This document shows positions 1 through 64,000 of a DNA stretch of 64,000 nucleotides, in pieces (positions within the stretch are counted from its first letter, which is position 1; each line of letters opens with the position of its first letter). A program made the position numbers and the translations under genes. Source of the stretch: an uncultured Drancourtella sp. Lineage in GTDB: Bacteria > Bacillota > Clostridia > Lachnospirales > Lachnospiraceae. The DNA is taken from contig CALFLL010000020.1 in the NCBI GenBank assembly GCA_937880845.1, positions 24,350-88,349 of the forward strand. The letters run 5' to 3'. The notes below the pieces were generated by a model. It was given only the letters and a program-made list of their open reading frames with translations, did not search any database and was not told the DNA's origin.

Positions 1-1634
1 ATTTTATTCGTACAACAGATGATTACCATGAAGAACAGGTTCAGAAGATTTTCAAAAAGTTGTATGAAAAGGGCGATATTTACAAAGGATATTATGAGGG
101 AATGTACTGTACACCATGTGAATCTTTCTTTACAGAATCACAGTTGGTAGACGGAAAGTGTCCGGACTGTGGACGTCCTTGTACACCGGCAAAGGAAGAA
201 GCATATTTCTTTAAAATGAGTAAATATGCAGATCGTCTGATTCAGCATATTAATGAACACCCGGAATTTATCCAGCCGGTTGCCCGTAAAAACGAAATGA
301 TGAACAACTTCCTTCTCCCGGGACTTCAGGATCTTTGTGTATCCAGAACTTCTTTTAAATGGGGAATCCCGGTAGATTTTGACCCGAAACATGTTGTTTA
401 TGTATGGCTTGATGCCCTTACAAACTACATTACGGGAATCGGTTACGATGCAGACGGAAACAGTTCAGAATTATTCAATAAAAACTGGCCGGCAGATTTA
501 CATCTGATCGGAAAAGACATCATTCGTTTCCATACGATTTATTGGCCGATTTTCCTTATGGCACTGGATCTTCCGCTCCCGAAACAGGTATTTGGTCATC
601 CGTGGCTTCTCCAGGGAGACGGGAAGATGAGTAAATCTAAAGGAAATGTAATCTATGCAGATGAGCTGGTAAATATGTTTGGTGTAGATGCAGTCCGCTA
701 TTTTGTTCTCCATGAAATGCCGTTTGAAAACGATGGTGTCATCACATGGGAACTGATGGTAGAAAGAATGAATTCAGAACTTGCCAATACACTTGGAAAT
801 CTTGTAAACCGCACGGTTTCCATGACAAACAAATACTTTGGTGGAACAGTGACAGATAAAGGTGTGACAGAAGAAGTAGATGAGGATTTGAAGAAGATCA
901 CAGCAGAAACAGAAGGAAAAGTAGACGAAAAAATGGATAAACTTCGTGTCGCAGATGCCATTACAGAAATCTTTAATCTGTTTAAACGCTGTAATAAATA
1001 TATTGATGAAACAATGCCGTGGGCTCTTGCAAAAGAAGAAGACAAAAAAGACCGTCTGGAAACAGTCCTTTATAATCTGATCTCCAGCATTTCACAGGGA
1101 GCAAGACTTCTTGCACCGTATATGCCGGAAACATCAGAAAAAATCCTTGCTCAGCTTGGAGGCGGACATGTAACAGAAAATCCGGAAATCCTTTTTGCAA
1201 GACGTGATTTAAAAGACGTGATGGAAGAAGTAGAAAAATTACATCCATCCAAACCGGAACAGAAAGAAGAAAAAGAAGAAGGACCGGTTATTGACATTGA
1301 AGCAAAACCGGAGATCACATTTGATGATTTTGGAAAAATGCAGTTCCAAGTAGGTGAGATCATCAAATGTGAAGAGGTACCGAAGTCCAAAAAACTTCTC
1401 TGCTCTCAGGTTAAAATCGGAAGCCAGGTAAAACAGATCGTATCCGGAATCAAGAAATGGTATTCTCCGGAAGAAATGGTCGGAAAGAAAGTTATGGTTC
1501 TCGTAAACCTGAAACCGGCAAAACTGGCGGGAGTCCTCTCAGAGGGAATGATTCTCTGTGCAGAAGATGAAAAAGGAAATGTAGTGCTGATGCAACCGGA
1601 AAAAGACGTTCCGGCAGGAGCAGAAATTTGCTAA
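1..1634 (+). CDS. metG: methionine--tRNA ligase, 5'-truncated by the window edge
   Basis: The frame is open from nt 3 (FIRTTDDYHEEQVQKIFKKLYEKGDIY...), so the ORF-track TTG at 60 is internal. Zn knuckle CTPCESFF...CPDCG, KMSKS loop (GKMSKSKGN), and a C-terminal Trbp111/EMAP-like tRNA-binding domain (FQVGEIIKCEEVPKSKKLL...LSEGMILCAED). Confidence 0.95.
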   Translation, partial: FIRTTDDYHEEQVQKIFKKLYEKGDIYKGYYEGMYCTPCESFFTESQLVDGKCPDCGRPCTPAKEEAYFFKMSKYADRLIQHINEHPEFIQPVARKNEMMNNFLLPGLQDLCVSRTSFKWGIPVDFDPKHVVYVWLDALTNYITGIGYDADGNSSELFNKNWPADLHLIGKDIIRFHTIYWPIFLMALDLPLPKQVFGHPWLLQGDGKMSKSKGNVIYADELVNMFGVDAVRYFVLHEMPFENDGVITWELMVERMNSELANTLGNLVNRTVSMTNKYFGGTVTDKGVTEEVDEDLKKITAETEGKVDEKMDKLRVADAITEIFNLFKRCNKYIDETMPWALAKEEDKKDRLETVLYNLISSISQGARLLAPYMPETSEKILAQLGGGHVTENPEILFARRDLKDVMEEVEKLHPSKPEQKEEKEEGPVIDIEAKPEITFDDFGKMQFQVGEIIKCEEVPKSKKLLCSQVKIGSQVKQIVSGIKKWYSPEEMVGKKVMVLVNLKPAKLAGVLSEGMILCAEDEKGNVVLMQPEKDVPAGAEIC

Positions 1635-1650
1635 TATAAATAAAAGAAAA

Positions 1651-1686
1651 AATCTCTATTCGAGTGATCGGATAGAGATTTTTTTG
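1651..1686 (+). terminator. intrinsic terminator after metG
   Basis: 9-bp stem AATCTCTAT/ATAGAGATT with a 12-nt loop, followed by TTTTTG. Confidence 0.8.
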
Positions 1687-1738
1687 TTGTACAAAATTTT
1701 TTATAAATTCTATAAATAATGTTATTAAAAAAAACAAT

Positions 1739-1767
1739 TTGTCCATTTTTTATAATAAGAATATAAT
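1739..1767 (+). promoter_or_regulatory. sigma-A-type promoter for the symporter/thiol-redox operon
   Basis: TTGTCC, a 17-nt spacer, then TATAAT (1762-1767), about 60 nt upstream of ATG 1827. Confidence 0.5.
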
Positions 1768-1826
1768 ACTAAAAGTGTTGTGAAAACAATATAAAAAAGA
1801 ATACTAAGGAAAGAGAGGTTAAAAAA

Positions 1827-3197
1827 ATGGATGCACTTCTGAGTGTAAATTGGATTGCATTACTGGTACTTATTATTGCATTACTGATGTTTAAAACTTT
1901 GAACTGGATTGCATACAGGGTAAACTGGACATTGGTAATTTTAATCAGTATGGTCATGGGAGCAATTTTAGGTATTGTATTTGCATCAGAAAATAATTCC
2001 TATCTAACATGGCTGGATTTGATAGGAAGTATTTATGTCAATGTGATTACGGCCTTAGTGGCACCGGTTGTTTTGATTTCGGTTATTTCCGGTTTTATTT
2101 CTTTAAATGATAAAGAAAAAATGAAGAAAATAGGAGTAAAATCCGTGTTTTGGCTGATGGTTTCATCTGCGATAGCTATTGTGGTCAGCCTGTGTTTTGG
2201 AATGGTAACTCATATAGGAAATAATGCAGGAGCGGTATTTTCTGAAATTGGAAATGTGGCGGACAATACATTGGATGCATATAAAGAGATGAACACGACA
2301 TTTGATCAGATTTTATTGAATTTATTTCCTAAAAACGTTTTTGAGGATCTTGCATCTAACAATGTAGTTGCGATCATCATTATTGCGGTTGCAGTTGCGG
2401 TTGCTTATGTTAGCGTAGCATCAGAAGAAGGAGAAGAAAAAGTAAGATCTTTCAAATCTTTGATTGAGGCAATTAAAAAAATTATTTTCACGATTTTGGC
2501 TTATATTATTGATTTAACGCCATATGCAGTACTTTGTCTTGTAGCCGGTTCTGCAAGTCAGTTATTCAGTGATAAGGATGCATTAATCCAGCTGATTCTC
2601 CTTGTTGCATTGATCTATATTGTATGTCTGTTCCATACATATGGAATCAATGCAATCTTGCTGAAAGCATATGCGAAAATCAGTCCGCTTAAATTTTTTA
2701 AAAAAACATTTGATGCACAGGCGACAGCATTTACCACACAAAGTAGTGTGGGCTCCTTACCGATTACAATCGGAAGACTCACAAAAAAGGTAGGTGTGGA
2801 TGAAGAAGTAGCAAACTTTACAGCACCGCTTGGTACAACCATCGGTATGCCGGGATGTACTTGCATATGGACAATTTTACTTGCGCTATTTTATGTAAAT
2901 GCCATGGGAATACATTGGGGGATCAGTGACTATCTTGTTCTGTCTTTTATGGCATTGGTATTATCTATGGGAAGCGCAGGTGTGCCGGGGATCGGTGTTG
3001 TAACGGCCGTATCCTTATTTAGTGCGGTAAATCTTCCGGTTGCGGCAGTTGTACTTTTAATACCGATTAATAACATTACAGATATGGTACGGACACTTAC
3101 AAACGTAATGACTGCAAATGTTACGGCAGCCATTGTTGCGAGAAAAACAGATCTTTTAGATGATAAGATTTTTAATACAGAGGAGGAACATGTATGA
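1827..3197 (+). CDS. dicarboxylate/amino acid:cation symporter (DAACS family), TcyP-like
   Basis: 456-aa polytopic membrane protein with SDF-family signatures (TTQSSVGSLPIT, GMPGCTCIW, SAGVPGIGVV). The extra N-terminal helix and the length resemble TcyP-type L-cystine symporters. The substrate assignment is inference only. Confidence 0.8.
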   Translation: MDALLSVNWIALLVLIIALLMFKTLNWIAYRVNWTLVILISMVMGAILGIVFASENNSYLTWLDLIGSIYVNVITALVAPVVLISVISGFISLNDKEKMKKIGVKSVFWLMVSSAIAIVVSLCFGMVTHIGNNAGAVFSEIGNVADNTLDAYKEMNTTFDQILLNLFPKNVFEDLASNNVVAIIIIAVAVAVAYVSVASEEGEEKVRSFKSLIEAIKKIIFTILAYIIDLTPYAVLCLVAGSASQLFSDKDALIQLILLVALIYIVCLFHTYGINAILLKAYAKISPLKFFKKTFDAQATAFTTQSSVGSLPITIGRLTKKVGVDEEVANFTAPLGTTIGMPGCTCIWTILLALFYVNAMGIHWGISDYLVLSFMALVLSMGSAGVPGIGVVTAVSLFSAVNLPVAAVVLLIPINNITDMVRTLTNVMTANVTAAIVARKTDLLDDKIFNTEEEHV

Positions 3198-3688
3198 AAA
3201 AGTCAACAATTATTTTAATTGGTGCGGCATTGCTTTGCTTGGTTCTTTCTGTATTTTCCGCAAAAAGTTCGGTGACAAGAACAATAGATGCTATTTCGGA
3301 TATCGGAAAAGTGGTTTACACAGAGGAATGCAAAGAAAAAATAGACCTTGCGGTTTCATATTATAACAAATTGGATCCTAACTTACATTTAAAAGAAAAG
3401 ATTACAAACAATGATGAATTTGAAAACGATAAAATAGAATATGCACGTCTGGCTATTAAAGCGGCAAAAGTAGCCGATGCCAGAAAAGTAGCAGAAGGTT
3501 ATTCTTCGGCAGATGTAAAAAAATATGTGACAGATGCCAGAAAAGTTCTGGAAGAATACCTGACAGAAAAGCAATATAGTCTTGTAGAAAATTATGTCGA
3601 TCTAACAGCGTTGGAAGCGGAATATTCATCCGATGGAGGAACAGGAAATGCCTCAGATGGTGAAGAGGTATCTATTCCGATGTGCTAA
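3194..3688 (+). CDS. signal-anchored/secreted hypothetical protein
   Basis: ATGA overlap with the symporter stop. N-terminal hydrophobic segment IILIGAALLCLVLSVFSA, then a charged helical region. The protein ends in ...SIPMC. No family recognised. Confidence 0.6.
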   Translation: MKKSTIILIGAALLCLVLSVFSAKSSVTRTIDAISDIGKVVYTEECKEKIDLAVSYYNKLDPNLHLKEKITNNDEFENDKIEYARLAIKAAKVADARKVAEGYSSADVKKYVTDARKVLEEYLTEKQYSLVENYVDLTALEAEYSSDGGTGNASDGEEVSIPMC

Positions 3689-3707
3689 CATGATAGAAAG
3701 GAGATCA

Positions 3708-5237
3708 ATGATGAAGAAAAAAATTCTTTCCGTAGTTCTCGTTTGTATGATGACAGTTGGATTGATGACCGGCTGCGGAAGCAGTAATACAGACAAAGAG
3801 AATCACAAAGAATCGGAAAAAGAAACATTCGGGAATGTAAAGGCCCAGCTTTCTTCTTTGGACTATGATTTTGAAAAGGAATATACCTATGGCGATTTTA
3901 ATGCACATTCTAATAGTGATAAAGAACGCCAGGATGGTATAGATACATTTAAGGAAAAAAAGGATATTGTATATCAGGATATTACATACGATCAATTAAT
4001 ATACTTGTTGCAGCAGGAAGGAAATTATATGATTCAGTTGACCGGTTCCTGGTGTCACAACAGCCGGGCAATGAGTCCTTCTGTGAATAAATACGCAAAA
4101 GAATATGGAGTTGATACCATTTATACATACGACTTTAATGTAAATAATGCAGAAGATGGCTCCCTGTTTGTGCGGATGACAAACGGAACAGATACAGCGG
4201 GAGCAAAGTATAATTATATGTATGGGGAGATGGTTACCAGATATTTGACAAATCTTAATGATTGGGTTGCCTACCCAAGCGACTCGGAATCGGCACTTTC
4301 CTATACAAATGCACAGGGAAAAGAAGTAACGGTTCCAAAATTACAGCAACCTTTTTTGTTCTTATATAATAAAGACAATAAGCTAGACAACAGCGGATCC
4401 GGTAACGGAAGTAAATCTTGTCCGATCGTGTATGCATTTGAAGAAATGGTAGAACGGGATTCCAAAGGAATCTATGTGAAAGAGAAAGATAAGGACGGAA
4501 ATGAAGTCGTCGACAAAAAAGGAAATCCTGTAAGGAAATATATCACGGATGAGTATAATAAAAGGTTAAAAAGCATTTTTGACTATATAAAAGAACATAA
4601 CATCCATGTTTCTCAATATCCAAAAGAAGAGTATGTAAGAGATGCTTTTAACAGCTATGGGAAAAAAATCTTTAATGAACAAGAGCAGATTAATCTTTAT
4701 CCGGTTACATATCGTGAACTGGAATGGCTGATGGGAGAGGACGGAAATTCTCTTATATTGATTGGCGGACCTGAAAATGAGGGAACAAGAGCGATTGCAT
4801 CTGTTTTAAATCAATATGCCGTACAGAACAATCTGAGAATTTACCTGTGTGATACAGAGATTGATGGAGGATATACAACAGATAAATGGGGATACACTCA
4901 ATCCACGAATATTCTTGATCCGGAATCTCCTCTTATTGATATGTATACAGATTTGTTGGATAAATATCTTACCAATCTTGAAGCTTCCCATTCGATGGAG
5001 GAAGGGGAACCTTTGATACAGACCCCGTATTTTATGGCATATAATAAAGATCATGAAGACGAAGACGGATTTATTGCACCTATTTCGGCGTACTGTGAAC
5101 TTCCGTATACATTAAATTCCGAAATGAGATATTATATTGGCAAAGAAAAAAATATGACTTCCTGTAAGAAAAATATTGTAACCGTATTAAATAGTTACGG
5201 CGAAAATACAGGGGTGCAAATAAAAGACATTCCATAA
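3708..5237 (+). CDS. lipoprotein with two thioredoxin-fold-like halves (CxxS in the first)
   Basis: The ORF-track start (3633) is trimmed to in-frame ATG 3708, preceded by AGGAG. Lipobox in MMKKKILSVVLVCMMTVGLMTG|C. The first half has LTGSWCHNS where Trx-fold proteins carry WCxxC. The second half has GGPENEGT at the equivalent position. Confidence 0.6.
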   Translation: MMKKKILSVVLVCMMTVGLMTGCGSSNTDKENHKESEKETFGNVKAQLSSLDYDFEKEYTYGDFNAHSNSDKERQDGIDTFKEKKDIVYQDITYDQLIYLLQQEGNYMIQLTGSWCHNSRAMSPSVNKYAKEYGVDTIYTYDFNVNNAEDGSLFVRMTNGTDTAGAKYNYMYGEMVTRYLTNLNDWVAYPSDSESALSYTNAQGKEVTVPKLQQPFLFLYNKDNKLDNSGSGNGSKSCPIVYAFEEMVERDSKGIYVKEKDKDGNEVVDKKGNPVRKYITDEYNKRLKSIFDYIKEHNIHVSQYPKEEYVRDAFNSYGKKIFNEQEQINLYPVTYRELEWLMGEDGNSLILIGGPENEGTRAIASVLNQYAVQNNLRIYLCDTEIDGGYTTDKWGYTQSTNILDPESPLIDMYTDLLDKYLTNLEASHSMEEGEPLIQTPYFMAYNKDHEDEDGFIAPISAYCELPYTLNSEMRYYIGKEKNMTSCKKNIVTVLNSYGENTGVQIKDIP

Positions 5238-5256
5238 CATTTAGGAAAAAGATAAA

Positions 5257-5772
5257 ATGAATCGAATGATTTTAAGCTTTATTATTGTTTTATGCCTGGG
5301 AATAAATGGGTGTGGAAAAAGTACAACGATATATCCGGAACTTTCTGAGGGAAGTAAAGCACCTGATTTTTCGGTAAGATTAAATAATAACACGATATTT
5401 ACGTTGTCGGAGAAAAAAGGAAAAGTAGTACTTTTGAATTTTTGGGCGACATGGTGTTCGGTATGTGTTGAAGAATTGTCCGTTTTGGAAAAACTTTATG
5501 AAAAATATCAAAATCAAGTTGAAATTATAGCTATTAACAGTGGAGAAGATAAAACAACGGTAAAATCTTTTTGTAAAGAAAAAGATTTTACCGTACCGAT
5601 AGGATATGATGAGAAAAACGAAATAGGAAAGAAATATCCATGTGATGGAATACCATATACTGTGATTATCGGAAAAAACGGTAAGGTTTGTGATGTGTTT
5701 ACAGGAGCAAAAGATGCAGAAAGTCAGTACAAGGAATATCGAAGAGCATTGAAAGAGGCGGTGGAACAGTGA
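5257..5772 (+). CDS. TlpA/ResA-family thiol-disulfide oxidoreductase lipoprotein
   Basis: Lipobox-like signal (LCLGING|C), active site LNFWATWCSVCVEE, and 171 aa is typical for AhpC-TSA/TlpA proteins. Confidence 0.85.
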   Translation: MNRMILSFIIVLCLGINGCGKSTTIYPELSEGSKAPDFSVRLNNNTIFTLSEKKGKVVLLNFWATWCSVCVEELSVLEKLYEKYQNQVEIIAINSGEDKTTVKSFCKEKDFTVPIGYDEKNEIGKKYPCDGIPYTVIIGKNGKVCDVFTGAKDAESQYKEYRRALKEAVEQ

Positions 5773-5912
5773 AAATAAGTTATAAATACATAAGAAAGGG
5801 AATTTTGATATCCGCTATTTTTATGTTGGTGATGGGAATCATCAGAAATGAGACAAGAGATGTTATAAACAAGTCGATACAAATTTGTTATGAGTGTATA
5901 GGTATAGGATAA
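5769..5912 (+). CDS. small membrane CXXC protein (CD1871A-family-like)
   Basis: Absent from the ORF track (<60 aa). GTG 5769 overlaps the TlpA-like stop (GTGA). TAA 5910-5912 overlaps the next ATG (TAATG). Translation is VKISYKYIRKGILISAIFMLVMGIIRNETRDVINKSIQICYECIGIG: one TM helix plus a C-terminal CxxCIGIG tail. The start codon is uncertain; the alternative ATG 5823 would cut the helix. Confidence 0.6.
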   Translation: MKISYKYIRKGILISAIFMLVMGIIRNETRDVINKSIQICYECIGIG

Positions 5913-6718
5913 TGAAAAAAAGAAAAATAATACAAAGTATCTGTACTGTTTTATATAATTGTTATCTTCCGGGATTTTTTAATGGACATATTTATAGAGG
6001 AAATTTTAAAGTAGGTTGTATTCCGGGGCTAAATTGCTATTCTTGTCCCGGAGCGGTTTCTTCTTGTCCGTTGGGAAGCCTTCAAGGAGCGTTAATATCT
6101 ATAAAATATAAATTTCCGTATTATGTATTGGGAATTCTGTTTTTATTTGGAGTTTTGTTTGGACGGATTGTATGTGGATTTCTTTGTCCGTTTGGACTGA
6201 TTCAGGAATTACTTTATAAAATCCCTTCGGTCAAAATAAAAAAAGGAAGATGGTCCACACTGCTTTCAAAAATAAAATATATGATTCTGCTTGTTTTTGT
6301 ACTCATATTTCCCGTTTTTTTTATGGCTCCTGGATTTTGTAAATATATTTGTCCGATCGGAACACTGGAAGCCGGTATCCCGCTTATTATAGTAAAAGAT
6401 GAACTGAAAGAACTGATCGGAGGATTGTTTGTATGGAAAGTAGTGGTTATGATCGTAATCTTAATGTCAGCCATAGTGATTTTTCGTAGCTTTTGTCGTT
6501 TCTTTTGTCCCTTAGGGGCATTTTATTCTTTTTTTCATAAAATTTCCTTTATAGGTATGGAGGTAAATGAAAAGAAATGTACGTCATGCAATGCCTGTGT
6601 GTCATACTGTAAAATGGATATTAAAAAGGTTGGAGATAAAGAATGTATTGGCTGTGGAGAATGTATGACTCAATGCCATGTATCGGCATTAAGATTTAGA
6701 AACGGCTTAAAAAAATAA
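5912..6718 (+). CDS. membrane 4Fe-4S polyferredoxin (NapH/MauN-like, COG0348-type)
   Basis: Start trimmed to ATG 5912 (MKKRKIIQ). Several TM helices with repeated CxxCP/CxxxCP motifs (CYSCPGAVSSCP, CGFLCPFG, CKYICPIG, CRFFCPLG). Two ferredoxin motifs at the C-terminus (CTSCNACVSYC, CIGCGECMTQC). Confidence 0.85.
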   Translation: MKKRKIIQSICTVLYNCYLPGFFNGHIYRGNFKVGCIPGLNCYSCPGAVSSCPLGSLQGALISIKYKFPYYVLGILFLFGVLFGRIVCGFLCPFGLIQELLYKIPSVKIKKGRWSTLLSKIKYMILLVFVLIFPVFFMAPGFCKYICPIGTLEAGIPLIIVKDELKELIGGLFVWKVVVMIVILMSAIVIFRSFCRFFCPLGAFYSFFHKISFIGMEVNEKKCTSCNACVSYCKMDIKKVGDKECIGCGECMTQCHVSALRFRNGLKK

Positions 6719-6720
6719 CA

Positions 6721-6752
6721 GGAGGGGCACAACAAAAATGTTGTGCCCCTCC
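6721..6752. terminator. bidirectional intrinsic terminator between convergent genes
   Basis: 13-bp GC-rich stem GGAGGGGCACAAC/GTTGTGCCCCTCC. There is an A-run upstream and a T-rich tract downstream, so it can serve both strands. Confidence 0.75.
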
Positions 6753-6759
6753 GATTTAT

Positions 6760-7053
6760 TTAGCTGAGTTCTACTTTTGAGGCTTCTTCTGGTTTGAATT
6801 CATTTTTCAAATCGTAAATGTTATGACCGGTAGATTCACTTAAAACACGTCCTTCTAAAGAATAGCAGCGGATAAAACGTTTTCCGTCTACGCTGGACCA
6901 ATGTTCTACGTCCCATGTCATGTATCCGTCTTCATCGGATTTCTTTTCTTTTAAATATAAGTCAACCTGACGTCCGCCCGGAGCCATCAGTTTGATCAGC
7001 TCATCAGTAGTAGCTGTGAGTTCTGTTTTGTTTACTTTATCATATACGTTCAT
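6760..7053 (-). CDS. hypothetical small acidic protein
   Basis: 97-aa ORF with a strong RBS (AGGAGGGG) upstream of the ATG and a terminator downstream. No family recognised. Confidence 0.55.
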   Translation of the reverse strand: MNVYDKVNKTELTATTDELIKLMAPGGRQVDLYLKEKKSDEDGYMTWDVEHWSSVDGKRFIRCYSLEGRVLSESTGHNIYDLKNEFKPEEASKVELS

Positions 7054-7080
7054 ATGATGCCCCTCCTATTGATATTCTAT

Positions 7081-7109
7081 TTGAATTATAGTATGTTTTA
7101 ACTTATAAT
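7081..7109 (+). promoter_or_regulatory. sigma-A-type promoter upstream of tatD
   Basis: TTGAAT, a 17-nt spacer, then TATAAT. Confidence 0.5.
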
Positions 7110-7144
7110 ACAACCATCTTGCGTAAATTAAGGAGAGGAACATC

Positions 7145-7906
7145 ATGATTTTTGATACACATGCACATTATAACGATGAACAATTTGACCCAGACAGGGA
7201 TGAATTGTTAAAAACAATGGAAAAAGCAGGGGTAGGAACGATCATGGAAATAGGAGCGTCCCTAAAGTCGAGCCGTCAGGCCGTTGCACTTTCAAAACAA
7301 TATCCTTTTGTATATGCGGCAGTGGGCGTACATCCGGATAATGTAGGAGAATTGAATGAAGAAACATTTCAGGACTTAACGGAAATGTGTGAAGAGCCAA
7401 AAGTGTGTGCGGTTGGTGAAATAGGTCTTGATTATTATTGGGATAAAGAAAGCAGAGAGATGCAGAAGTACTGGTTTATCCGTCAACTGGAACTGGCAAA
7501 GGAGAAAGAACTTCCTGTAAATATACACAGCAGGGATGCAGCCGAGGACACAATGGAAATTCTGAAGAATTATGCCGGAAAAATTACAGCAATCATCCAC
7601 TGTTATTCTTATTCAAAAGAGATTGCATTAGAATATGTAAAAATGGGATTTTATATTGGCGTGGGAGGAGTCGTTACTTTTAAAAACGGGAAAAAACTCA
7701 AAGAAACCGTAAGAGCAATTCCGTTAGACAGGATTGTTCTTGAAACAGACTGTCCTTATATGTCTCCGGAGCCGAACAGGGGAAAGAGAAACGACTCAAG
7801 GAATATTCACTATGTAGCGGAAGAAATTGCACGTATAAAAGAAGTGACAAAAGAGGAAGTAATAAAACAGACTGAAAATAATGCAAAATTAATATATTTT
7901 TCATAA
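7145..7906 (+). CDS. tatD: TatD-family metal-dependent hydrolase/DNase
   Basis: MIFDTHAHYNDEQF start, internal EIGLDYY, 253 aa. Synteny with rsmA matches the yabD-ksgA arrangement in Firmicutes. Confidence 0.9.
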   Translation: MIFDTHAHYNDEQFDPDRDELLKTMEKAGVGTIMEIGASLKSSRQAVALSKQYPFVYAAVGVHPDNVGELNEETFQDLTEMCEEPKVCAVGEIGLDYYWDKESREMQKYWFIRQLELAKEKELPVNIHSRDAAEDTMEILKNYAGKITAIIHCYSYSKEIALEYVKMGFYIGVGGVVTFKNGKKLKETVRAIPLDRIVLETDCPYMSPEPNRGKRNDSRNIHYVAEEIARIKEVTKEEVIKQTENNAKLIYFS

Positions 7907-7973
7907 TATTTTAACCAAGTGAAGCAATGAAGATGATATAATGAAAAAAGCAGATAAAAGAGAGGAAAGACAT

Positions 7974-8846
7974 ATGACAGAACCGTTTTTGGGGAATCCG
8001 CAGAATACCATTGAAATTTTAAAAAAATATAACTTTAATTTTCAAAAAAAGTTTGGACAAAATTTTTTGATCGATACACATGTTTTGGATAAGATTATCC
8101 GTGCAGCCGAAATTACAAAAGAAGATTTTGTACTTGAAATCGGACCGGGGATCGGAACCATGACGCAGTATTTGGCTCAGGCGGCAAGAGAGGTTGTTGC
8201 TGTTGAAATCGATAAAATGCTGATTCCTATTTTAAAGGATACACTTTCTGAATTTCCGAATGCATCTGTTATCAATGATGATATTTTGAAAGTGGATATT
8301 GTGAAACTTGCACGGGAAAAAAATAACGGAAAACCGATAAAGGTGGTTGCAAACCTTCCGTATTATATTACAACACCGATCATCATGGGACTTTTTGAAA
8401 GCCGTGTACCGCTTGAGAGTATTACGGTTATGGTTCAAAAAGAAGTGGCAGGAAGAATGCAGGCAAAGCCGGGGACAAAGGAATACGGAGCCCTATCCCT
8501 TGCGGTACAATACTATGCAGAACCGTATATTGTGGCAAACGTTCCGCCAAACTGTTTTATGCCAAGACCGAATGTGGGTTCTGCGGTCATTCGCCTGACA
8601 AGACATGATACATATCCGGTACAAGTGACGGATGAGAAACTTATGTTTAAACTCATCCGGGCATCTTTCAATCAGAGAAGAAAGACGTTGGCAAACAGCC
8701 TTAACAATTCTCCGGAAATTTCCCTTTCAAAAGAACAGATTGCAGAAGCGATTGAAATATTAGGAAGAGGTGCAAGTATCAGAGGAGAGGCTCTTTCCTT
8801 GGAGGAATTTGCAAAACTTAGTAATATCATCGAAACGATGATCTAG
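7974..8846 (+). CDS. rsmA: 16S rRNA (adenine1518/1519-N6)-dimethyltransferase
   Basis: KKFGQNFLID and EIGPGIGTMT SAM motifs. Start moved to ATG 7974 (RBS GAGAGGAAA) because ATG 7941 lacks an RBS and sits inside a TGATATAAT -10-like element. Confidence 0.9.
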   Translation: MTEPFLGNPQNTIEILKKYNFNFQKKFGQNFLIDTHVLDKIIRAAEITKEDFVLEIGPGIGTMTQYLAQAAREVVAVEIDKMLIPILKDTLSEFPNASVINDDILKVDIVKLAREKNNGKPIKVVANLPYYITTPIIMGLFESRVPLESITVMVQKEVAGRMQAKPGTKEYGALSLAVQYYAEPYIVANVPPNCFMPRPNVGSAVIRLTRHDTYPVQVTDEKLMFKLIRASFNQRRKTLANSLNNSPEISLSKEQIAEAIEILGRGASIRGEALSLEEFAKLSNIIETMI

Positions 8847-8861
8847 AGAGGAGAAAAGGCT

Positions 8862-9542
8862 ATGAGGTACGAAATTAAAGGAGAAACTCTTCCGGTCGTT
8901 ATCTGTCATCTGGATAATGGAGAGCAGATGATAACAGAAAGAGGATCCATGAGTTGGATGTCACCGAATATGAAAATGGATACAGGGGCAAGAGGCGGTA
9001 TTGGAAAAGCATTTGGAAGAATGTTTTCCGGAGATTCCATTTTTCAGAATACCTATACGGCAACAGGAGGAACGGGGCTGATTGCTTTTGCATCCAGCTT
9101 CCCGGGAACGATCAAAGTATTTGAAGTAGCTCCGGGACAGGAATATATTTTGCAGAAAAGTGCATTTCTGGCTTCCGAGGCAGGGGTGGATTTAAGTATT
9201 CATTTTCAGAAGAAAATCGGTTCCGGATTATTCGGCGGTGAGGGATTTATCATGCAGAGAGTTTCCGGTCAGGGACTTGTGTTTGCCGAATTTGACGGGC
9301 ATATTATAGAATATGAACTTCAGGCAGGACAAAAGATTGTGGTGGATACGGGATATCTGGCAGCAATGGATGCCGGATGCCAAATTGAAATACAGACGGT
9401 ACCGGGGCTTAAAAACATGGTATTTGGAGGAGAAGGTGTATTTAATACGGTGATCACAGGACCCGGACATATCTGGCTTCAGACAATGCCGATCAATCAT
9501 GTGGCAGATGTATTAAGACCGTTTTTTCCGGATAAACAATAA
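8862..9542 (+). CDS. TIGR00266/AIM24-family protein
   Basis: 226 aa. The MRYEIKGETLPVVICHLDNGEQMITERGSMSWM... pattern is typical of DUF124/AIM24 proteins. Confidence 0.75.
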   Translation: MRYEIKGETLPVVICHLDNGEQMITERGSMSWMSPNMKMDTGARGGIGKAFGRMFSGDSIFQNTYTATGGTGLIAFASSFPGTIKVFEVAPGQEYILQKSAFLASEAGVDLSIHFQKKIGSGLFGGEGFIMQRVSGQGLVFAEFDGHIIEYELQAGQKIVVDTGYLAAMDAGCQIEIQTVPGLKNMVFGGEGVFNTVITGPGHIWLQTMPINHVADVLRPFFPDKQ

Positions 9543-9577
9543 ATAGAAAATAAAGTATAGTGTAAGGAGGGGCGCTT

Positions 9578-10948
9578 ATGACAAGATTATCCAAAAATGC
9601 ATTATTTGAAATTACACCGAAAATCGCAGAACTTGCGGCTTTAAGTGAAAAAAATAATGAGATTGATAAAGAACTCTATACCAAATACGAAGTAAAAAGA
9701 GGACTTCGTGATTTAAACGGAAAAGGAGTTCTTGCAGGTCTGACCAATATTTCCGATGTTTGTGCAAAAAAGATTGTAGACGGACAGGAAGTACCATGTC
9801 CGGGACAATTATATTACAGAGGATACAATATTAAAGATTTGGTAAAGGGATTCCTTGAGGCAGAACATTACGGATTTGAAGAAATTTCATATTTGCTTTT
9901 ATTTGGAGAACTTCCGACAGAAAAACAGCTAGGCGAATTTCATGAAGTTTTGGTAGAGCGTCGTTTTCTTCCTCCTAATTTTGTAAGAGATGTAATCATG
10001 AAATCATCAAGTCCGGATATGATGAACAGTATTTCTCGAAGTATTCTTCAACTTTATTCTTATGATGACAAAGCGGATGATACCAGTACGGAAAATGTTT
10101 TAAGGCAGTGTCTGAACCTTATTAGCCAGTTCCCTATGCTTATGGTATATGGATACCATGCATATAATTATAAGATGGGAGAAGACTTGTTTATTTATGC
10201 ACCGAAACCGGAATTGTCAACTGCAGAGAATATCTTGATGATGCTTCGGGAAGACAGAAAGTATACAAAACTGGAAGCAAAGATCCTCGATATGGCATTG
10301 GTACTTCATATGGATCACGGCGGCGGTAACAATTCAACCTTTACAACCCATGTTGTCACATCGTCAGGAACAGATACCTATTCTACGATGGCGGCAGCCA
10401 TGGCTTCCCTAAAAGGACCAAAGCATGGCGGTGCCAATGTAAAAGTAGTTCAAATGTTTGACGATATGAAGAAACATCTTCATGACTGGGAAGATGAGTC
10501 GGAAGTACGTACATACTTAGAGCAACTTTTGGAAAAACAGGCGTTTGACAGGAAAGGGCTGATTTACGGAATGGGACATGCGGTTTATTCTGTTTCCGAT
10601 CCTCGTGCAGAGATTTTTAAGGGATTTGTAAAACAGCTCGCAAAAGAAAAGGGATATGAAAAAGAATATGCACTTTATGAACTGGTAGAAAACCTGGCTC
10701 CGAAAGTAATAGGAGAAAGAAGAAAAATTTATAAAGGTGTCAATGCAAATGTAGACTTTTATAGTGGCCTTGTATACAGCATGTTGGATTTACCTCCTTC
10801 ACTTTATACGCCTATCTTTGCAGCGGCACGTATTGTGGGATGGAGTGCACACAGACTGGAAGAACTGAAGAATGTAGATAAGATCATCCGTCCGGCTTAT
10901 AAACCTCTTGCACCATACAGAGAATACATTAAATTAAAGGACAGATAA
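9578..10948 (+). CDS. citrate (or 2-methylcitrate) synthase
   Basis: DHGGGNNSTF and GMGHAVYSVSDPRA catalytic motifs, 456 aa. Confidence 0.9.
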   Translation: MTRLSKNALFEITPKIAELAALSEKNNEIDKELYTKYEVKRGLRDLNGKGVLAGLTNISDVCAKKIVDGQEVPCPGQLYYRGYNIKDLVKGFLEAEHYGFEEISYLLLFGELPTEKQLGEFHEVLVERRFLPPNFVRDVIMKSSSPDMMNSISRSILQLYSYDDKADDTSTENVLRQCLNLISQFPMLMVYGYHAYNYKMGEDLFIYAPKPELSTAENILMMLREDRKYTKLEAKILDMALVLHMDHGGGNNSTFTTHVVTSSGTDTYSTMAAAMASLKGPKHGGANVKVVQMFDDMKKHLHDWEDESEVRTYLEQLLEKQAFDRKGLIYGMGHAVYSVSDPRAEIFKGFVKQLAKEKGYEKEYALYELVENLAPKVIGERRKIYKGVNANVDFYSGLVYSMLDLPPSLYTPIFAAARIVGWSAHRLEELKNVDKIIRPAYKPLAPYREYIKLKDR

Positions 10949-10963
10949 GAAATAAGGTGTGTT

Positions 10964-11890
10964 ATGCAAAAAGAGTTTTTTTATATATCATGCGACAAAA
11001 AGACAAAAATACATGCGGTAGAGTGGAAACCGCAAGGAAAAGTGAAGGCGGTTCTGCAGATTTGTCACGGAATGGCAGAATATATTGAAAGGTATGCACA
11101 ATTTGCAGAGTGGCTTTCACAACAGGGATATTACGTTGTTGGAAACGATCATCTAGGACATGGCGGATCAATCCACGCAGAGGAAGACTGCGGATATTTT
11201 CATAAAGAAAAAGGAAACGAATATGTCATCGGAGATATCAGAAAGTTGTTTTTGATTACACGAAAACAATATCATGATGTTCCATATTTTATGATGGGGC
11301 ATAGTATGGGTTCTTTCCTTTTAAGACAATATCTTCAGACATACGGAGCAGGTTTAAGCGGAGCGATCATTATGGGAACAGGTTATAACCCACAATGGAT
11401 GCTTTATTCCGGAATGGCCGTGTGCAAAATTCTTGCGTTTTTTAAGGAAGAACGATATAGAAGCCGTTTTGTGGACAAAATGGTAACCGGAAGATTGAAT
11501 AAGAGATTTGAACCGGGAGAAACCGGAAAAGAATGGCTTTCTGTTAACCGTGACAATGTAAGAAGGTACACATCAGATTCAAAATGCGGATTTGTGTTTA
11601 CACTAAATGCATATTATCATATGTTCCGTGGAATGAAAGAACTTACTGTGAAAAATATGAAAGAGATACCGCCGGAATTGCCGGTATTTTTTGTATCAGG
11701 AAAAGAGGATGCGGTAGGAGATTTTGGAAGAGGTGTCCGAAAAGTATTTGCACAGTATAAAAAAGTGGGTATGAAAAACCTATCCATCCGGTTATATTCG
11801 GGACTTCGGCATGAAATTCTGAATGAAACAGGAAGAATCGAAGTATTTGAAGATCTGCGTAACTGGATGGAAAAAAATATAAAAAAATAA
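10964..11890 (+). CDS. alpha/beta hydrolase (lysophospholipase/monoacylglycerol-lipase-like)
   Basis: GHSMGS nucleophile elbow and HGMAEY oxyanion region, 308 aa. Confidence 0.8.
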   Translation: MQKEFFYISCDKKTKIHAVEWKPQGKVKAVLQICHGMAEYIERYAQFAEWLSQQGYYVVGNDHLGHGGSIHAEEDCGYFHKEKGNEYVIGDIRKLFLITRKQYHDVPYFMMGHSMGSFLLRQYLQTYGAGLSGAIIMGTGYNPQWMLYSGMAVCKILAFFKEERYRSRFVDKMVTGRLNKRFEPGETGKEWLSVNRDNVRRYTSDSKCGFVFTLNAYYHMFRGMKELTVKNMKEIPPELPVFFVSGKEDAVGDFGRGVRKVFAQYKKVGMKNLSIRLYSGLRHEILNETGRIEVFEDLRNWMEKNIKK

Positions 11891-11903
11891 GAATAAACAA
11901 TGA

Positions 11904-11936
11904 GAAACGGCATCTCCTTGGTGGGGATGCCGTTTC
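11904..11936. terminator. bidirectional terminator hairpin
   Basis: 11-bp perfect stem GAAACGGCATC/GATGCCGTTTC between convergent genes. Confidence 0.7.
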
Positions 11937-11946
11937 GTAATGGTTC

Positions 11947-12762
11947 TTATAAAGGTAAATTTCTTTTCCGGAAAATCTGTATTCCCAAAATAATCATGAT
12001 CAATCCCAAGGCAAAGAGGATAAGGACTCCATATGTTCCGTCCTTATTACCGGAAATCAAAGCGTTACTGTCAAACAGTGTCATTGGTGTTAGATATTTC
12101 AGCCACTCCATTTTATCGCCGACATCCTGTATCATCTGAATCAGGATAAATATGACGGAAAGTCCGGAGGCAACTCCGGTTGCCAGTTTGGTTTCGTTAA
12201 AGATACAGGCACTCAAAAATGCAAGACCTCCGAAAAACAAAAGAAGGCAGAACAGTCCGAAGTTCAGGCTTATAAAACGGGAAATATTTATTTTTTCATC
12301 AAACATGATATGGCTTACCATCAAAATAAGAGCTGTGGCATACACAACTAGCAGGATCAGGCCCAGTATCATAAGAAAAGCCTGCGTAATTGCGATTTTT
12401 GAACGCTTGTTCGGAGTTGCAAGAATATATGCCATGGAACCGGTATCAACATAATGAGCGATAAGGCGGTTGCTCAAAATTAAAACAAAGATCAACGGGA
12501 ATACGATTAAAATAAAACCATAAAGATAATTGGCAATAAATTCGATCAAACTACTTCCCGGATCGTCTATACCGAAAGCTTCGAATACTTCCGGCATACT
12601 TTTTGCCATTATAGTCAGGCTGTCTTCCATTTTAGGATCGTACATGGTAACGATGATTGTACTGTACATGGTGATGATAGCCGCAAAAATAAGGATAAAT
12701 ATGTAATTGGATTTTATTTCTTTCTTTAACAGTGGCAGACTAATCATGTTTTCTACCTCCAT
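11947..12762 (-). CDS. ABC-2-type transporter permease
   Basis: 271-aa protein with six predicted TM helices. It overlaps the upstream ATPase gene by 23 nt. Confidence 0.7.
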   Translation of the reverse strand: MEVENMISLPLLKKEIKSNYIFILIFAAIITMYSTIIVTMYDPKMEDSLTIMAKSMPEVFEAFGIDDPGSSLIEFIANYLYGFILIVFPLIFVLILSNRLIAHYVDTGSMAYILATPNKRSKIAITQAFLMILGLILLVVYATALILMVSHIMFDEKINISRFISLNFGLFCLLLFFGGLAFLSACIFNETKLATGVASGLSVIFILIQMIQDVGDKMEWLKYLTPMTLFDSNALISGNKDGTYGVLILFALGLIMIILGIQIFRKRNLPL

Positions 12763-13627
12763 ATTGCTGCAGGAATAATTCTTCTAATGTCGGAGTTCTC
12801 ATTTGAAGATCTCGGACTGTATATTTAGACAATTCTTTGATTAAAGAGTCGATTCCGCCTTTGGTTTCCAGTGTCACAGAATTTCCAGTTTGATCGGAAT
12901 CCGGGTACGCACGGACAAAGGATAAAAGATCGTCTTTGGAATCAAAGGTAATTGTGCAGATACGGTTTCTTTTTCGAAGAAGGGTATCCATGTTTTCATC
13001 TGCGATCAACTGGCCTTCCCGAATCATGACAACTCTGTTGCAAGTATTTTCCACTTCTTCAAACATATGACTGGACATTAAGATTGTTGTTCCGTTCTGT
13101 TTTTCTTTCTGAATCAATTCCACAAACTTATTTTGCATAAGCGGGTCAAGTCCGCTTGTCGGTTCATCAAGGAGTAAAATTTCGGGATGATCCATAAAAG
13201 CGATGATAATGCCGATTTTTTGTTTCATCCCTTTTGACATGCGGCGAAGCCGTCCTTTAGGATTCAGTTCTAAAAAATCACAAAGTTCCTTCATGTAAGA
13301 AAGATCTTTCATCTGTTTCATTTCCGCAACAAATTTAAGAAAGGCATCTCCGGTCATATCGTCCAGAAATGCAATTTCACCAGGAAGATAACCTGTCTTT
13401 TTCTGAATTTCGGAAGCAGAATGAAAACAGTCTTTCCCAAGTATGGAAACTGTTCCGGAATCCGGCTTGATAAATCCCATAAGATGACGGATCAGTGTGG
13501 TTTTTCCGGCACCGTTTGGTTCAAGGAAACCGACGATTTCTCCTTTTTCTACGGAAAAATTTACATCAAAAAGACCTTTATGGTTTCCGTAGTTTTTTGT
13601 TATATGATTGATTTCAATCACACTCAT
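12740..13627 (-). CDS. ABC transporter ATP-binding protein
   Basis: Walker A-like EPNGAGKTT, signature MSKGMKQK, Walker B ILLLDEPTSGLD. Confidence 0.9.
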   Translation of the reverse strand: MSVIEINHITKNYGNHKGLFDVNFSVEKGEIVGFLEPNGAGKTTLIRHLMGFIKPDSGTVSILGKDCFHSASEIQKKTGYLPGEIAFLDDMTGDAFLKFVAEMKQMKDLSYMKELCDFLELNPKGRLRRMSKGMKQKIGIIIAFMDHPEILLLDEPTSGLDPLMQNKFVELIQKEKQNGTTILMSSHMFEEVENTCNRVVMIREGQLIADENMDTLLRKRNRICTITFDSKDDLLSFVRAYPDSDQTGNSVTLETKGGIDSLIKELSKYTVRDLQMRTPTLEELFLQQYGGRKHD

Positions 13628-13732
13628 TTTTTGAACTCCTTTGCTGAAATTAAATGTTATTCATATTTTACTCTTTTGTATATTTTTTACAATACCTATC
13701 ATAAAAAAAGTTCCGGGAAAGGAAGAGCGGGA

Positions 13733-14581
13733 TTACAGGTGCGTAAGAATATAATAAATCCCACATAAAGTATCGATTCCGGAAGAATGACCGATTGCTT
13801 CAAAAGAAGAAAGGATTTCTGCTGCGGATTCTTTTAAAGGAAGTTCTTTTAATGGTTTGCTGAAGTGAGAGTTTAAAGCACAATCCAGAAAAGATTTGCT
13901 GATATCATTTGTATGGTCAAGTTTTCTTTGTATGGCTGTCCTTAAAGTACGGGCAAAGGGATGCTCGTATTGGTTTGCAAAAATGATTCCTGCAAGGACG
14001 CCGCAGAGAAAATCATCACCGCTTGGGGTAAGACCGATTCCAAGACCGATGAGAGAAACGAGTGCATCGGCGGCCTGATCAAAATGTCGGTTTTCTAGAT
14101 AAAAGTTACATTGTTTCAAACAGTTTTCGGCATAGGTATTGACGAGAAACTGGTCAGAACAAGTGTGATCCGTATCGGAAGAAAAAAGACAACGAAATCC
14201 TCCGGTATCAGAAAGAGAAAAAACGGATTTTAAAAGTTCACTATGAATACGGGGAAAATTGCCTGTAAGTGCAGAATCAAATATTTCTGCCGGATCATAG
14301 CAAAATCGATGAATACAATCCGGAGAACAGATCAAAAGTTCATGAGAATGTATTTCCACGTGCTGTCCCGGTTGCAGGTTTAGTTCAGACATTTCTTTGC
14401 CGGAAAGATTTGTGATCAGACTGAGGGGAGAAATCGGGGAAGCAGCAGCCTGTAAAGAAAGAAGGCGGCCGCCAAAAGTAAGGTTTATTGTTTTTCGATA
14501 TACGGAATGAATCTGACCGAATGTATTGGGACGAAGAAGCATAAGAGCATAAGATGCAATATTGGTAATGAGATGATCCAT
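13733..14581 (-). CDS. allH: DUF2877 protein, oxamate carbamoyltransferase subunit AllH (YlbF)-like
   Basis: Motifs recalled from YlbF/DUF2877: GQIHSVYRKTINL, GLGIGLTPSGDDFLCG, IGHSSGIDTLCG. The genomic context is the all genes. Confidence 0.7.
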   Translation of the reverse strand: MDHLITNIASYALMLLRPNTFGQIHSVYRKTINLTFGGRLLSLQAAASPISPLSLITNLSGKEMSELNLQPGQHVEIHSHELLICSPDCIHRFCYDPAEIFDSALTGNFPRIHSELLKSVFSLSDTGGFRCLFSSDTDHTCSDQFLVNTYAENCLKQCNFYLENRHFDQAADALVSLIGLGIGLTPSGDDFLCGVLAGIIFANQYEHPFARTLRTAIQRKLDHTNDISKSFLDCALNSHFSKPLKELPLKESAAEILSSFEAIGHSSGIDTLCGIYYILTHL

Positions 14582-14605
14582 GATAAATACCTCGCTGATA
14601 TATTT

Positions 14606-15451
14606 TTAATTTGTATGTGTATTTAAAAAGTCAAGAGTTTTTTCTAAAAGCTGCCGGGTAAAGCCATCTTCTGTGCTTCTGTCAAAATCGTGTGACTGAC
14701 AGGAAACAACAAACCGTTCGGCATTATATTTTTCACATAATGCCAAAAATTCAGAATATGGCACATCCGGATCGTTCGTGCTGTGGGCACAAAATAACGG
14801 GCACGGAAGGTTACCGCATGTCCGGAGAGAATAATCCAGAAAGAAGTATTTTTCACGTCCTTCATAAAGAAGCGACTTCCACAGACCGGTCTGACGTGCA
14901 TAAACGTAAATGCTGTAATGAGTATCCAGATTTCCTTCCGTATGGACATCGGAAGCAATATCCAAGCAGGAAGCAGAAACTTTTGGAAGTGTACAATAAT
15001 AACTGTTTGGGGAACAAAACCAGGTATCACATAAAAAACCATAGCCATAATATGATAAAAGTCCGTTCGGAACTTTGGCAAGGGAGGAGTGTCCGGAAGC
15101 AATCAGACATAAATATGCCCCTGCGGATCGACCCCACAAAAAGAACGGCAGTTCCGGAAGTGAATAAAAATCCGGATGAAGGATATAGTGGTTGATACAG
15201 AAGCTAACATGTTGCATGATTGTATCAAGCTTAGCGGCAGGAGCCAGAGGATAATCATAAGCTATGATTACATATCCGGCTTCGGTAAGGAATTTAAGAT
15301 GTAATTCGGGAAGATCCTTTCTGGAACCGTAGAGAAGACCGCCGCCGTGAAAATATAAAATACAGGCACGAGGATGTACGTTCGGATTCCGGTAAACCGT
15401 AATTTGAGTGGAAGAAGAATTCTCCCAAGAAAGATCTTTTTGCGTAAACAT
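14606..15451 (-). CDS. alpha/beta-fold esterase/lipase (HGGG, hormone-sensitive-lipase-like family)
   Basis: YFHGGGLLYG oxyanion motif and WGRSAGAY nucleophile elbow. It lies 24 nt upstream of the allH homolog on the same strand. Confidence 0.8.
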   Translation of the reverse strand: MFTQKDLSWENSSSTQITVYRNPNVHPRACILYFHGGGLLYGSRKDLPELHLKFLTEAGYVIIAYDYPLAPAAKLDTIMQHVSFCINHYILHPDFYSLPELPFFLWGRSAGAYLCLIASGHSSLAKVPNGLLSYYGYGFLCDTWFCSPNSYYCTLPKVSASCLDIASDVHTEGNLDTHYSIYVYARQTGLWKSLLYEGREKYFFLDYSLRTCGNLPCPLFCAHSTNDPDVPYSEFLALCEKYNAERFVVSCQSHDFDRSTEDGFTRQLLEKTLDFLNTHTN

Positions 15452-15517
15452 AATGATTTTCCTTTCTGTTAATTTGAAATACTGTTATTATAACACAGAA
15501 AAATGCTGTTAAATAAA

Positions 15518-15601
15518 AGACAAAGTAGAAAAAGTGGATAAAAAACAGGAAACTTTTTATCTTATATTACGATTGAAAAAAAAAGAGCAAACTGCCATAA
15601 T
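15518..15601 (+). promoter_or_regulatory. allE promoter (TTGAAA-17-CATAAT) with upstream operator-like element; paralog of 16545-16629
   Basis: AGACAAAGT-N3-AAAAGTGGATAAAAAA, then 25 nt, then GATTGAAAAA(-35), 17 nt, and CATAAT. The same architecture and spacing recur upstream of allD. Confidence 0.55.
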
Positions 15602-15650
15602 AACAATATGTTTCTTTTGGTAAAAGATAAACGGAAAGCGAGGATAAATT

Positions 15651-16439
15651 ATGAGTTATTTAAATGGTCAGACAGGATGCCGTGAAGAGTTACTGAACAC
15701 AAGATCCATCATAAAAATGGGAAGCTATGTTGTGCTTGAACCGGACGGACTTGTAAAAAATGCAATACCGGGTTACACAAACTGTGATGTGACAATCCTT
15801 GGTTCTCCGGCTATGGGAGCGACTTTTGCGGATTATCTTGTTACGGTACATGAAGGAGGAAATAATCCTGCATTTGGAGGAGAAGGACTTGAAACTTTCA
15901 TTTATGTGGTAGAAGGAAGCATCAAAGTTAAAAATGCGGATCGTGAAGAAGTGTTGACAAAAGGCGGATATATCTATTCTCCTGTGAGCAATACGGTTGC
16001 ATTTGAAAATGCAGGAAGCGAAGATGCAACGTTGTTTGCATATAAACGTAGATATGAAGCGGTAGAAGGATACAGTGCACATACCGTGATCGGCAATGAT
16101 AATGATCTGCCGTGGATTCCATATGAAGGAATGGACAACTGTCATATCAAAGATTTCCTTCCGGCAGCGGGAGATTTTGGATTTGATATGAATTTCCATA
16201 TTTTGAGATTCAAAATGGGTGCATCTCATGGTTATATCGAAACACATGTTCAGCAGCACGGAATGTATTTCCTTTCCGGAAAAGCAATGTACAGAATCGG
16301 AGACGATTGGGTTCCGGTACAGAAAGGAGATTATGTGTTCATGCAGGCATATTGCCCGCAGGCATGCTACGGTGTAGGAAAAGGAGAAGATGTGACATAT
16401 ATTTACTCCAAAGACTGCAACAGAGATGTACAGTTATAA
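15651..16439 (+). CDS. allE: (S)-ureidoglycine aminohydrolase (bicupin)
   Basis: Collinear with E. coli AllE/YlbA as recalled (MSYLNGQTGCREELL..., GASHGYIETHVQQHG, YIYSKDCNRDV). 262 aa. Confidence 0.9.
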   Translation: MSYLNGQTGCREELLNTRSIIKMGSYVVLEPDGLVKNAIPGYTNCDVTILGSPAMGATFADYLVTVHEGGNNPAFGGEGLETFIYVVEGSIKVKNADREEVLTKGGYIYSPVSNTVAFENAGSEDATLFAYKRRYEAVEGYSAHTVIGNDNDLPWIPYEGMDNCHIKDFLPAAGDFGFDMNFHILRFKMGASHGYIETHVQQHGMYFLSGKAMYRIGDDWVPVQKGDYVFMQAYCPQACYGVGKGEDVTYIYSKDCNRDVQL

Positions 16440-16486
16440 AATTATATTAAGTTATCCCGTAAAATTGAAATAGATTTGTTTGCACA

Positions 16487-16524
16487 GAAACCGGCATTGT
16501 CAATAAGACAGTGCCGGTTTTCAT
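16487..16524 (+). terminator. intrinsic terminator after allE
   Basis: Stem AAACCGGCA/TGCCGGTTT followed by TTTTC. Confidence 0.7.
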
Positions 16525-16544
16525 ATACGGGAATGTGAAAAAAT

Positions 16545-16629
16545 AGACAAAGTGTGTAAAAGTAGATAAAAAATATAAATTGGTTTTTCTAGTTATTTGA
16601 TTGAAAAAATAACGGCAAATTGGGATAAT
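16545..16629 (+). promoter_or_regulatory. allD-operon promoter (TTGAAA-17-GATAAT) with upstream operator-like element; paralog of 15518-15601
   Basis: AGACAAAGT-N4-AAAAGTAGATAAAAAA, then 25 nt, then GATTGAAAAA(-35), 17 nt, and GATAAT. Confidence 0.55.
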
Positions 16630-16692
16630 AACATTATAAAACAAACTGGATGCAGTATATGAACTAAAAAAAGTGAAAGAGAGGAAACGGAA

Positions 16693-17745
16693 ATGAAGCT
16701 TTCAAGACAGGAACTGAAAGATTTAATGAAAAACAAACTGATGAGTGCGGGATTAAGCGAAGAACATGCTGATATTACAGCGGAAGTTCTGACATGGTCA
16801 GATGAGAGAGGATATCATTCTCACGGCGCGGTAAGAGTGGAATATTACAGTGAGCGAATTGCAAAAGGTGGAATTACAGTAAATCCTCATTTTGAATTTA
16901 AAGAAACAGGACCGTGTTCCGCAATTTTTGAAGGGGATAATGGCTGTGGATACGTGGCTGCAAAAAAGGCTATGGAAAAAGCAATCGAGATGGCAAAGAA
17001 AACAGGTATCGCAGTAGTAGGAATCCGAAATATTTCTCACAGCGGAGCACTTGGATACTATACAGAAATGGCTGCAGATCAGGATATGGTAGCAATTTCC
17101 TTCTGCCAGTCAGATCCGATGGCAGTTCCGACAGGAGGAACAGAACCATATTACGGAACAAACCCGATTTCTTTTGCGGCACCGACGGCAGATGAAAGAA
17201 AAGTTGTATTTGATATGGCTACAACCGTTCAGGCATGGGGTAAAATCCTGGATAAAAGATCAAGAGGAGAATCTATTCCGGATACATGGGCAGTAGATGA
17301 AAACGGAAATCCGGTAACAGACCCGAATAAGGTAAATGCACTTCTTCCGATCGCAGGGGCAAAAGGATACGGACTGATGATGATGGTGGATGTATTCTCG
17401 GGAATTCTTCTTGGAGTACCATTTGGTAAACATGTAAGCTCTATGTACCATGACTGTTCCAAAGGAAGAGAACTTGGACAGATGCATATCGTTATGGATC
17501 CGAACCGTTTTGTCGGAATTGAACAGTTCAAAAAAAATATGTCACAGACATGCGATGAGTTAAATGCAATGCCGACAGCAGAAGGCTATGACAAAGTATA
17601 CTATCCGGGTGAAAGAGCTGTTCTCAGAAGAGAAAAAGCATACGAAACAGGCGGAGTTGAAATTGTAGATTCTATTTATGAATATCTCAAGAGCGATGCA
17701 ATTCATTTTGACAGATACGATCATAAGAACAGATTCGCAGAATAG
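16693..17745 (+). CDS. allD: ureidoglycolate dehydrogenase (Ldh_2 family)
   Basis: 350-aa malate/L-lactate dehydrogenase type-2 fold (ERGYHSHGAVRVEYY, NISHSGALGYY). Context and length match E. coli AllD. Confidence 0.85.
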   Translation: MKLSRQELKDLMKNKLMSAGLSEEHADITAEVLTWSDERGYHSHGAVRVEYYSERIAKGGITVNPHFEFKETGPCSAIFEGDNGCGYVAAKKAMEKAIEMAKKTGIAVVGIRNISHSGALGYYTEMAADQDMVAISFCQSDPMAVPTGGTEPYYGTNPISFAAPTADERKVVFDMATTVQAWGKILDKRSRGESIPDTWAVDENGNPVTDPNKVNALLPIAGAKGYGLMMMVDVFSGILLGVPFGKHVSSMYHDCSKGRELGQMHIVMDPNRFVGIEQFKKNMSQTCDELNAMPTAEGYDKVYYPGERAVLRREKAYETGGVEIVDSIYEYLKSDAIHFDRYDHKNRFAE

Positions 17746-17756
17746 GAGTGAACAAG

Positions 17757-20700
17757 ATGTTAAGAACAGTAGTAAAAAAAGGCAGCTATCATGATTCGGT
17801 TGTCCTGATGCTTCTTACAAACCAGATCTCTACGATCGAAGGTGTAAAAAAAGTATCTATCATGATGGCAACACCTGCAAATAAAGATATTTTCAAACAA
17901 AGTGGATTGGATACAGAAGAACTGATGGAAGCAACGGCAAATGACATGGTTGTTGTAGCTGACATTGATGATGACAGTCTGTTAGACACAATTATGGAAG
18001 AAGTGGAAGAATTCTTCAAAAAACAATCTGCTTCCAACGGAGAAAAGAAAGGAACAGAAAGTGTAAAATCATGGGACAAGGCTCTGGAAAAACTTCCAGA
18101 TGCGAACCTTGCGGTAATCTCCATTCCGGGAGCATATGCAGCTCTTGAAGCAGACAGAGCACTGGACGAAGGAATGAATGTTTTTATGTTCAGTGATAAC
18201 GTTACGATTGAAGATGAAAAAAAATTAAAAGAAAAAGCACATAAAAAAGGTCTGGCAGTAATGGGACCGGACTGTGGAACAGGAATCATCCAGGGGGTTC
18301 CGATCGCTTTTACAAACAGCGTAACACCTGGTTCTATCGGCATCATCGGAGCATCCGGAACAGGTATCCAGGAGCTTACAACAATCATTGACCGTCTTGG
18401 CGAAGGTGTAAAAAATGCCATCGGAACAGGCGGACGTGATCTGTCAACAGAAGTAGGCGGAATCACAATGATGGATATGATCGATGCGATGGAAGATGAT
18501 GATACAATCAAAGTAATGATCGTTATTTCCAAGCCGCCGGCACAGGAAGTAAGAGAAAAAATCTCTGCAAGACTGAGTGTATGCAAAAAACCGGTCATTA
18601 GTTTATTCCTCGGAGAAAAACCGGAATATCATGAAGAAAACTTCTATCACACCTATACACTTGATGAAGCGGCAAGACTTGCAGTAAGCCTTGTACGAGG
18701 GGAAAAAGTAAATGAAGGAGAAGTAAAGACAGACAGATCCGAATTCTATCCGGCTGAAGCAAAGAAGACGATCAAAGCTTACTATTCAGGCGGTACACTG
18801 GCAGGAGAAGCTGCTATGCTCATTAAAGATGCACTGGCATTAAAGATCCCGCCGCAGAAGGCAGAAGGATTTATGCTGAAAACAGACGGTCATATCGTTG
18901 TGGATCTTGGAGATGATGTGTATACACAGGGCAAACCGCATCCGATGATTGATCCTGCAAAACGAATCGAATGTATGCAGGAAGCAGTAGATGATGAATC
19001 TACAGGGGTTATCTTATTTGATATCATGCTTGGTTACGGTTCTCATGCAGATATGGCGGGAGCACTTCTTCCTACAATTAAAGAATTACAGGAAAAAGCA
19101 CAGGCACAGGGCAGAAAGGTATTTTTTGTATCTACTGTCTGTGGTACAAGAAGAGACTATCAGGGATATGATGAAGCAGTAAATAAACTAAAAGAAGCAG
19201 GCGTTATCGTATGCGAAACAAACAAACTGGCAGTACGTACGGCAATTCAGGCAATCGGTCTGGATTTTGAAGAAACAGAAAAAGAAATCCGTCCAAAGCA
19301 GCCGTCTGATGCAGCAGCACATAAAGCTTCCGAAAAGCTCCTTCAGATGCTTTCCGAAAAACCGAAGGTAATCAATCTTGGACTTAGAAGCTTTGCAGAA
19401 GTAGCAGAGCAGTTTGGATGTGAAGTGGTTCAATACGACTGGAATCCACCGGCAGGCGGAAACATGGAAATGATCAAGATGCTGAATTTCCTCAGAAATT
19501 ACGAAGGATTTGATATTGATGAGGCAAACAGAAAAGTAATCGGAAAAATCGTTGCAAGCCAGCCTGTCATCAAAGACAATGTACGTGCAAAAGATGTTAT
19601 TCCGGAATTAAACGAAGGAAAAGTCATTCTTCATGCAGGTCCTCCGATCCAGTATAAAGATATGCCGGATCCGGTACAGGGATCTTGTGTTGGCGCCGTA
19701 TTGTTCGAGGAATGGGCAGATAATGAAGCAGACGCAAGAAAGCTTTTGGAGTCAGGAGAAGTAAAATTCATTCCATGTCACCATGTAAAAGCAGTCGGTC
19801 CAATGGGAGGAATCACATCTCCGAATATGGCGGTTTTTGTTGTTGAAAATACAACAGACGGCAATGAAGCATATTGTACAATGAATGAAGGTATCGGAAA
19901 GGTACTTCGTTTTGGGGCATATTCCGAAGAAGTTGTGGAAAGACTTCGTTGGATGAGAGATATCCTTGGACCTACATTAGGAAAAGCAATCCGTGAACTT
20001 GGCGGGATTAACGTAAATCCACTTATTGCAAAAGCAATCGCAATGGGTGACGAATTCCACCAGAGAAATATTGCGGCATCCCTTGCATTTTTAAAAGAAG
20101 TTGCACCGGTCATAACAAAGATGGACATGGACGATAAGGACCGTTATAATGTAATCAAGTTCTTATCCGACACAGATCAGTTTTTCCTTAATATTATGAT
20201 GGCGACAGCCAAGGCTGTAATGGATGGTGCACGTACTTTGACAGAAGGAACAATCGTAACTGCCATGTGTAGAAACGGTGTGGAATTCGGTATCCGTATT
20301 GCAGGTATGGGAGATGAATGGTTCACAGGACCGGTAAATACTCCGCAGGGACTGTATTTTACAGGATACGACGGGGAAGATGCATGTCCGGATATGGGAG
20401 ACAGTGCGATTACGGAAACGTTTGGTGTAGGCGGTATGGCAATGATCGCGGCACCGGCTGTTACAAGGTTCGTAGGGGCAGGCGGATATGAAGATGCTCT
20501 TCGTACAAGTACTGAAATGACAGAAATCACGATTGACAGAAATCCGAACTTTATCATTCCGAACTGGAATTTCCAGGGAATCTGTCTGGGAATTGATGCA
20601 AGACTTGTTGTAGAAAAAGGAATCACTCCGGTCATTAACACAGGTATTGCACATAAAATCGCAGGTTACGGACAGATTGGTGCAGGTACGGTTCATCCTC

Positions 20701-20762
20701 CGATTGAATGTTTTGAAAAAGCAGTTGCCGCATATGCGAAGAAACTTGGCTTTACTTCTTAA
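17757..20762 (+). CDS. allFG: fused FdrA-like (AllF) + DUF1116/YlbE-like (AllG) protein, oxamate carbamoyltransferase large component
   Basis: The N-terminal ~590 aa are collinear with E. coli FdrA (KKGSYHDSVVLMLL, MGPDCGTGII, GASGTGIQE, VINLGLRSFAE...YDWNPPAGGN). The C-terminal ~410 aa are collinear with YlbE (ELNEGKVILHAGPP, FIPCHHVKAVGPMGGITS, MGDEFHQRNIA, GDSAITETFGVGG). Start set to ATG 17757 (AGGAG 8 nt upstream); GTG 17748 is also possible. Confidence 0.9.
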   Translation: MLRTVVKKGSYHDSVVLMLLTNQISTIEGVKKVSIMMATPANKDIFKQSGLDTEELMEATANDMVVVADIDDDSLLDTIMEEVEEFFKKQSASNGEKKGTESVKSWDKALEKLPDANLAVISIPGAYAALEADRALDEGMNVFMFSDNVTIEDEKKLKEKAHKKGLAVMGPDCGTGIIQGVPIAFTNSVTPGSIGIIGASGTGIQELTTIIDRLGEGVKNAIGTGGRDLSTEVGGITMMDMIDAMEDDDTIKVMIVISKPPAQEVREKISARLSVCKKPVISLFLGEKPEYHEENFYHTYTLDEAARLAVSLVRGEKVNEGEVKTDRSEFYPAEAKKTIKAYYSGGTLAGEAAMLIKDALALKIPPQKAEGFMLKTDGHIVVDLGDDVYTQGKPHPMIDPAKRIECMQEAVDDESTGVILFDIMLGYGSHADMAGALLPTIKELQEKAQAQGRKVFFVSTVCGTRRDYQGYDEAVNKLKEAGVIVCETNKLAVRTAIQAIGLDFEETEKEIRPKQPSDAAAHKASEKLLQMLSEKPKVINLGLRSFAEVAEQFGCEVVQYDWNPPAGGNMEMIKMLNFLRNYEGFDIDEANRKVIGKIVASQPVIKDNVRAKDVIPELNEGKVILHAGPPIQYKDMPDPVQGSCVGAVLFEEWADNEADARKLLESGEVKFIPCHHVKAVGPMGGITSPNMAVFVVENTTDGNEAYCTMNEGIGKVLRFGAYSEEVVERLRWMRDILGPTLGKAIRELGGINVNPLIAKAIAMGDEFHQRNIAASLAFLKEVAPVITKMDMDDKDRYNVIKFLSDTDQFFLNIMMATAKAVMDGARTLTEGTIVTAMCRNGVEFGIRIAGMGDEWFTGPVNTPQGLYFTGYDGEDACPDMGDSAITETFGVGGMAMIAAPAVTRFVGAGGYEDALRTSTEMTEITIDRNPNFIIPNWNFQGICLGIDARLVVEKGITPVINTGIAHKIAGYGQIGAGTVHPPIECFEKAVAAYAKKLGFTS

Positions 20763-20788
20763 AGCAAAGGCTGGAAAGGAGAAGGTCA

Positions 20789-21724
20789 ATGGAAAATAAA
20801 AAAATTGTAATTGCCTTGGGCGGAAATGCCCTTGGCAACGACGTAGAAGAACAAAAAGAAGCTGTGGCAAAGACAGCAAAAGTAATCGTAGATCTTGCTC
20901 AGCAGGGATACCGGCTGATTGTGACACACGGAAACGGACCACAGGTGGGGATGATCCAGAATGCGATGGACAATTTTGACAAAGACCTCGCTGCGTCTAA
21001 AAAAGTTCCGCTTCCAACCAGTGTGGCAATGAGTCAGGGATATATTGGTATTGATCTGCAAAATGCAATCAAATATGAACTTTACAAACGCAATATAGAC
21101 GGAAAAGTTTCTACAATTCTTTCACAGGTAGAAGTAGACGAAAACGATGAGGCTTTTAAACATCCGACAAAGCCAATCGGAGCATTTCTTACAAAAGAAG
21201 AGGCTGAGGAAAGAGAAGCAAACGGAGTAACATGTATGGAGGATGCAGGAAGAGGTTATCGTGTAGCTGTTGCATCTCCGATGCCAAAGAAAATCCGTGA
21301 ACTGGAAACCATACGCACTTTGATGAACGCAGGACATATCGTGATCACATGCGGAGGAGGCGGAATACCTGTTATCAATAAAGGCGGAAAGCTTGTTGGA
21401 GTAAACGCCGTTATTGATAAAGATAACGTAAGTAGCCTTCTGGCAACCCAGATTGGTGCGGATTATCTTGTTATTCTTACAGCAGTAGAAAAAGTGGCCA
21501 TCAATTTCGGAAAAGAAAATCAGGAATGGCTTTCCGATCTGACGGTTAAACAGGCAGAAACATACATTGCAGAAGAACAGTTTGCAAAAGGTTCCATGCT
21601 TCCTAAGATTGAAGCGGCCATTCGTTTTGCACAGTCAGGAGAAGGCAGAAAAACTCTGATCACACTGCTTGATAAGGCGGCAGACGGAATTGCAGGAAAA
21701 ACAGGAACGGTGATTCATAAATAG
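20789..21724 (+). CDS. arcC: carbamate kinase
   Basis: KIVIALGGNALG and THGNGPQVG motifs, 311 aa. It sits immediately after the oxamate carbamoyltransferase gene, as in E. coli (ybcF/allK). Confidence 0.9.
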   Translation: MENKKIVIALGGNALGNDVEEQKEAVAKTAKVIVDLAQQGYRLIVTHGNGPQVGMIQNAMDNFDKDLAASKKVPLPTSVAMSQGYIGIDLQNAIKYELYKRNIDGKVSTILSQVEVDENDEAFKHPTKPIGAFLTKEEAEEREANGVTCMEDAGRGYRVAVASPMPKKIRELETIRTLMNAGHIVITCGGGGIPVINKGGKLVGVNAVIDKDNVSSLLATQIGADYLVILTAVEKVAINFGKENQEWLSDLTVKQAETYIAEEQFAKGSMLPKIEAAIRFAQSGEGRKTLITLLDKAADGIAGKTGTVIHK

Positions 21725-21792
21725 CAAGAAGGAAACACAGAAGATGTGACACGGAAGAACGGTATTGAGAATACTTTTTGGGAGATGAAAAG

Positions 21793-23403
21793 ATGAATAT
21801 ACCGGTTAATGTGTTTATGTGGGGATTGGCAGTCCTGCCAATCATCGTATTATTGGTGCTGATGATCAAATGCCAGTGGGGAGCAACTGAGGCCGCACCC
21901 GTAGGTCTTATCCTTACCACTATCGTTGGTATGGTATTTTATAAAGCTGATCTGAAACTGATCGTTTCAGAAGGTGCAAAAGGAATCTGGAGTGCACTGA
22001 TCATATTGCTGATCGTATGGACGGCGATTTTGCTATATCAAGTAGGAGAAGAAGCCCGTGCGTTTCTTGTTATAAGAAACGGGATGAGAAAACTTCTTCC
22101 GAATGAATTATTACTTATATTGGCAATGGGATGGATATTTGAAAGTTTTCTTCAGGGAATTACCGGATTTGGTGTCCCTGTGGCAGTGGGAGCTCCGCTT
22201 TTAATGGGTATCGGAGTACACCCGCTATGGGCAGTTATCATCCCGTTGATCGGACAATCATGGGGAAATACATTTGGAACACTTGGGGCTGCATGGGACT
22301 CCCTTGTTATGATCGTGAACTTTGGTGTCGGAAGCACGGAGTATTTAAAAACAGCACTGTGGACGGCCACATTTCTGTGGTTCTGGAATGTTATCATCGG
22401 AGTATTTATATGCTGGTTTTATGGAAAATATAAAGCAGTAAAAAAAGGATTTTTGGCTGTGGTTATCCTCTCTTTCGTACAAGGAGGAGGAGAACTGTTG
22501 CTTACGCAGGTTAATACAACGATTTCCTGTTTTGTTCCGGCATGTATTTCTCTCATCATTATTCTTTTGCTTGGAAAAACGAAGCGGTATAAAGAGGAAT
22601 GGAAGATTCAGGATAGTGACATTATGAACCGAGCTTTTGAGAAAAAGGAAACAGAAGAACTGCCGAGAGGCATGACACTTGCCCAGGCTTTTGTACCGTA
22701 TTTCCTTTTATCAATCATTGCATTGGCTGCTCTTGTAATAAAACCGATAAATGAATTTCTTGGGCAATTTCAGATTGGCTTTGCTTTTCCCGAAACATCG
22801 ACAGGATATGGATATGTAAATACCGCAACGGAATGTTTTTCACCGTTTACTCCATTTACACATGCCAGTTTGTTCCTTTTGGTTTCTTCCGTTATCGGCC
22901 TTGTTTATTATAAAAAAAGAGGATGGATTCAATCAGGTGGTGCGAAACGTGTTTTTGTTAAATCTGTTTCCATGGCAATGCCTTCAGGAATTGCCGTGAT
23001 CGGACTTGTGATCATGTCGAAGATTATGAGTGGAACGGGACAGACGGTGGTTCTTGCAAACGGTATCGAAAAAGTCCTCGGAAAATTATATGTTGTTCTT
23101 GCTCCGTTTATCGGACTTCTGGGAACATTTATGACGGGAAGTAACATGAGCTCTAACATTTTGTTCGGCAGTTTTCAGATGACAACGGCAAATCTTCTCC
23201 ATGTTGATGCAGCTATGATTTTAGGCGCACAATCTGCGGGAGGAGCAATCGGAAGTGCGGTAAGTCCAAGCAACATCATTCTTGGTACGACAACGGCGGA
23301 TATTCTCGGAAACGAAGGAAAGGCCTTAAAGAAAATTCTGACGGTGACGGCACCGGTTACGATCATTATCGGAATCGTGATGTTTATACTGACGATGTTG
23401 TAA
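21793..23403 (+). CDS. L-lactate permease (LctP, TC 2.A.14) family transporter
   Basis: GITGFGVPVAVGAPLL and GLLGTFMTGSNMSSNILFG match LldP/GlcA motifs. Start trimmed to ATG 21793 (GGGAGA RBS). The substrate is unknown. Confidence 0.8.
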   Translation: MNIPVNVFMWGLAVLPIIVLLVLMIKCQWGATEAAPVGLILTTIVGMVFYKADLKLIVSEGAKGIWSALIILLIVWTAILLYQVGEEARAFLVIRNGMRKLLPNELLLILAMGWIFESFLQGITGFGVPVAVGAPLLMGIGVHPLWAVIIPLIGQSWGNTFGTLGAAWDSLVMIVNFGVGSTEYLKTALWTATFLWFWNVIIGVFICWFYGKYKAVKKGFLAVVILSFVQGGGELLLTQVNTTISCFVPACISLIIILLLGKTKRYKEEWKIQDSDIMNRAFEKKETEELPRGMTLAQAFVPYFLLSIIALAALVIKPINEFLGQFQIGFAFPETSTGYGYVNTATECFSPFTPFTHASLFLLVSSVIGLVYYKKRGWIQSGGAKRVFVKSVSMAMPSGIAVIGLVIMSKIMSGTGQTVVLANGIEKVLGKLYVVLAPFIGLLGTFMTGSNMSSNILFGSFQMTTANLLHVDAAMILGAQSAGGAIGSAVSPSNIILGTTTADILGNEGKALKKILTVTAPVTIIIGIVMFILTML

Positions 23404-23425
23404 AAGGAAAGGATGAGAGAATACC

Positions 23426-23629
23426 ATGGAAAAGAAAAAAATCTTTCAAACGGATGCAGGAAGGCTGATCATTGCATTTCTTGCCATTATGATGGCATTT
23501 GCAGTGATCATGATTGGACTATATACAGAAAATGAACTATGCTATCTGATCGGATTTTTGGTGATTGCGGCGGCAATGCTGTATTATCCGATTAAGGTAC
23601 ACATCTATGAACGACTCAGGAAAAATTGA
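23426..23629 (+). CDS. small two-TM membrane protein, hypothetical
   Basis: 67-aa ORF with two hydrophobic helices, packed between the permease and allC. Confidence 0.45.
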   Translation: MEKKKIFQTDAGRLIIAFLAIMMAFAVIMIGLYTENELCYLIGFLVIAAAMLYYPIKVHIYERLRKN

Positions 23630-23655
23630 TTAAATAAAAAGTGAGGAAAAGAAAT

Positions 23656-24903
23656 ATGGGGATTGAAGAAATAACAGGAAGAGTTGCAAGAGATTTGGAA
23701 CACTTAAAACAATTTACGGCAACTCCGGGAGAGGGCTGTACAAGACTTCCGTTTACTAAGGAAGCACGTGAAGCAGTGAATTTCCTCAAAGAACTTATGG
23801 AAGAGGCAGGTCTTGAAGTGCATGAAGATGCAGCAGGCAATGTATTTGGAATTTTAAAAGGACAAAATCCGGAACTTCCTTGTGTTATGATGGGTTCTCA
23901 TTATGATTCGGTAGTAAACGGAGGAGACTTTGATGGGATTGCAGGCGTTGTCTGTGCGATTGAAGTTGCACGCCAGTTAAAAGAAAAAGGAATGGTACCA
24001 AAACGTAATTTTGTTGCAGTAGGATTCTGTGATGAAGAGGGAATGCGTTTCGGAACAGGATATTTTGGTTCGGGTGCCATGCTTGGAAACAGAAATCCTG
24101 AATATTGCAGAACATTTAAAGATAAAGACGGAATTTCCGTTTATGAAGCCATGAAAGAATATGGACTGGATCCGGAAAAAGTAGAAGAAGCAAAATGGCC
24201 GGAAGGGTCTATCGGATATTTTCTGGAAGCTCATATCGAACAGGGCCCGGTTCTTGATGCGGAAGAACTTGAAATCGGCTTGGTAGACTGTATTGTCGGA
24301 ATCCAGAGATATATGGTGACGGTAAACGGAAGAGCCGATCATGCCGGAACCACGCCAATGGATATGAGGATGGATGCCGTAGATGCAGCAACAAAAGTAA
24401 TTTCCAAAATTGCCGATTGGGCAAGAGAAAAAGCAGACGGAACTGTTTCGACAGTAGGATATGTTAATACGGTTCCGGGAGGAATGAATATCGTGGCTGA
24501 AAAATGTGAATTTACAGTGGATATCCGTTCTAAAAATAATGATAATATCAATGATATTGCAAATAGGATCCGTGCAGCTTTGGATAGAGAAGTAAAAGCC
24601 ATGGGTGGAACTTACGAAATCCAGAATAAGCTTACCATTACCCCTGTTGATCTTTCCATGGATATGCTGAAAGTAATGGAAGAAAGCTGTAAGGAACACG
24701 GATACAGCTACAAATACCTTCCAAGCGGAGCAGGACATGATGCACTGGAAATCGGTCAGGTAATACCGACGGTTATGTTGTTTGTTCCAAGCAAAGAAGG
24801 AAGAAGCCATTGCCCGGTAGAATTTACAAAATACAGTGATTTTGCCAAAGCATCTACGATTATGGCAGAACTTGCCGAAAAACTCCTTACAAAAAGTGAA
24901 TAA
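23656..24903 (+). CDS. allC: allantoate amidohydrolase (M20 family Zn/Mn hydrolase)
   Basis: GSHYDSVVNGGDFDG, EAHIEQGPVL, RADHAGTTPM and SGAGHDA resemble E. coli AllC. An N-carbamoyl-amino-acid hydrolase activity cannot be excluded. Start at ATG 23656 (GAGGA RBS). Confidence 0.8.
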   Translation: MGIEEITGRVARDLEHLKQFTATPGEGCTRLPFTKEAREAVNFLKELMEEAGLEVHEDAAGNVFGILKGQNPELPCVMMGSHYDSVVNGGDFDGIAGVVCAIEVARQLKEKGMVPKRNFVAVGFCDEEGMRFGTGYFGSGAMLGNRNPEYCRTFKDKDGISVYEAMKEYGLDPEKVEEAKWPEGSIGYFLEAHIEQGPVLDAEELEIGLVDCIVGIQRYMVTVNGRADHAGTTPMDMRMDAVDAATKVISKIADWAREKADGTVSTVGYVNTVPGGMNIVAEKCEFTVDIRSKNNDNINDIANRIRAALDREVKAMGGTYEIQNKLTITPVDLSMDMLKVMEESCKEHGYSYKYLPSGAGHDALEIGQVIPTVMLFVPSKEGRSHCPVEFTKYSDFAKASTIMAELAEKLLTKSE

Positions 24904-24917
24904 AGAAATCTAATCAA

Positions 24918-24955
24918 AACTACGCCGGTGGAAAATCCTATGGCGTAGTTTCCTT
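24918..24955 (+). terminator. intrinsic terminator after allC
   Basis: 10-bp stem AAACTACGCC/GGCGTAGTTT followed by a T-rich tail. Confidence 0.7.
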
Positions 24956-25006
24956 GTCTTGTGTTATACTATACTGTAAATACACTTATTATGATGATCA
25001 GAAAAG

Positions 25007-26692
25007 ATGATGAAGGTACAGATTATGGGATTTACGGTAGAAAATCTTCTGGGAGCAGAAGAAGGGAAAAAAATGACATTAATATGCGGAGAGGACGGGC
25101 TACAAAATGAAATAAAAGGTGTTACGATCATTGAGGCTCCGGATATCGTAAAGTTTATCAATGGCGGCGAGTTGCTGTTAACGGGACTATATGCCTTTAA
25201 ATCCTGCAGCATTGATGAATTTAAAAATTATATTTCGGAATTTCGGAAAAAAAATATCAGTGGTCTGCTGTTTAAAAAAGGAAGGCGGGTTGAACAGGCA
25301 GATGTCAAGATCGAACTCCTTACAGATTATGCACAAAAGCATCATATCCCACTGATAGAAGTTCCGTTTGAATATTCTTTTCAAAAGATCATGTCTTTTG
25401 TCATGGAGAATTTGTTTAATGAAGAAGTGACAAGGCTAAAGTATTATAAAGTTACACATGATAATTTTACTGCATTGTCATTTTCAAATAACAGAAAGAA
25501 AAATCCGGTGCAGGATATCCTGGATATGTTGGAAAAACTGGTACGAAATCCGGTTTCCCTATATAATCAAAATATGACCTGTTATGCCGCAACGACATGT
25601 GAAACAGAACATTTTAAGATTTTGGAGAATGTTCAGCAGTATGATCCGGGCATTATTACAAATTATCAGTATCTGATGCAGGAAGGGGAACATAACCAGT
25701 ATATTGTGAAGCTTCAATTAAATTCCGGCGGGCTTAAAATGTATCTTGTAGTTACCGAAAAAAATTCAAATTTTACGGCAATAGACTGTATTGCCATTGA
25801 AAATGCGATCGTTGCACTTCAGTATGAATTTTCAAGAGAGTTTGCGGTGGAAGAACTGGAAAAGAAGTTCCAAAACGATGTCCTGAATAACATTTTAAAC
25901 GGAAAGATTACTTCCGACACGGAACTGGAAAAAAATGCCAGACTTCTTGATATAGATAAAGACGGGTATTATAGGGTCATTGTTTTCGGGGTTGTAAATG
26001 AAGGAAAATCAAAGCCTAATATTAATGAAAAACTTCTTCATATTAATTACCTAGAAGAGGCAGTGAGGCAGCAGCTTCCCAAGCTTCGCATTCACCGGGA
26101 TATTGACAAGATCGTTGCGATACAGGATGTAGATCCGGAACTTACGCAGTCGGAATATCGGAAAGAATTAAAGAAGATGCGGGATAAAGTACAAAATGAA
26201 GTGAATTTCCGGAACAAATATCTGAAGGTGAAAGCCGGAGTAGGGAAGATTGCAGAAGGGCTCAGGCGATTGCCGGAGTCCTATAAAGAAGCAGACGATG
26301 CATTTTCTTTTATTGACATTGCGGGAGATATTGTAGATGACCGGGAGTCTTGCATTATGATGTTTTCCGATTTTGGAATATTTAAGCTGTTGTGCCAACT
26401 GAATGATCCGGAACTTCTTCTTGAATATATACCGGAGTCTTTGCAGAAGTTGTATAATTACAAAAAACCGCAGCAGGAAGACCTTGTGGAAACATTAAAA
26501 GTATATTTAAAATATAATCAGAATCTGTCAAAAACAGCACAGGATTTATATGTTCATTATAAGACAGCGGCATATCGTATTGAAAAAATTTCCAAGATTA
26601 CAGGTATGGATTTTGATAATGCAAATGAAATGCTAGCGGTCAGAATCGGACTTATAGTACAAAAAATAATAGAAAATTATAATAAAAAATAA
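25007..26692 (+). CDS. PucR-family transcriptional regulator
   Basis: N-terminal purine-catabolism PurC-like region and a C-terminal PucR HTH (LSKTAQDLYVHYKTAAYRIEKISKITG). The exact start among the ATGs at 25007/25010/25025 is uncertain. Confidence 0.85.
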   Translation: MMKVQIMGFTVENLLGAEEGKKMTLICGEDGLQNEIKGVTIIEAPDIVKFINGGELLLTGLYAFKSCSIDEFKNYISEFRKKNISGLLFKKGRRVEQADVKIELLTDYAQKHHIPLIEVPFEYSFQKIMSFVMENLFNEEVTRLKYYKVTHDNFTALSFSNNRKKNPVQDILDMLEKLVRNPVSLYNQNMTCYAATTCETEHFKILENVQQYDPGIITNYQYLMQEGEHNQYIVKLQLNSGGLKMYLVVTEKNSNFTAIDCIAIENAIVALQYEFSREFAVEELEKKFQNDVLNNILNGKITSDTELEKNARLLDIDKDGYYRVIVFGVVNEGKSKPNINEKLLHINYLEEAVRQQLPKLRIHRDIDKIVAIQDVDPELTQSEYRKELKKMRDKVQNEVNFRNKYLKVKAGVGKIAEGLRRLPESYKEADDAFSFIDIAGDIVDDRESCIMMFSDFGIFKLLCQLNDPELLLEYIPESLQKLYNYKKPQQEDLVETLKVYLKYNQNLSKTAQDLYVHYKTAAYRIEKISKITGMDFDNANEMLAVRIGLIVQKIIENYNKK

Positions 26693-26793
26693 AACCGTTG
26701 TGTTTAATGAAAGAATATGGTATTAAGGCAGATTTAAGAGAGGTTCTGGAAAGTTATATCAAATTGTAGTAAAATAAATACGAGGTGAGAAAA

Positions 26794-27318
26794 ATGGAAC
26801 TATTAGAACTTATGAGAACAAGACGCAGCATCAGAAAATATACAGATGAAGCTGTAGCTGAAGAAGATGTAAAAAAAATCGTAGAGGCCGGAATGTTATC
26901 TGCATCCGGAAAGGCAATCCGTCCATGGGAATTCATCGTTGTGACAGATAAAGAAATGCTTCTGAAAATGGCAGACTGCCGTGCGGGTTCCGTAAATATG
27001 CTTAAAGAAGCACCATGTGCGATTGTCGTAGTGGGAAACGAAGAAGCATCCGATGTATGGATTGAAGATTGCTCTGCGGTTATGAGCAATATGCACCTGA
27101 TGGCACATGCTTTGGGACTCGGAAGCTGTTGGGTACAGGGAAGACTTCGCAAAGCAGATGACGGAAGAGATACAGAAGTATTTGTAAGAGATCTTCTTGG
27201 CTACCCGGAAAACTATAAACTTCAGGCAATCCTTACAGTAGGTGTACCAAATGAAGAAAAAGCTCCGTATGAACTGGACAAACTTCCGATGGAAAAAATA
27301 CATTACGGAAAATTTTAA
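26794..27318 (+). CDS. nitroreductase-family protein
   Basis: MELLELMRTRRSIRKYTDE signature. Start moved to ATG 26794 (GAGGTGA RBS). Confidence 0.85.
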   Translation: MELLELMRTRRSIRKYTDEAVAEEDVKKIVEAGMLSASGKAIRPWEFIVVTDKEMLLKMADCRAGSVNMLKEAPCAIVVVGNEEASDVWIEDCSAVMSNMHLMAHALGLGSCWVQGRLRKADDGRDTEVFVRDLLGYPENYKLQAILTVGVPNEEKAPYELDKLPMEKIHYGKF

Positions 27319-27341
27319 GGGAAATTTTGCAGAATAAAAAA

Positions 27342-27386
27342 ATATCCTGCTTTGAAAACGAAAGATTTCAAAGCAGGATATTTTTG
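27342..27386 (+). terminator. intrinsic terminator
   Basis: 16-bp perfect stem ATATCCTGCTTTGAAA/TTTCAAAGCAGGATAT plus TTTTT. Confidence 0.85.
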
Positions 27387-27436
27387 ATGATAGGGTTTTA
27401 CATTATTATAGAGAAAAAGAAAGGAGGAAAAATTAA

Positions 27437-27985
27437 ATGGCAACGGGAATTATGATTATGGGTCCTGCGGGTTCGGGAAAAAGTACTATTGGTAAAATGA
27501 CAGCTGAAAAATTAGGATATGCATTTGTGGATATTGATGATTATATATGGCAAAAAGACACGGATATTCCTTTCACGAAAATGTATTGTAAAAAAGAGAA
27601 AATCAGTCGTTTGACGGAGGCAATATCAAACTGTGAGCATTTTGTAATGGCAGGGTCTATGGACTCTTTTCATGAATATTTTGATCCGTTTTTTGAACTT
27701 GTTGTCTTCTTATATACAGATACACAGTTACGCATAGAACGAGTTCATAATCGAGAATTACAATTATTTGGAAAGCGTATTTTAAAAGGTGGAGATATGT
27801 ATGAGCACCATAAAAATTTTTTAAAGGATATTTCAGGATATGATTCCGGAACGGGCGGATGTACCTTACAGGGGCATGAAGCGTGGTTAAGATCTCTTAC
27901 GTGTAAGGTGATACGATTAAATGGGGCTGATGAATTAAATAAAAATTTGGCTGTTATTACGGAAAATATAAGTAAAGATTGCTAA
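27437..27985 (+). CDS. P-loop NTPase (small kinase-like AAA protein)
   Basis: Walker A GPAGSGKST, 182 aa. The specific function is not recognised. Confidence 0.7.
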   Translation: MATGIMIMGPAGSGKSTIGKMTAEKLGYAFVDIDDYIWQKDTDIPFTKMYCKKEKISRLTEAISNCEHFVMAGSMDSFHEYFDPFFELVVFLYTDTQLRIERVHNRELQLFGKRILKGGDMYEHHKNFLKDISGYDSGTGGCTLQGHEAWLRSLTCKVIRLNGADELNKNLAVITENISKDC

Positions 27986-28032
27986 ATATGCTATACTCTT
28001 GTATATAAAATACAAAAGAAGGAGAAGAGTAT

Positions 28033-29601
28033 ATGTGGCATTATAAAAATTTGAAACAAAGTGCAAAAAAATCTTTGAGAAAAAACTTTTGGAGAATTTT
28101 AGGAATCTGTTTGTTGGTAGGATTTATTTCAAGTGGTATGCGAGTTACCCACCATGTAGATAATGCTGCTAAGCATTTTGTGGGAGGTCGATTTGAGATT
28201 CCGTCCAATGCCCAGATCATGAATGATCTTTACTTTACTATACGGCAGAGAAATGCACCGGAACATAATGAAATTTTGGGAGTGTTAGGCGAACTCTACT
28301 CACCTAAAAAAGGTGCTCTTGCACATGTTTATAATCGTATGACAGAAGATAAATCCGTTCTTTATGGATTTGTACATGCAATGGATGATATTCTTCTCAA
28401 AAAGCAAGCTACACAAGGAGCAATTATTTTATTAGGTGTAGTCCTTCTTCTTCTTTTTTTGGCTTTTATAAGTAATGTGCTTGTTGTAGGACAATGCCGT
28501 TTTCTGTTAGAAAACCGTTCTTACAGGCAAGTCAAATCCGGAAGACTGCTCTTTCCCTGGCGTGTCAGGAGGTGGAAGAAAACGGCTTTTACCATGTTTG
28601 AAAGATCTGTTTTTATCTTCTTGTGGGATTTGACGATCATTGGTGGAATCATTAAGCGATATTCTTATAAGATGATTCCATATATACTGGCGGAAAATCC
28701 GGATATCGGACATAAAGAAGCTTTTGAATTATCTCGTAGAATGATGTATGGAAATAAGATGAAAGCATTTTTCCTGGATGTATCTTTTTTAGGATGGAGA
28801 ATCCTTAATTTATTTACTTTTGGGATTTTGCGTTACATCTGGATCAACCCTTATGTAGAAACAGTATATGCCGAATGGTATTCAGAACTTAGACAAGAAG
28901 CATTAGATCAAAAATACATTCATTATGAGTATTTAAATGACAATCTGTTGTTTACCGATTCGGATATGGAAGACTACCCTGTAGAAAACTATCCTTTATA
29001 TAATCCGGATACAAAAAAATGGATAAAACTTGATTATCATAGAACATATTCCTGGTGTTCTGTCATTTTAATCTTTTTTGCTTTTTCAATGATCGGATGG
29101 CTTTGGGAAGTTTCCCTTCATCTTTTTGGTGACGGCGTTTTTGTAAATAGAGGTTTCTTTCATGGGCCTTGGCTACCTATTTATGGAACAGGCGGAGTTT
29201 TGGTGATACTACTCTTGAAAAGATTTGTAGACAAACCCCTTGTTACTTTTTTCCTGACGGTTGTTGTATGTGGAGTGGTAGAATATTTTGTGGCACTGTT
29301 TTTGTGGGAATTTAAACAGATGTATTGGTGGAATTATACAGGGTATTTCCTGAATCTTCACGGAAGAATCTGTGCAGAAGGCCTGCTTGTTTTCGGACTT
29401 GGAGGATGCGTGTTCATTTATATTGTGGCTCCATTTTTTGACGAGATATTTAAAAAAATTCCTCGTAAGATTGCCATTATCCTTTGTGTTGTTTTACTTA
29501 CCGCTTTTGCGGCTGATACGGTATACTCAATGATAAAGCCAAATAGTGGTGCCGGGATTACAGACTATGAAAATCATGTTGCATTAAATAACAAATTGTA
29601 A
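28033..29601 (+). CDS. polytopic membrane protein (DUF975-like N-terminal half fused to a PF06541-like 'ABC-transporter type IV' half)
   Basis: 522 aa with multiple TM helices. The C-terminal block SMIGWLWEVSLHLFGDGVFVNRGFFHGPWLPIYGTGG is typical of PF06541 as recalled. Confidence 0.6.
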   Translation: MWHYKNLKQSAKKSLRKNFWRILGICLLVGFISSGMRVTHHVDNAAKHFVGGRFEIPSNAQIMNDLYFTIRQRNAPEHNEILGVLGELYSPKKGALAHVYNRMTEDKSVLYGFVHAMDDILLKKQATQGAIILLGVVLLLLFLAFISNVLVVGQCRFLLENRSYRQVKSGRLLFPWRVRRWKKTAFTMFERSVFIFLWDLTIIGGIIKRYSYKMIPYILAENPDIGHKEAFELSRRMMYGNKMKAFFLDVSFLGWRILNLFTFGILRYIWINPYVETVYAEWYSELRQEALDQKYIHYEYLNDNLLFTDSDMEDYPVENYPLYNPDTKKWIKLDYHRTYSWCSVILIFFAFSMIGWLWEVSLHLFGDGVFVNRGFFHGPWLPIYGTGGVLVILLLKRFVDKPLVTFFLTVVVCGVVEYFVALFLWEFKQMYWWNYTGYFLNLHGRICAEGLLVFGLGGCVFIYIVAPFFDEIFKKIPRKIAIILCVVLLTAFAADTVYSMIKPNSGAGITDYENHVALNNKL

Positions 29602-29619
29602 ATATCGGAGAAACCGAAT

Positions 29620-29661
29620 AAACAACGAAAACCCGCTAATCAAAAAGGTTAACGGGTTTTT
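29620..29661 (+). repeat. terminator-like hairpin, copy 1 of a ~42-nt direct repeat (copy 2 at 31051-31092)
   Basis: AAACAACGAAAACCCGCTAATCAAAAAGGTTAACGGGTTTTT. The stem is AAAACCCGCTAA/TTAACGGGTTTT with one mismatch. 37 of 42 positions are identical to copy 2. Confidence 0.65.
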
Positions 29662-29670
29662 AAAATGGAT

Positions 29671-29895
29671 TTACACATAAAGTGTTATATTTATTTGTCC
29701 CGATTTGACCGGGTTAAATGATATCAGCCCGTCAAAGAACTCGGAAATATCAGCATGAAAGATTTTGCTGAGTGCGATAAGTTCACTGACTTTGATGCTC
29801 ATCCTATTTGTTATTCGGGATTGAACCGGATGAAGATAATAGAACTGTGAATTATGCAAATAAGACGCTTCTTGAGTGGGGATAAAAAATATCAA
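29671..29895 (-). pseudogene. degenerate XRE-type HTH remnant
   Basis: Only the C-terminal part looks like HTH_3 helices (QSRITNRMSIKVSELIALSKIFHADISEFF). TTG start without an RBS, and the N-terminal helix is missing. Confidence 0.35.
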
Positions 29896-29987
29896 AAAGT
29901 CAATGAAGAAACACGAAGAAAATTAAAGATATAGATAAGATAGAATTGAGTAAGGACGAATGGGAAATAAATGTCACTTACTGGAAT

Positions 29988-30047
29988 TTGACAAAATGTA
30001 TATATTGTGCTAAAATTCTGCGTTAACTGGAATTTGCACTGCAAATT
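29988..30047 (+). promoter_or_regulatory. promoter (TTGACA-17-TAAAAT) plus operator-like palindrome upstream of the DUF4180 gene
   Basis: Consensus -35 at 29988-29993 and -10 at 30011-30016. Palindrome AATTTGC-ACT-GCAAATT at 30031-30047. Confidence 0.5.
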
Positions 30048-30064
30048 TAATTTAGGAGGTTATT

Positions 30065-30430
30065 ATGAAAATCGAATATTTAACAAAAAATGGAATTGAA
30101 CTTGCAGTTGTTTCCAGTGATGAAAAGGTGTTAATTGATACACCATCAGCATTAGATTTAGCAATGACTGTAAAATATGAAACAGGTGCGAGTAAAATTG
30201 TAATTGATAAACATGCGGTCATAGAGGATTTCTTTATTTTAAGTACAGGTTTGGCAGGGGAAATATTACAGAAATATAAGAATTATCATATAAAATTGGC
30301 GATTTACGGTGATTATTCCCATTATACAAGTAAACCATTAAAAGATTTTATATATGAGTCAAATAAAGGTCAGGATTTTTTCTTTGTAGAGAGTAAAGAA
30401 GAAGCTATCCAACGATTAGAAAAAGTATAA
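30065..30430 (+). CDS. DUF4180 domain protein
   Basis: 121 aa, strong RBS (AGGAGG). The sequence pattern MKIEYLTKNGIELAVVSSDE...FFILSTGLAGEILQKYKNYHIKLAIYGDYS matches DUF4180 as recalled. Confidence 0.7.
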   Translation: MKIEYLTKNGIELAVVSSDEKVLIDTPSALDLAMTVKYETGASKIVIDKHAVIEDFFILSTGLAGEILQKYKNYHIKLAIYGDYSHYTSKPLKDFIYESNKGQDFFFVESKEEAIQRLEKV

Positions 30431-30548
30431 TAGAAAAAGTGCAAATTTCAGTTTTGTAGATATTCAGTAGGTAAAGGGACAAGGCGAAGCCGATTGCCGT
30501 AGGGCAGTTCTTTACGGAACGGACACAGCCAGTACCACCATGATACAT

Positions 30549-30597
30549 AAGAGGACTTGAAAGGTCACAAACCTTGCAAGTCCTCTTGTTTATTTTT
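30549..30597 (+). terminator. intrinsic terminator (long composite hairpin)
   Basis: AAGAGGACTTG-A-AAGGT-CACAA-ACCTT-G-CAAGTCCTCTT followed by GTTTATTTTT. Confidence 0.7.
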
Positions 30598-31050
30598 ATT
30601 TCAACTATCCATCCTGAACAGCTAGGAATGTTTTAGCTTATCGTCTTTCTCTGATATACATATCAATATCATCTATGATATACTTTTCTCCGGTTGTATG
30701 AAGGGCTTCAAAGTGGGAATAGAATAAATATATTCCCATACTCCATATGTTGTAAATAGTTCGGAAACCTGCCGGTCCGTTAATCCCTTCTCAGATTTAT
30801 ACCGCCATTCGCGTCAAGTTTTGGTTAGAATGATTAGAAAGAAAAGCAAATATGAGGACAAAATATCTCGAGTATCTCTATAACATTCTAATGGCTTAAA
30901 TCGGACATCAATTCATAAAGAACAAATGTACTTTTTGTTGTTAATAAGACATTTGCCACAAGGATAAAAAAGAGAATAGAAAAGATGCAACATTTCTTTA
31001 GAAAATCATTTGTCCCAAATTTGTCCGAAACAGATTTTAGGAGAAGACAT

Positions 31051-31100
31051 AAACAGCGAAAACCCGCTAACCACAAGGGCTAACGGGTTTTGCTGTTTTA
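31051..31100 (+). repeat. hairpin, copy 2 of the direct repeat (copy 1 at 29620-29661)
   Basis: AAACAGCGAAAACCCGCTAACCACAAGGGCTAACGGGTTTTGCTGTTT. The stem is extended relative to copy 1. Confidence 0.6.
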
Positions 31101-31307
31101 TAGTTATCTAAAGGAATGAGAGTAAAGTGTAACACTTCGAGGATACCCTCGAAGTGTCTACTTTATGAGGGGGGAGATAGTGAGTGTTAATCAACTATCT
31201 GATTTATAGTATAACCAGTAAATGTGTCTAAAATGTGTTGAATCTCTAAAAGAACTGGAAAGTTTATTAAGAAACTTTTAATATAATTGAAAATACGGAC
31301 GAATTCC

Positions 31308-33065
31308 TTAAGAAATGACTTCGTCTGTTTCCAAACCTTCAAACTGCATTTTGTAGTAGTGTGCGTAGATGCCGTCTTTCTGAAGCAGATCTTTATGGGT
31401 TCCCCGTTCAGAAATTCCTTTTTCCGTGATGACAATGATCTCATCAGCATTGCGGATCGTGGATAGTCTGTGGGCGATGGTGATCGTAGTACGGTTTTTG
31501 GCCAGTTCTTCCAGGCTTTTCTGGATGTGGCGTTCGCTTTCATTGTCCAGAGCACTTGTGGCTTCGTCCAAAATAAGGATCGGAGGATTCTTAAGAAAGA
31601 CACGGGCAATGGAAATACGCTGCTTTTGTCCTCCTGACAGTCTGGTTCCACGTTCTCCTACAAAGGTGTCGTATCCGTCCGGAAGTTCTTCGATAAAGTC
31701 ATGGATGTTGGCACGTTTTGCGGCTTCGATGATTTCTTCCATGGATGCCCCAGGTTTACCATAGGCAATGTTTTCTTTGATGGTTCCGCAGAAAAGATAT
31801 ACATCCTGCTGTACAATGCCGATTTGTTCACGGAGTGATTTTAGTTTCAGATCACGTACATCTTTTCCATCGATGGTGATGCGGCCTTCGGAAACGTCAT
31901 AAAAACGAGGGAGAAGGGAGCAAATGGTTGTTTTTCCTCCTCCGGAAGGACCGACAAGAGCGATGGAACGACCGGCAGGGATCTGGAATGAAATATGGGA
32001 CAGTACCGGTGTATCATCATCTGCATAGCAGAAAGAAACATCTTCATAGGAAACGAGTCCTTTAACATCGTGCAGTTCTTCGGCGTTCGGTTTGTCTTTA
32101 ATTTCCGGCTTTGTATCCATGACATCCAGAAAACGGCGGAAACCGGAAAAGCCCTTTTGAATCATTTCCGTTAATTCTACCAAAATCTGGATTGGACTGA
32201 TAAAGATTCCGATATATAAAGCATACATTGCAAGATCTGTTGCGGCCATTTGACCTTTGGCAATGAGATAACCGCCGAAAACAAGGGTGACAAGATACAT
32301 CATACCCTGGAAGAAAAGATTCCATCCCATGAATCCGCCCATGCAGTTATAATTGGCATCTTTTGATAGAAGGAATGCATGGTTGCTTTTGTGGAATTTC
32401 TTTCGCTCAATGTCTTCGTTTGCAAAAGACTGTACCACGCGGATGCCGGCAAGTGTATCCTGAAGACTGGAGTTTACATCACCGATTTTACGACGGTTTT
32501 CCATAAAAGTTGCCTGCATACGTTTATTCTGGCTTAAAGAGAATAAAAACATACAGATAACAAGGAACGTTAGTGGAATCGCCAATTTCCAGTTAATCAG
32601 GAATAAAAAGGTAAATGAGCCGACAATTTTGATTAACGAAATAAAAAGATTTTCCGGACCGTGGTGGGCAAACTCTGCGATGTCAAAAAGGTCTGAAACA
32701 AGTTTACTCATCATTTGACCGGAATTATGGCTGTTATAATAAGAAAAAGACAACTTTTCATAATGATCAAACAACTGCTGACGCATGTCCCGTTCCATAT
32801 AAGCACCCATCATATGTCCCTGATAACTGACATAATACTTGCAAAGGCTTTGAATCACATACATGACAAACAAGCCGATTCCAAGAGGAAGCAATGTACG
32901 TAGGATAACAGGGCTTTCCTTTGTAAAAAGAGAGTTTGTAGCGGTACGTAAAATCTGAGGATACACAAGGTCGATCAGACTGATGATCGTTGCACAGATC
33001 AGATCCAGAAAGAAGACTGTTCGATAAGGTTTATAATAATGTATAAATCGTTTTAAAGTGTTCAT
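31308..33065 (-). CDS. ABC exporter, fused permease/ATPase (MsbA/type I exporter-like)
   Basis: Six-TM N-terminal domain. Walker A GPSGGGKTT, signature LSGGQKQR, Walker B ILILDEATSALD. Confidence 0.9.
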   Translation of the reverse strand: MNTLKRFIHYYKPYRTVFFLDLICATIISLIDLVYPQILRTATNSLFTKESPVILRTLLPLGIGLFVMYVIQSLCKYYVSYQGHMMGAYMERDMRQQLFDHYEKLSFSYYNSHNSGQMMSKLVSDLFDIAEFAHHGPENLFISLIKIVGSFTFLFLINWKLAIPLTFLVICMFLFSLSQNKRMQATFMENRRKIGDVNSSLQDTLAGIRVVQSFANEDIERKKFHKSNHAFLLSKDANYNCMGGFMGWNLFFQGMMYLVTLVFGGYLIAKGQMAATDLAMYALYIGIFISPIQILVELTEMIQKGFSGFRRFLDVMDTKPEIKDKPNAEELHDVKGLVSYEDVSFCYADDDTPVLSHISFQIPAGRSIALVGPSGGGKTTICSLLPRFYDVSEGRITIDGKDVRDLKLKSLREQIGIVQQDVYLFCGTIKENIAYGKPGASMEEIIEAAKRANIHDFIEELPDGYDTFVGERGTRLSGGQKQRISIARVFLKNPPILILDEATSALDNESERHIQKSLEELAKNRTTITIAHRLSTIRNADEIIVITEKGISERGTHKDLLQKDGIYAHYYKMQFEGLETDEVIS

Positions 33066-33237
33066 AAAGTCACCTCTCCTTTATAAGTTTTTACTCTATT
33101 ACTGTACCATACTTGGAAATTAGGTGCAATGTGCATGAGAATAAGATTATTCATGAAGTTTTAAGAATTTTTGTCTTTGGGACTTAAAAAATATCTGCTA
33201 TGCTTATATATAGAAATGAACGAATGAGGTGAGCAAT

Positions 33238-33936
33238 ATGTTTAGAATACTGGTATGCGATGATGATAAAGAGATTGTTGAGGCGATAGAGATATATCTT
33301 TCTCAGGAAGGATATGAGATTTTAAAAGCATATGACGGTGAGCAGGCGATAAAAATTCTCAATGAAGAGAAAGTGGATCTTCTGATCATAGATATCATGA
33401 TGCCAAAACTGGATGGTATCCGTGCAACTTTGAAGATTCGGGAGAAATTAAGCCTTCCTATTATTATTTTGTCTGCAAAATCAGAAGATGCAGATAAGAT
33501 ATTAGGGTTGAATATCGGTGCAGATGATTATGTCACCAAACCATTTAATCCTTTAGAACTGGTTGCAAGAGTGAAATCTCAGATCAGAAGATATACAAAA
33601 CTTGGAAGTACAGCCGAAGCAGGAAATCAGGAAAAGGTTTATACGGTAGGAGGACTTTCTATCAATGATGACTTGAAGGAAGTAACCGTTGACGGGGAAC
33701 CGGTCAAGCTGACACCTACGGAATATGATATCCTTCTCCTTCTTGTAAAAAACCAGGGGAAAGTTTTTTCCATTAATCAAATTTATGAGAATATCTGGAA
33801 TGAAGAAGCAATCGGAGCGGACAATACGGTTGCAGTACATATCCGTCATATCCGTGAAAAAATCGAGATCAATCCGAAAGATCCAAGATATTTAAAAGTT
33901 GTGTGGGGAGTCGGATATAAAATAGAAAAGCTGTAA
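33238..33936 (+). CDS. OmpR/VanR-subfamily response regulator
   Basis: Receiver domain (ILVCDDD...DIMMPKLDG...SAKSE) and winged helix (VWGVGYKIE). Start at ATG 33238 after GAGGTGA. Confidence 0.9.
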   Translation: MFRILVCDDDKEIVEAIEIYLSQEGYEILKAYDGEQAIKILNEEKVDLLIIDIMMPKLDGIRATLKIREKLSLPIIILSAKSEDADKILGLNIGADDYVTKPFNPLELVARVKSQIRRYTKLGSTAEAGNQEKVYTVGGLSINDDLKEVTVDGEPVKLTPTEYDILLLLVKNQGKVFSINQIYENIWNEEAIGADNTVAVHIRHIREKIEINPKDPRYLKVVWGVGYKIEKL

Positions 33937-33949
33937 GAAAGGATATGAT

Positions 33950-36619
33950 ATGAAGAAATGGTACTATTCGGCAACGAATAAAGGGTTGTTGTTGATATTG
34001 GCACATATTTGCATTGTTGTCAGCACAATTTGTTTTGTCTGGGTAGCACAGGCTGCGGGATTAAGATATCTGATCCCGTTTGAAAAAGTGCCGGAACATT
34101 ATGAAGAAACTTACAATTTTTCAGAGCATATGAAAAGTATATCCAAGCAGGTTCTTTCTCAGCTCCAGACACAGGATAAATTTGAAACGAACGGGAAATA
34201 TGATCCGGAAAAACTGATTGATGTTTCTCGATATTCTTCTGATAATCTGGAGCAGGATGGTATTAATCATACGGGAATTGCATATCGTCTGCAGGATCTG
34301 GAACAGTGGAGCGAAATTTATATCAATGCGTATAACGGAACACAGTCACAGGAAGAGTTTGAAGAAAAATATGTGACAACCGTGATTGTCTGTTTGAAAG
34401 AAGACGGAAGTTATTATTACTATTATGGAAACGATTTCCAAAAAGCAATGAAAAACGGAGAGATAGAATTTACGACAAACGGAGAATATATTTCAAAGGA
34501 AGAAAAGCTGAATCGTTTGTTAACCCAAACAGACGGAACGGAAAGTTTTGGGGAAATTGTTGACAAGAATCATAAAAAGATATATACGGACTGTTGGAAT
34601 CTCGGATGTGGAAATGAAGTGTTAAAGGAACCATATCCTCTTGATGGAGCAAAAAATCTTGTGGATTTGGCAAATACAGACCCGAAATGGAACGGAAAGT
34701 TGAAGGATGCATATCATGAACTGTCCGTTACATTGTCTACGTTATATAATGATGTGAAAAATTACAGAGAAGCACCAAGTGAATGGGAAGAAGGTAATAC
34801 AAATTACAGTTATATTTTAGTAGATTATGACCGAGGGCAGATTTTTTCAAACAGGCAGGAATTTAAAGATATCTCAGAAATCGAAAGCTACACGGCAGCA
34901 ATGAAAAAAAACGGGGCTTATGTGATTGTGACACCAAAGCTTGCAGGGTTTGAATCTACATTTTCCAATGCATCGGAAGAGGCACAGAGTTGGAAAAACG
35001 AGGTGATCGGTTCATATGATCGGATTGATGAGGACACCAATTATGTGTTTATGGCATCGGTGGATACAGACTATCCGGTTCCCGACACATTTAAAGGAGA
35101 ACAAAATTATTATAAAGGGATTGTATCTTATGTAGACATCGCATCGGAAGTTGCGTGGGGATGCCTGATTTTGTTTTTTTCTCTTATTATATGGATTACG
35201 ATTATTTCGGGGCACAGCAACAAAAACGGTGATGATGGTATTGTTTTAACTGGATTTGATCATTGGAAAACGGAAATAGCCGCAGTTTTTGTGATCGGAT
35301 TGTGGGCACTCTCTCTTTATTTCTGTCAAACATGGATTGAGAGGTATGTTTCTGCCTACGAATATTATTATTATGAATCGGCATGGCAAAGCGGTAGTGA
35401 TCTCCCGATTTACTATATGATGATGATCGGTATTGTTGTGTTTATCAGCTGCCTGTTTTTCTTCTGGTTTTATTTGAGTTTTATAAGAAGAGTAAAGGCA
35501 AAAACATTGTGGTCAAACAGTTTGGCGAAACGGATTTCTGATGTGCTGAAAGAAGCATGGAAGCACAAATCTGCTTCTGTAAAAATCATGGTTTTATATG
35601 TTATGTTCCTGATCATCCAGTTTTTTGTGTGGGGAAGTACACCATTTATCATGATCGGCATCGTAATCAATGTGACTGCCGGACTTTTACTCTTAAAATA
35701 TGTATCTTCAAGACAGAAGATAAAAAAGGGATTATCTGAGATTGCAAAAGGAAACGTGAACTTTAAGATTCCGTTGGACGGATTAAGCGGGGAAACATTA
35801 GAAATCGCCCAGACCATTAACCGGCTTGGAGAAGGACTTAATAGGGCGTTGGAAAAAAGCGTGAGGGATGAAAGACTGAAAACGGATTTGATTACGAATG
35901 TATCCCACGACATCAAAACACCGCTGACTTCTATTATCAATTATGTAGATATTTTGAAGCGTGAGAATTTTCAAGATCCGAAAATCCGTAACTACCTGGA
36001 TATTTTGGAAATGAAAGCACAACGACTGAAAACTCTTACGGAAGACGTAGTGGAAGCTTCCAAAGTAAGCAGCGGAAATATCAAACTGGAAATGATGGAA
36101 TTAAATCTCATAGAACTGATTTATCAGGTAGAAGGAGAATACGAAGAGAAATTCGAGGCAAGGGATCTGAAAGTGATATTAAATATGCCGGATGAACCTG
36201 CTGTTGTACGAATAGACGGAAGAAGGATGTGGAGAGTATTTGCTAATGTGTTCAACAATGCGGCAAAATACGCCATGGAAGGTTCCAGAGTCTATGGGGA
36301 TCTTATCCTGCAGCCGGGTACCGTCAAATTTATTCTGAAAAACGTGTCAGAACAACAGTTGAATATTTCTGCGGATGAACTGACAGAACGTTTTATACGC
36401 GGAGATGTATCAAGAAGTACGGAAGGAAGCGGTCTGGGACTTTCCATCGCAAAGAACCTCACAGAACTTCAAGGCGGAACATTTGAACTTTATTTAGACG
36501 GAGATTTATTTAAAGTAATCATTACTTTTCCAAGGATACGAAGATTGATAAAAGAAAGCGAAAAAAAGAAATCCACCAAACAGGAGACAGAAGAAAAGAA
36601 CAAGGGGTCTGTTTCTTAA
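33950..36619 (+). CDS. sensor histidine kinase with a ~360-aa extracytoplasmic domain and a multi-TM block
   Basis: TM1 at aa ~13-35 and five further TM helices at aa ~395-600. HisKA H-box SHDIKTPLTSIINYVDIL, then N and G boxes (NNAAKYA, GSGLGLSIA). Confidence 0.85.
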   Translation: MKKWYYSATNKGLLLILAHICIVVSTICFVWVAQAAGLRYLIPFEKVPEHYEETYNFSEHMKSISKQVLSQLQTQDKFETNGKYDPEKLIDVSRYSSDNLEQDGINHTGIAYRLQDLEQWSEIYINAYNGTQSQEEFEEKYVTTVIVCLKEDGSYYYYYGNDFQKAMKNGEIEFTTNGEYISKEEKLNRLLTQTDGTESFGEIVDKNHKKIYTDCWNLGCGNEVLKEPYPLDGAKNLVDLANTDPKWNGKLKDAYHELSVTLSTLYNDVKNYREAPSEWEEGNTNYSYILVDYDRGQIFSNRQEFKDISEIESYTAAMKKNGAYVIVTPKLAGFESTFSNASEEAQSWKNEVIGSYDRIDEDTNYVFMASVDTDYPVPDTFKGEQNYYKGIVSYVDIASEVAWGCLILFFSLIIWITIISGHSNKNGDDGIVLTGFDHWKTEIAAVFVIGLWALSLYFCQTWIERYVSAYEYYYYESAWQSGSDLPIYYMMMIGIVVFISCLFFFWFYLSFIRRVKAKTLWSNSLAKRISDVLKEAWKHKSASVKIMVLYVMFLIIQFFVWGSTPFIMIGIVINVTAGLLLLKYVSSRQKIKKGLSEIAKGNVNFKIPLDGLSGETLEIAQTINRLGEGLNRALEKSVRDERLKTDLITNVSHDIKTPLTSIINYVDILKRENFQDPKIRNYLDILEMKAQRLKTLTEDVVEASKVSSGNIKLEMMELNLIELIYQVEGEYEEKFEARDLKVILNMPDEPAVVRIDGRRMWRVFANVFNNAAKYAMEGSRVYGDLILQPGTVKFILKNVSEQQLNISADELTERFIRGDVSRSTEGSGLGLSIAKNLTELQGGTFELYLDGDLFKVIITFPRIRRLIKESEKKKSTKQETEEKNKGSVS

Positions 36620-36641
36620 AAAACAATGGAAAAGAAGAGAA

Positions 36642-36680
36642 AAGGAGAGGATATTTTGCATATCCTCTCCTTGCGTTTTG
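36642..36680 (+). terminator. intrinsic terminator after the kinase gene
   Basis: 13-bp perfect stem AAGGAGAGGATAT/ATATCCTCTCCTT plus GCGTTTT. Confidence 0.8.
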
Positions 36681-36734
36681 AGAAAATACGCATTACAATA
36701 GTACAGTGAAAATAATAGAAAGGAATGTCGAAGA

Positions 36735-37871
36735 ATGACAGAGTTAAGACAATGCCTTCAAAAGGTATTTTGCATAGAATTTTTGGCTGCTGTTTTGAGT
36801 AATCCACGCAATGATGAAGAAGCATCAAAAGTGAAGATTCGTCCGATTCTCAAAGCAGACAGACTGTATTTTCAATTCGAAACGTTTAAAGGAAAACAGG
36901 TTTTCCATGAAAATCTGGAAGCGGATCAGGCACTTGAAAAAGCCATCTGGTGGATGGAAAAATTTCGTTAAATGCAGATTGATATGAAAAACAGTCAGAT
37001 TCTCATATTAGTGAGCAAAAAAGGAAAGATTACTGTTAAGGAAAAAAAGATGACAAGATCACAGAAAGATCTGCCGGATCTTTCTCACAACCGAAAAAAG
37101 AACTATATCCTTCAAGAAGGGATGGATATTCCGTTTTTAAAAGATCTTGGAGTGATGACGCAGCAAGGAAAGATTGTTCATTCCAGATTTGACAAGTTCC
37201 GTCAGATTAACAGATATCTGGAATTTATAGAGGACATTCTTCCGCAGTTACAGAAAGAAAAGGAGATCACGATTCTTGATTTTGGATGCGGGAAATCTTA
37301 TCTGACTTTTGCTTTATATTACTATCTTCATGAAATGAAGCATTATAATATCCGTATCATTGGACTGGATTTGAAGGAAGATGTAATCAATCACTGTAAT
37401 CAGCTTGCAGAAAAATATAAATATGAAAAATTGAAGTTTTTGACGGGAGATATTGCACAATACGAAGGTGTAAAAGAAGTAGACATGGTTGTGACACTCC
37501 ATGCCTGTGATACAGCTACAGATTATGCTCTTGCAAAAGCGGTCAGATGGAATGCGAAAGTAATCTTATCTGTCCCGTGTTGCCAGCATGAGGTCAACAG
37601 ACAGATTCAAAATGATATTTTAAGTCCGATTCTGTCTTATGGTCTTTTGAAAGAGAGGATGTCGGCACTTGTCACCGATGGATTGAGGGCAGAATATTTG
37701 AAGAGAGAAGGCTATGATACGCAGATCTTGGAATTTATCGATATGGAACATACACCGAAAAATATTTTAATCCGTGCCGTAAAGACAGGAAAGAAGGCAG
37801 ATAATCAGCATATAATACAGGAATGTGAACAGTTTCTTCACATAAAACCGACGATCAGTACGCTTTTATAA
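36735..37871 (+). pseudogene. SAM-dependent methyltransferase (Methyltransf_32-like) interrupted by an in-frame TAA at 36969-36971
   Basis: ORFs 36735-36971 and 36972-37871 share one frame and are separated only by TAA. The downstream part has the SAM motif ILDFGCGKSYL. The joined length (~377 aa) fits full-length family members as recalled. Confidence 0.55.
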
Positions 37872-37886
37872 AAGGGGAGTTTTACA

Positions 37887-40391
37887 ATGAAGCAAAAGGC
37901 AATACATGCAGGAATATTGGCAGTAATTTTTATACTGGCGATTGTGTTGTTTAGTTATATGACAAATAGAAAAGAAGACGACGTTACAACGGAGATGGGA
38001 AGTGCGTCTTTGCCGGAGATTTCTTTTCAATATGAAAATTTTGAGATCAATAACCTGAAAGGTTATACAAATGAAATGGAAATTTCCACAATGAGGGATA
38101 CCATCACACCTGTGGAAAACGGTGTAATTAATGCAAAAATTGATGATGCGGATAAGAAGGTGACTTCTGTTTCGTATGAAATCTATTCCATGGACGGTAG
38201 AAAAAAACTGTATTCGAGAGAAGCGAAGATAGAGAAAAATACAGTGGAACTTTCTATTCCGGAAAAGGTACTTTCGGAAGGAGAACGATTCCTTAAGATT
38301 ACGTTAAACCTGGAAGGCGATAAAAGAGCATATTATTATACACGCATCGGTAATTCTGCAGACTGGAATATGCAAAGATGTATGGCATATGTCAAAAATT
38401 TCTTTGACAAGGAAAGAGACAAGACGGCAGCCGTGGAATTAAAAAAGGCTTTGGAACCAAGTAGTGAAGGGGATAATTCCACTTATCAAACAGTAACGAT
38501 CCATTCTGACTTTGATCATGTTACATGGGGAAATCTGGAACCAAAGATAGTAGGAGAGGTAAAATGGGAAATTAAAGAAGCCAATTCTTACTATATGTCT
38601 GTTTTGCTTTCTTACCAGACAGATTGCAAAGGGGACGATGACCAAACAGAAAGATACAATGTAAACGAGTATTTCAGAGTACGGTATTCCGACAATAAGC
38701 AGATGTATCTTCTGGATTATAACAGAACGATGAATCAGATTTTTGACGGAGAAACGGCAAAGCTTGATAAAGACGGTATCCTGCTCGGAGTTACCGATGC
38801 AAATGTGGATTACTTGGTCAACAAAGAAGGAAGTGTTGTATCTTTTGTACAGGAAAGGGAATTATGGAATTATAATAAGAAAGAAAATCAACTTTCCCGT
38901 GTATTCACATATGAGGATGAAAAAGACAAAAGCGGAAGAAATTATGATGATCATGTGGTACAGCTTGTAAGTATGGATAAGGATGGCAGTACTACCTTTA
39001 CCGTATCGGGCTATGTAAACCGGGGACCTCATGAGGGAGAAGTCGGGGTTTCGGTATATTTTTATGATATCAATAAAAATTCTGTAGAAGAAAAAGTATT
39101 TATTCCAAGTGTGAAGTCGGCATCGGTACTGACAAGTGATCCGGGGAAATTGATCTATTACAGTGAAGGAAGCGGAAAGCTTTATATGATGCAGGACGGC
39201 ACGCTTTATGAAGTAGATCTTATTCACGATACACGAAAAACTCTTGTGAAAAATCTGCACCAAGGTCAGTATGTAAGTTCGGAAGACGGAAAACTTCTGG
39301 CATATCAGAAAAAAGGTGAGCTAAATAATGCAACACAGATTGAAGTCCTGAATCTTGCCACAGGAAAAGGATATCTTGTAGAGGCAGGTAAAGAAGAAAG
39401 CATACGTCCACTTGGATTTATACGAAACGATTTTATGTACGGTACTGCAAGACAGGGAGATTCCGGAATTACAGCATCAGGTCAGACTGTGATTCCGATG
39501 TATAAGCTGGAGATCAGAAACCAGAGAAATGAAACCGTCAAAACCTATCAAGTGGATCAGACCTATATTTTGGATGTGGTATTTGAAGATGATATGGCAA
39601 CTCTAAAGAGAGCGGTAAAAACAGGAAATTCTTATAATTATATAGCGGAAGATTATATTACCAATAATGAAGAAAGAGAAGAAAGCAATATATCCGTTGA
39701 AACTTACAGGACGGAACAAAAAGGGACACAGATACGTTTGGAGTATGCTGATGGAATTACAGACAGATCCCCGAAACTTCTGGAGCCGAAACTGGTCATG
39801 GCAAAAGGACAGATGACGCTTTCCTTTGATTCTTCTTCTAAAAAAGGAAGCTATTATGTATATGGGGAAGGAAAGTTACAGGGAATTTATCAGAATGCCG
39901 GATACGCAGTAAAGAAAGCGGAAGAATTAAGAGGAGTTGTCGTAACGTCAAGGCTTGCTTATGTTTATGAAAGCGGAAATAAGCCGGTTTCTTATGAGAT
40001 TACGGATCTTGGGGACACATCCGTCAGAGAAGGTGAAAACCGGTTGGAAGCAGGCGTACGTATCATTATGCAGAGAGAAAATACAAAGCTTGATTTTGAA
40101 AAAAGGGAAAAAAATGATGAATCGGTCATTGAGTTTGTAAATGACAATGCTTCTGGAGAGGTACTGGAATTATCCGGATGTACAACAGAACAGGTGCTTT
40201 ATTTGATAAGCAGGAATACACCGGTCGTAGCTCTTACGGGTAACGGAAATGCCGTATTGCTTACAGGATATGATAAAAAAACCGTAACTTATTTCGATCT
40301 GGGTACACAGTCTGAAAAAACCGTGACACAGGAAAAAATGAATGAGATGGTAAAAGCAAGCGGGAATACGTTTGTGGGTTATACAAAATAA
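37887..40391 (+). CDS. large membrane-anchored extracytoplasmic protein, hypothetical
   Basis: 834 aa with a single N-terminal TM (ILAVIFILAIVLFSY). It begins 15 nt after the methyltransferase ORF. No family recognised. Confidence 0.6.
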   Translation: MKQKAIHAGILAVIFILAIVLFSYMTNRKEDDVTTEMGSASLPEISFQYENFEINNLKGYTNEMEISTMRDTITPVENGVINAKIDDADKKVTSVSYEIYSMDGRKKLYSREAKIEKNTVELSIPEKVLSEGERFLKITLNLEGDKRAYYYTRIGNSADWNMQRCMAYVKNFFDKERDKTAAVELKKALEPSSEGDNSTYQTVTIHSDFDHVTWGNLEPKIVGEVKWEIKEANSYYMSVLLSYQTDCKGDDDQTERYNVNEYFRVRYSDNKQMYLLDYNRTMNQIFDGETAKLDKDGILLGVTDANVDYLVNKEGSVVSFVQERELWNYNKKENQLSRVFTYEDEKDKSGRNYDDHVVQLVSMDKDGSTTFTVSGYVNRGPHEGEVGVSVYFYDINKNSVEEKVFIPSVKSASVLTSDPGKLIYYSEGSGKLYMMQDGTLYEVDLIHDTRKTLVKNLHQGQYVSSEDGKLLAYQKKGELNNATQIEVLNLATGKGYLVEAGKEESIRPLGFIRNDFMYGTARQGDSGITASGQTVIPMYKLEIRNQRNETVKTYQVDQTYILDVVFEDDMATLKRAVKTGNSYNYIAEDYITNNEEREESNISVETYRTEQKGTQIRLEYADGITDRSPKLLEPKLVMAKGQMTLSFDSSSKKGSYYVYGEGKLQGIYQNAGYAVKKAEELRGVVVTSRLAYVYESGNKPVSYEITDLGDTSVREGENRLEAGVRIIMQRENTKLDFEKREKNDESVIEFVNDNASGEVLELSGCTTEQVLYLISRNTPVVALTGNGNAVLLTGYDKKTVTYFDLGTQSEKTVTQEKMNEMVKASGNTFVGYTK

Positions 40392-40397
40392 GACAGG

Positions 40398-40442
40398 TCG
40401 GGGACGTGTTCCGATACATCGGAACACGTCCCCGATTTTTTA
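40398..40442 (+). terminator. intrinsic terminator
   Basis: 17-bp stem TCGGGGACGTGTTCCGA/TCGGAACACGTCCCCGA with a 4-nt loop and a T7 tract. Confidence 0.9.
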
Positions 40443-40534
40443 ATAACTCAAAGAAAATTCTTTAGTGTAATCTGGGAAAAAGCATGATATAATAGAGTAC
40501 ATATATCAGCCGGAAAAGAAGAGGAGGAGGAAAC

Positions 40535-41926
40535 ATGGAACTGATAACAATCAAAGAATTGTACAAACAGACAGAAACATATCTGGACCGGAAGGTGACC
40601 ATAGGAGGATGGGTGAGAAGTATCCGTGACTCCAAGGCATTTGGATTTATTGTTGTAAATGACGGTTCTTTCTTTGAACCGATCCAGATCGTTTATCATG
40701 ATACAATGGACAACTTTAAGGAGATTTCAAAGCTGAATGTAGGGGCAGCCATCATCGTGACGGGAACACTTGTCGCCACACCACAGGCAAAACAGCCTTT
40801 TGAAATCCAAGCGGAGGAGATTGTGGTAGAAGGTGCTTCTGCACCGGATTATCCGCTTCAAAAAAAGCGTCATACATTGGAATATTTAAGAACGATGACA
40901 CATTTGCGCCCAAGAACTAATACATTCCAGGCAGTATTCCGTGTCCGTTCCCTGATTGCTTATGCGATTCATCAGTTTTTCCAGGAAAGAGGATTTGTTT
41001 ATGTCCATACACCTCTGATCACGGGAAATGACTGTGAAGGTGCAGGGGAAATGTTCCAGGTGACAACAATGGATCTTGAAAACGTGCCGAAGTGTGAAGA
41101 CGGAAGCATTGATTACAGTAAAGACTTCTTCAATAAGAAAACAAGTCTTACCGTAAGCGGGCAGCTAAATGCAGAAACTTATGCACAGGCATTCCGGAAT
41201 GTTTACACATTCGGACCTACTTTCCGTGCAGAAAATTCCAATACGACACGCCATGCAGCAGAATTCTGGATGGTGGAACCGGAGATTGCATTCGCGGATC
41301 TTGAAGATGACATGGATCTTGCAGAAGCAATGCTGAAATATATCATCAACTATGTGTTGGAACATGCTCCGGAAGAAATGAAATTCTTTAATTCCTTTGT
41401 TGACAAAGGACTTCTGGACAGACTGAACAATGTGGCAAACTCTGAGTTTGCAAGAGTTACTTATACAGAAGCAGTTGAGATTTTGAAGAAAAATAATGAC
41501 AAATTTGAATATAAAGTAGAGTGGGGGACAGATCTTCAGACAGAGCATGAGCGCTATCTGACAGAAGAGATTTACAAACGTCCGGTATTTGTAACGGATT
41601 ATCCGAAGGATATCAAGGCATTCTATATGAAAATGAACGAAGACGGAAAAACGGTTGCGGCAGTTGACTGTCTTGTGCCGGGAATCGGAGAACTCATCGG
41701 CGGAAGCCAGAGGGAAGATGACTATGACAAGTTATTGAACCGTATGAAAGAACTTGGCATGGAAACAGATGAATACCGCTTCTATTTGGATCTTCGCAGA
41801 TATGGTTCTACACGTCATGCGGGATTCGGACTTGGTTTTGAAAGATGTGTGATGTATCTGACAGGAATGACAAATATCCGTGACGTGCTTCCGTTCCCAA
41901 GAACGGTAAACAACTGTGAACTGTAA
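40535..41926 (+). CDS. asnS: asparagine--tRNA ligase
   Basis: 463 aa. N-terminal OB fold ([25 protein letters not shown]) and class II motifs ([33 protein letters not shown]). Confidence 0.95.
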
Positions 41927-41956
41927 ATGATTTGAACTGGTTAGAAAAGGGGACAA

Positions 41957-42652
41957 ATGATGAATCATATCCTGGTTGTGGACGATGAAAAGGAAATTGC
42001 AGATGTAATAGAGCTTTATTTAAAGAATGACCAGTACGAAGTAATGAAATTTTATACAGGCGAGGAAGCCCTTGCCTGTATAGAATCTACAAAGATCGAT
42101 CTGGCACTTCTGGATGTGATGCTTCCGGATATCGACGGATTCACGATTCTAAAAAAAATAAGGGAAAAATATACATTTCCGGTGATCATGTTGACTGCCA
42201 AGACAGAATATATGGATAAGATTACGGGACTGACATTAGGTGCGGATGATTATATTGCGAAGCCGTTTAACCCGTTGGAACTTGTTGCACGTGTAAAGGC
42301 ACAGCTTAGAAGATATACAAAATATAATGACGGTATAAAGACAGAAATCGATGTGATTGATTTCAAGGGGTTATTTCTCGACAGAAAATCCCACGAATGT
42401 GTCTATAATGAACAAAGCCTGACACTGACTCCGATTGAATTTGATATTTTATGGCTTCTATGTGAAAACAGAGGAAGGGTCATCAGTTCGGAGGAACTGT
42501 TTGAAAATGTATGGCACGAAAAATATTACAAGAACAGTAACAATACCGTCATGGTACATATCAGACATCTTCGTGAAAAGATGAGCGGGCCAATGGGAAA
42601 ATCTGATTTTATCAAGACTGTCTGGGGAGTGGGATATAAGGTTGAAGAATAA
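41957..42652 (+). CDS. VanR-type (OmpR family) response regulator
   Basis: High collinearity with Tn1546 VanR as recalled (EIADVIELYLKN, GADDYIAKPFNPLELVARVKAQLRRY, VMVHIRHLREKM, IKTVWGVGYK). Confidence 0.9.
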   Translation: MMNHILVVDDEKEIADVIELYLKNDQYEVMKFYTGEEALACIESTKIDLALLDVMLPDIDGFTILKKIREKYTFPVIMLTAKTEYMDKITGLTLGADDYIAKPFNPLELVARVKAQLRRYTKYNDGIKTEIDVIDFKGLFLDRKSHECVYNEQSLTLTPIEFDILWLLCENRGRVISSEELFENVWHEKYYKNSNNTVMVHIRHLREKMSGPMGKSDFIKTVWGVGYKVEE

Positions 42653-43826
42653 ACCGGGGAAATTAAAGAAAAGTAAATATAAAAAGCTGAAATTAAGTAT
42701 TTTGCTGCAGACGGTGTTTGTAACGGCGCTTACGGTTCTGGTCGGTGGATTTTTGCTGAAATATATCATTGATGGGGTTTACAATAATGATGTTTCGGAA
42801 ATTTTTATCGGTATTTTGAAATTTTTTCATGTACAGGAGTCTGTTGCCATTGATTTATACTGGAAAGTATTGGGTAACAATAAAAACTTCTTTATGATGA
42901 TTGGTTTCCTCGGACTGTTTGCGCTTTTTTTCTATGTGGCACTGTCCAAAATGACAAAATATCTGGAAGATATCGAGGAAGGAATTGAAAATATTGTTTC
43001 CGAATCAAATGAACCTGTCCATCTTATTTCGGAACTAAAGCCGATTGAAAGAAAATTAAACAGTATCAAATATACACTGGAGAGCCAGAAAAAAGAAATG
43101 CAGGAGAGCGAACAGAGGAAAAATGACCTTGTGGTATTTCTTGCCCATGATCTGAAGACACCTCTTACTTCCATTGTTGCTTATTTGAGTATGTTGGAAT
43201 CTCATCCGGAAATGGATATGGAAGAGCGATGTAAATATACGAAAATATCTTTGGAGAAAGCATTGATGCTTGGAGAACTTCTTGGAGAGCTGTTTGACAT
43301 CGCCAAATTTAATGCACAAGATATCGTTCTGGAAAAATCGGAACTGAACCTGAGCAGAATGTTGGAACAGATCGTGGATGAATTGTATGTGGTGCTTCAG
43401 GAGAAAAATCTGACATGTGAAGTGAATTTTACGGAGGATATCATTGTGGAGGCAGATCCGGACAAACTTGCAAGAGTATTTGATAATTTGATGAGGAATG
43501 CTATTTCTTATAGTAAATGGGGGACAACAATTCATATCAGTCTCTCACAGACAGAAGGAAAAGTATGCATTGTTTTTTCTAATGAGGGAGCTAAAATTCC
43601 GAAAGAAAAGTTGAATCATATTTTTGAAAAGTTTTACCGGGCAGATGAATCCAGATCAAGTTCTACGGGAGGAGCAGGGCTTGGGCTTGCTATTGCAAAA
43701 GAAATAGTAGAACTTCACGGAGGAGAAATTTCGGCTCAAAGCGATGAAATCCAGACGAGATTTATTGTCATTCTTCCAAATGCCGGGAAAGGAGACGAAG
43801 AAGTTGAAATTTGTTCACACAGCTGA
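42642..43826 (+). CDS. VanS-type sensor histidine kinase
   Basis: TTG start overlaps the regulator stop. Two TM helices, H-box LAHDLKTPLTSIVAYLSML, and N/G boxes (MRNAISYS, GGAGLGLAIAKEIV). Confidence 0.85.
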   Translation: MKNKPGKLKKSKYKKLKLSILLQTVFVTALTVLVGGFLLKYIIDGVYNNDVSEIFIGILKFFHVQESVAIDLYWKVLGNNKNFFMMIGFLGLFALFFYVALSKMTKYLEDIEEGIENIVSESNEPVHLISELKPIERKLNSIKYTLESQKKEMQESEQRKNDLVVFLAHDLKTPLTSIVAYLSMLESHPEMDMEERCKYTKISLEKALMLGELLGELFDIAKFNAQDIVLEKSELNLSRMLEQIVDELYVVLQEKNLTCEVNFTEDIIVEADPDKLARVFDNLMRNAISYSKWGTTIHISLSQTEGKVCIVFSNEGAKIPKEKLNHIFEKFYRADESRSSSTGGAGLGLAIAKEIVELHGGEISAQSDEIQTRFIVILPNAGKGDEEVEICSHS

Positions 43827-44865
43827 TGTTCATCTGGGAGTCAGACCGGATGCGGGAAAAGCATATACAGACAGAAGGCCGAGAGAAATATGGGAAAGTT
43901 TTGAACGTCTGCTTACATTTTGTGAAGAGAATAAGGTCGATCTGCTTTTGATCGTAGGGGATCTGTTTCACCGACAGCCGCTTTTAAAAGAATTGAAAGA
44001 AGTCAGTTCTCTGTTTGACAGGCTGACTCATACAAAAGTGGTTCTTACGGCCGGAAATCATGATTATGTGAAAGCGGATTCACATTATAGAAAGTTCCGA
44101 TGGGGAGATAATGTCTATCCGCTATTTTCCGATCGGTTGGAAAAAGCAGAGTTTCCGGAACTGAAAACAGCAGTTTCGGGATTTAGTTATCAGCAAAAAG
44201 AAATAAGAAACGGGCTCTTGGCTTCCTGGAAATGTAAAAGAAGCCAGGAGAACGAAATTCTTCTTTTACACGGAGGGGATGAAAAGCATCTGCCTTTTCG
44301 AAAGAGGGAAGTCCGGCAGCTTGGCTATGATTATACAGCGTTGGGACATATTCATAAAGCAGATAGAAACTGTGAAGAAAACAGTCTGTACAGCGGAGCA
44401 CTGGAACCGACAGATCCGAATGACACAGGACAACATGGTTTTGTGTTGGGAACAGCCGAAAATGGTGTAGTATATACTAGGTTTGTGCCATTTGCCGGGA
44501 GAGAATATATCCACACAGAGATTTTGGTGGATCAAACCATGAACGGAAAAATACTGGAAGAAGAAATAAGAAAAACAATTGAAGAAGATGGCAGAGAAAA
44601 TATGTATCGCATTACTCTGACAGGATTCCGTGATCCGGACATTGAATTTGCCGTAGATTTAATGGATCCGTATGGAAATATAATAGACATTATAGATATG
44701 ACAAATCCAAGTTATGATTTTGAAAAATTAGAGAGGAAGAATCGTGACAATCTGCTTGGAAAATATATCAGAAGTTTTCAAAATGCCGGGCAGGAAGATG
44801 AATTACTGGAAGAAATGGCTTTATATGAAGGTGTGCGTGCTATTTTGGAAACAAGGAAAGGATAG
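43804..44865 (+). CDS. SbcD/YhaO-like metallophosphoesterase (DNA repair exonuclease family)
   Basis: Motifs VHTADVHLG, GDLFH, TAGNHDY, LLHGG, ALGHIH. The start is either TTG 43804 (AGGAG 9 nt upstream) or ATG 43780. Either overlaps the end of the kinase gene. Confidence 0.8.
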   Translation: MKFVHTADVHLGVRPDAGKAYTDRRPREIWESFERLLTFCEENKVDLLLIVGDLFHRQPLLKELKEVSSLFDRLTHTKVVLTAGNHDYVKADSHYRKFRWGDNVYPLFSDRLEKAEFPELKTAVSGFSYQQKEIRNGLLASWKCKRSQENEILLLHGGDEKHLPFRKREVRQLGYDYTALGHIHKADRNCEENSLYSGALEPTDPNDTGQHGFVLGTAENGVVYTRFVPFAGREYIHTEILVDQTMNGKILEEEIRKTIEEDGRENMYRITLTGFRDPDIEFAVDLMDPYGNIIDIIDMTNPSYDFEKLERKNRDNLLGKYIRSFQNAGQEDELLEEMALYEGVRAILETRKG

Positions 44866-44867
44866 AA

Positions 44868-46343
44868 ATGAAGATAGAACGACTGGAAATCAGAAGTTTT
44901 GGAAAATTTCATGATAAACATATAGAGCTTGCAGAAGGGATCAATTTGTTTTGCGGAGAAAATGAAATCGGGAAATCAACTGTGTATGCATTTATAAAAA
45001 GTATGCTGTTTGATATCGAAAGAGGACGAGGAAAGGCGGCTTCCAATGATATGTTTCATCAGTATGAACCGTGGGATATGCCGGCATATTATAGCGGAAT
45101 GATGCAGTTTGAATGTGGGGGAAAACACTTCCAACTAGAAAGAGATTTTACCAAAAATGGGAAAAAGACAAGGTTATTCTGTCTGGATGACGGTGAAGAA
45201 TTGTCTGAACAAGACGGCGATTTAGAGGCGATTTTATCTGACCTTGATAAAGCCGGGTTTGAAAATACCGCAGCGGTCGCCCAGTTAAGAGCAGAGCCGG
45301 GACCGGAGCTTGCCAAAGCTTTGAAAAATCTTGCAGCAAATTATTATACAGCGGGAACGGGAAACGTAGACTTGGAAGCGGCACTTTCAGGGCTGCAGAA
45401 AAGAAAAAAGGAAATCCAGAAATCCGTTTCTACATTATCCGGAAAAAGACAGAAGGAATGTGAAAAATCGGAACTGGAATTGGAGTATTGCAGGAAAGAA
45501 ATAGAAAGGCTCAGCCGGGAGTTAGAGGAAATACGTGAGCAGACAGAAGAAAGGCTCCCCAGGGAACGGAAAAAACAAGGAAACGGTATCATTGCGGGCT
45601 TGCTTGTTGTTTGTGTGATTCTTATAGCGGCATTTATTTTTCTGCCGCCGGAGGTATCTTATATCAGTGCGGGAATCATTCTTGCAGCAGTCGTTGTTTT
45701 TGGATGGAAAAAGGTGAAAAGCAGAAAAAAAGAACACGAAGATGTGGATAAAACAGAGAAGGACTTTCAGGAGCTCACCTGGAAAAAAGCCAGAATCAGA
45801 CAGGAAATCCAAGAGAAGAAAATAGCCTGCGACAATTTGCGGGAGCAGATTGCCGAAACATATGAACTTGGTGAAGAAGAGAAGCTTTTGCAGAAACGGC
45901 AGTCCGCCATTGAATTTGCTATTCAAAGAATGACGCAAATATCAAAAAGTGTACATCAGGAAGTGGGAACAAAATTAAATGAAAAAGCAGGAGAGATCCT
46001 TGGAGAGATCACCAACGGAAAATATACGCAACTGTTTGTTGATGACAGATTGGATATAAGTGTATTTTCGGAAAACCGAAAAATACCGGCTGCAAGGCTT
46101 AGCAGAGGAACAGTAGAGCAGGTTTATTTTTCTGTGCGTATGGCGGCATCGGAACTTCTGTATGAAGAAGAATATCCTGTCATTTTGGACGATACATTTG
46201 CCTATTATGATGAGGAGAGGATGAAAGCTGCTATCAGATGGTTGGCAGAACATAAAAAACAAGTGCTTCTTTTCTCCTGTCATAAAAGAGAAAAAGAAGC
46301 ACTTGATCAGATGCATATCACATACCGCGATGGATGGAATTAA
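44868..46343 (+). CDS. Rad50/SbcC/YhaN-like AAA ATPase with a central transmembrane hairpin
   Basis: N-terminal Walker A GENEIGKST and C-terminal Walker B YPVILDDTFAYYD. The charged coiled-coil arms flank two hydrophobic helices (IIAGLLVVCVILIAAFIFL / ISAGIILAAVVVFGW). Confidence 0.75.
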   Translation: MKIERLEIRSFGKFHDKHIELAEGINLFCGENEIGKSTVYAFIKSMLFDIERGRGKAASNDMFHQYEPWDMPAYYSGMMQFECGGKHFQLERDFTKNGKKTRLFCLDDGEELSEQDGDLEAILSDLDKAGFENTAAVAQLRAEPGPELAKALKNLAANYYTAGTGNVDLEAALSGLQKRKKEIQKSVSTLSGKRQKECEKSELELEYCRKEIERLSRELEEIREQTEERLPRERKKQGNGIIAGLLVVCVILIAAFIFLPPEVSYISAGIILAAVVVFGWKKVKSRKKEHEDVDKTEKDFQELTWKKARIRQEIQEKKIACDNLREQIAETYELGEEEKLLQKRQSAIEFAIQRMTQISKSVHQEVGTKLNEKAGEILGEITNGKYTQLFVDDRLDISVFSENRKIPAARLSRGTVEQVYFSVRMAASELLYEEEYPVILDDTFAYYDEERMKAAIRWLAEHKKQVLLFSCHKREKEALDQMHITYRDGWN

Positions 46344-47524
46344 ATTTCCTCACCGTTGCGGTATTTTTGTAAAATATTCTGGATACGTTCGCTTGGACTT
46401 AAAATTCCGCTGATGGAACCATCGTGATTTAAAGTATCAATCAGAAGAGCAATATATTTACTCATATCACAGTTGATGTAATATGGACGGCTTAATAATT
46501 CAGGTGTCTGGTAGATGAGGTTTGTAGTAAGGACATTTGTGATGATGCCCTGTTCGTATGCTTCATCAAATTTTTCCAGACCGTTTGTGAAAAGTCCGAA
46601 TGTGGCAGCCGCAAAGATTCGTCTTGCCTTTCTTGCTTTTAACTGCTTTGCAACATCAATGATGCTGTCTCCGGAAGAAATCATATCATCCAAGATGATC
46701 ACATCTTTTCCTTCTACGGAATCACCTAAAAATTCATGTGCCACGATTGGGTTACGTCCGTCTACGATTTTTGTGTAATCACGGCGTTTGTAGAACATCC
46801 CCATGTCAAGTCCAAGTACGTTTGCAAGGTAGATTGCACGTCCTGTTGCACCTTCGTCCGGGCTGATCGCCATCATGTGTTTGCTGTCGATTTCAAGATC
46901 CTTTACGGTACGAAGAAGCCCTTTTACAAACTGGTAAGTCGGACGAACTGTTTCAAATCCGTTGAGTGGGATTGCGTTCTGCACACGAGGGTCATGAGCG
47001 TCGAAAGTGACAATGTTGTCAACACCCATTTTTACAAGTTCCTGGAGAGCAAGTGCACAATCAAGAGATTCACGACTGCTCCTCTTGTGCTGACGGCTTT
47101 CGTAAAGGAACGGCATGATTACATTGATACGGCGTGCTTTTCCTCCGATTGCAGCAATGATTCTCTTCAGGTTCTGGAAATGATCATCCGGTGACATATG
47201 ATTGGTACGGCCATTTAAAGAGTAGGTCAGGCTGTAATTACATACATCTACCATAAGATAGATATCTTTTCCACGGATAGATTCGGAAAGAACACCCTTT
47301 GCTTCACCGGAACCAAAACGAGGTGTATTGGCACCAATGATATAATTATCTTTTTCGTAACCGGTAAAGACAACGTCATCTTTGTGGATATGGTCGTCTT
47401 CTTTTCGCCATTTGACAATGTAATCGTTGACTCTTTGTCCCATTTCTTCACAGCCCATAAGAGGAATGATCCCAAGGGCTCCTACAGGAATGTTTTCCAA
47501 TGTTGGTTTTGTACGATGCAGCAT
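46340..47524 (-). CDS. prs: ribose-phosphate diphosphokinase, long form
   Basis: VTFDAHDPRVQN and the PRPP loop VIILDDMISSGDSI. At 394 aa it is about 80 aa longer than classical Prs. Confidence 0.8.
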   Translation of the reverse strand: MLHRTKPTLENIPVGALGIIPLMGCEEMGQRVNDYIVKWRKEDDHIHKDDVVFTGYEKDNYIIGANTPRFGSGEAKGVLSESIRGKDIYLMVDVCNYSLTYSLNGRTNHMSPDDHFQNLKRIIAAIGGKARRINVIMPFLYESRQHKRSSRESLDCALALQELVKMGVDNIVTFDAHDPRVQNAIPLNGFETVRPTYQFVKGLLRTVKDLEIDSKHMMAISPDEGATGRAIYLANVLGLDMGMFYKRRDYTKIVDGRNPIVAHEFLGDSVEGKDVIILDDMISSGDSIIDVAKQLKARKARRIFAAATFGLFTNGLEKFDEAYEQGIITNVLTTNLIYQTPELLSRPYYINCDMSKYIALLIDTLNHDGSISGILSPSERIQNILQKYRNGEEI

Positions 47525-47535
47525 GAATTTGCCTC

Positions 47536-48519
47536 CTATTTCATTAATTTCTTTTTGATCCTGATATCATCTCCCGTAAGCTTCAGGAGTCGGAATTGAC
47601 TGCTGATGCGGGAAAACGTTCTCTCACTATACATTGATTTTATATCATTTAAAGATAAATTGGTAGATATAATCGTCGATTTTTTTCGGATAATACGGTC
47701 ATTCAGGCAAATAAAAAGCTGTGAAACCGTAAAGGAATTGGTCAGCTCGGTACCCAAATCATCGATGATTAAAAGTTCACAACTGTCAATCAGTGAACCG
47801 GTATGGGCATCCTCCGGTCTGGAACCAAACTCTTTATTGCCTAAAAGTTCAAAAAGCTGCGAAGAAGTCACATAGATGACAGAGTGGATCTTATCGATCA
47901 GTTCCTTCGCAATACAATGGGTAAGGAAAGTTTTTCCGACGCCGGTATTTCCGTAAATCAGAAGATTCTGAAATTGATCAGAAAAAGTGTCCGTAAAGGA
48001 GCGACATGCGGACAAAGCTTCCTGAGCCATTTCCCGCGAGGTCTTCTGACTGACGTTGTCAATAAAGTCGGTCGAATAATAGTCAAGACGAAATGTGGAA
48101 AAATTTTCCTTATGTAAAATATCCTGTAGATTTGACTGCGTATATAAAAGATCGATTTCTGCTTTTTGAAAACAGTGACATTTGTGACCATCAATATAAC
48201 CGGTATCGTGGCAATCCGGACATTCATAACAAGGTTCCAGATAATCAGAAGGATAACCGTAGTCTGAAAGAAGCTGATGTTTCTCTTGGGATAGAACATG
48301 CAGTTCCTTTCGGAATTCATCTAACGCGGCTGTATTTCCTTCGATAAGAGCTTTTGCCTTTTCGACACCGGAGTGAGAAATCCGATCGTCGATTTCTTTC
48401 ATTCGCGGAATTCTAGTATATATCTCTTCATAATGTCTGTCCAGTATATCATGTGTTTTTAATTGTTTTTTTTCATACATGCGCATGATAGCGTCATATT
48501 GTGAATTGGTCAGTGACAT
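47536..48519 (-). CDS. dnaI: DnaI/DnaC-like helicase loader ATPase
   Basis: Zn-binding CYECPDCHDTGYIDGHKCHC, Walker A GNTGVGKTFL and Walker B LLIIDDLG. Confidence 0.8.
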   Translation of the reverse strand: MSLTNSQYDAIMRMYEKKQLKTHDILDRHYEEIYTRIPRMKEIDDRISHSGVEKAKALIEGNTAALDEFRKELHVLSQEKHQLLSDYGYPSDYLEPCYECPDCHDTGYIDGHKCHCFQKAEIDLLYTQSNLQDILHKENFSTFRLDYYSTDFIDNVSQKTSREMAQEALSACRSFTDTFSDQFQNLLIYGNTGVGKTFLTHCIAKELIDKIHSVIYVTSSQLFELLGNKEFGSRPEDAHTGSLIDSCELLIIDDLGTELTNSFTVSQLFICLNDRIIRKKSTIISTNLSLNDIKSMYSERTFSRISSQFRLLKLTGDDIRIKKKLMK

Positions 48520-48535
48520 GAACTCTCTCCTTTAC

Positions 48536-49591
48536 CTAATTTTGTAAAAGCTGTCTTTCCAGATCGTCCATATTGTAATCCCGTTCTTCAAAGTTGCTGA
48601 AACGAGTCTTTTTCGGAACCGGAGCAGAAGCAGTCGATTTTTCGGCACGTTTTTTCAGATAAGCGGCATCAAGTGCTGCGATATCACTCAGATGATGGAC
48701 TCCTTTGTTGTGCCAGTTGCTTAAAATCCTGTCGGCGTATTCAAAGCTTGGCTGATGGATGGCAGAAACCGTACGGTTGCATGCCTCTATGACCACATCC
48801 AGTGTGAATCCAAACTGACCGGTCCATTTTTTTACGAAATCGGTTTCAACGGATGCCGCCATACGTCCCGTGATCCCGAATGCTTTTAAAACAGCAGAAC
48901 AGTCCTTGTTATAAAAAGTTGCGGATTTACGTGCTTCGGATACGGTTTCAATCCCCGCATCTGCCCAGGCAAGCGCCACGGATTTTATATAATGCATACT
49001 TTTATGACCGTTTTCCACGCAGTATTCAATGAGGTACTCCACCAAATCTGCGGAAAAATGGAGGGTGTCATAAAAGTATGTCAACATCTCCACATCAGAA
49101 GGAGAAAGGGTACGGCCGATATATTGTTCGGCTACAAAAAGCAGTTGGCGGAATTCTTTTCTGCTTCTAAACTGACTGATATCGGGAACCGGGCGTTTGG
49201 AATGTGAAGAATCCTGATCGTCAGAACCTGTAGCCGGTTTAGAAACAATCGTTTCGGATATTTTAGAAGACTTTGTGGATTCTTTTGGTTTTTCGGATTC
49301 GGAGTAGCCTACGATAATTCCGGTCACCTTATTGTCTGAATCATATTCAATGAAAAGAAGTCCCTCTTTTTCCCAATATTTTAAAGCTCGAAGAATATCT
49401 CCTTCTGTATTTTCCAGAATGTCGGCAAATTCCGAAATAGAAAAAGAATCATTACTGCCCATATAGCGAAGAAGAAGGAGATAAACTTTTACGTATTCAC
49501 CGTTTGCCTTGAGCATATACGAATCTATGAAGTCATTGTTGACTAATGTACAGCTGCAGGCTGTACGGTTTTTAATTTTTAATGAACTCAT
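48536..49591 (-). CDS. DnaD-domain replication initiation protein (DnaB/DnaD-like)
   Basis: N-terminal winged-helix-like region (YVKVYLLLLRY...ILRALKYWEKEGLL) and C-terminal DnaD-type repeats. It lies directly upstream of the dnaI-like gene, as in the Firmicute dnaB-dnaI arrangement. Confidence 0.75.
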   Translation of the reverse strand: MSSLKIKNRTACSCTLVNNDFIDSYMLKANGEYVKVYLLLLRYMGSNDSFSISEFADILENTEGDILRALKYWEKEGLLFIEYDSDNKVTGIIVGYSESEKPKESTKSSKISETIVSKPATGSDDQDSSHSKRPVPDISQFRSRKEFRQLLFVAEQYIGRTLSPSDVEMLTYFYDTLHFSADLVEYLIEYCVENGHKSMHYIKSVALAWADAGIETVSEARKSATFYNKDCSAVLKAFGITGRMAASVETDFVKKWTGQFGFTLDVVIEACNRTVSAIHQPSFEYADRILSNWHNKGVHHLSDIAALDAAYLKKRAEKSTASAPVPKKTRFSNFEERDYNMDDLERQLLQN

Positions 49592-49672
49592 TCCTAAAAC
49601 CTCTGTCTTTCATAAAGTATAGGTATTATAGCACTTTCTACATATGAGAAAAAGCATTATTTTCCCCCACTT

Positions 49673-49704
49673 TGTGGATAAAACAGTGTGGATTATGTGG
49701 ATAA
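49673..49704 (-). promoter_or_regulatory. cluster of three DnaA boxes upstream of the dnaD/dnaI-like operon
   Basis: On the + strand these read TGTGGATAA (49673-49681), TGTGGATTA (49687-49695) and TGTGGATAA (49696-49704). That is two perfect boxes and one with a single mismatch to TTATCCACA, all in the same orientation. They lie just upstream of an extended -10 (TGCTATAAT; the TATAAT hexamer is the complement of 49625-49630). Confidence 0.6.
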
Positions 49705-51087
49705 CTATCTGGATAGCAGATTATTTCCAATATTTACAACATCTCCGGCTCCCATAGTTATCAACAGATCATCTTCCTTACAGTGGTCTAAAAGGAAAGA
49801 TTCTATCTCCTCAAAGGTAGGAAAATAATGTACATCGCATCCTTTTCTGCGAAGTTCTTCTGCAAGAAGTTCGGAAGACATACCGAGCGTATCGTTTTCA
49901 CGTGCAGCGTAGATATCTGCAAGGACAACGTGATCCGCAAGGGAAAGAGCATCTACGAATTCATGAAAGAATGCTTTGGTACGGGTATAAGTATGAGGCT
50001 GAAATACACACCAGAGTTCTTTGTGAGGATAATTGACAGCCGCATTTAAAGTGGCACGGATTTCCGTCGGATGGTGTGCATAGTCATCTACGATGTGAAA
50101 ACCGTTTTTGTCACCTTTATATTGAAAACGACGGTCTGTACCTGTAAAGGAGAGAAGCCCCTGTTTGATTTCTTTCATCGGAACTTCCAAAAGTACAGCT
50201 GCAGCAATGGCAGAAAGGGCATTGGACACATTGTGAAGACCGTTTACGGAAAGACGGATATGATCTGCCTTTTTTCCGTGTATAAGCAGGTCAAAAGATG
50301 CATTTCCCTGATTGTCATAAGAAATATCGGATGCACTGAAATCGGCGTCGGAATGTTTTGTGTCGTAAGTTATAACCCTGCAGCGAAGGTCTTTGACGAT
50401 TTGATCCAGATGCTCGATCTCACCATTGATGATCAATGTGCCGTCTTCAGGAAGAAGTGCTGCAAAAGTATGAAAGGAGTTGCGTATATCTTCAATATCT
50501 TTGAAAAAATCCATATGATCTTCTTCCACATTTAGGATAATGCTGATCTTAGGAAAGAAATGGTGGAAACTATTTGTGTATTCACATGCTTCCGTTACAA
50601 AAATTTCGGAGTTTCCGACACGGATATTTCCGCCAATGGCTTTTAAAATTCCTCCTACGGAAATGGTCGGATCCATATGTCCGGCAAGAAGGATATGAGA
50701 AAGCATGGACGTTGTCGTGGTCTTTCCATGGGTTCCGGCAACCGCAATCGGAACCTTGTAATTGGTCATAAGCTGTCCCAAAAGTTCGGCACGACTCAGC
50801 ATCGGGAGATTGCGGCGCTTTGCTTCCTGAAATTCTTCGTTGTCCTCGTGTATAGCTGCGGTATATACAACTACGTCGATACCTTCTTCGATATTGGATG
50901 CCTTTTGCCCGATGAAGACACGGGCACCTTTGTCTATCAGATGTTTGGTCAGGGAGGATTCCTTGTTGTCGGAACCGCTGACGGTAAAATGTTCTTTGAG
51001 TAATATTTCGGCCAGTCCGCTCATACTGATACCACCGATTCCGATAAAGTGGATGTGGACCGGTTTGTTAAAATTAATTTTATACAT
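49705..51087 (-). CDS. murC: UDP-N-acetylmuramate--L-alanine ligase
   Basis: HFIGIGGISMSGLAEIL, GTHGKTTTTSM, 460 aa. Confidence 0.95.
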   Translation of the reverse strand: MYKINFNKPVHIHFIGIGGISMSGLAEILLKEHFTVSGSDNKESSLTKHLIDKGARVFIGQKASNIEEGIDVVVYTAAIHEDNEEFQEAKRRNLPMLSRAELLGQLMTNYKVPIAVAGTHGKTTTTSMLSHILLAGHMDPTISVGGILKAIGGNIRVGNSEIFVTEACEYTNSFHHFFPKISIILNVEEDHMDFFKDIEDIRNSFHTFAALLPEDGTLIINGEIEHLDQIVKDLRCRVITYDTKHSDADFSASDISYDNQGNASFDLLIHGKKADHIRLSVNGLHNVSNALSAIAAAVLLEVPMKEIKQGLLSFTGTDRRFQYKGDKNGFHIVDDYAHHPTEIRATLNAAVNYPHKELWCVFQPHTYTRTKAFFHEFVDALSLADHVVLADIYAARENDTLGMSSELLAEELRRKGCDVHYFPTFEEIESFLLDHCKEDDLLITMGAGDVVNIGNNLLSR

Positions 51088-51428
51088 AGTTTACACTTCC
51101 ATTCTTAGTGTTGATAATCTACAGAATTACGTTCTGCATTATTCTTTATTGTAGCATATGAAGAATCAAGATACAATCAATTCAAAAAGAGAAAAAATCC
51201 GGTTCTAAAAGCATGAATGACGGCATAATTATGTATATAAAGGAAAAAAACAAATGAAAAAATAAAGAAAATACAATTCAACAACATAGTGTCGATTAAA
51301 AAAGATAAGATATTATATAAAGTGCATAAAAAAATATTGTAAAACAACAAAAATATATAAAAATTATTCAATATTTTCAAAAAGTATGATATAATATGAA
51401 CACTAGATTACTAGCAAGGGGTGAGGAC

Positions 51429-52703
51429 ATGATAAAAAAGGAAATGATAGCAATGCTGTTGGCAGGAGGGCAGGGCAGCAGACTTGGCGTACTGACTGCA
51501 AAAGTTGCTAAGCCGGCGGTTGCATTTGGGGGGAAATACCGAATTATTGATTTTCCGCTCAGTAACTGCATTAATTCCGGGATAGATACCGTGGGGGTTT
51601 TGACGCAGTATCAGCCGCTCAGGCTGAACAGTCATATCGGAATCGGCATCCCGTGGGATTTGGACCGCAATGTCGGAGGAGTTACGATTTTGCCACCGTA
51701 TGAAAAAAGTACAAACAGCGAATGGTACACAGGAACGGCAAATGCGATTTATCAAAATCTGGATTATATGGAATCGTTTCATCCGGACTATGTGCTGATC
51801 TTATCCGGAGATCATATTTATAAAATGGATTATGAGGTGATGCTGGATTATCATAAAGAGCATCATGCAGACGTTACCATAGCGGCGATGCCGGTACCAT
51901 TAGAAGAAGCAAGTCGTTTTGGCGTGGTCATCACAGATAAAAATGGACAGATTGAGGATTTTCAAGAAAAACCGAAGGAGCCAAAAAGTAATCTTGCTTC
52001 CATGGGGATTTATATTTTCAGCTGGCCGGTTTTAAAAGAAGCTTTGATCAAAATGTCAGACGAGCCATCCTGTGATTTTGGTAAACATGTGATTCCATAT
52101 TGCCACGAAAAAGGAATGCGGATGTTTGCATATGAGTATAACGGATACTGGAAAGATGTAGGAACGCTTGGTTCATACTGGGAAGCAAATATGGAGCTGA
52201 TTGATCTGATTCCGGAATTTAATTTATATGAAGAGTTCTGGAAGATTTATACAAACGGTTCGATTCTTCCGCCGCAGTACATTTCAGATCAGGCAGTCAT
52301 TGAAAAAAGCATCATAAGCAATGGTGCGGAGATATATGGAGAAGTACATAATTCCGTGATCGGAGCGGGTGTTACCATCGGCAAAGGAACCGTTGTAAGA
52401 GATTCTATTATCATGAAAGATACTGCTATCGGAGAAAACAGTGTGATCGATAAATCCATTATTGCAGAAAATGTATGTGTCGGTGACAATGTGACATTGG
52501 GAATCGGAAGCGATGTTCCAAACAAAGAAAAGCCGGCCGTTTATTCTTTCGGGCTTGTAACGATCGGAGAAAATTCCGTAATCCCGTCCAATGTACAGAT
52601 TGGTAAAAATACAGCCATCAGCGGTATTACGGACACGGATGATTATCCGAACGGAGTAATGGAAAGCGGAGAGACATTGATAAAGGCAGGTGAGCGCGCA
52701 TGA
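51429..52703 (+). CDS. glgC: glucose-1-phosphate adenylyltransferase
   Basis: [10 protein letters not shown] and [15 protein letters not shown] motifs. Start moved to ATG 51429 (GGGGTGAGG RBS). Confidence 0.9.
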
Positions 52704-53818
52704 AAGCAGTAGGAATCATTTTGGCAGGTGGAAATAATCATAGAATGCGTGAACTGACATATAAACGTGCGGTGGCAGCAATGCCGGTGGCAGGAAGTTA
52801 CAGAAGCATTGACTTTGCACTAAGTAATATGACCAATTCTCATATTCAGAAAGTAGCGGTGCTGACACAGTATAACGCCCGATCCCTGAATGAACATTTA
52901 AGCTCATCAAAATGGTGGGATTTCGGAAGAAAGCAGGGAGGGTTATTTGTATTCACCCCGACGATTACAATGGAAAACGGATCCTGGTACAGAGGAACCG
53001 CGGACGCTATTTATCAAAATCTTGATTTCCTGAAAAAGTGTCATGAGCCATATGTGATCATTACCTCCGGAGATGCGGTATATAAAATGGATTATAATGA
53101 AATTTTGGACTACCACATAAAGAAAAAAGCAGATATTACGGTTGTATGTAAACAGTTGGAAGAAGGAGAGGATGCCACGAGATTCGGAACAATCAAAATG
53201 GATGATTCCATGAGGATATTGGAATTTGAAGAAAAACCGATGATCGCACATTCGAATACGATTTCAACAGGAATTTATGTAATCCGAAGAAGACAGCTGA
53301 TTGAGCTGATCGAACATGCAGCTTTGGAAGACCGGTACGATTTTGTAAATGATGTTTTGATCCGTTATAAAAATATGAAAAAGATTTACGGTTATAAGAT
53401 TTCTGACTATTGGAGCAATATTTCAACGGTAGATGCTTATTATAAGACAAACATGGATTTTCTGAAACCGGAAGTCAGAAAATATTTCTTTAAAGAATAT
53501 CCTCCGGTATATTCAAAAGTCAGCGATTTGCCTCCGGCAAAATACAATCCGGGAGCATATGTAAAGAACAGTCTTGTTTCCAGCGGATGTATCGTAAACG
53601 GAACGGTCGAAAATTCGATTTTGTTTAAAAATACATTTATAGGAAAAAATTGTGTTATCAAAAATTCCATCATTTTAAATGATGTATACATAGGAGATAA
53701 TACATATATTGAAAATTGCATTGTGGAAAGCCGTGACACACTTCGTGCCAATACCCGGCATGTAGGAGAAAACGGAATTAAAATAGTTGTTGAAAAAAAT
53801 GAGAGATATACACTTTAA
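52700..53818 (+). CDS. glgD: glucose-1-phosphate adenylyltransferase regulatory subunit GlgD
   Basis: Paralog of GlgC with a degenerate N-terminal motif ([14 protein letters not shown]). ATGA overlap with glgC. Confidence 0.85.
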
Positions 53819-53861
53819 CATTTGGCAAGAAAGATAGTACTTAAGAAAGGGGCCGGTAATT

Positions 53862-54140
53862 ATGCAGATTACAGATGTACGTGTGAGAAAAGTAACAAAG
53901 GAAGGAAAACTAAAAGCGGTTGTGTCAATTACAATGGATGAGGAATTTGTTGTACATGACATTAAAGTGATTGAAGGCGAAAAAGGACTTTTTATCGCTA
54001 TGCCGAGTAAAAAGGCGGTGGACGGCGAATACAGAGATATCGCTCATCCAATCAATTCTGAAACAAGAAACCGTATCCAGAGCATCATTTTGGAACGCTA
54101 TGAACAGGCACTTGCAGAAGAGTCTGTGGAAGAAGAATAA
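53862..54140 (+). CDS. spoVG: septation/regulatory protein SpoVG
   Basis: [11 protein letters not shown]...FIAMPS...[12 protein letters not shown] hallmark sequence. Confidence 0.95.
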
Positions 54141-54152
54141 TATAAAAACGAA

Positions 54153-54196
54153 AAAAGATACTGCAGTATTTATGGAGTGCTGCAGTATCTTTTTTT
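54153..54196. terminator. bidirectional intrinsic terminator
   Basis: 14-bp stem AAAAGATACTGCAG/CTGCAGTATCTTTT flanked by A- and T-runs, between convergent spoVG and rluA-like genes. Confidence 0.8.
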
Positions 54197-54869
54197 ACAG
54201 AAAAGAAGGGGTGATTTCAAAGTGCATTGCCTTCCCGGAAACAGGGTGATGAATGTCCAGACGATACGCACAGAGGGAAAGTCTGCGGGCAGGGATACCG
54301 TTCGGGTTATATTTGCGGTCTCCCACAAGAGGAAATCCGGCATGAGAAAGCTGCACTCGGATCTGATGATGACGTCCTGTCAGGAGATGGATGCGAAGAA
54401 CGGAAAGGGGAACGTCATCCTGATTTTTTGTGGAAACGACCTGATAGGTGAGAATGGCCTTTTTGCTACCCGGAGTTTCCGGAGAACAGACAGAAGAAAG
54501 GTTTGTTTTTCCATCCCGGATAAGATAATCTGTCAGGGTACTTTCCGAAGAAGACGGGATTCCCTCCGTAACAGCCATATAATATTTACCGAAATGATCT
54601 TTTTGAAGCTGGCCGCTTAAATCGGAAGCTGCCTGTTTTGTTTTGGCAAACACAAGCAGTCCTTCTACCGGCTGATCCAGACGGTGGATGACGGCAAGAT
54701 AAGGCTCTCCTTTTATGGGAGTGCCGTTTTTTCTGGCCTGGCGGGTGAGGTGGTTTTTTAGAAGACTGACCATATCCTGAGAAGTAAGGGAAGCGGTCTG
54801 TGTGGCGGTGCCGGAAGGTTTGACACAGACAATGATGGTATCATCTTCAAATACGATTTCTGGTTTCAT
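54195..54869 (-). CDS. RluA-family pseudouridine synthase (short form, no S4 domain)
   Basis: HRLDQPVEGLLVFAKT catalytic motif. Start trimmed to ATG 54869 (AAGGAGGG RBS). Confidence 0.85.
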   Translation of the reverse strand: MKPEIVFEDDTIIVCVKPSGTATQTASLTSQDMVSLLKNHLTRQARKNGTPIKGEPYLAVIHRLDQPVEGLLVFAKTKQAASDLSGQLQKDHFGKYYMAVTEGIPSSSESTLTDYLIRDGKTNLSSVCSPETPGSKKAILTYQVVSTKNQDDVPLSVLRIHLLTGRHHQIRVQLSHAGFPLVGDRKYNPNGIPARRLSLCAYRLDIHHPVSGKAMHFEITPSFL

Positions 54870-55029
54870 TAGGAAGCCCTCCTTGAGAAATTTTATAGAT
54901 AAACTAACATAAAATAAAAAGAACCGCAATATAGAAGAATATAAAAGAGAGGGACCAATCTTGACAATTCCCGGTTTTTCGTGTAAAATACGAATAATTT
55001 CATGGCGAAAGCCGTTATAAACGGGCAAT

Positions 55030-55250
55030 GAAGAGGAATAGTAAACCGACAGAACATTTCAGAGAAAAGACGGGTGGTGCGAGTCTTTAATGGAAATCGG
55101 TTGAACCGGCCTTGGAGCTTCTGTGCGAAAGTACAGCGTCTATCAGCGTTAATGATGAAATGGAGAGAATTGCTTTATTAAAAAGCGGTTAATCAGGGTG
55201 GTACCGCCGGATATCCGGTCCCTATCGGGGACTGATATCCGGCGTTTTTG
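55030..55250 (+). promoter_or_regulatory. T-box leader (proline specifier) controlling proS
   Basis: AGAGA bulge, GGUGGUGCGAG distal loop, and AGUA...GAA-CCG-G specifier loop (CCG at 55106-55108). T-box sequence AATCAGGGTGGTACCGCC (55191-55208). Terminator hairpin GCCGGATAT.../...ATATCCGGC plus GTTTTT. Confidence 0.85.
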
Positions 55251-55326
55251 TATATGTTGTAAAATCAAAACCGAGAAGAAGTCCTCCGGATCTATAAAAA
55301 TACAGAGAGTATGAAAGGAGAAAGAA

Positions 55327-56769
55327 ATGGCAAACGATAAAAAATTTGTAAAAGCGATTACATCAAGAGATGAAGATTTTGCTCAGTGGTATACAGATGT
55401 GGTCAGAGAAGCACAACTTTGTGATTATTCTAGTGTAAAGGGATGTCTAAACTACCTTCCGAACGGATATGCACTTTGGGAAAATATCCGTGCAGATTTG
55501 GATAAGAGATTTAAAGAAACAGGGGTGGAAAATGTATATCTTCCGATGTTGATTCCGGAAAATCTGCTTCAGAAAGAAGCCGATCATGTGGAAGGATTTG
55601 CTCCGGAAGTGGCATGGGTGACACATGGAGGGATGGAACGTCTGCAGGAACGGTTCTGCATCCGTCCGACATCCGAAACATTATTCTGTGAACTTTGGAG
55701 CCGTATGGTACAGTCTTATCGTGATCTTCCGAAAGTATGGAATCAGTGGAACTCTGTACTGCGTTGGGAAAAGACGACACGTCCGTTTCTCCGTTCCAGA
55801 GAATTTTTATGGCAGGAAGGACATACGATTCATGCAACATATGAAGAAGCAGAAGAAAGAGCTCTCCTTATGTGGAAAGTATACCGTGACTTTATCAGCG
55901 AATCCCTTGCAATTCCATATGTAGCAGGAAGAAAGACGGAAAGTGAAAAATTTGCAGGTGCACAGGACACATATACGGTAGAAGCACTGATGCATGACGG
56001 AAAAGCACTTCAGTCTGCAACAAGCCACTTCTTCGGAAACGGATTCCCGGATGCATATGACATCAAATACCTTGATAAGGATAACGAGCTGAAGAGTGTA
56101 TATGAAACTTCATGGGGACTTTCTACCAGAATCATCGGAGCGATCATCATGGTTCACGGTGACGATAGCGGTCTTGTGCTTCCGCCAAGAATTGCTCCGA
56201 CACAGGTTCGTGTGATTCCGGTTGCACAGCATAAAGAAGGAGTTCTGGAAAGAGCAGAGGAACTTTTAAATGAAATCAAAGCCGAAGGGATCAGAGTCGG
56301 TATCGACGCATCCGAAAAATCACCGGGATGGAAATTCAGTGAACAGGAAATGCTTGGTATTCCGGTACGTGTGGAAATCGGACCGAAAGATATCGAGAAG
56401 AACCAAGCTGTCCTTGTGAGAAGAGATACAAGAGAAAAGATTGTCGTATGTTTGGATGAAGTTCCGGAAAAACTTTCAGAGTTGCTTGAAATCATCCAGA
56501 AAGATATGTATGACAGAGCAAAAGAATTTCTTGACGGACATATCGATCAGGCAGAAACGATGGACGAAATGATTGAAAAATTCAAAGAAAACCGCGGATT
56601 CATTAAAGCAATGTGGTGTGGAGATGAAGAATGTGAAGATAAGATCAAAACATTGACGGGAGGAGCAGGTTCCAGATGTCTGATTGAGGATGAAGAACCA
56701 ATCTCCGACAAATGTATCTGCTGCGGTAAACCTGCCAAATACAAAGTATTTTGGGGAAAAGCATATTAA
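55327..56769 (+). CDS. proS: proline--tRNA ligase (archaeal/eukaryote-like short type)
   Basis: 480 aa. N-terminus [16 protein letters not shown], class II motifs, and C-terminal Zn-binding CGDEECEDK...CICCGK. Confidence 0.95.
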
Positions 56770-56770
56770 A

Positions 56771-58126
56771 ATGAAACAGATTGTAATTACATTGCCGGAA
56801 AAAGTAAAAATGATCATAGATACGCTTCAAAGCCATGGCTTTGAAGCGTATGCTGTAGGTGGGTGTGTGCGGGATTCTATTCTGGGAAGAAAACCGGAAG
56901 ACTGGGATATCACCACTTCGGCCATGCCGGAGGAAACAAAATCTCTGTTTAAAAAGACTATTGACACGGGAATCGAACACGGAACCGTAACGGTCATGAT
57001 CGGAAGAGAAGGATTTGAAGTCACCACATACCGGATTGACGGAGAATATGAAGACAGCAGACATCCAAAAGAAGTTCGGTTTACACGGAACCTTCATGAG
57101 GATCTGCTGCGAAGAGATTTTACGATTAATGCTATGGCGTATAATGGCCGAGAAGGACTTCAGGACATTTTCGGAGGATTAAAAGACTTGGAGAGTGGGA
57201 TCATTTGTTGTGTGGGAGATGCGGAAGAACGTTTTTCGGAAGATGCCCTTCGCATTTTGAGGGCAGTACGTTTTTCGGCACAACTTGGATTTGAGATTGA
57301 AGAAGAAACATGCAGGGCAATCAAAAAACTGGCTCCGACACTTTCAAAAATCAGCGCAGAGCGGATTCAGACAGAGTTGGTCAAGCTTTTGGTGTCCCCT
57401 CATCCGGAGCTGATTAAAACAGCATGGGAGCTTGGTGTGACAAAAGTGATCCTTCCTGAGTTTGACCGCATGATGCAGACGGAACAGGAAACACCGCATC
57501 ATATGTATAATGTGGGAATACATACGGTTGCAGCCCTTGAAAATATCCGTGCCGATAAGATTCTCAGGCTTACCATGTTGTTTCATGATATGGGAAAACC
57601 GGAGTATAAAACAATGGATGAATACGGTACGGCTCATTTTAAGAAGCATGCCATCGGAAGTGAAAAGATTGCCAAAGATGTGATGAAACGCCTGAAGTTT
57701 GACAATGATACGACGAAAAAAGTTTTAAAACTTGTACTTTATCATGATTATCGAATGCCGGCAGACGGGAAATGTGTACGTCATGCAATCTATAAAATAA
57801 GTAAAGAGCTGTTTCCGTATTATCTGGAAATCCGAATGGCAGACACAATGGCACAAAGTACGTATCTTCGAGAAGAAAAAATTAAAAATATCAATGAGGT
57901 CAGGAAAAGATTTGAGGATATTGTTGAAAAAGGAGAATGTACTTCCTTAAAAGAAATGGCTGTAAGCGGAAAAGATTTGATACAGTCGGGAATCCGTCCG
58001 GGAAAGCAGATGGGAGAAATCCTTCAAGAACTGCTTTTGGAGACATTGGATGATCCGGAAAAAAACACAAAAGAATATCTTGTTTCCAGAGCGATGGAAA
58101 TAGAAAAGAAAGGATGTGGAATGTGA
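56771..58126 (+). CDS. cca: CCA-adding tRNA nucleotidyltransferase with HD domain
   Basis: GGCVRDSILGRKPEDWDITT, RRDFTINAMA, HD motif LFHDMGKP. Start trimmed to ATG 56771, 1 nt after the proS stop. Confidence 0.85.
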   Translation: MKQIVITLPEKVKMIIDTLQSHGFEAYAVGGCVRDSILGRKPEDWDITTSAMPEETKSLFKKTIDTGIEHGTVTVMIGREGFEVTTYRIDGEYEDSRHPKEVRFTRNLHEDLLRRDFTINAMAYNGREGLQDIFGGLKDLESGIICCVGDAEERFSEDALRILRAVRFSAQLGFEIEEETCRAIKKLAPTLSKISAERIQTELVKLLVSPHPELIKTAWELGVTKVILPEFDRMMQTEQETPHHMYNVGIHTVAALENIRADKILRLTMLFHDMGKPEYKTMDEYGTAHFKKHAIGSEKIAKDVMKRLKFDNDTTKKVLKLVLYHDYRMPADGKCVRHAIYKISKELFPYYLEIRMADTMAQSTYLREEKIKNINEVRKRFEDIVEKGECTSLKEMAVSGKDLIQSGIRPGKQMGEILQELLLETLDDPEKNTKEYLVSRAMEIEKKGCGM

Positions 58127-58146
58127 TAATTGCCACATTCTTTTTG
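58119..58146 (+). terminator. probable intrinsic terminator overlapping the end of cca
   Basis: Stem GAATGTG/CACATTC followed by TTTTT. Confidence 0.55.
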
Positions 58147-58210
58147 TTCTATTTGTTTTCTGAAAATCATAGATTAGAAAGAATCTTGAATCAGAAGACA
58201 GGGGGCAGTT

Positions 58211-59212
58211 ATGGAAGATTTTGATTTAACAGTACTGGAACAATATCCGATAGAAACAGAAAATATACGAAAAGCAAGAGGAGCGGTTTTGTGTGAAACG
58301 AAAGATGGTCTGCTCCTTTTAAAGCAGGCATCACTGTCGCAAGAAAAAGCTGATGTCATAAACAGAATCCATAAAGAAATGAAAGAACAATACGGTGCCC
58401 AAAGTGACGGACTTTTTGCCAATAAAGAGGGAAACTACGTTTCTTTATCCGAAGATGGGACAAAATATTATCTGAAAAAATGGTATAAAGGAAGAGAATG
58501 TGATGTAAAAAAAACAGCGGAAATTTTGGAGGCAGCCAGAATATTGGCAAAACTGCACCGGATTATGCGGTTTCCGGAATATGTAGGATCATTCCGAATG
58601 TCAGATCAGAAAGACGAATACCGCAGACATAACAGAGAATTGAAAAAGGTGAGGACATTTATACGGAAAAAGACCGTAAAAGGAGAGTTTGAAACAAAAT
58701 TTTTGCAGTGTTTTGATGAAATGTATCAGATAGCTGTCTGTGTGGAAAGAGCTTTGGAATCTTCTGCGTATGACCGCTTAAAAGAAGAGGCTTTGGAAAA
58801 CGGTTGTTTTATACACGGAGAATATAATTATCACAATCTTTTGCTTACATCTGATGGAATGACGGTGGTAAATTTTGAACATACCGTACCGAATATTCAG
58901 GCGGTGGATTTATGCTATTTTTTAAGAAAAGTGATGGAAAAACATCAGTGGAATAGTAAACTGGGAGCGGAGATGCTGCGGGCATACAGTGCGGTAAATC
59001 CTTTGAGTGAAGAAGAAAAAGAGTATATTGCACTCAGACTTTCTTATCCGGAGAAATTTTGGAAATGTGCGAACACATATTATAATTCAAACAAAGCTTG
59101 GATTTCCTCTAAAAGTGTAGAAAAATTAAATGTTGCAATCGAACAGACAGAAATAAAGAGACGGTTTCTGGAACAGATATTTTCTTTCCATTTAAGCGGG
59201 AGTAGTGTATAA
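58211..59212 (+). CDS. CotS-family spore coat protein / phosphotransferase-fold kinase
   Basis: 333 aa. APH/choline-kinase-like catalytic region (IHGEYNYHNLL) and an N-terminus typical of CotS-family entries. Confidence 0.7.
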   Translation: MEDFDLTVLEQYPIETENIRKARGAVLCETKDGLLLLKQASLSQEKADVINRIHKEMKEQYGAQSDGLFANKEGNYVSLSEDGTKYYLKKWYKGRECDVKKTAEILEAARILAKLHRIMRFPEYVGSFRMSDQKDEYRRHNRELKKVRTFIRKKTVKGEFETKFLQCFDEMYQIAVCVERALESSAYDRLKEEALENGCFIHGEYNYHNLLLTSDGMTVVNFEHTVPNIQAVDLCYFLRKVMEKHQWNSKLGAEMLRAYSAVNPLSEEEKEYIALRLSYPEKFWKCANTYYNSNKAWISSKSVEKLNVAIEQTEIKRRFLEQIFSFHLSGSSV

Positions 59213-59252
59213 TATACACGAGTAAAAGAAATAAATCAGGAGGTACGAGAAG

Positions 59253-60986
59253 ATGGGATATCAGGAAAAGTATAATGAATGGCTGACAAGTACATATTTT
59301 GATAAAGATACAAAAGAGGAATTGAAACAGATTGGAGAAAATGAAAAAGAAATCGAAGACCGTTTTTATAAAGATCTGGAATTTGGTACGGCAGGGCTTC
59401 GCGGAGTCATCGGAGCAGGAACAAATCGTATGAATATTTATACGGTCAGAAGAGCAACACAGGGACTTGCAAACTATATTGCCAAAAAAGATGCAAAGAA
59501 ACAGGGGGTTGCAATCGCATTTGATTCAAGAAGAATGTCTCCTGAATTTGCGGATGAAGCGGCACTTTGCCTTGCGGCCAACGGAATCAAAGCATATGTT
59601 TTCGAAAGTCTTCGCCCGACACCGGAACTTTCTTTTGCAGTAAGAAAACTTGGATGTATTGCAGGAATCAATATTACGGCAAGTCATAATCCGCCGGAAT
59701 ACAACGGATATAAAGTATACTGGGAAGACGGCGCACAGATCACACCTCCGCATGATAAAGGAATTATGGATGAAGTGAAGGCTGTTACAGAGTTTGCTTC
59801 TGTTAAGACAATGGAAAAACAAAAAGCAAAAGAGGACGGACTTTATGAAGTGATCGGAGCAGAAATCGATGATGCCTACATTGCAGAACTGAAAAAACAG
59901 GTGATTCATCAAGATGCCATCAAACGGGTGGGAAAAGAACTGAAGATCGTGTATTCTCCGCTTCACGGAACAGGAAATATTCCGGCGAGAAGAGTTTTAA
60001 AAGAACTTGGATTTGAGAATGTATACATTGTAAAAGAGCAGGAACTTCCGGACGGGGAATTTCCGACGGTATCCTATCCAAACCCGGAAGCAGAAGAAGC
60101 TTTTGAACTTGGACTTAAGCTTGCAAAAGAAGTGGATGCGGATCTTGTCCTTGCGACGGATCCTGATGCAGACCGACTTGGGGTTTATGTAAAAGATGCA
60201 AAATCAGGAGAATACAAAGTACTGACAGGAAATATGTCAGGATGTCTTCTGGCAGAATATGAGATTAGTCAGAGAAAAGCAAAAGAAGGACTTCCGGCAG
60301 ACGGCTGTTTGATCAAGACGATCGTTACGACCAACATGGCAGATGCCATAGCCAAATCATATGGTTTGAATCTGATCGAAGTATTGACGGGATTTAAATA
60401 TATCGGACAGCAGATTCTTAAATTTGAAACAACAGGAAAAGGACATTATGTATTTGGATTTGAAGAAAGCTATGGATGTCTGATCGGCACACACGCAAGA
60501 GACAAAGATGCTATCGTTGCTACAATGGCATTATGTGAAGCAGCAGCGTATTATAAGACACAAGGTAAGACATTATGGGATGCCATGATTGATATGTATG
60601 AAAAATATGGATATTATAAAGACGGCATCCAGTCTATGACCATGAAAGGAATCGAAGGACTTGCAAAAATTAAGGAAATCCTGGAAACATTAAGGAATAA
60701 TCCGCCGGTGAAAGTGGGAGAATACGAAGTGTTAAAAGCCCGTGATTATGAAGCAGACACTATAAAAGATCTCACAACAGGTGAAATAACATCTACGGGA
60801 CTTCCGAAATCAAATGTATTATATTATGACCTGACAGATGACGCATGGATTTGTGTAAGACCGTCAGGCACAGAGCCGAAAGTGAAATTTTACTACGGAA
60901 TCAAGGGAGCATCTCTTGAAGATGCCGATGCAAAATCAGAAGCATTGGGCAAGGCTGTTTTAGAGATGATAAACAAGATGCTCTAA
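59253..60986 (+). CDS. phosphoglucomutase/phosphomannomutase-family phosphosugar mutase
   Basis: Active-site TASHNPPEYNGYK, Mg loop TDPDADR, 577 aa. Confidence 0.9.
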   Translation: MGYQEKYNEWLTSTYFDKDTKEELKQIGENEKEIEDRFYKDLEFGTAGLRGVIGAGTNRMNIYTVRRATQGLANYIAKKDAKKQGVAIAFDSRRMSPEFADEAALCLAANGIKAYVFESLRPTPELSFAVRKLGCIAGINITASHNPPEYNGYKVYWEDGAQITPPHDKGIMDEVKAVTEFASVKTMEKQKAKEDGLYEVIGAEIDDAYIAELKKQVIHQDAIKRVGKELKIVYSPLHGTGNIPARRVLKELGFENVYIVKEQELPDGEFPTVSYPNPEAEEAFELGLKLAKEVDADLVLATDPDADRLGVYVKDAKSGEYKVLTGNMSGCLLAEYEISQRKAKEGLPADGCLIKTIVTTNMADAIAKSYGLNLIEVLTGFKYIGQQILKFETTGKGHYVFGFEESYGCLIGTHARDKDAIVATMALCEAAAYYKTQGKTLWDAMIDMYEKYGYYKDGIQSMTMKGIEGLAKIKEILETLRNNPPVKVGEYEVLKARDYEADTIKDLTTGEITSTGLPKSNVLYYDLTDDAWICVRPSGTEPKVKFYYGIKGASLEDADAKSEALGKAVLEMINKML

Positions 60987-61168
60987 GAAGATGAAAAGAA
61001 TTGAAAATGCTTGTAAATACGGCTTGAAACCGCATGATTTGCTTGACAAATACAATAGAAACCGTTATAACTTTAATATGGGTTAAAGGAGCAGAAAATG
61101 CTGATTTGGCCGATGAAATCAAATGTGAAAATTATATTTTATAACGGGAAATTAGGAGGCAATCACTG

Positions 61169-61444
61169 ATGAACAAAACAGAATTAATTGCAGCAGTAGC
61201 AGAAAAAGCAGAAGTTTCTAAAAAAGATTCTGAAAAAGCATTAAAAGCATTTATCGATGTTGTTACAGAAGAACTGAAAAACGGAGGAAAAGTTCAGTTA
61301 GTAGGATTCGGAACATTTGAAGTAAGCGAAAGAGCTGCAAGAGAGGGAAGAAATCCTCAGACAGGAAAAACAATGAAGATTGAAGCTTGCAAAGCACCGA
61401 AATTTAAAGCAGGAAAAGCTTTAAAAGACGCAATTAACGAATAA
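61169..61444 (+). CDS. hup: HU-family DNA-binding protein
   Basis: MNKTELI...[21 protein letters not shown] hallmark, 91 aa. Confidence 0.95.
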
Positions 61445-61462
61445 TAGTTGAGTGCATTATTG

Positions 61463-61494
61463 AAAATAGAGGGTTTTTGCCCTCTATTTTTATC
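61463..61494 (+). terminator. intrinsic terminator after hup
   Basis: 11-bp stem AAAATAGAGGG/CCCTCTATTTT, T-rich tail. Confidence 0.8.
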
Positions 61495-61509
61495 TTTAGG
61501 AGAAGAAAA

Positions 61510-61749
61510 ATGAGATTAGATAAATTTTTAAAAGTGTCCAGATTGATCAAAAGAAGGACAGTAGCCAATGAAGCATGTGATGCCGGAAGAGTTTTTGTAA
61601 ACGGAAAGACGGCAAAAGCGTCCGTTAAAATTAAAAAAGGCGATATCATCGAAATTCAGTTCGGAACAAAAACCGTAAAGGTTGAAGTGATGGATGTACA
61701 GGAAACAACGAAAAAAGAAGAGGCAAAAGAACTTTTCCGTTACCTGTAA
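61510..61749 (+). CDS. yabO: S4-domain RNA-binding protein (YabO/RqcP/Hsp15-like)
   Basis: MRLDKFLKVSRLIKRRTVA S4 motif. Start trimmed to ATG 61510. Synteny with yabP-yabQ-divIC. Confidence 0.85.
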   Translation: MRLDKFLKVSRLIKRRTVANEACDAGRVFVNGKTAKASVKIKKGDIIEIQFGTKTVKVEVMDVQETTKKEEAKELFRYL

Positions 61750-61796
61750 AATATCGGAATAAATAAAAAAAGCTGCTCATAGGATATCTCAGAAGC

Positions 61797-62159
61797 ATGT
61801 CAGAAGAATCAGGCAGGCGGACAGCGAAAGAGAGGATGATAAAAATGATGATGAGCAGCAGTATGATTAATAATATGGAAGAAGCCCAGGTGAAAAAGTC
61901 GCATAAACTGGTCGTGAATAACAGAAAGACAAGTCTTGTGACCGGGGTGCTTGATGTGCTGTCATTTGATCTGAATGAAATCCTTTTGGAAACAGAACAA
62001 GGGATGATGATGGTCAAAGGAAGCGACTTGCATGTCAACAGGCTGAGTCTGGAAAAAGGAGAGGTGGATCTTTCAGGGAATATTGACAGTATTTCCTATT
62101 CGGACATGAAGCAGACCGCCAAGCAAGGAGGAACTCTTTTGGCAAGGTTGTTTCATTAA
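61797..62159 (+). CDS. yabP: sporulation protein YabP
   Basis: HKLVVNNRKTSLVTGVLDVLSFDLNEILLETEQG...L.V.G..L typical of YabP. The true start may be a downstream Met. Confidence 0.85.
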   Translation: MSEESGRRTAKERMIKMMMSSSMINNMEEAQVKKSHKLVVNNRKTSLVTGVLDVLSFDLNEILLETEQGMMMVKGSDLHVNRLSLEKGEVDLSGNIDSISYSDMKQTAKQGGTLLARLFH

Positions 62160-62177
62160 AGAAAGGATGGGCACTTC

Positions 62178-62513
62178 ATGAACGGCTTGGAAATTGAAGC
62201 GGATGCATTCTTAAAAGCGGTGTGTAGCGGTATGACACTGTATGCAGGTTATATGTGTATTGTTTATTTCCGAAAAATTGTAAAACACAGTCTGCCTGCT
62301 GTTTCTATTGAAGATTTTTTGTACTGGCTTGTGACAGGATTTTATTTGTTTGCTCAGATTTTTGACACAAGTGCAGGAGCGATCCGTTGGTACTTTGTGA
62401 TCGGTACGGCAGTCGGAGCACTGATATTTTCCTTTCTTTTGTCAAAAGTCAGAGGATTTTGCAGAAAAATATTTTATAAAAGACAAAAGAAAACGGGAAA
62501 AGGTGTTGATTAA
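62178..62513 (+). CDS. yabQ: spore cortex biosynthesis protein YabQ
   Basis: 111-aa membrane protein with three predicted TM helices, in the conserved position after yabP. Confidence 0.7.
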   Translation: MNGLEIEADAFLKAVCSGMTLYAGYMCIVYFRKIVKHSLPAVSIEDFLYWLVTGFYLFAQIFDTSAGAIRWYFVIGTAVGALIFSFLLSKVRGFCRKIFYKRQKKTGKGVD

Positions 62514-62886
62514 TTTCAGAGAAAAAGTTAGTATAATAGATATAATTCAGAAAGAAGCAGCTTGTACGATGAAGGAAAAGAAAGAAACGAAAAAACAAAA
62601 AATACGGCGTTTATTACGTCATATGGAGAAAGCTTTTATATTGTGCAGTTTGTCTGTATTGATAATTGCCGCCGTAGTACATGGGATTTCCATGCAAAAA
62701 CAGCAGAAAGTTTATGATAAACAGATGAAACAGCTTCAACAGGAAGTAAAAGAAGAAAAGAAAAGAGCAAAAGAGATAGAAGATTATAAAAAATATATTC
62801 AGACAGATGAATATATTGAAAATATGGCAAGAGATAAACTTGGGATGGCAAAAAAAGATGAGATTCTTTTTAAAGCCCAAAAATAA
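62503..62886 (+). CDS. divIC: septum formation initiator (DivIC/FtsB family)
   Basis: Single TM (AFILCSLSVLIIAAVV), coiled coil, and C-terminal ARDKLGMAKKDEILF motif. The start is uncertain (GTG 62503 or ATG 62569). Confidence 0.7.
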   Translation: MLINFREKVSIIDIIQKEAACTMKEKKETKKQKIRRLLRHMEKAFILCSLSVLIIAAVVHGISMQKQQKVYDKQMKQLQQEVKEEKKRAKEIEDYKKYIQTDEYIENMARDKLGMAKKDEILFKAQK

Positions 62887-62910
62887 TTTTATATTTGCCG
62901 ATACAGAAGA

Positions 62911-62949
62911 TAGCTTTAGGAAATTATGATTTCCTAAAGCTATTTTTTT
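62911..62949 (+). terminator. intrinsic terminator after divIC
   Basis: 14-bp stem TAGCTTTAGGAAAT/ATTTCCTAAAGCTA plus a T7 tract. Confidence 0.8.
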
Positions 62950-62975
62950 AGGATTTACCAGAAAAGGGGCACGAG

Positions 62976-64000
62976 ATGGAGAAAAAAAGTTATGTTTTAA
63001 ATCCATATGTAGAACAAATGGAAAAATTTGGGAAGTCTTTAGAACATCTGTCAACGACATTTTTCCGGATGGAGGGACAGAAAGGAAAATTTACACAAAG
63101 TGAAATAGAGGAAATGTTTGTAAGAGTTTCGGAAACAGTGTGTCGTGGGTGTGAAAACAAAAGCAGATGTTTTGGGGAAAATCAGGTGAGGACAAAACAG
63201 ATGATGTATGAAATATTAAAGGTAGTTGATGAATGTGGTATCGGATTAAATTCGGATATAAAAAAGAAACTACAAAAATATTGTATACAGGCGCCAAGAT
63301 TTTTAAGAGAAACTTTGGAAACATTCCAGGATGCCAAGCAGGCTATGTTCTGGAATAACCGGATGATTCAGAGCCGGGAAGGGTGTGCGGTAGAACTGGA
63401 TGCATTTGCAAAAATGATACGGCACAGCACAAGAGAACTGGATGCAAGTATTTTTTCGGATGAACGAATGGAAAAGAAAATACGTACGAAATTGAAAAAT
63501 GAAGGAGTAAGGGTGTTAAGCGTTGTGTTTATGATGACGCCGCAGGGAAGGTATGAGATCCACCTTACGGTAAAAGCCGGAAGAGGACAGTGCATCAGTA
63601 CAAAAGAACTGGCCGGAATCCTTACATCGTGTTCCGGAAGACAGATGGAACCGGCGAAAGATGAAAGAAGAATTCTCGCAATGGAATATACAACAGTGGT
63701 ATTTTTGGAGCAACAGAGGTATTATACACTTCAGGGTGTTGCAAAGATTGGAAAAGGGTGTGCTCATATTTCAGGAGACAGTTTTTCCATGATGGAATTA
63801 CCGGCCGGAAAACAAGGTGCCATATTGTCTGACGGAATGGGATCAGGTGAAGAAGCGTTTAAAGAAAGTGCCATGGTAGTAGATATGTTGGAAGAACTTC
63901 TGGGAGCCGGATTTCCGGTAGAAACAGCAGTAAGGATGATGAATACCGCACTTGTGATGGGACGGGAAGAAATTCGCTTTTCCACTATTGATATCAGTAT
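62976..64000 (+). CDS. spoIIE: SpoIIE-like PP2C phosphatase, 3'-truncated by the window edge, without an N-terminal membrane domain
   Basis: Not in the ORF track because it is open to the window end. My translation from ATG 62976 is MEKKSYVLNPYVEQ...VCRGCENKSRCF...ISGDSFSMMELPAGKQGAILSDGMGSGEEAFKESAMVVDMLEELLGAGF...STIDIS. This closely resembles the SpoIIE regulatory and PP2C domains, and the locus position after divIC is canonical. Confidence 0.8.
   Translation, partial: MEKKSYVLNPYVEQMEKFGKSLEHLSTTFFRMEGQKGKFTQSEIEEMFVRVSETVCRGCENKSRCFGENQVRTKQMMYEILKVVDECGIGLNSDIKKKLQKYCIQAPRFLRETLETFQDAKQAMFWNNRMIQSREGCAVELDAFAKMIRHSTRELDASIFSDERMEKKIRTKLKNEGVRVLSVVFMMTPQGRYEIHLTVKAGRGQCISTKELAGILTSCSGRQMEPAKDERRILAMEYTTVVFLEQQRYYTLQGVAKIGKGCAHISGDSFSMMELPAGKQGAILSDGMGSGEEAFKESAMVVDMLEELLGAGFPVETAVRMMNTALVMGREEIRFSTIDIS

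Follow-up and report, generated by a model that had tools for sequence, protein, structure and literature searches.

An operon that appears to join two separately conserved gene sets: a candidate Fe-S relay to a surface thioredoxin and a set resembling sulfur amino acid uptake

Gene content and borders of the locus

The window analyzed here is a stretch of 64,000 nucleotides from an uncultured Drancourtella sp., and between positions 1827 and 6718 its plus strand carries six co-directional open reading frames (ORFs), g1 to g6 (Table 1). The ORFs and direct reading of the sequence confirmed the tight packing on one strand given in a preliminary description of this DNA. An ATGA overlap (3194-3197) joins g1 and g2 and a GTGA overlap (5769-5772) joins g4 and g5; the TAATG that joins g5 and g6 exists as well, although it occupies 5910-5914 and not 5912 as first given. 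The remaining gaps are 19 nt each (3689-3707 between g2 and g3, 5238-5256 between g3 and g4), and folding detected no structure in either of them. The six genes sit between two strong terminator hairpins: that of metG is the 5′ boundary of the unit, and the terminator previously placed at 6721 does fold into a stable hairpin. A single promoter had also been proposed, and a sigma-70-like candidate is present, but promoter-like matches are no commoner in the region than in shuffled sequence (25 found versus 31 expected), so that a single promoter is at most plausible. Many unrelated genomes have these gene orders too, which puts the arrangement beyond chance.

Table 1. Features of the six-gene locus and its borders (window coordinates)
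Feature	Position	Strand	Characteristics
Terminator hairpin of metG, the upstream gene	1646..1685	+	-21.5 kcal/mol, z = -6.85, T-run after
Sigma-70-like promoter candidate	1739..1767	+	TTGTCC-17-TATAAT; 10/12 positions fit consensus
g1, DAACS/SDF cation symporter, TcyP-like	1827..3197	+	456 aa; Pfam SDF 2e-94
g2, N-terminally anchored protein	3194..3688	+	164 aa; helical stalk domain, acidic tail, C-terminal Cys
g3, lipoprotein with two homologous Trx-like halves	3708..5237	+	509 aa; lipobox LMTGC, motif WCHNS
g4, TlpA/ResA-like extracytoplasmic thiol-disulfide oxidoreductase, probable lipoprotein	5257..5772	+	WCSVC; Redoxin 3.6e-27
g5, single-TM peptide, CD1871A family	5769..5912	+	47 aa; end ...ICYECIGIG; NCBIfam NF040920
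g6, NapH-like 4-TM polyferredoxin	5912..6718	+	Fer4_5 7e-19
Bidirectional terminator hairpin, common to convergent 97-aa gene	6721..6752	.	14 bp, -28.8 kcal/mol, z = -7.63

Pfam and NCBIfam profile matches, together with sequence motifs, agree with the identities first given to all six genes. Among E. coli proteins compared by phmmer, g1 scores highest with TcyP (149.6 bits; GltP 105.6, DctA 86.2), to which it is 25% identical over its full length, aligned end to end; with the g1 orthologue of a close relative, L087, other DAACS proteins score nearly as high as TcyP. The g2 protein, which had no family match in the Pfam and NCBIfam profile searches, is predicted to have one transmembrane (TM) helix (residues 5-23) with two K/R residues ahead of it, and it ends in SIPMC, the terminal Cys being invariant in 39/39 small homologues. 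The g3 ORF opens at 3633, but translation probably begins with the ATG at 3708, which follows AGGAGA at 3699-3704. It had been described as a tandem Trx-fold lipoprotein, and its halves do match one another (hhalign probability 99.9%, E = 4e-34), indicating an internal duplication, but WCHNS is kept solely in the first half; in place of the WCxNT seen in homologues, the second half reads GGPENEGTRA. WCHNS carries an invariant Cys (C117 by A2 numbering). The apparent Trx-likeness of g3 is based on about 35 columns round the active site, where the WC region matches a TlpA profile (86.7% over 35 columns), with weak matches to PedC_BrcD and thioredoxins besides.

The g4 protein, labelled TlpA disulfide reductase family protein by NCBI, matches Thioredoxin_8 (1.2e-20) and the ResA model at 120.7 bits, under its cut-off of 170. 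The g5 peptide scores 50.2 bits against CD1871A_fam (cut-off 32), and its tail, K-A-x-x-I-C-x-E-C-I-G-[IL]-G, shows almost no variation across 78 loci. The polyferredoxin g6 matches the NapH/MauN model TIGR02163 at 74.8 bits, under the cut-off of 213, and has two CxxCxxCxxxC motifs near its C terminus, two CX3CP motifs on the inner side, and outer cysteines specific to the family; all 19 of its cysteines are invariant in the family.

Two modules within the operon

Judged by gene neighborhoods, the operon appears to consist of two independently conserved modules, A (g1-g3) and B (g4-g6), a make-up that goes beyond the earlier six-gene view. The polyferredoxin family gave matches in at least 596 species genomes. 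Of 85 loci, 80 have a TlpA-like gene and 78 a CD1871A peptide within 6 kb of the polyferredoxin gene, no other neighbor recurring to a comparable extent in these 85 loci, and fusions of the polyferredoxin-TlpA and polyferredoxin-TlpA-TlpA types are abundant. That the three proteins belong together, as the preliminary description held, is therefore borne out, and comparison of sequences supports the view that they form one functional unit. The dipeptide within the CXXC of the Trx domain varies (CSVC, CGPC, CSNC, CNPC). Searches of the window and of all 85 module B loci detected no CcdA/DsbD membrane domain, which extends to relatives the absence already noted for this operon. Module B is a widespread, unstudied set that probably supplies a surface thioredoxin with electrons from across the membrane and does so without CcdA/DsbD.

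Module A is constant in composition, with an SDF gene and g2 directly upstream of g3 in 55/55 loci. In three lineages it adjoins Cys/Met-metabolism genes, and its neighbors include Cys_Met_Meta_PP, aminotransferase, Rrf2, and ThiS/ThiF/JAB/TusA genes. The set looks like a thiol-assisted sulfur amino acid uptake system. Where uptake of a disulfide substrate such as cystine had been suggested, a connection with sulfur amino acids seems plausible, given TcyP as the best E. coli match of g1 and the Cys/Met gene neighbors, and cystine itself may be put forward as a candidate.

Sidedness, a possible electron path, and alternatives

The g6 protein has three clear TM helices ahead of its ferredoxin domain and a loop, residues 99-124, with seven K/R residues, which together put C36-C52 and C143/C147 on the outer side; a further N-terminal helix, TM0, is weakly hydrophobic. 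Alignment of g6 with E. coli NapH pairs C88/C92 and C195/C199 with the two CX3CP motifs of NapH and puts the Cys-rich insert, along with C143x3C147P (WEWINP in NapH), into the two loops of the opposite, outer side. In 114/120 fusions exactly one predicted TM helix separates the ferredoxin domain from the Trx CxxC, and unfused TlpA homologues bear signal or lipoprotein leaders, which puts TlpA outside the cell and the ferredoxin domain in the cytoplasm. The g5 peptide is predicted to have its N terminus in and its C terminus out; among CD1871A-domain proteins the number of TM helices is odd in 68/77, with 768 K/R residues opposite the CXXC tail versus 299 on the same side. The NapH alignment, K/R counts, and helix parity thus agree with outward-facing cysteines in both polyferredoxin and peptide. 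The AF2 model of g6 alone is poor (pLDDT 44); that of a fusion protein (pLDDT 75, pTM 0.64) has a ResA/TlpA/Etrx-like domain, with the outer Cys loop below pLDDT 50.

Starting from the gene content, linkage, fusions, conserved cysteines, and sidedness observed, module B would offer a path for reducing power through the membrane that is independent of CcdA/DsbD. The earlier suggestion that polyferredoxin and CXXC peptide are a transmembrane reductant source agrees with their linkage, the fusions, and the outward cysteines, and the direction of electron flow is what we infer: a donor in the cytoplasm, which is probably reduced ferredoxin or a like carrier, would reduce the two [4Fe-4S] clusters of the g6 C-terminal domain. 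Electrons would then cross the NapH-type 4-TM part by way of the inner CX3CP pairs C88/C92 and C195/C199 to family-specific acceptors on the outer face (C36, C42, C45, C52, and C143/C147), and these cysteines may in turn reduce the outward CXXC of g5 and the WCxxC of the lipoprotein g4. In this organism module A could be a client of module B. The two extracytoplasmic single-cysteine proteins of module A, the WCHNS lipoprotein g3 and g2, with a flexible acidic arm that carries the terminal Cys, would capture or release a disulfide-bound sulfur nutrient, perhaps cystine or a mixed disulfide of cysteine, by forming mixed disulfides that the TlpA-like g4 may resolve. We give a probability of about 0.5 to this reading, in which an Fe-S-driven transmembrane reductase (module B) serves a thiol-based nutrient uptake system (module A).

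How often the modules meet bears on that coupling. Conservation of gene neighborhoods holds within each module, and the six genes are not one indivisible unit: module B directly follows g3 in 13/54 loci, in about four lineages, 41/54 module A loci lack an adjoining module B, and most module B loci lack module A, so that coupling may be optional or coincidental. The modules might then merely adjoin, B acting as a general envelope thiol reductase (for repair of oxidized surface proteins, for Msr-type enzymes, or in oxidative-stress defense) and A as a self-contained uptake system. The occurrence of B in hundreds of species without A nearby and with varying other neighbors speaks for such separate action, as does L087, in which the 97-aa gene comes directly after g3, so that module B is an insertion or deletion there. 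We nevertheless regard separate action as rather unlikely, because the A+B order appears in about four lineages, at g3 identities from 75% down to 45%, in differing flanking contexts, and here with a 19-nt gap, and because another lineage has a divergently transcribed g4-like TlpA gene beside module A. Single-cysteine proteins like g2 and g3 would also, by thiol chemistry, need an external reductant for recycling.

Three other readings concern module B itself. It could be a respiratory or electron-sink device that sends quinol or ferredoxin electrons to extracellular disulfides such as cystine, with cysteine uptake as a by-product, a role we consider improbable. TlpA-type proteins act as protein-disulfide reductants and are not known to be high-flux terminal reductases, and no energy-coupling or quinone-related genes recur beside module B in the loci examined. 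What favors an electron sink is that the operon carries a transporter for the likely product, that NapH-like modules have been described as modular units of transmembrane electron transfer that serve extracytosolic reductases (PMC8238504), and that NapH is viewed as a quinol-oxidizing subunit (PMC5928378). Metal handling, with g6 as a CcoG-like cupric/ferric reductase and g5 and g4 as metal-binding or chaperone-reducing partners, is more improbable still. CcoG, a Fer4_5-type polyferredoxin, has been reported to be a cupric reductase, and ScoI, a copper chaperone, is reduced by TlpA; furthermore, PDB entries 4txo and 4txv are among the structural matches, a copper-type P-ATPase gene lies about 3.6 kb downstream in 3/83 loci, and some fusions give weak SCO1-SenC matches. 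However, no metal transporter or chaperone recurs consistently near module B, the hosts are strict anaerobes with no haem-copper oxidase genes seen nearby, the Trx domain has a classical WCxxC and a ResA-like fold, and the partners in the operon are thiol proteins and an amino acid symporter. Least probable of all is the reverse direction, an anaerobe's analogue of DsbA/DsbB in which g4-g6 form disulfides outside and electrons flow inward: the CXXC dipeptide does vary as in families with tuned redox potential, and g3 weakly resembles PedC/BrcD-type disulfide isomerases, but electrons would have to move uphill from thiols (about -200 to -300 mV) to [4Fe-4S] clusters of low potential, and by both sequence and structure the Trx domain is nearest to ResA, TlpA, and Etrx, which are reductants.

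Comparison with known systems

In the literature searched we found no characterized system of such composition, in line with the preliminary description. The end point is shared with CcdA/DsbD and their clients, in which a membrane-tethered WCxxC protein outside likewise needs cytoplasmic reducing power; the g4-type Trx fold matches ResA, TlpA, and Etrx1/2, and the Cys-Pro motifs at membrane helix ends in g6 recall the Cys/Pro motifs of DsbD. Here, in contrast, the role of membrane partner falls to an Fe-S protein, which bears two [4Fe-4S] motifs, together with a separate CXXC peptide, and the expected donor would therefore be a one-electron carrier such as ferredoxin and not thioredoxin. The mau cluster also places a TlpA-like protein (MauD) together with a NapH-like membrane polyferredoxin, its MauM and MauN being NapG- and NapH-like ferredoxins; g4 matches the MauD model weakly (6.2e-6, under the family cut-off), and the present operon has no methylamine dehydrogenase, MauE, or MauM. 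To our knowledge, a direct electron path from MauN to MauD is not established.

The NapH, NosR, and RdhC (PceC) modules (PF12801) share with g6 a 4-TM architecture with two cytoplasmic-side CX3CP motifs, to which no function has been assigned in NapH, NosR, and RdhC, and NapH and NosR also share the C-terminal domain with two [4Fe-4S] motifs (PMC5928378). NapH-like modules are thought to feed extracytosolic redox partners, and in that account thioredoxin-like partners are tied to DsbD alone (PMC8238504). Unlike these modules, g6 adds an outer-face Cys-rich insert and a third CX3CP motif, and it is accompanied by a Trx-like protein and a CXXC peptide instead of NapG/NapC, FMN-binding domains, NosZ, or dehalogenases. 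The proposed [4Fe-4S] coupling of one-electron donors to two-electron disulfide reduction resembles that of ferredoxin:thioredoxin reductase and heterodisulfide reductase, where a disulfide lies beside conserved Cys-Pro-rich motifs, a likeness of chemistry and not of sequence; those enzymes are soluble or cytoplasmic, whereas here the acceptor disulfide would lie across the membrane. Like the TcyP (YdjN/YhcL) cystine:cation symporters, g1 is a full-length DAACS protein, but the known TcyP proteins work alone and g1 always precedes g2 and g3 (55/55 loci). The operon would thus join two unstudied three-gene sets, a putative Fe-S relay to a surface thioredoxin and a set resembling sulfur amino acid uptake.

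Boundaries of the cluster and linkage of its two modules

The preliminary description had placed six genes in a cluster on one strand with a terminator at 6721, and both features were recovered: the open reading frames are present on the plus strand and overlap at ATGA (3194), GTGA (5769) and TAATG (5910-5914), as read directly from the sequence, and a strong hairpin stands at each end of the unit, the downstream one at the position of the proposed terminator. The single promoter it proposed stood in part, since a promoter-like TTGTCC-17-TATAAT lies at 1739-1767, but such matches are not enriched relative to shuffled sequence. A search upstream of g1 for a riboswitch, T-box or S-box found none, and neither of the two 19-nt intergenic gaps of the operon showed structure on folding. 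The sole Rfam match, to mir-786 (6697-6773; 32 bits, gathering score 93), is the terminator hairpin and was discarded as a false positive. The source is a Sellimonas; NCBI proteins identical to g1, g2, g4 and g6 ("uncultured Sellimonas sp.") carry family-level names only, and PGAP likewise labels the g4-g5-g6 trio by family names only, including in a cultured strain. Elsewhere in the window, a purine/allantoin-oxamate catabolism cluster (13733-26692) also holds genes for a lactate-permease-family transporter and an M20 peptidase.

Features of the operon, its boundaries and the catabolic cluster, in window numbering
Feature	Position	Strand	Match or property
Hairpin 3' of metG, 5' boundary of unit	1646-1685		-21.5 kcal/mol
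g1, SDF/DAACS symporter	1827-3197	+	Pfam SDF 2e-94, residues 38-439
g2, 164 aa, C-terminal end ...SIPMC	3194-3688	+	without family match
g3, lipobox LMTGC, motif WCHNS	likely ATG start 3708	+	AGGAGA precedes start
g4, motif WCSVC	5257-5772	+	Redoxin 3.6e-27; Thioredoxin_8 1.2e-20
g5, 47 aa	5769-5912	+	NCBIfam CD1871A_fam 50.2 bits, cut-off 32
g6	5912-6718	+	Fer4_5 7e-19; NapH/MauN 74.8 bits, cut-off 213
Hairpin at 3' boundary of unit	6721-6752		-28.8 kcal/mol
97-aa gene, convergent on the operon terminator	6760-7053	-	without family match
AllH-like	13733-14581	-	
Ldh_2	16693-17745		
CoA-ligase/AllG fusion, 1004 aa	17748-20762		
Amino-acid (carbamate) kinase	20789-21724		
PucR regulator	25007-26692		

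The cluster divides into module A (g1, g2 and g3) and module B (g4, g5 and the polyferredoxin g6). When one genome per GTDB species was sampled, at least 596 stretches were found to encode a relative of the polyferredoxin; neighborhoods were analyzed in 85 loci, the GTDB scan contributing 80 loci. Within 6 kb of the polyferredoxin gene, a TlpA-like gene was present in 80 of the 85 loci and a CD1871A-type peptide gene in 78, and g1, g2 and g3 together occurred near it in only one other locus, that of Lachnoclostridium sp. An181. Clustering of the ORFs flanking module B (83 loci) revealed no recurrent partner or client except generic ABC-transporter and response-regulator families. Species carrying module B, from the gut and from the environment, number in the hundreds, and the cultured ones include Clostridium tetanomorphum, C. 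tagluense, Enterocloster hominis and Peptoclostridium acidaminophilum. An SDF gene upstream of module B in Peptacetobacter (locus L001, 6035-7237) was considered as a conserved symporter link, but it belongs to another DAACS subfamily, scores 47 bits against g1 and is not its orthologue, and was taken as a coincidence.

Viewed from module A, 279 homologues of g3 were collected, together with 220 matches to g2, many of which are repeats within surface proteins, and the SDF, g2 and g3 genes occur together without module B in several lineages. Among 80 metagenome loci encoding g3, a redundant sample, the SDF and g2 genes lie directly upstream of g3 in all 55 with enough flank, and module B lies downstream of g3 in 13 of 54. 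Those 13, taken with L009/L174, represent about four lineages, with g3 identities of 75%, 67%, 62% and 45%, and their flanking genes differ: the cluster adjoins metG in the window, and in L174 it adjoins an ATP synthase operon. The claim that the six genes form one operon unit therefore holds in that the adjacency recurs in about four lineages, but what recurs is two modules, the second following g3 in a minority of loci. In a close relative without module B (L087), a 97-aa gene 84% identical to the one at 6760-7053 in the window directly follows g3, and module B therefore behaves as an inserted or lost cassette. That the modules are adjacent yet functionally independent would accord with this behavior and less readily with the recurrence of the pairing, and we regard it as rather unlikely.

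Module B may also be mobile, because in P. acidaminophilum DSM 3953 it is located on an 808-kb plasmid (L177; NZ_CP007453.1 781399-784479), where an inserted MFS transporter gene separates the TlpA gene from the peptide gene, and because the namesake region of C. difficile (CD18710) is a conjugative transposon entry in one table of PMC12772354. At 4726-5823 on the minus strand, one module-A lineage (L110) encodes, divergently from its SDF gene, a TlpA lipoprotein like g4 (WCSNC) along with a glutaredoxin/NrdH-like protein of 107 aa (CPDC), with no polyferredoxin within 8 kb. A separate class of CXXC dipeptide in the module-A-associated TlpA proteins was considered and dropped, as the motifs vary (CSVC, CSPC, CGPC, CSNC, CNPC) and form no clear subclass.

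Components and predicted sidedness of module B

The assignment of g5 to the CD1871A family was borne out above the curated cut-off of NF040920 (E = 1.6e-13, residues 12-47). The peptide has one transmembrane (TM) helix and a C-terminal end, ...ICYECIGIG, that fits the nearly invariant tail of the peptides from 78 loci, G-x-x-x-G-G-x-x-D-V-L-x-K-A-I-x-I-C-x-E-C-I-G-[IL]-G-COOH. The CD1871A domain is also found at the C terminus of longer 3- or 5-TM proteins. At 29 of 83 loci, which are Oscillospiraceae-type (such as L040, 7112-7966, and L036, 7089-7943), the CXXC tail ends a protein of about 285 aa with three to five TM helices in place of a 45-aa peptide, and the gene is still directly upstream of that of the polyferredoxin. 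The number of helices is odd in 68 of 77 CD1871A-domain proteins, and 768 lysine and arginine residues lie across the membrane from the tail, with 299 on its own side; these predictions fit an outward-facing CXXC.

The g4 protein scores 120.7 bits against the ResA subfamily HMM, below its cut-off of 170, and falls under the cut-offs of the StoA, DsbE and TlpA equivalogs. Its hydrophobic N terminus with ...LGINGC predicts export and anchoring on the outer face.

Among 23 homologues, none of the 19 cysteines of g6 varies: C17, C36, C42, C45, C52, C88, C92, C143, C147, C195 and C199, plus those of two CxxCxxCxxxC motifs. The protein is below the cut-offs of both the NapH/MauN model TIGR02163 (213.05) and the NapH equivalog NF007013 (58.6 bits against 234). 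In a MAFFT alignment, the two CX3CP motifs of E. coli NapH fall on C88/C92 and C195/C199 of g6, and its two CxxCxxCxxxC motifs are matched as well, so that g6 shares the four-TM module, the pair of CX3CP motifs and the pair of C-terminal [4Fe-4S] motifs. Specific to g6 are an 11-residue insert, NCYSCPGAVSSC, and FCKYICP, where NapH has LIWEWINP, in the two loops on the opposite side, and extra outer cysteines absent from NapH. Neither NapG/NapA/NapC nor mau genes were found in the operon, and none recurred among the neighbors in 83 loci.

In many Oscillospiraceae and other Eubacteriales, a C-terminal TlpA domain is fused to the polyferredoxin. A database search returned thousands of relatives, the best 120 of which are all TlpA fusions, some with two thioredoxin (Trx) domains, and in 114 of these 120 a single TM helix, no more and no fewer, is predicted to separate the Trx CxxC from the last ferredoxin motif. 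Because of this single intervening helix, and because free TlpA homologues bear export or lipoprotein leaders, the Trx domain should lie outside and the ferredoxin domain inside. When the TM helices of g6 that are unambiguous, three in all, are counted backward from there, C195/C199 and C88/C92 are predicted at cytoplasmic helix ends, the K/R-rich loop 99-124 in the cytoplasm, and C143/C147 and the N-terminal Cys-rich loop C36-C52 outside the membrane. The alignment with NapH, a protein of four TM helices whose termini are both cytoplasmic, agrees with the sidedness deduced from the fusions. Cysteines of both the polyferredoxin and the peptide are thus predicted to face outward.

A PDB sequence search with g6 recovered generic ferredoxin motifs only, the membrane part being unmatched there. 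AlphaFold2 (AF2) modeling of g6 alone from a 23-sequence alignment was unusable (pLDDT 43.8), and a fused homologue modeled from 105 sequences reached pLDDT 75 and pTM 0.64; confidence in that model is good for the membrane core and the Trx domain and low for the outer Cys loop. In a Foldseek search with the fusion model, matches were confined to the Trx domain, which superposes on ResA, TlpA and Etrx with target-normalized TM-scores of 0.8-0.88. Some polyferredoxin fusions of 660-740 aa (among P0260-P0378, such as P0262 of 709 aa) have two tandem redoxin domains, and some of these show weak SCO1-SenC or fn3_PAP matches.

Genes and neighbors of module A

Among E. coli proteins, g1 is matched best by TcyP, at 25% identity over the full length and 149.6 bits, compared with 105.6 for GltP and 86.2 for DctA. 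The g2 protein has an N-terminal anchor and a helical domain, and its tail, acidic and of low complexity, closes with a cysteine found in every one of 39 small homologues (...EEIELC or ...SIPMC). Its helical domain (residues ~25-146) is a repeat that no Pfam model covers and that reaches 16 copies in giant surface proteins bearing SLH or Flg_new domains; P0380 (2214 aa) and P0394 (596 aa) are carriers.

The g3 protein had been described as a tandem Trx-fold lipoprotein with WCHNS. The lipobox, the WCHNS motif and the internal duplication (hhalign 99.9%, E = 4e-34) are present, with WCxNT/S in each half of the family consensus, but the window protein has lost the second WC motif, and in the family only the first cysteine is invariant. 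Because similarity to thioredoxins and TlpA is restricted to the strand-WC-helix region (86.7% over 35 columns), we grade g3 as likely, not proven, to be Trx-like; the g3 profile gave weak thioredoxin matches in the PDB (E = 0.012), and a match to PedC/BrcD (TIGR01295; 22.8 bits, cut-off 120) is local, around the WC motif. Neighbors of module A include Cys_Met_Meta_PP and aminotransferase genes (L088, L089), Rrf2 and LysR regulators (L088) and a ThiS/ThiF/JAB/TusA/thioredoxin sulfur-carrier cluster (L176, partly L088).

A proposed electron path and its relation to known systems

In strict anaerobes, the reduction of surface thiol proteins is usually attributed to CcdA/DsbD fed by cytoplasmic thioredoxin. 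The operon had been described as devoid of either gene, and indeed phmmer with E. coli DsbD matched only the g4 Trx domain in it (E = 0.0047) and only TlpA ORFs in related loci; no DsbD/CcdA (DsbD_2-type) membrane domain was detected in the 64-kb window or in the 85 loci.

Where the account goes further than gene content, conservation, fusion and the logic of sidedness, it is inferred. Reduced ferredoxin or a like cytoplasmic donor would pass electrons to the two [4Fe-4S] clusters of g6. Through the inner CX3CP pairs they would travel to the outer cysteines of g6, which would hand them to the CXXC of g5 and the WCxxC of g4, and client disulfides would be the last acceptors. The CX3CP cysteines could be either redox-active disulfides, as in DsbD, or ligands of a further cofactor. 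Since Fe-S clusters on the outer face of g6 seem unlikely without a Tat signal, we favor a thiol-disulfide cascade for which Fe-S chemistry, of the ferredoxin:thioredoxin-reductase type, would provide the priming step. With one reactive cysteine each, g2 and g3 should be capable of mixed disulfides only. Cystine or a cysteine mixed disulfide might be attacked by the g2 arm, or by g3, setting cysteine free beside the symporter, after which TlpA would resolve the g2-g3 or protein-cysteine disulfide; this substrate and this order of steps are a guess, suggested by the TcyP-like transporter and the sulfur-metabolism neighbors.

The boldest reading, to which we give a probability of about 0.35, is that module B constitutes a third, hitherto unrecognized transmembrane disulfide reductase class beside DsbD/CcdA, in which a NapH-type Fe-S protein and a CXXC micro-protein deliver ferredoxin-level electrons to surface thioredoxins in many Clostridia and other anaerobes, and that in Sellimonas and relatives it drives a "fishing-arm" uptake, the C-terminal cysteine of g2 and the monothiol g3 pulling cysteine from extracellular disulfides for the TcyP-like symporter. 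Module B considered by itself has a substantial chance of forming a transmembrane disulfide reductase class that is genuinely new. It could instead serve as an electron sink, reducing external disulfides in a respiratory manner, which we consider improbable; reduction of metal in the style of CcoG/Sco is more doubtful still, and operation in the oxidizing, Dsb-like direction is very unlikely.

If the disulfide reductase reading is correct, this conserved and often fused trio, with its direct link from a membrane Fe-S protein to an exported protein of thioredoxin type, would represent a new way to move reducing power across the membrane. It would also show what the enigmatic CX3CP motifs are for in the NapH/NosR/RdhC superfamily and would explain CD1871A, a micro-protein family named but without a function. 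Module A would in turn be a new way of assisting a secondary transporter and a sulfur acquisition route of gut Lachnospiraceae.

Our literature search, in which coverage was incomplete and most subscription journals lay outside, found no characterization of either module. Methanosarcina MdrA was considered as an Fe-S analogue of DsbD and set aside, being described in the available text as a carboxymuconolactone-decarboxylase-family disulfide reductase. The NapH superfamily shares a four-helix, two-CX3CP module whose motif role is given as unknown (PMC5928378), and a 2021 survey tied NapH-like modules to FMN-binding partners and thioredoxin-like partners to DsbD only (PMC8238504). Module B resembles CcdA/DsbD-TlpA in its presumed purpose but has no DsbD domain, and resembles NapH/NosR/RdhC in its membrane hardware, although g6 falls below the NapH/MauN cut-off; with g4 also under the cut-off of the ResA model, it belongs to neither system.
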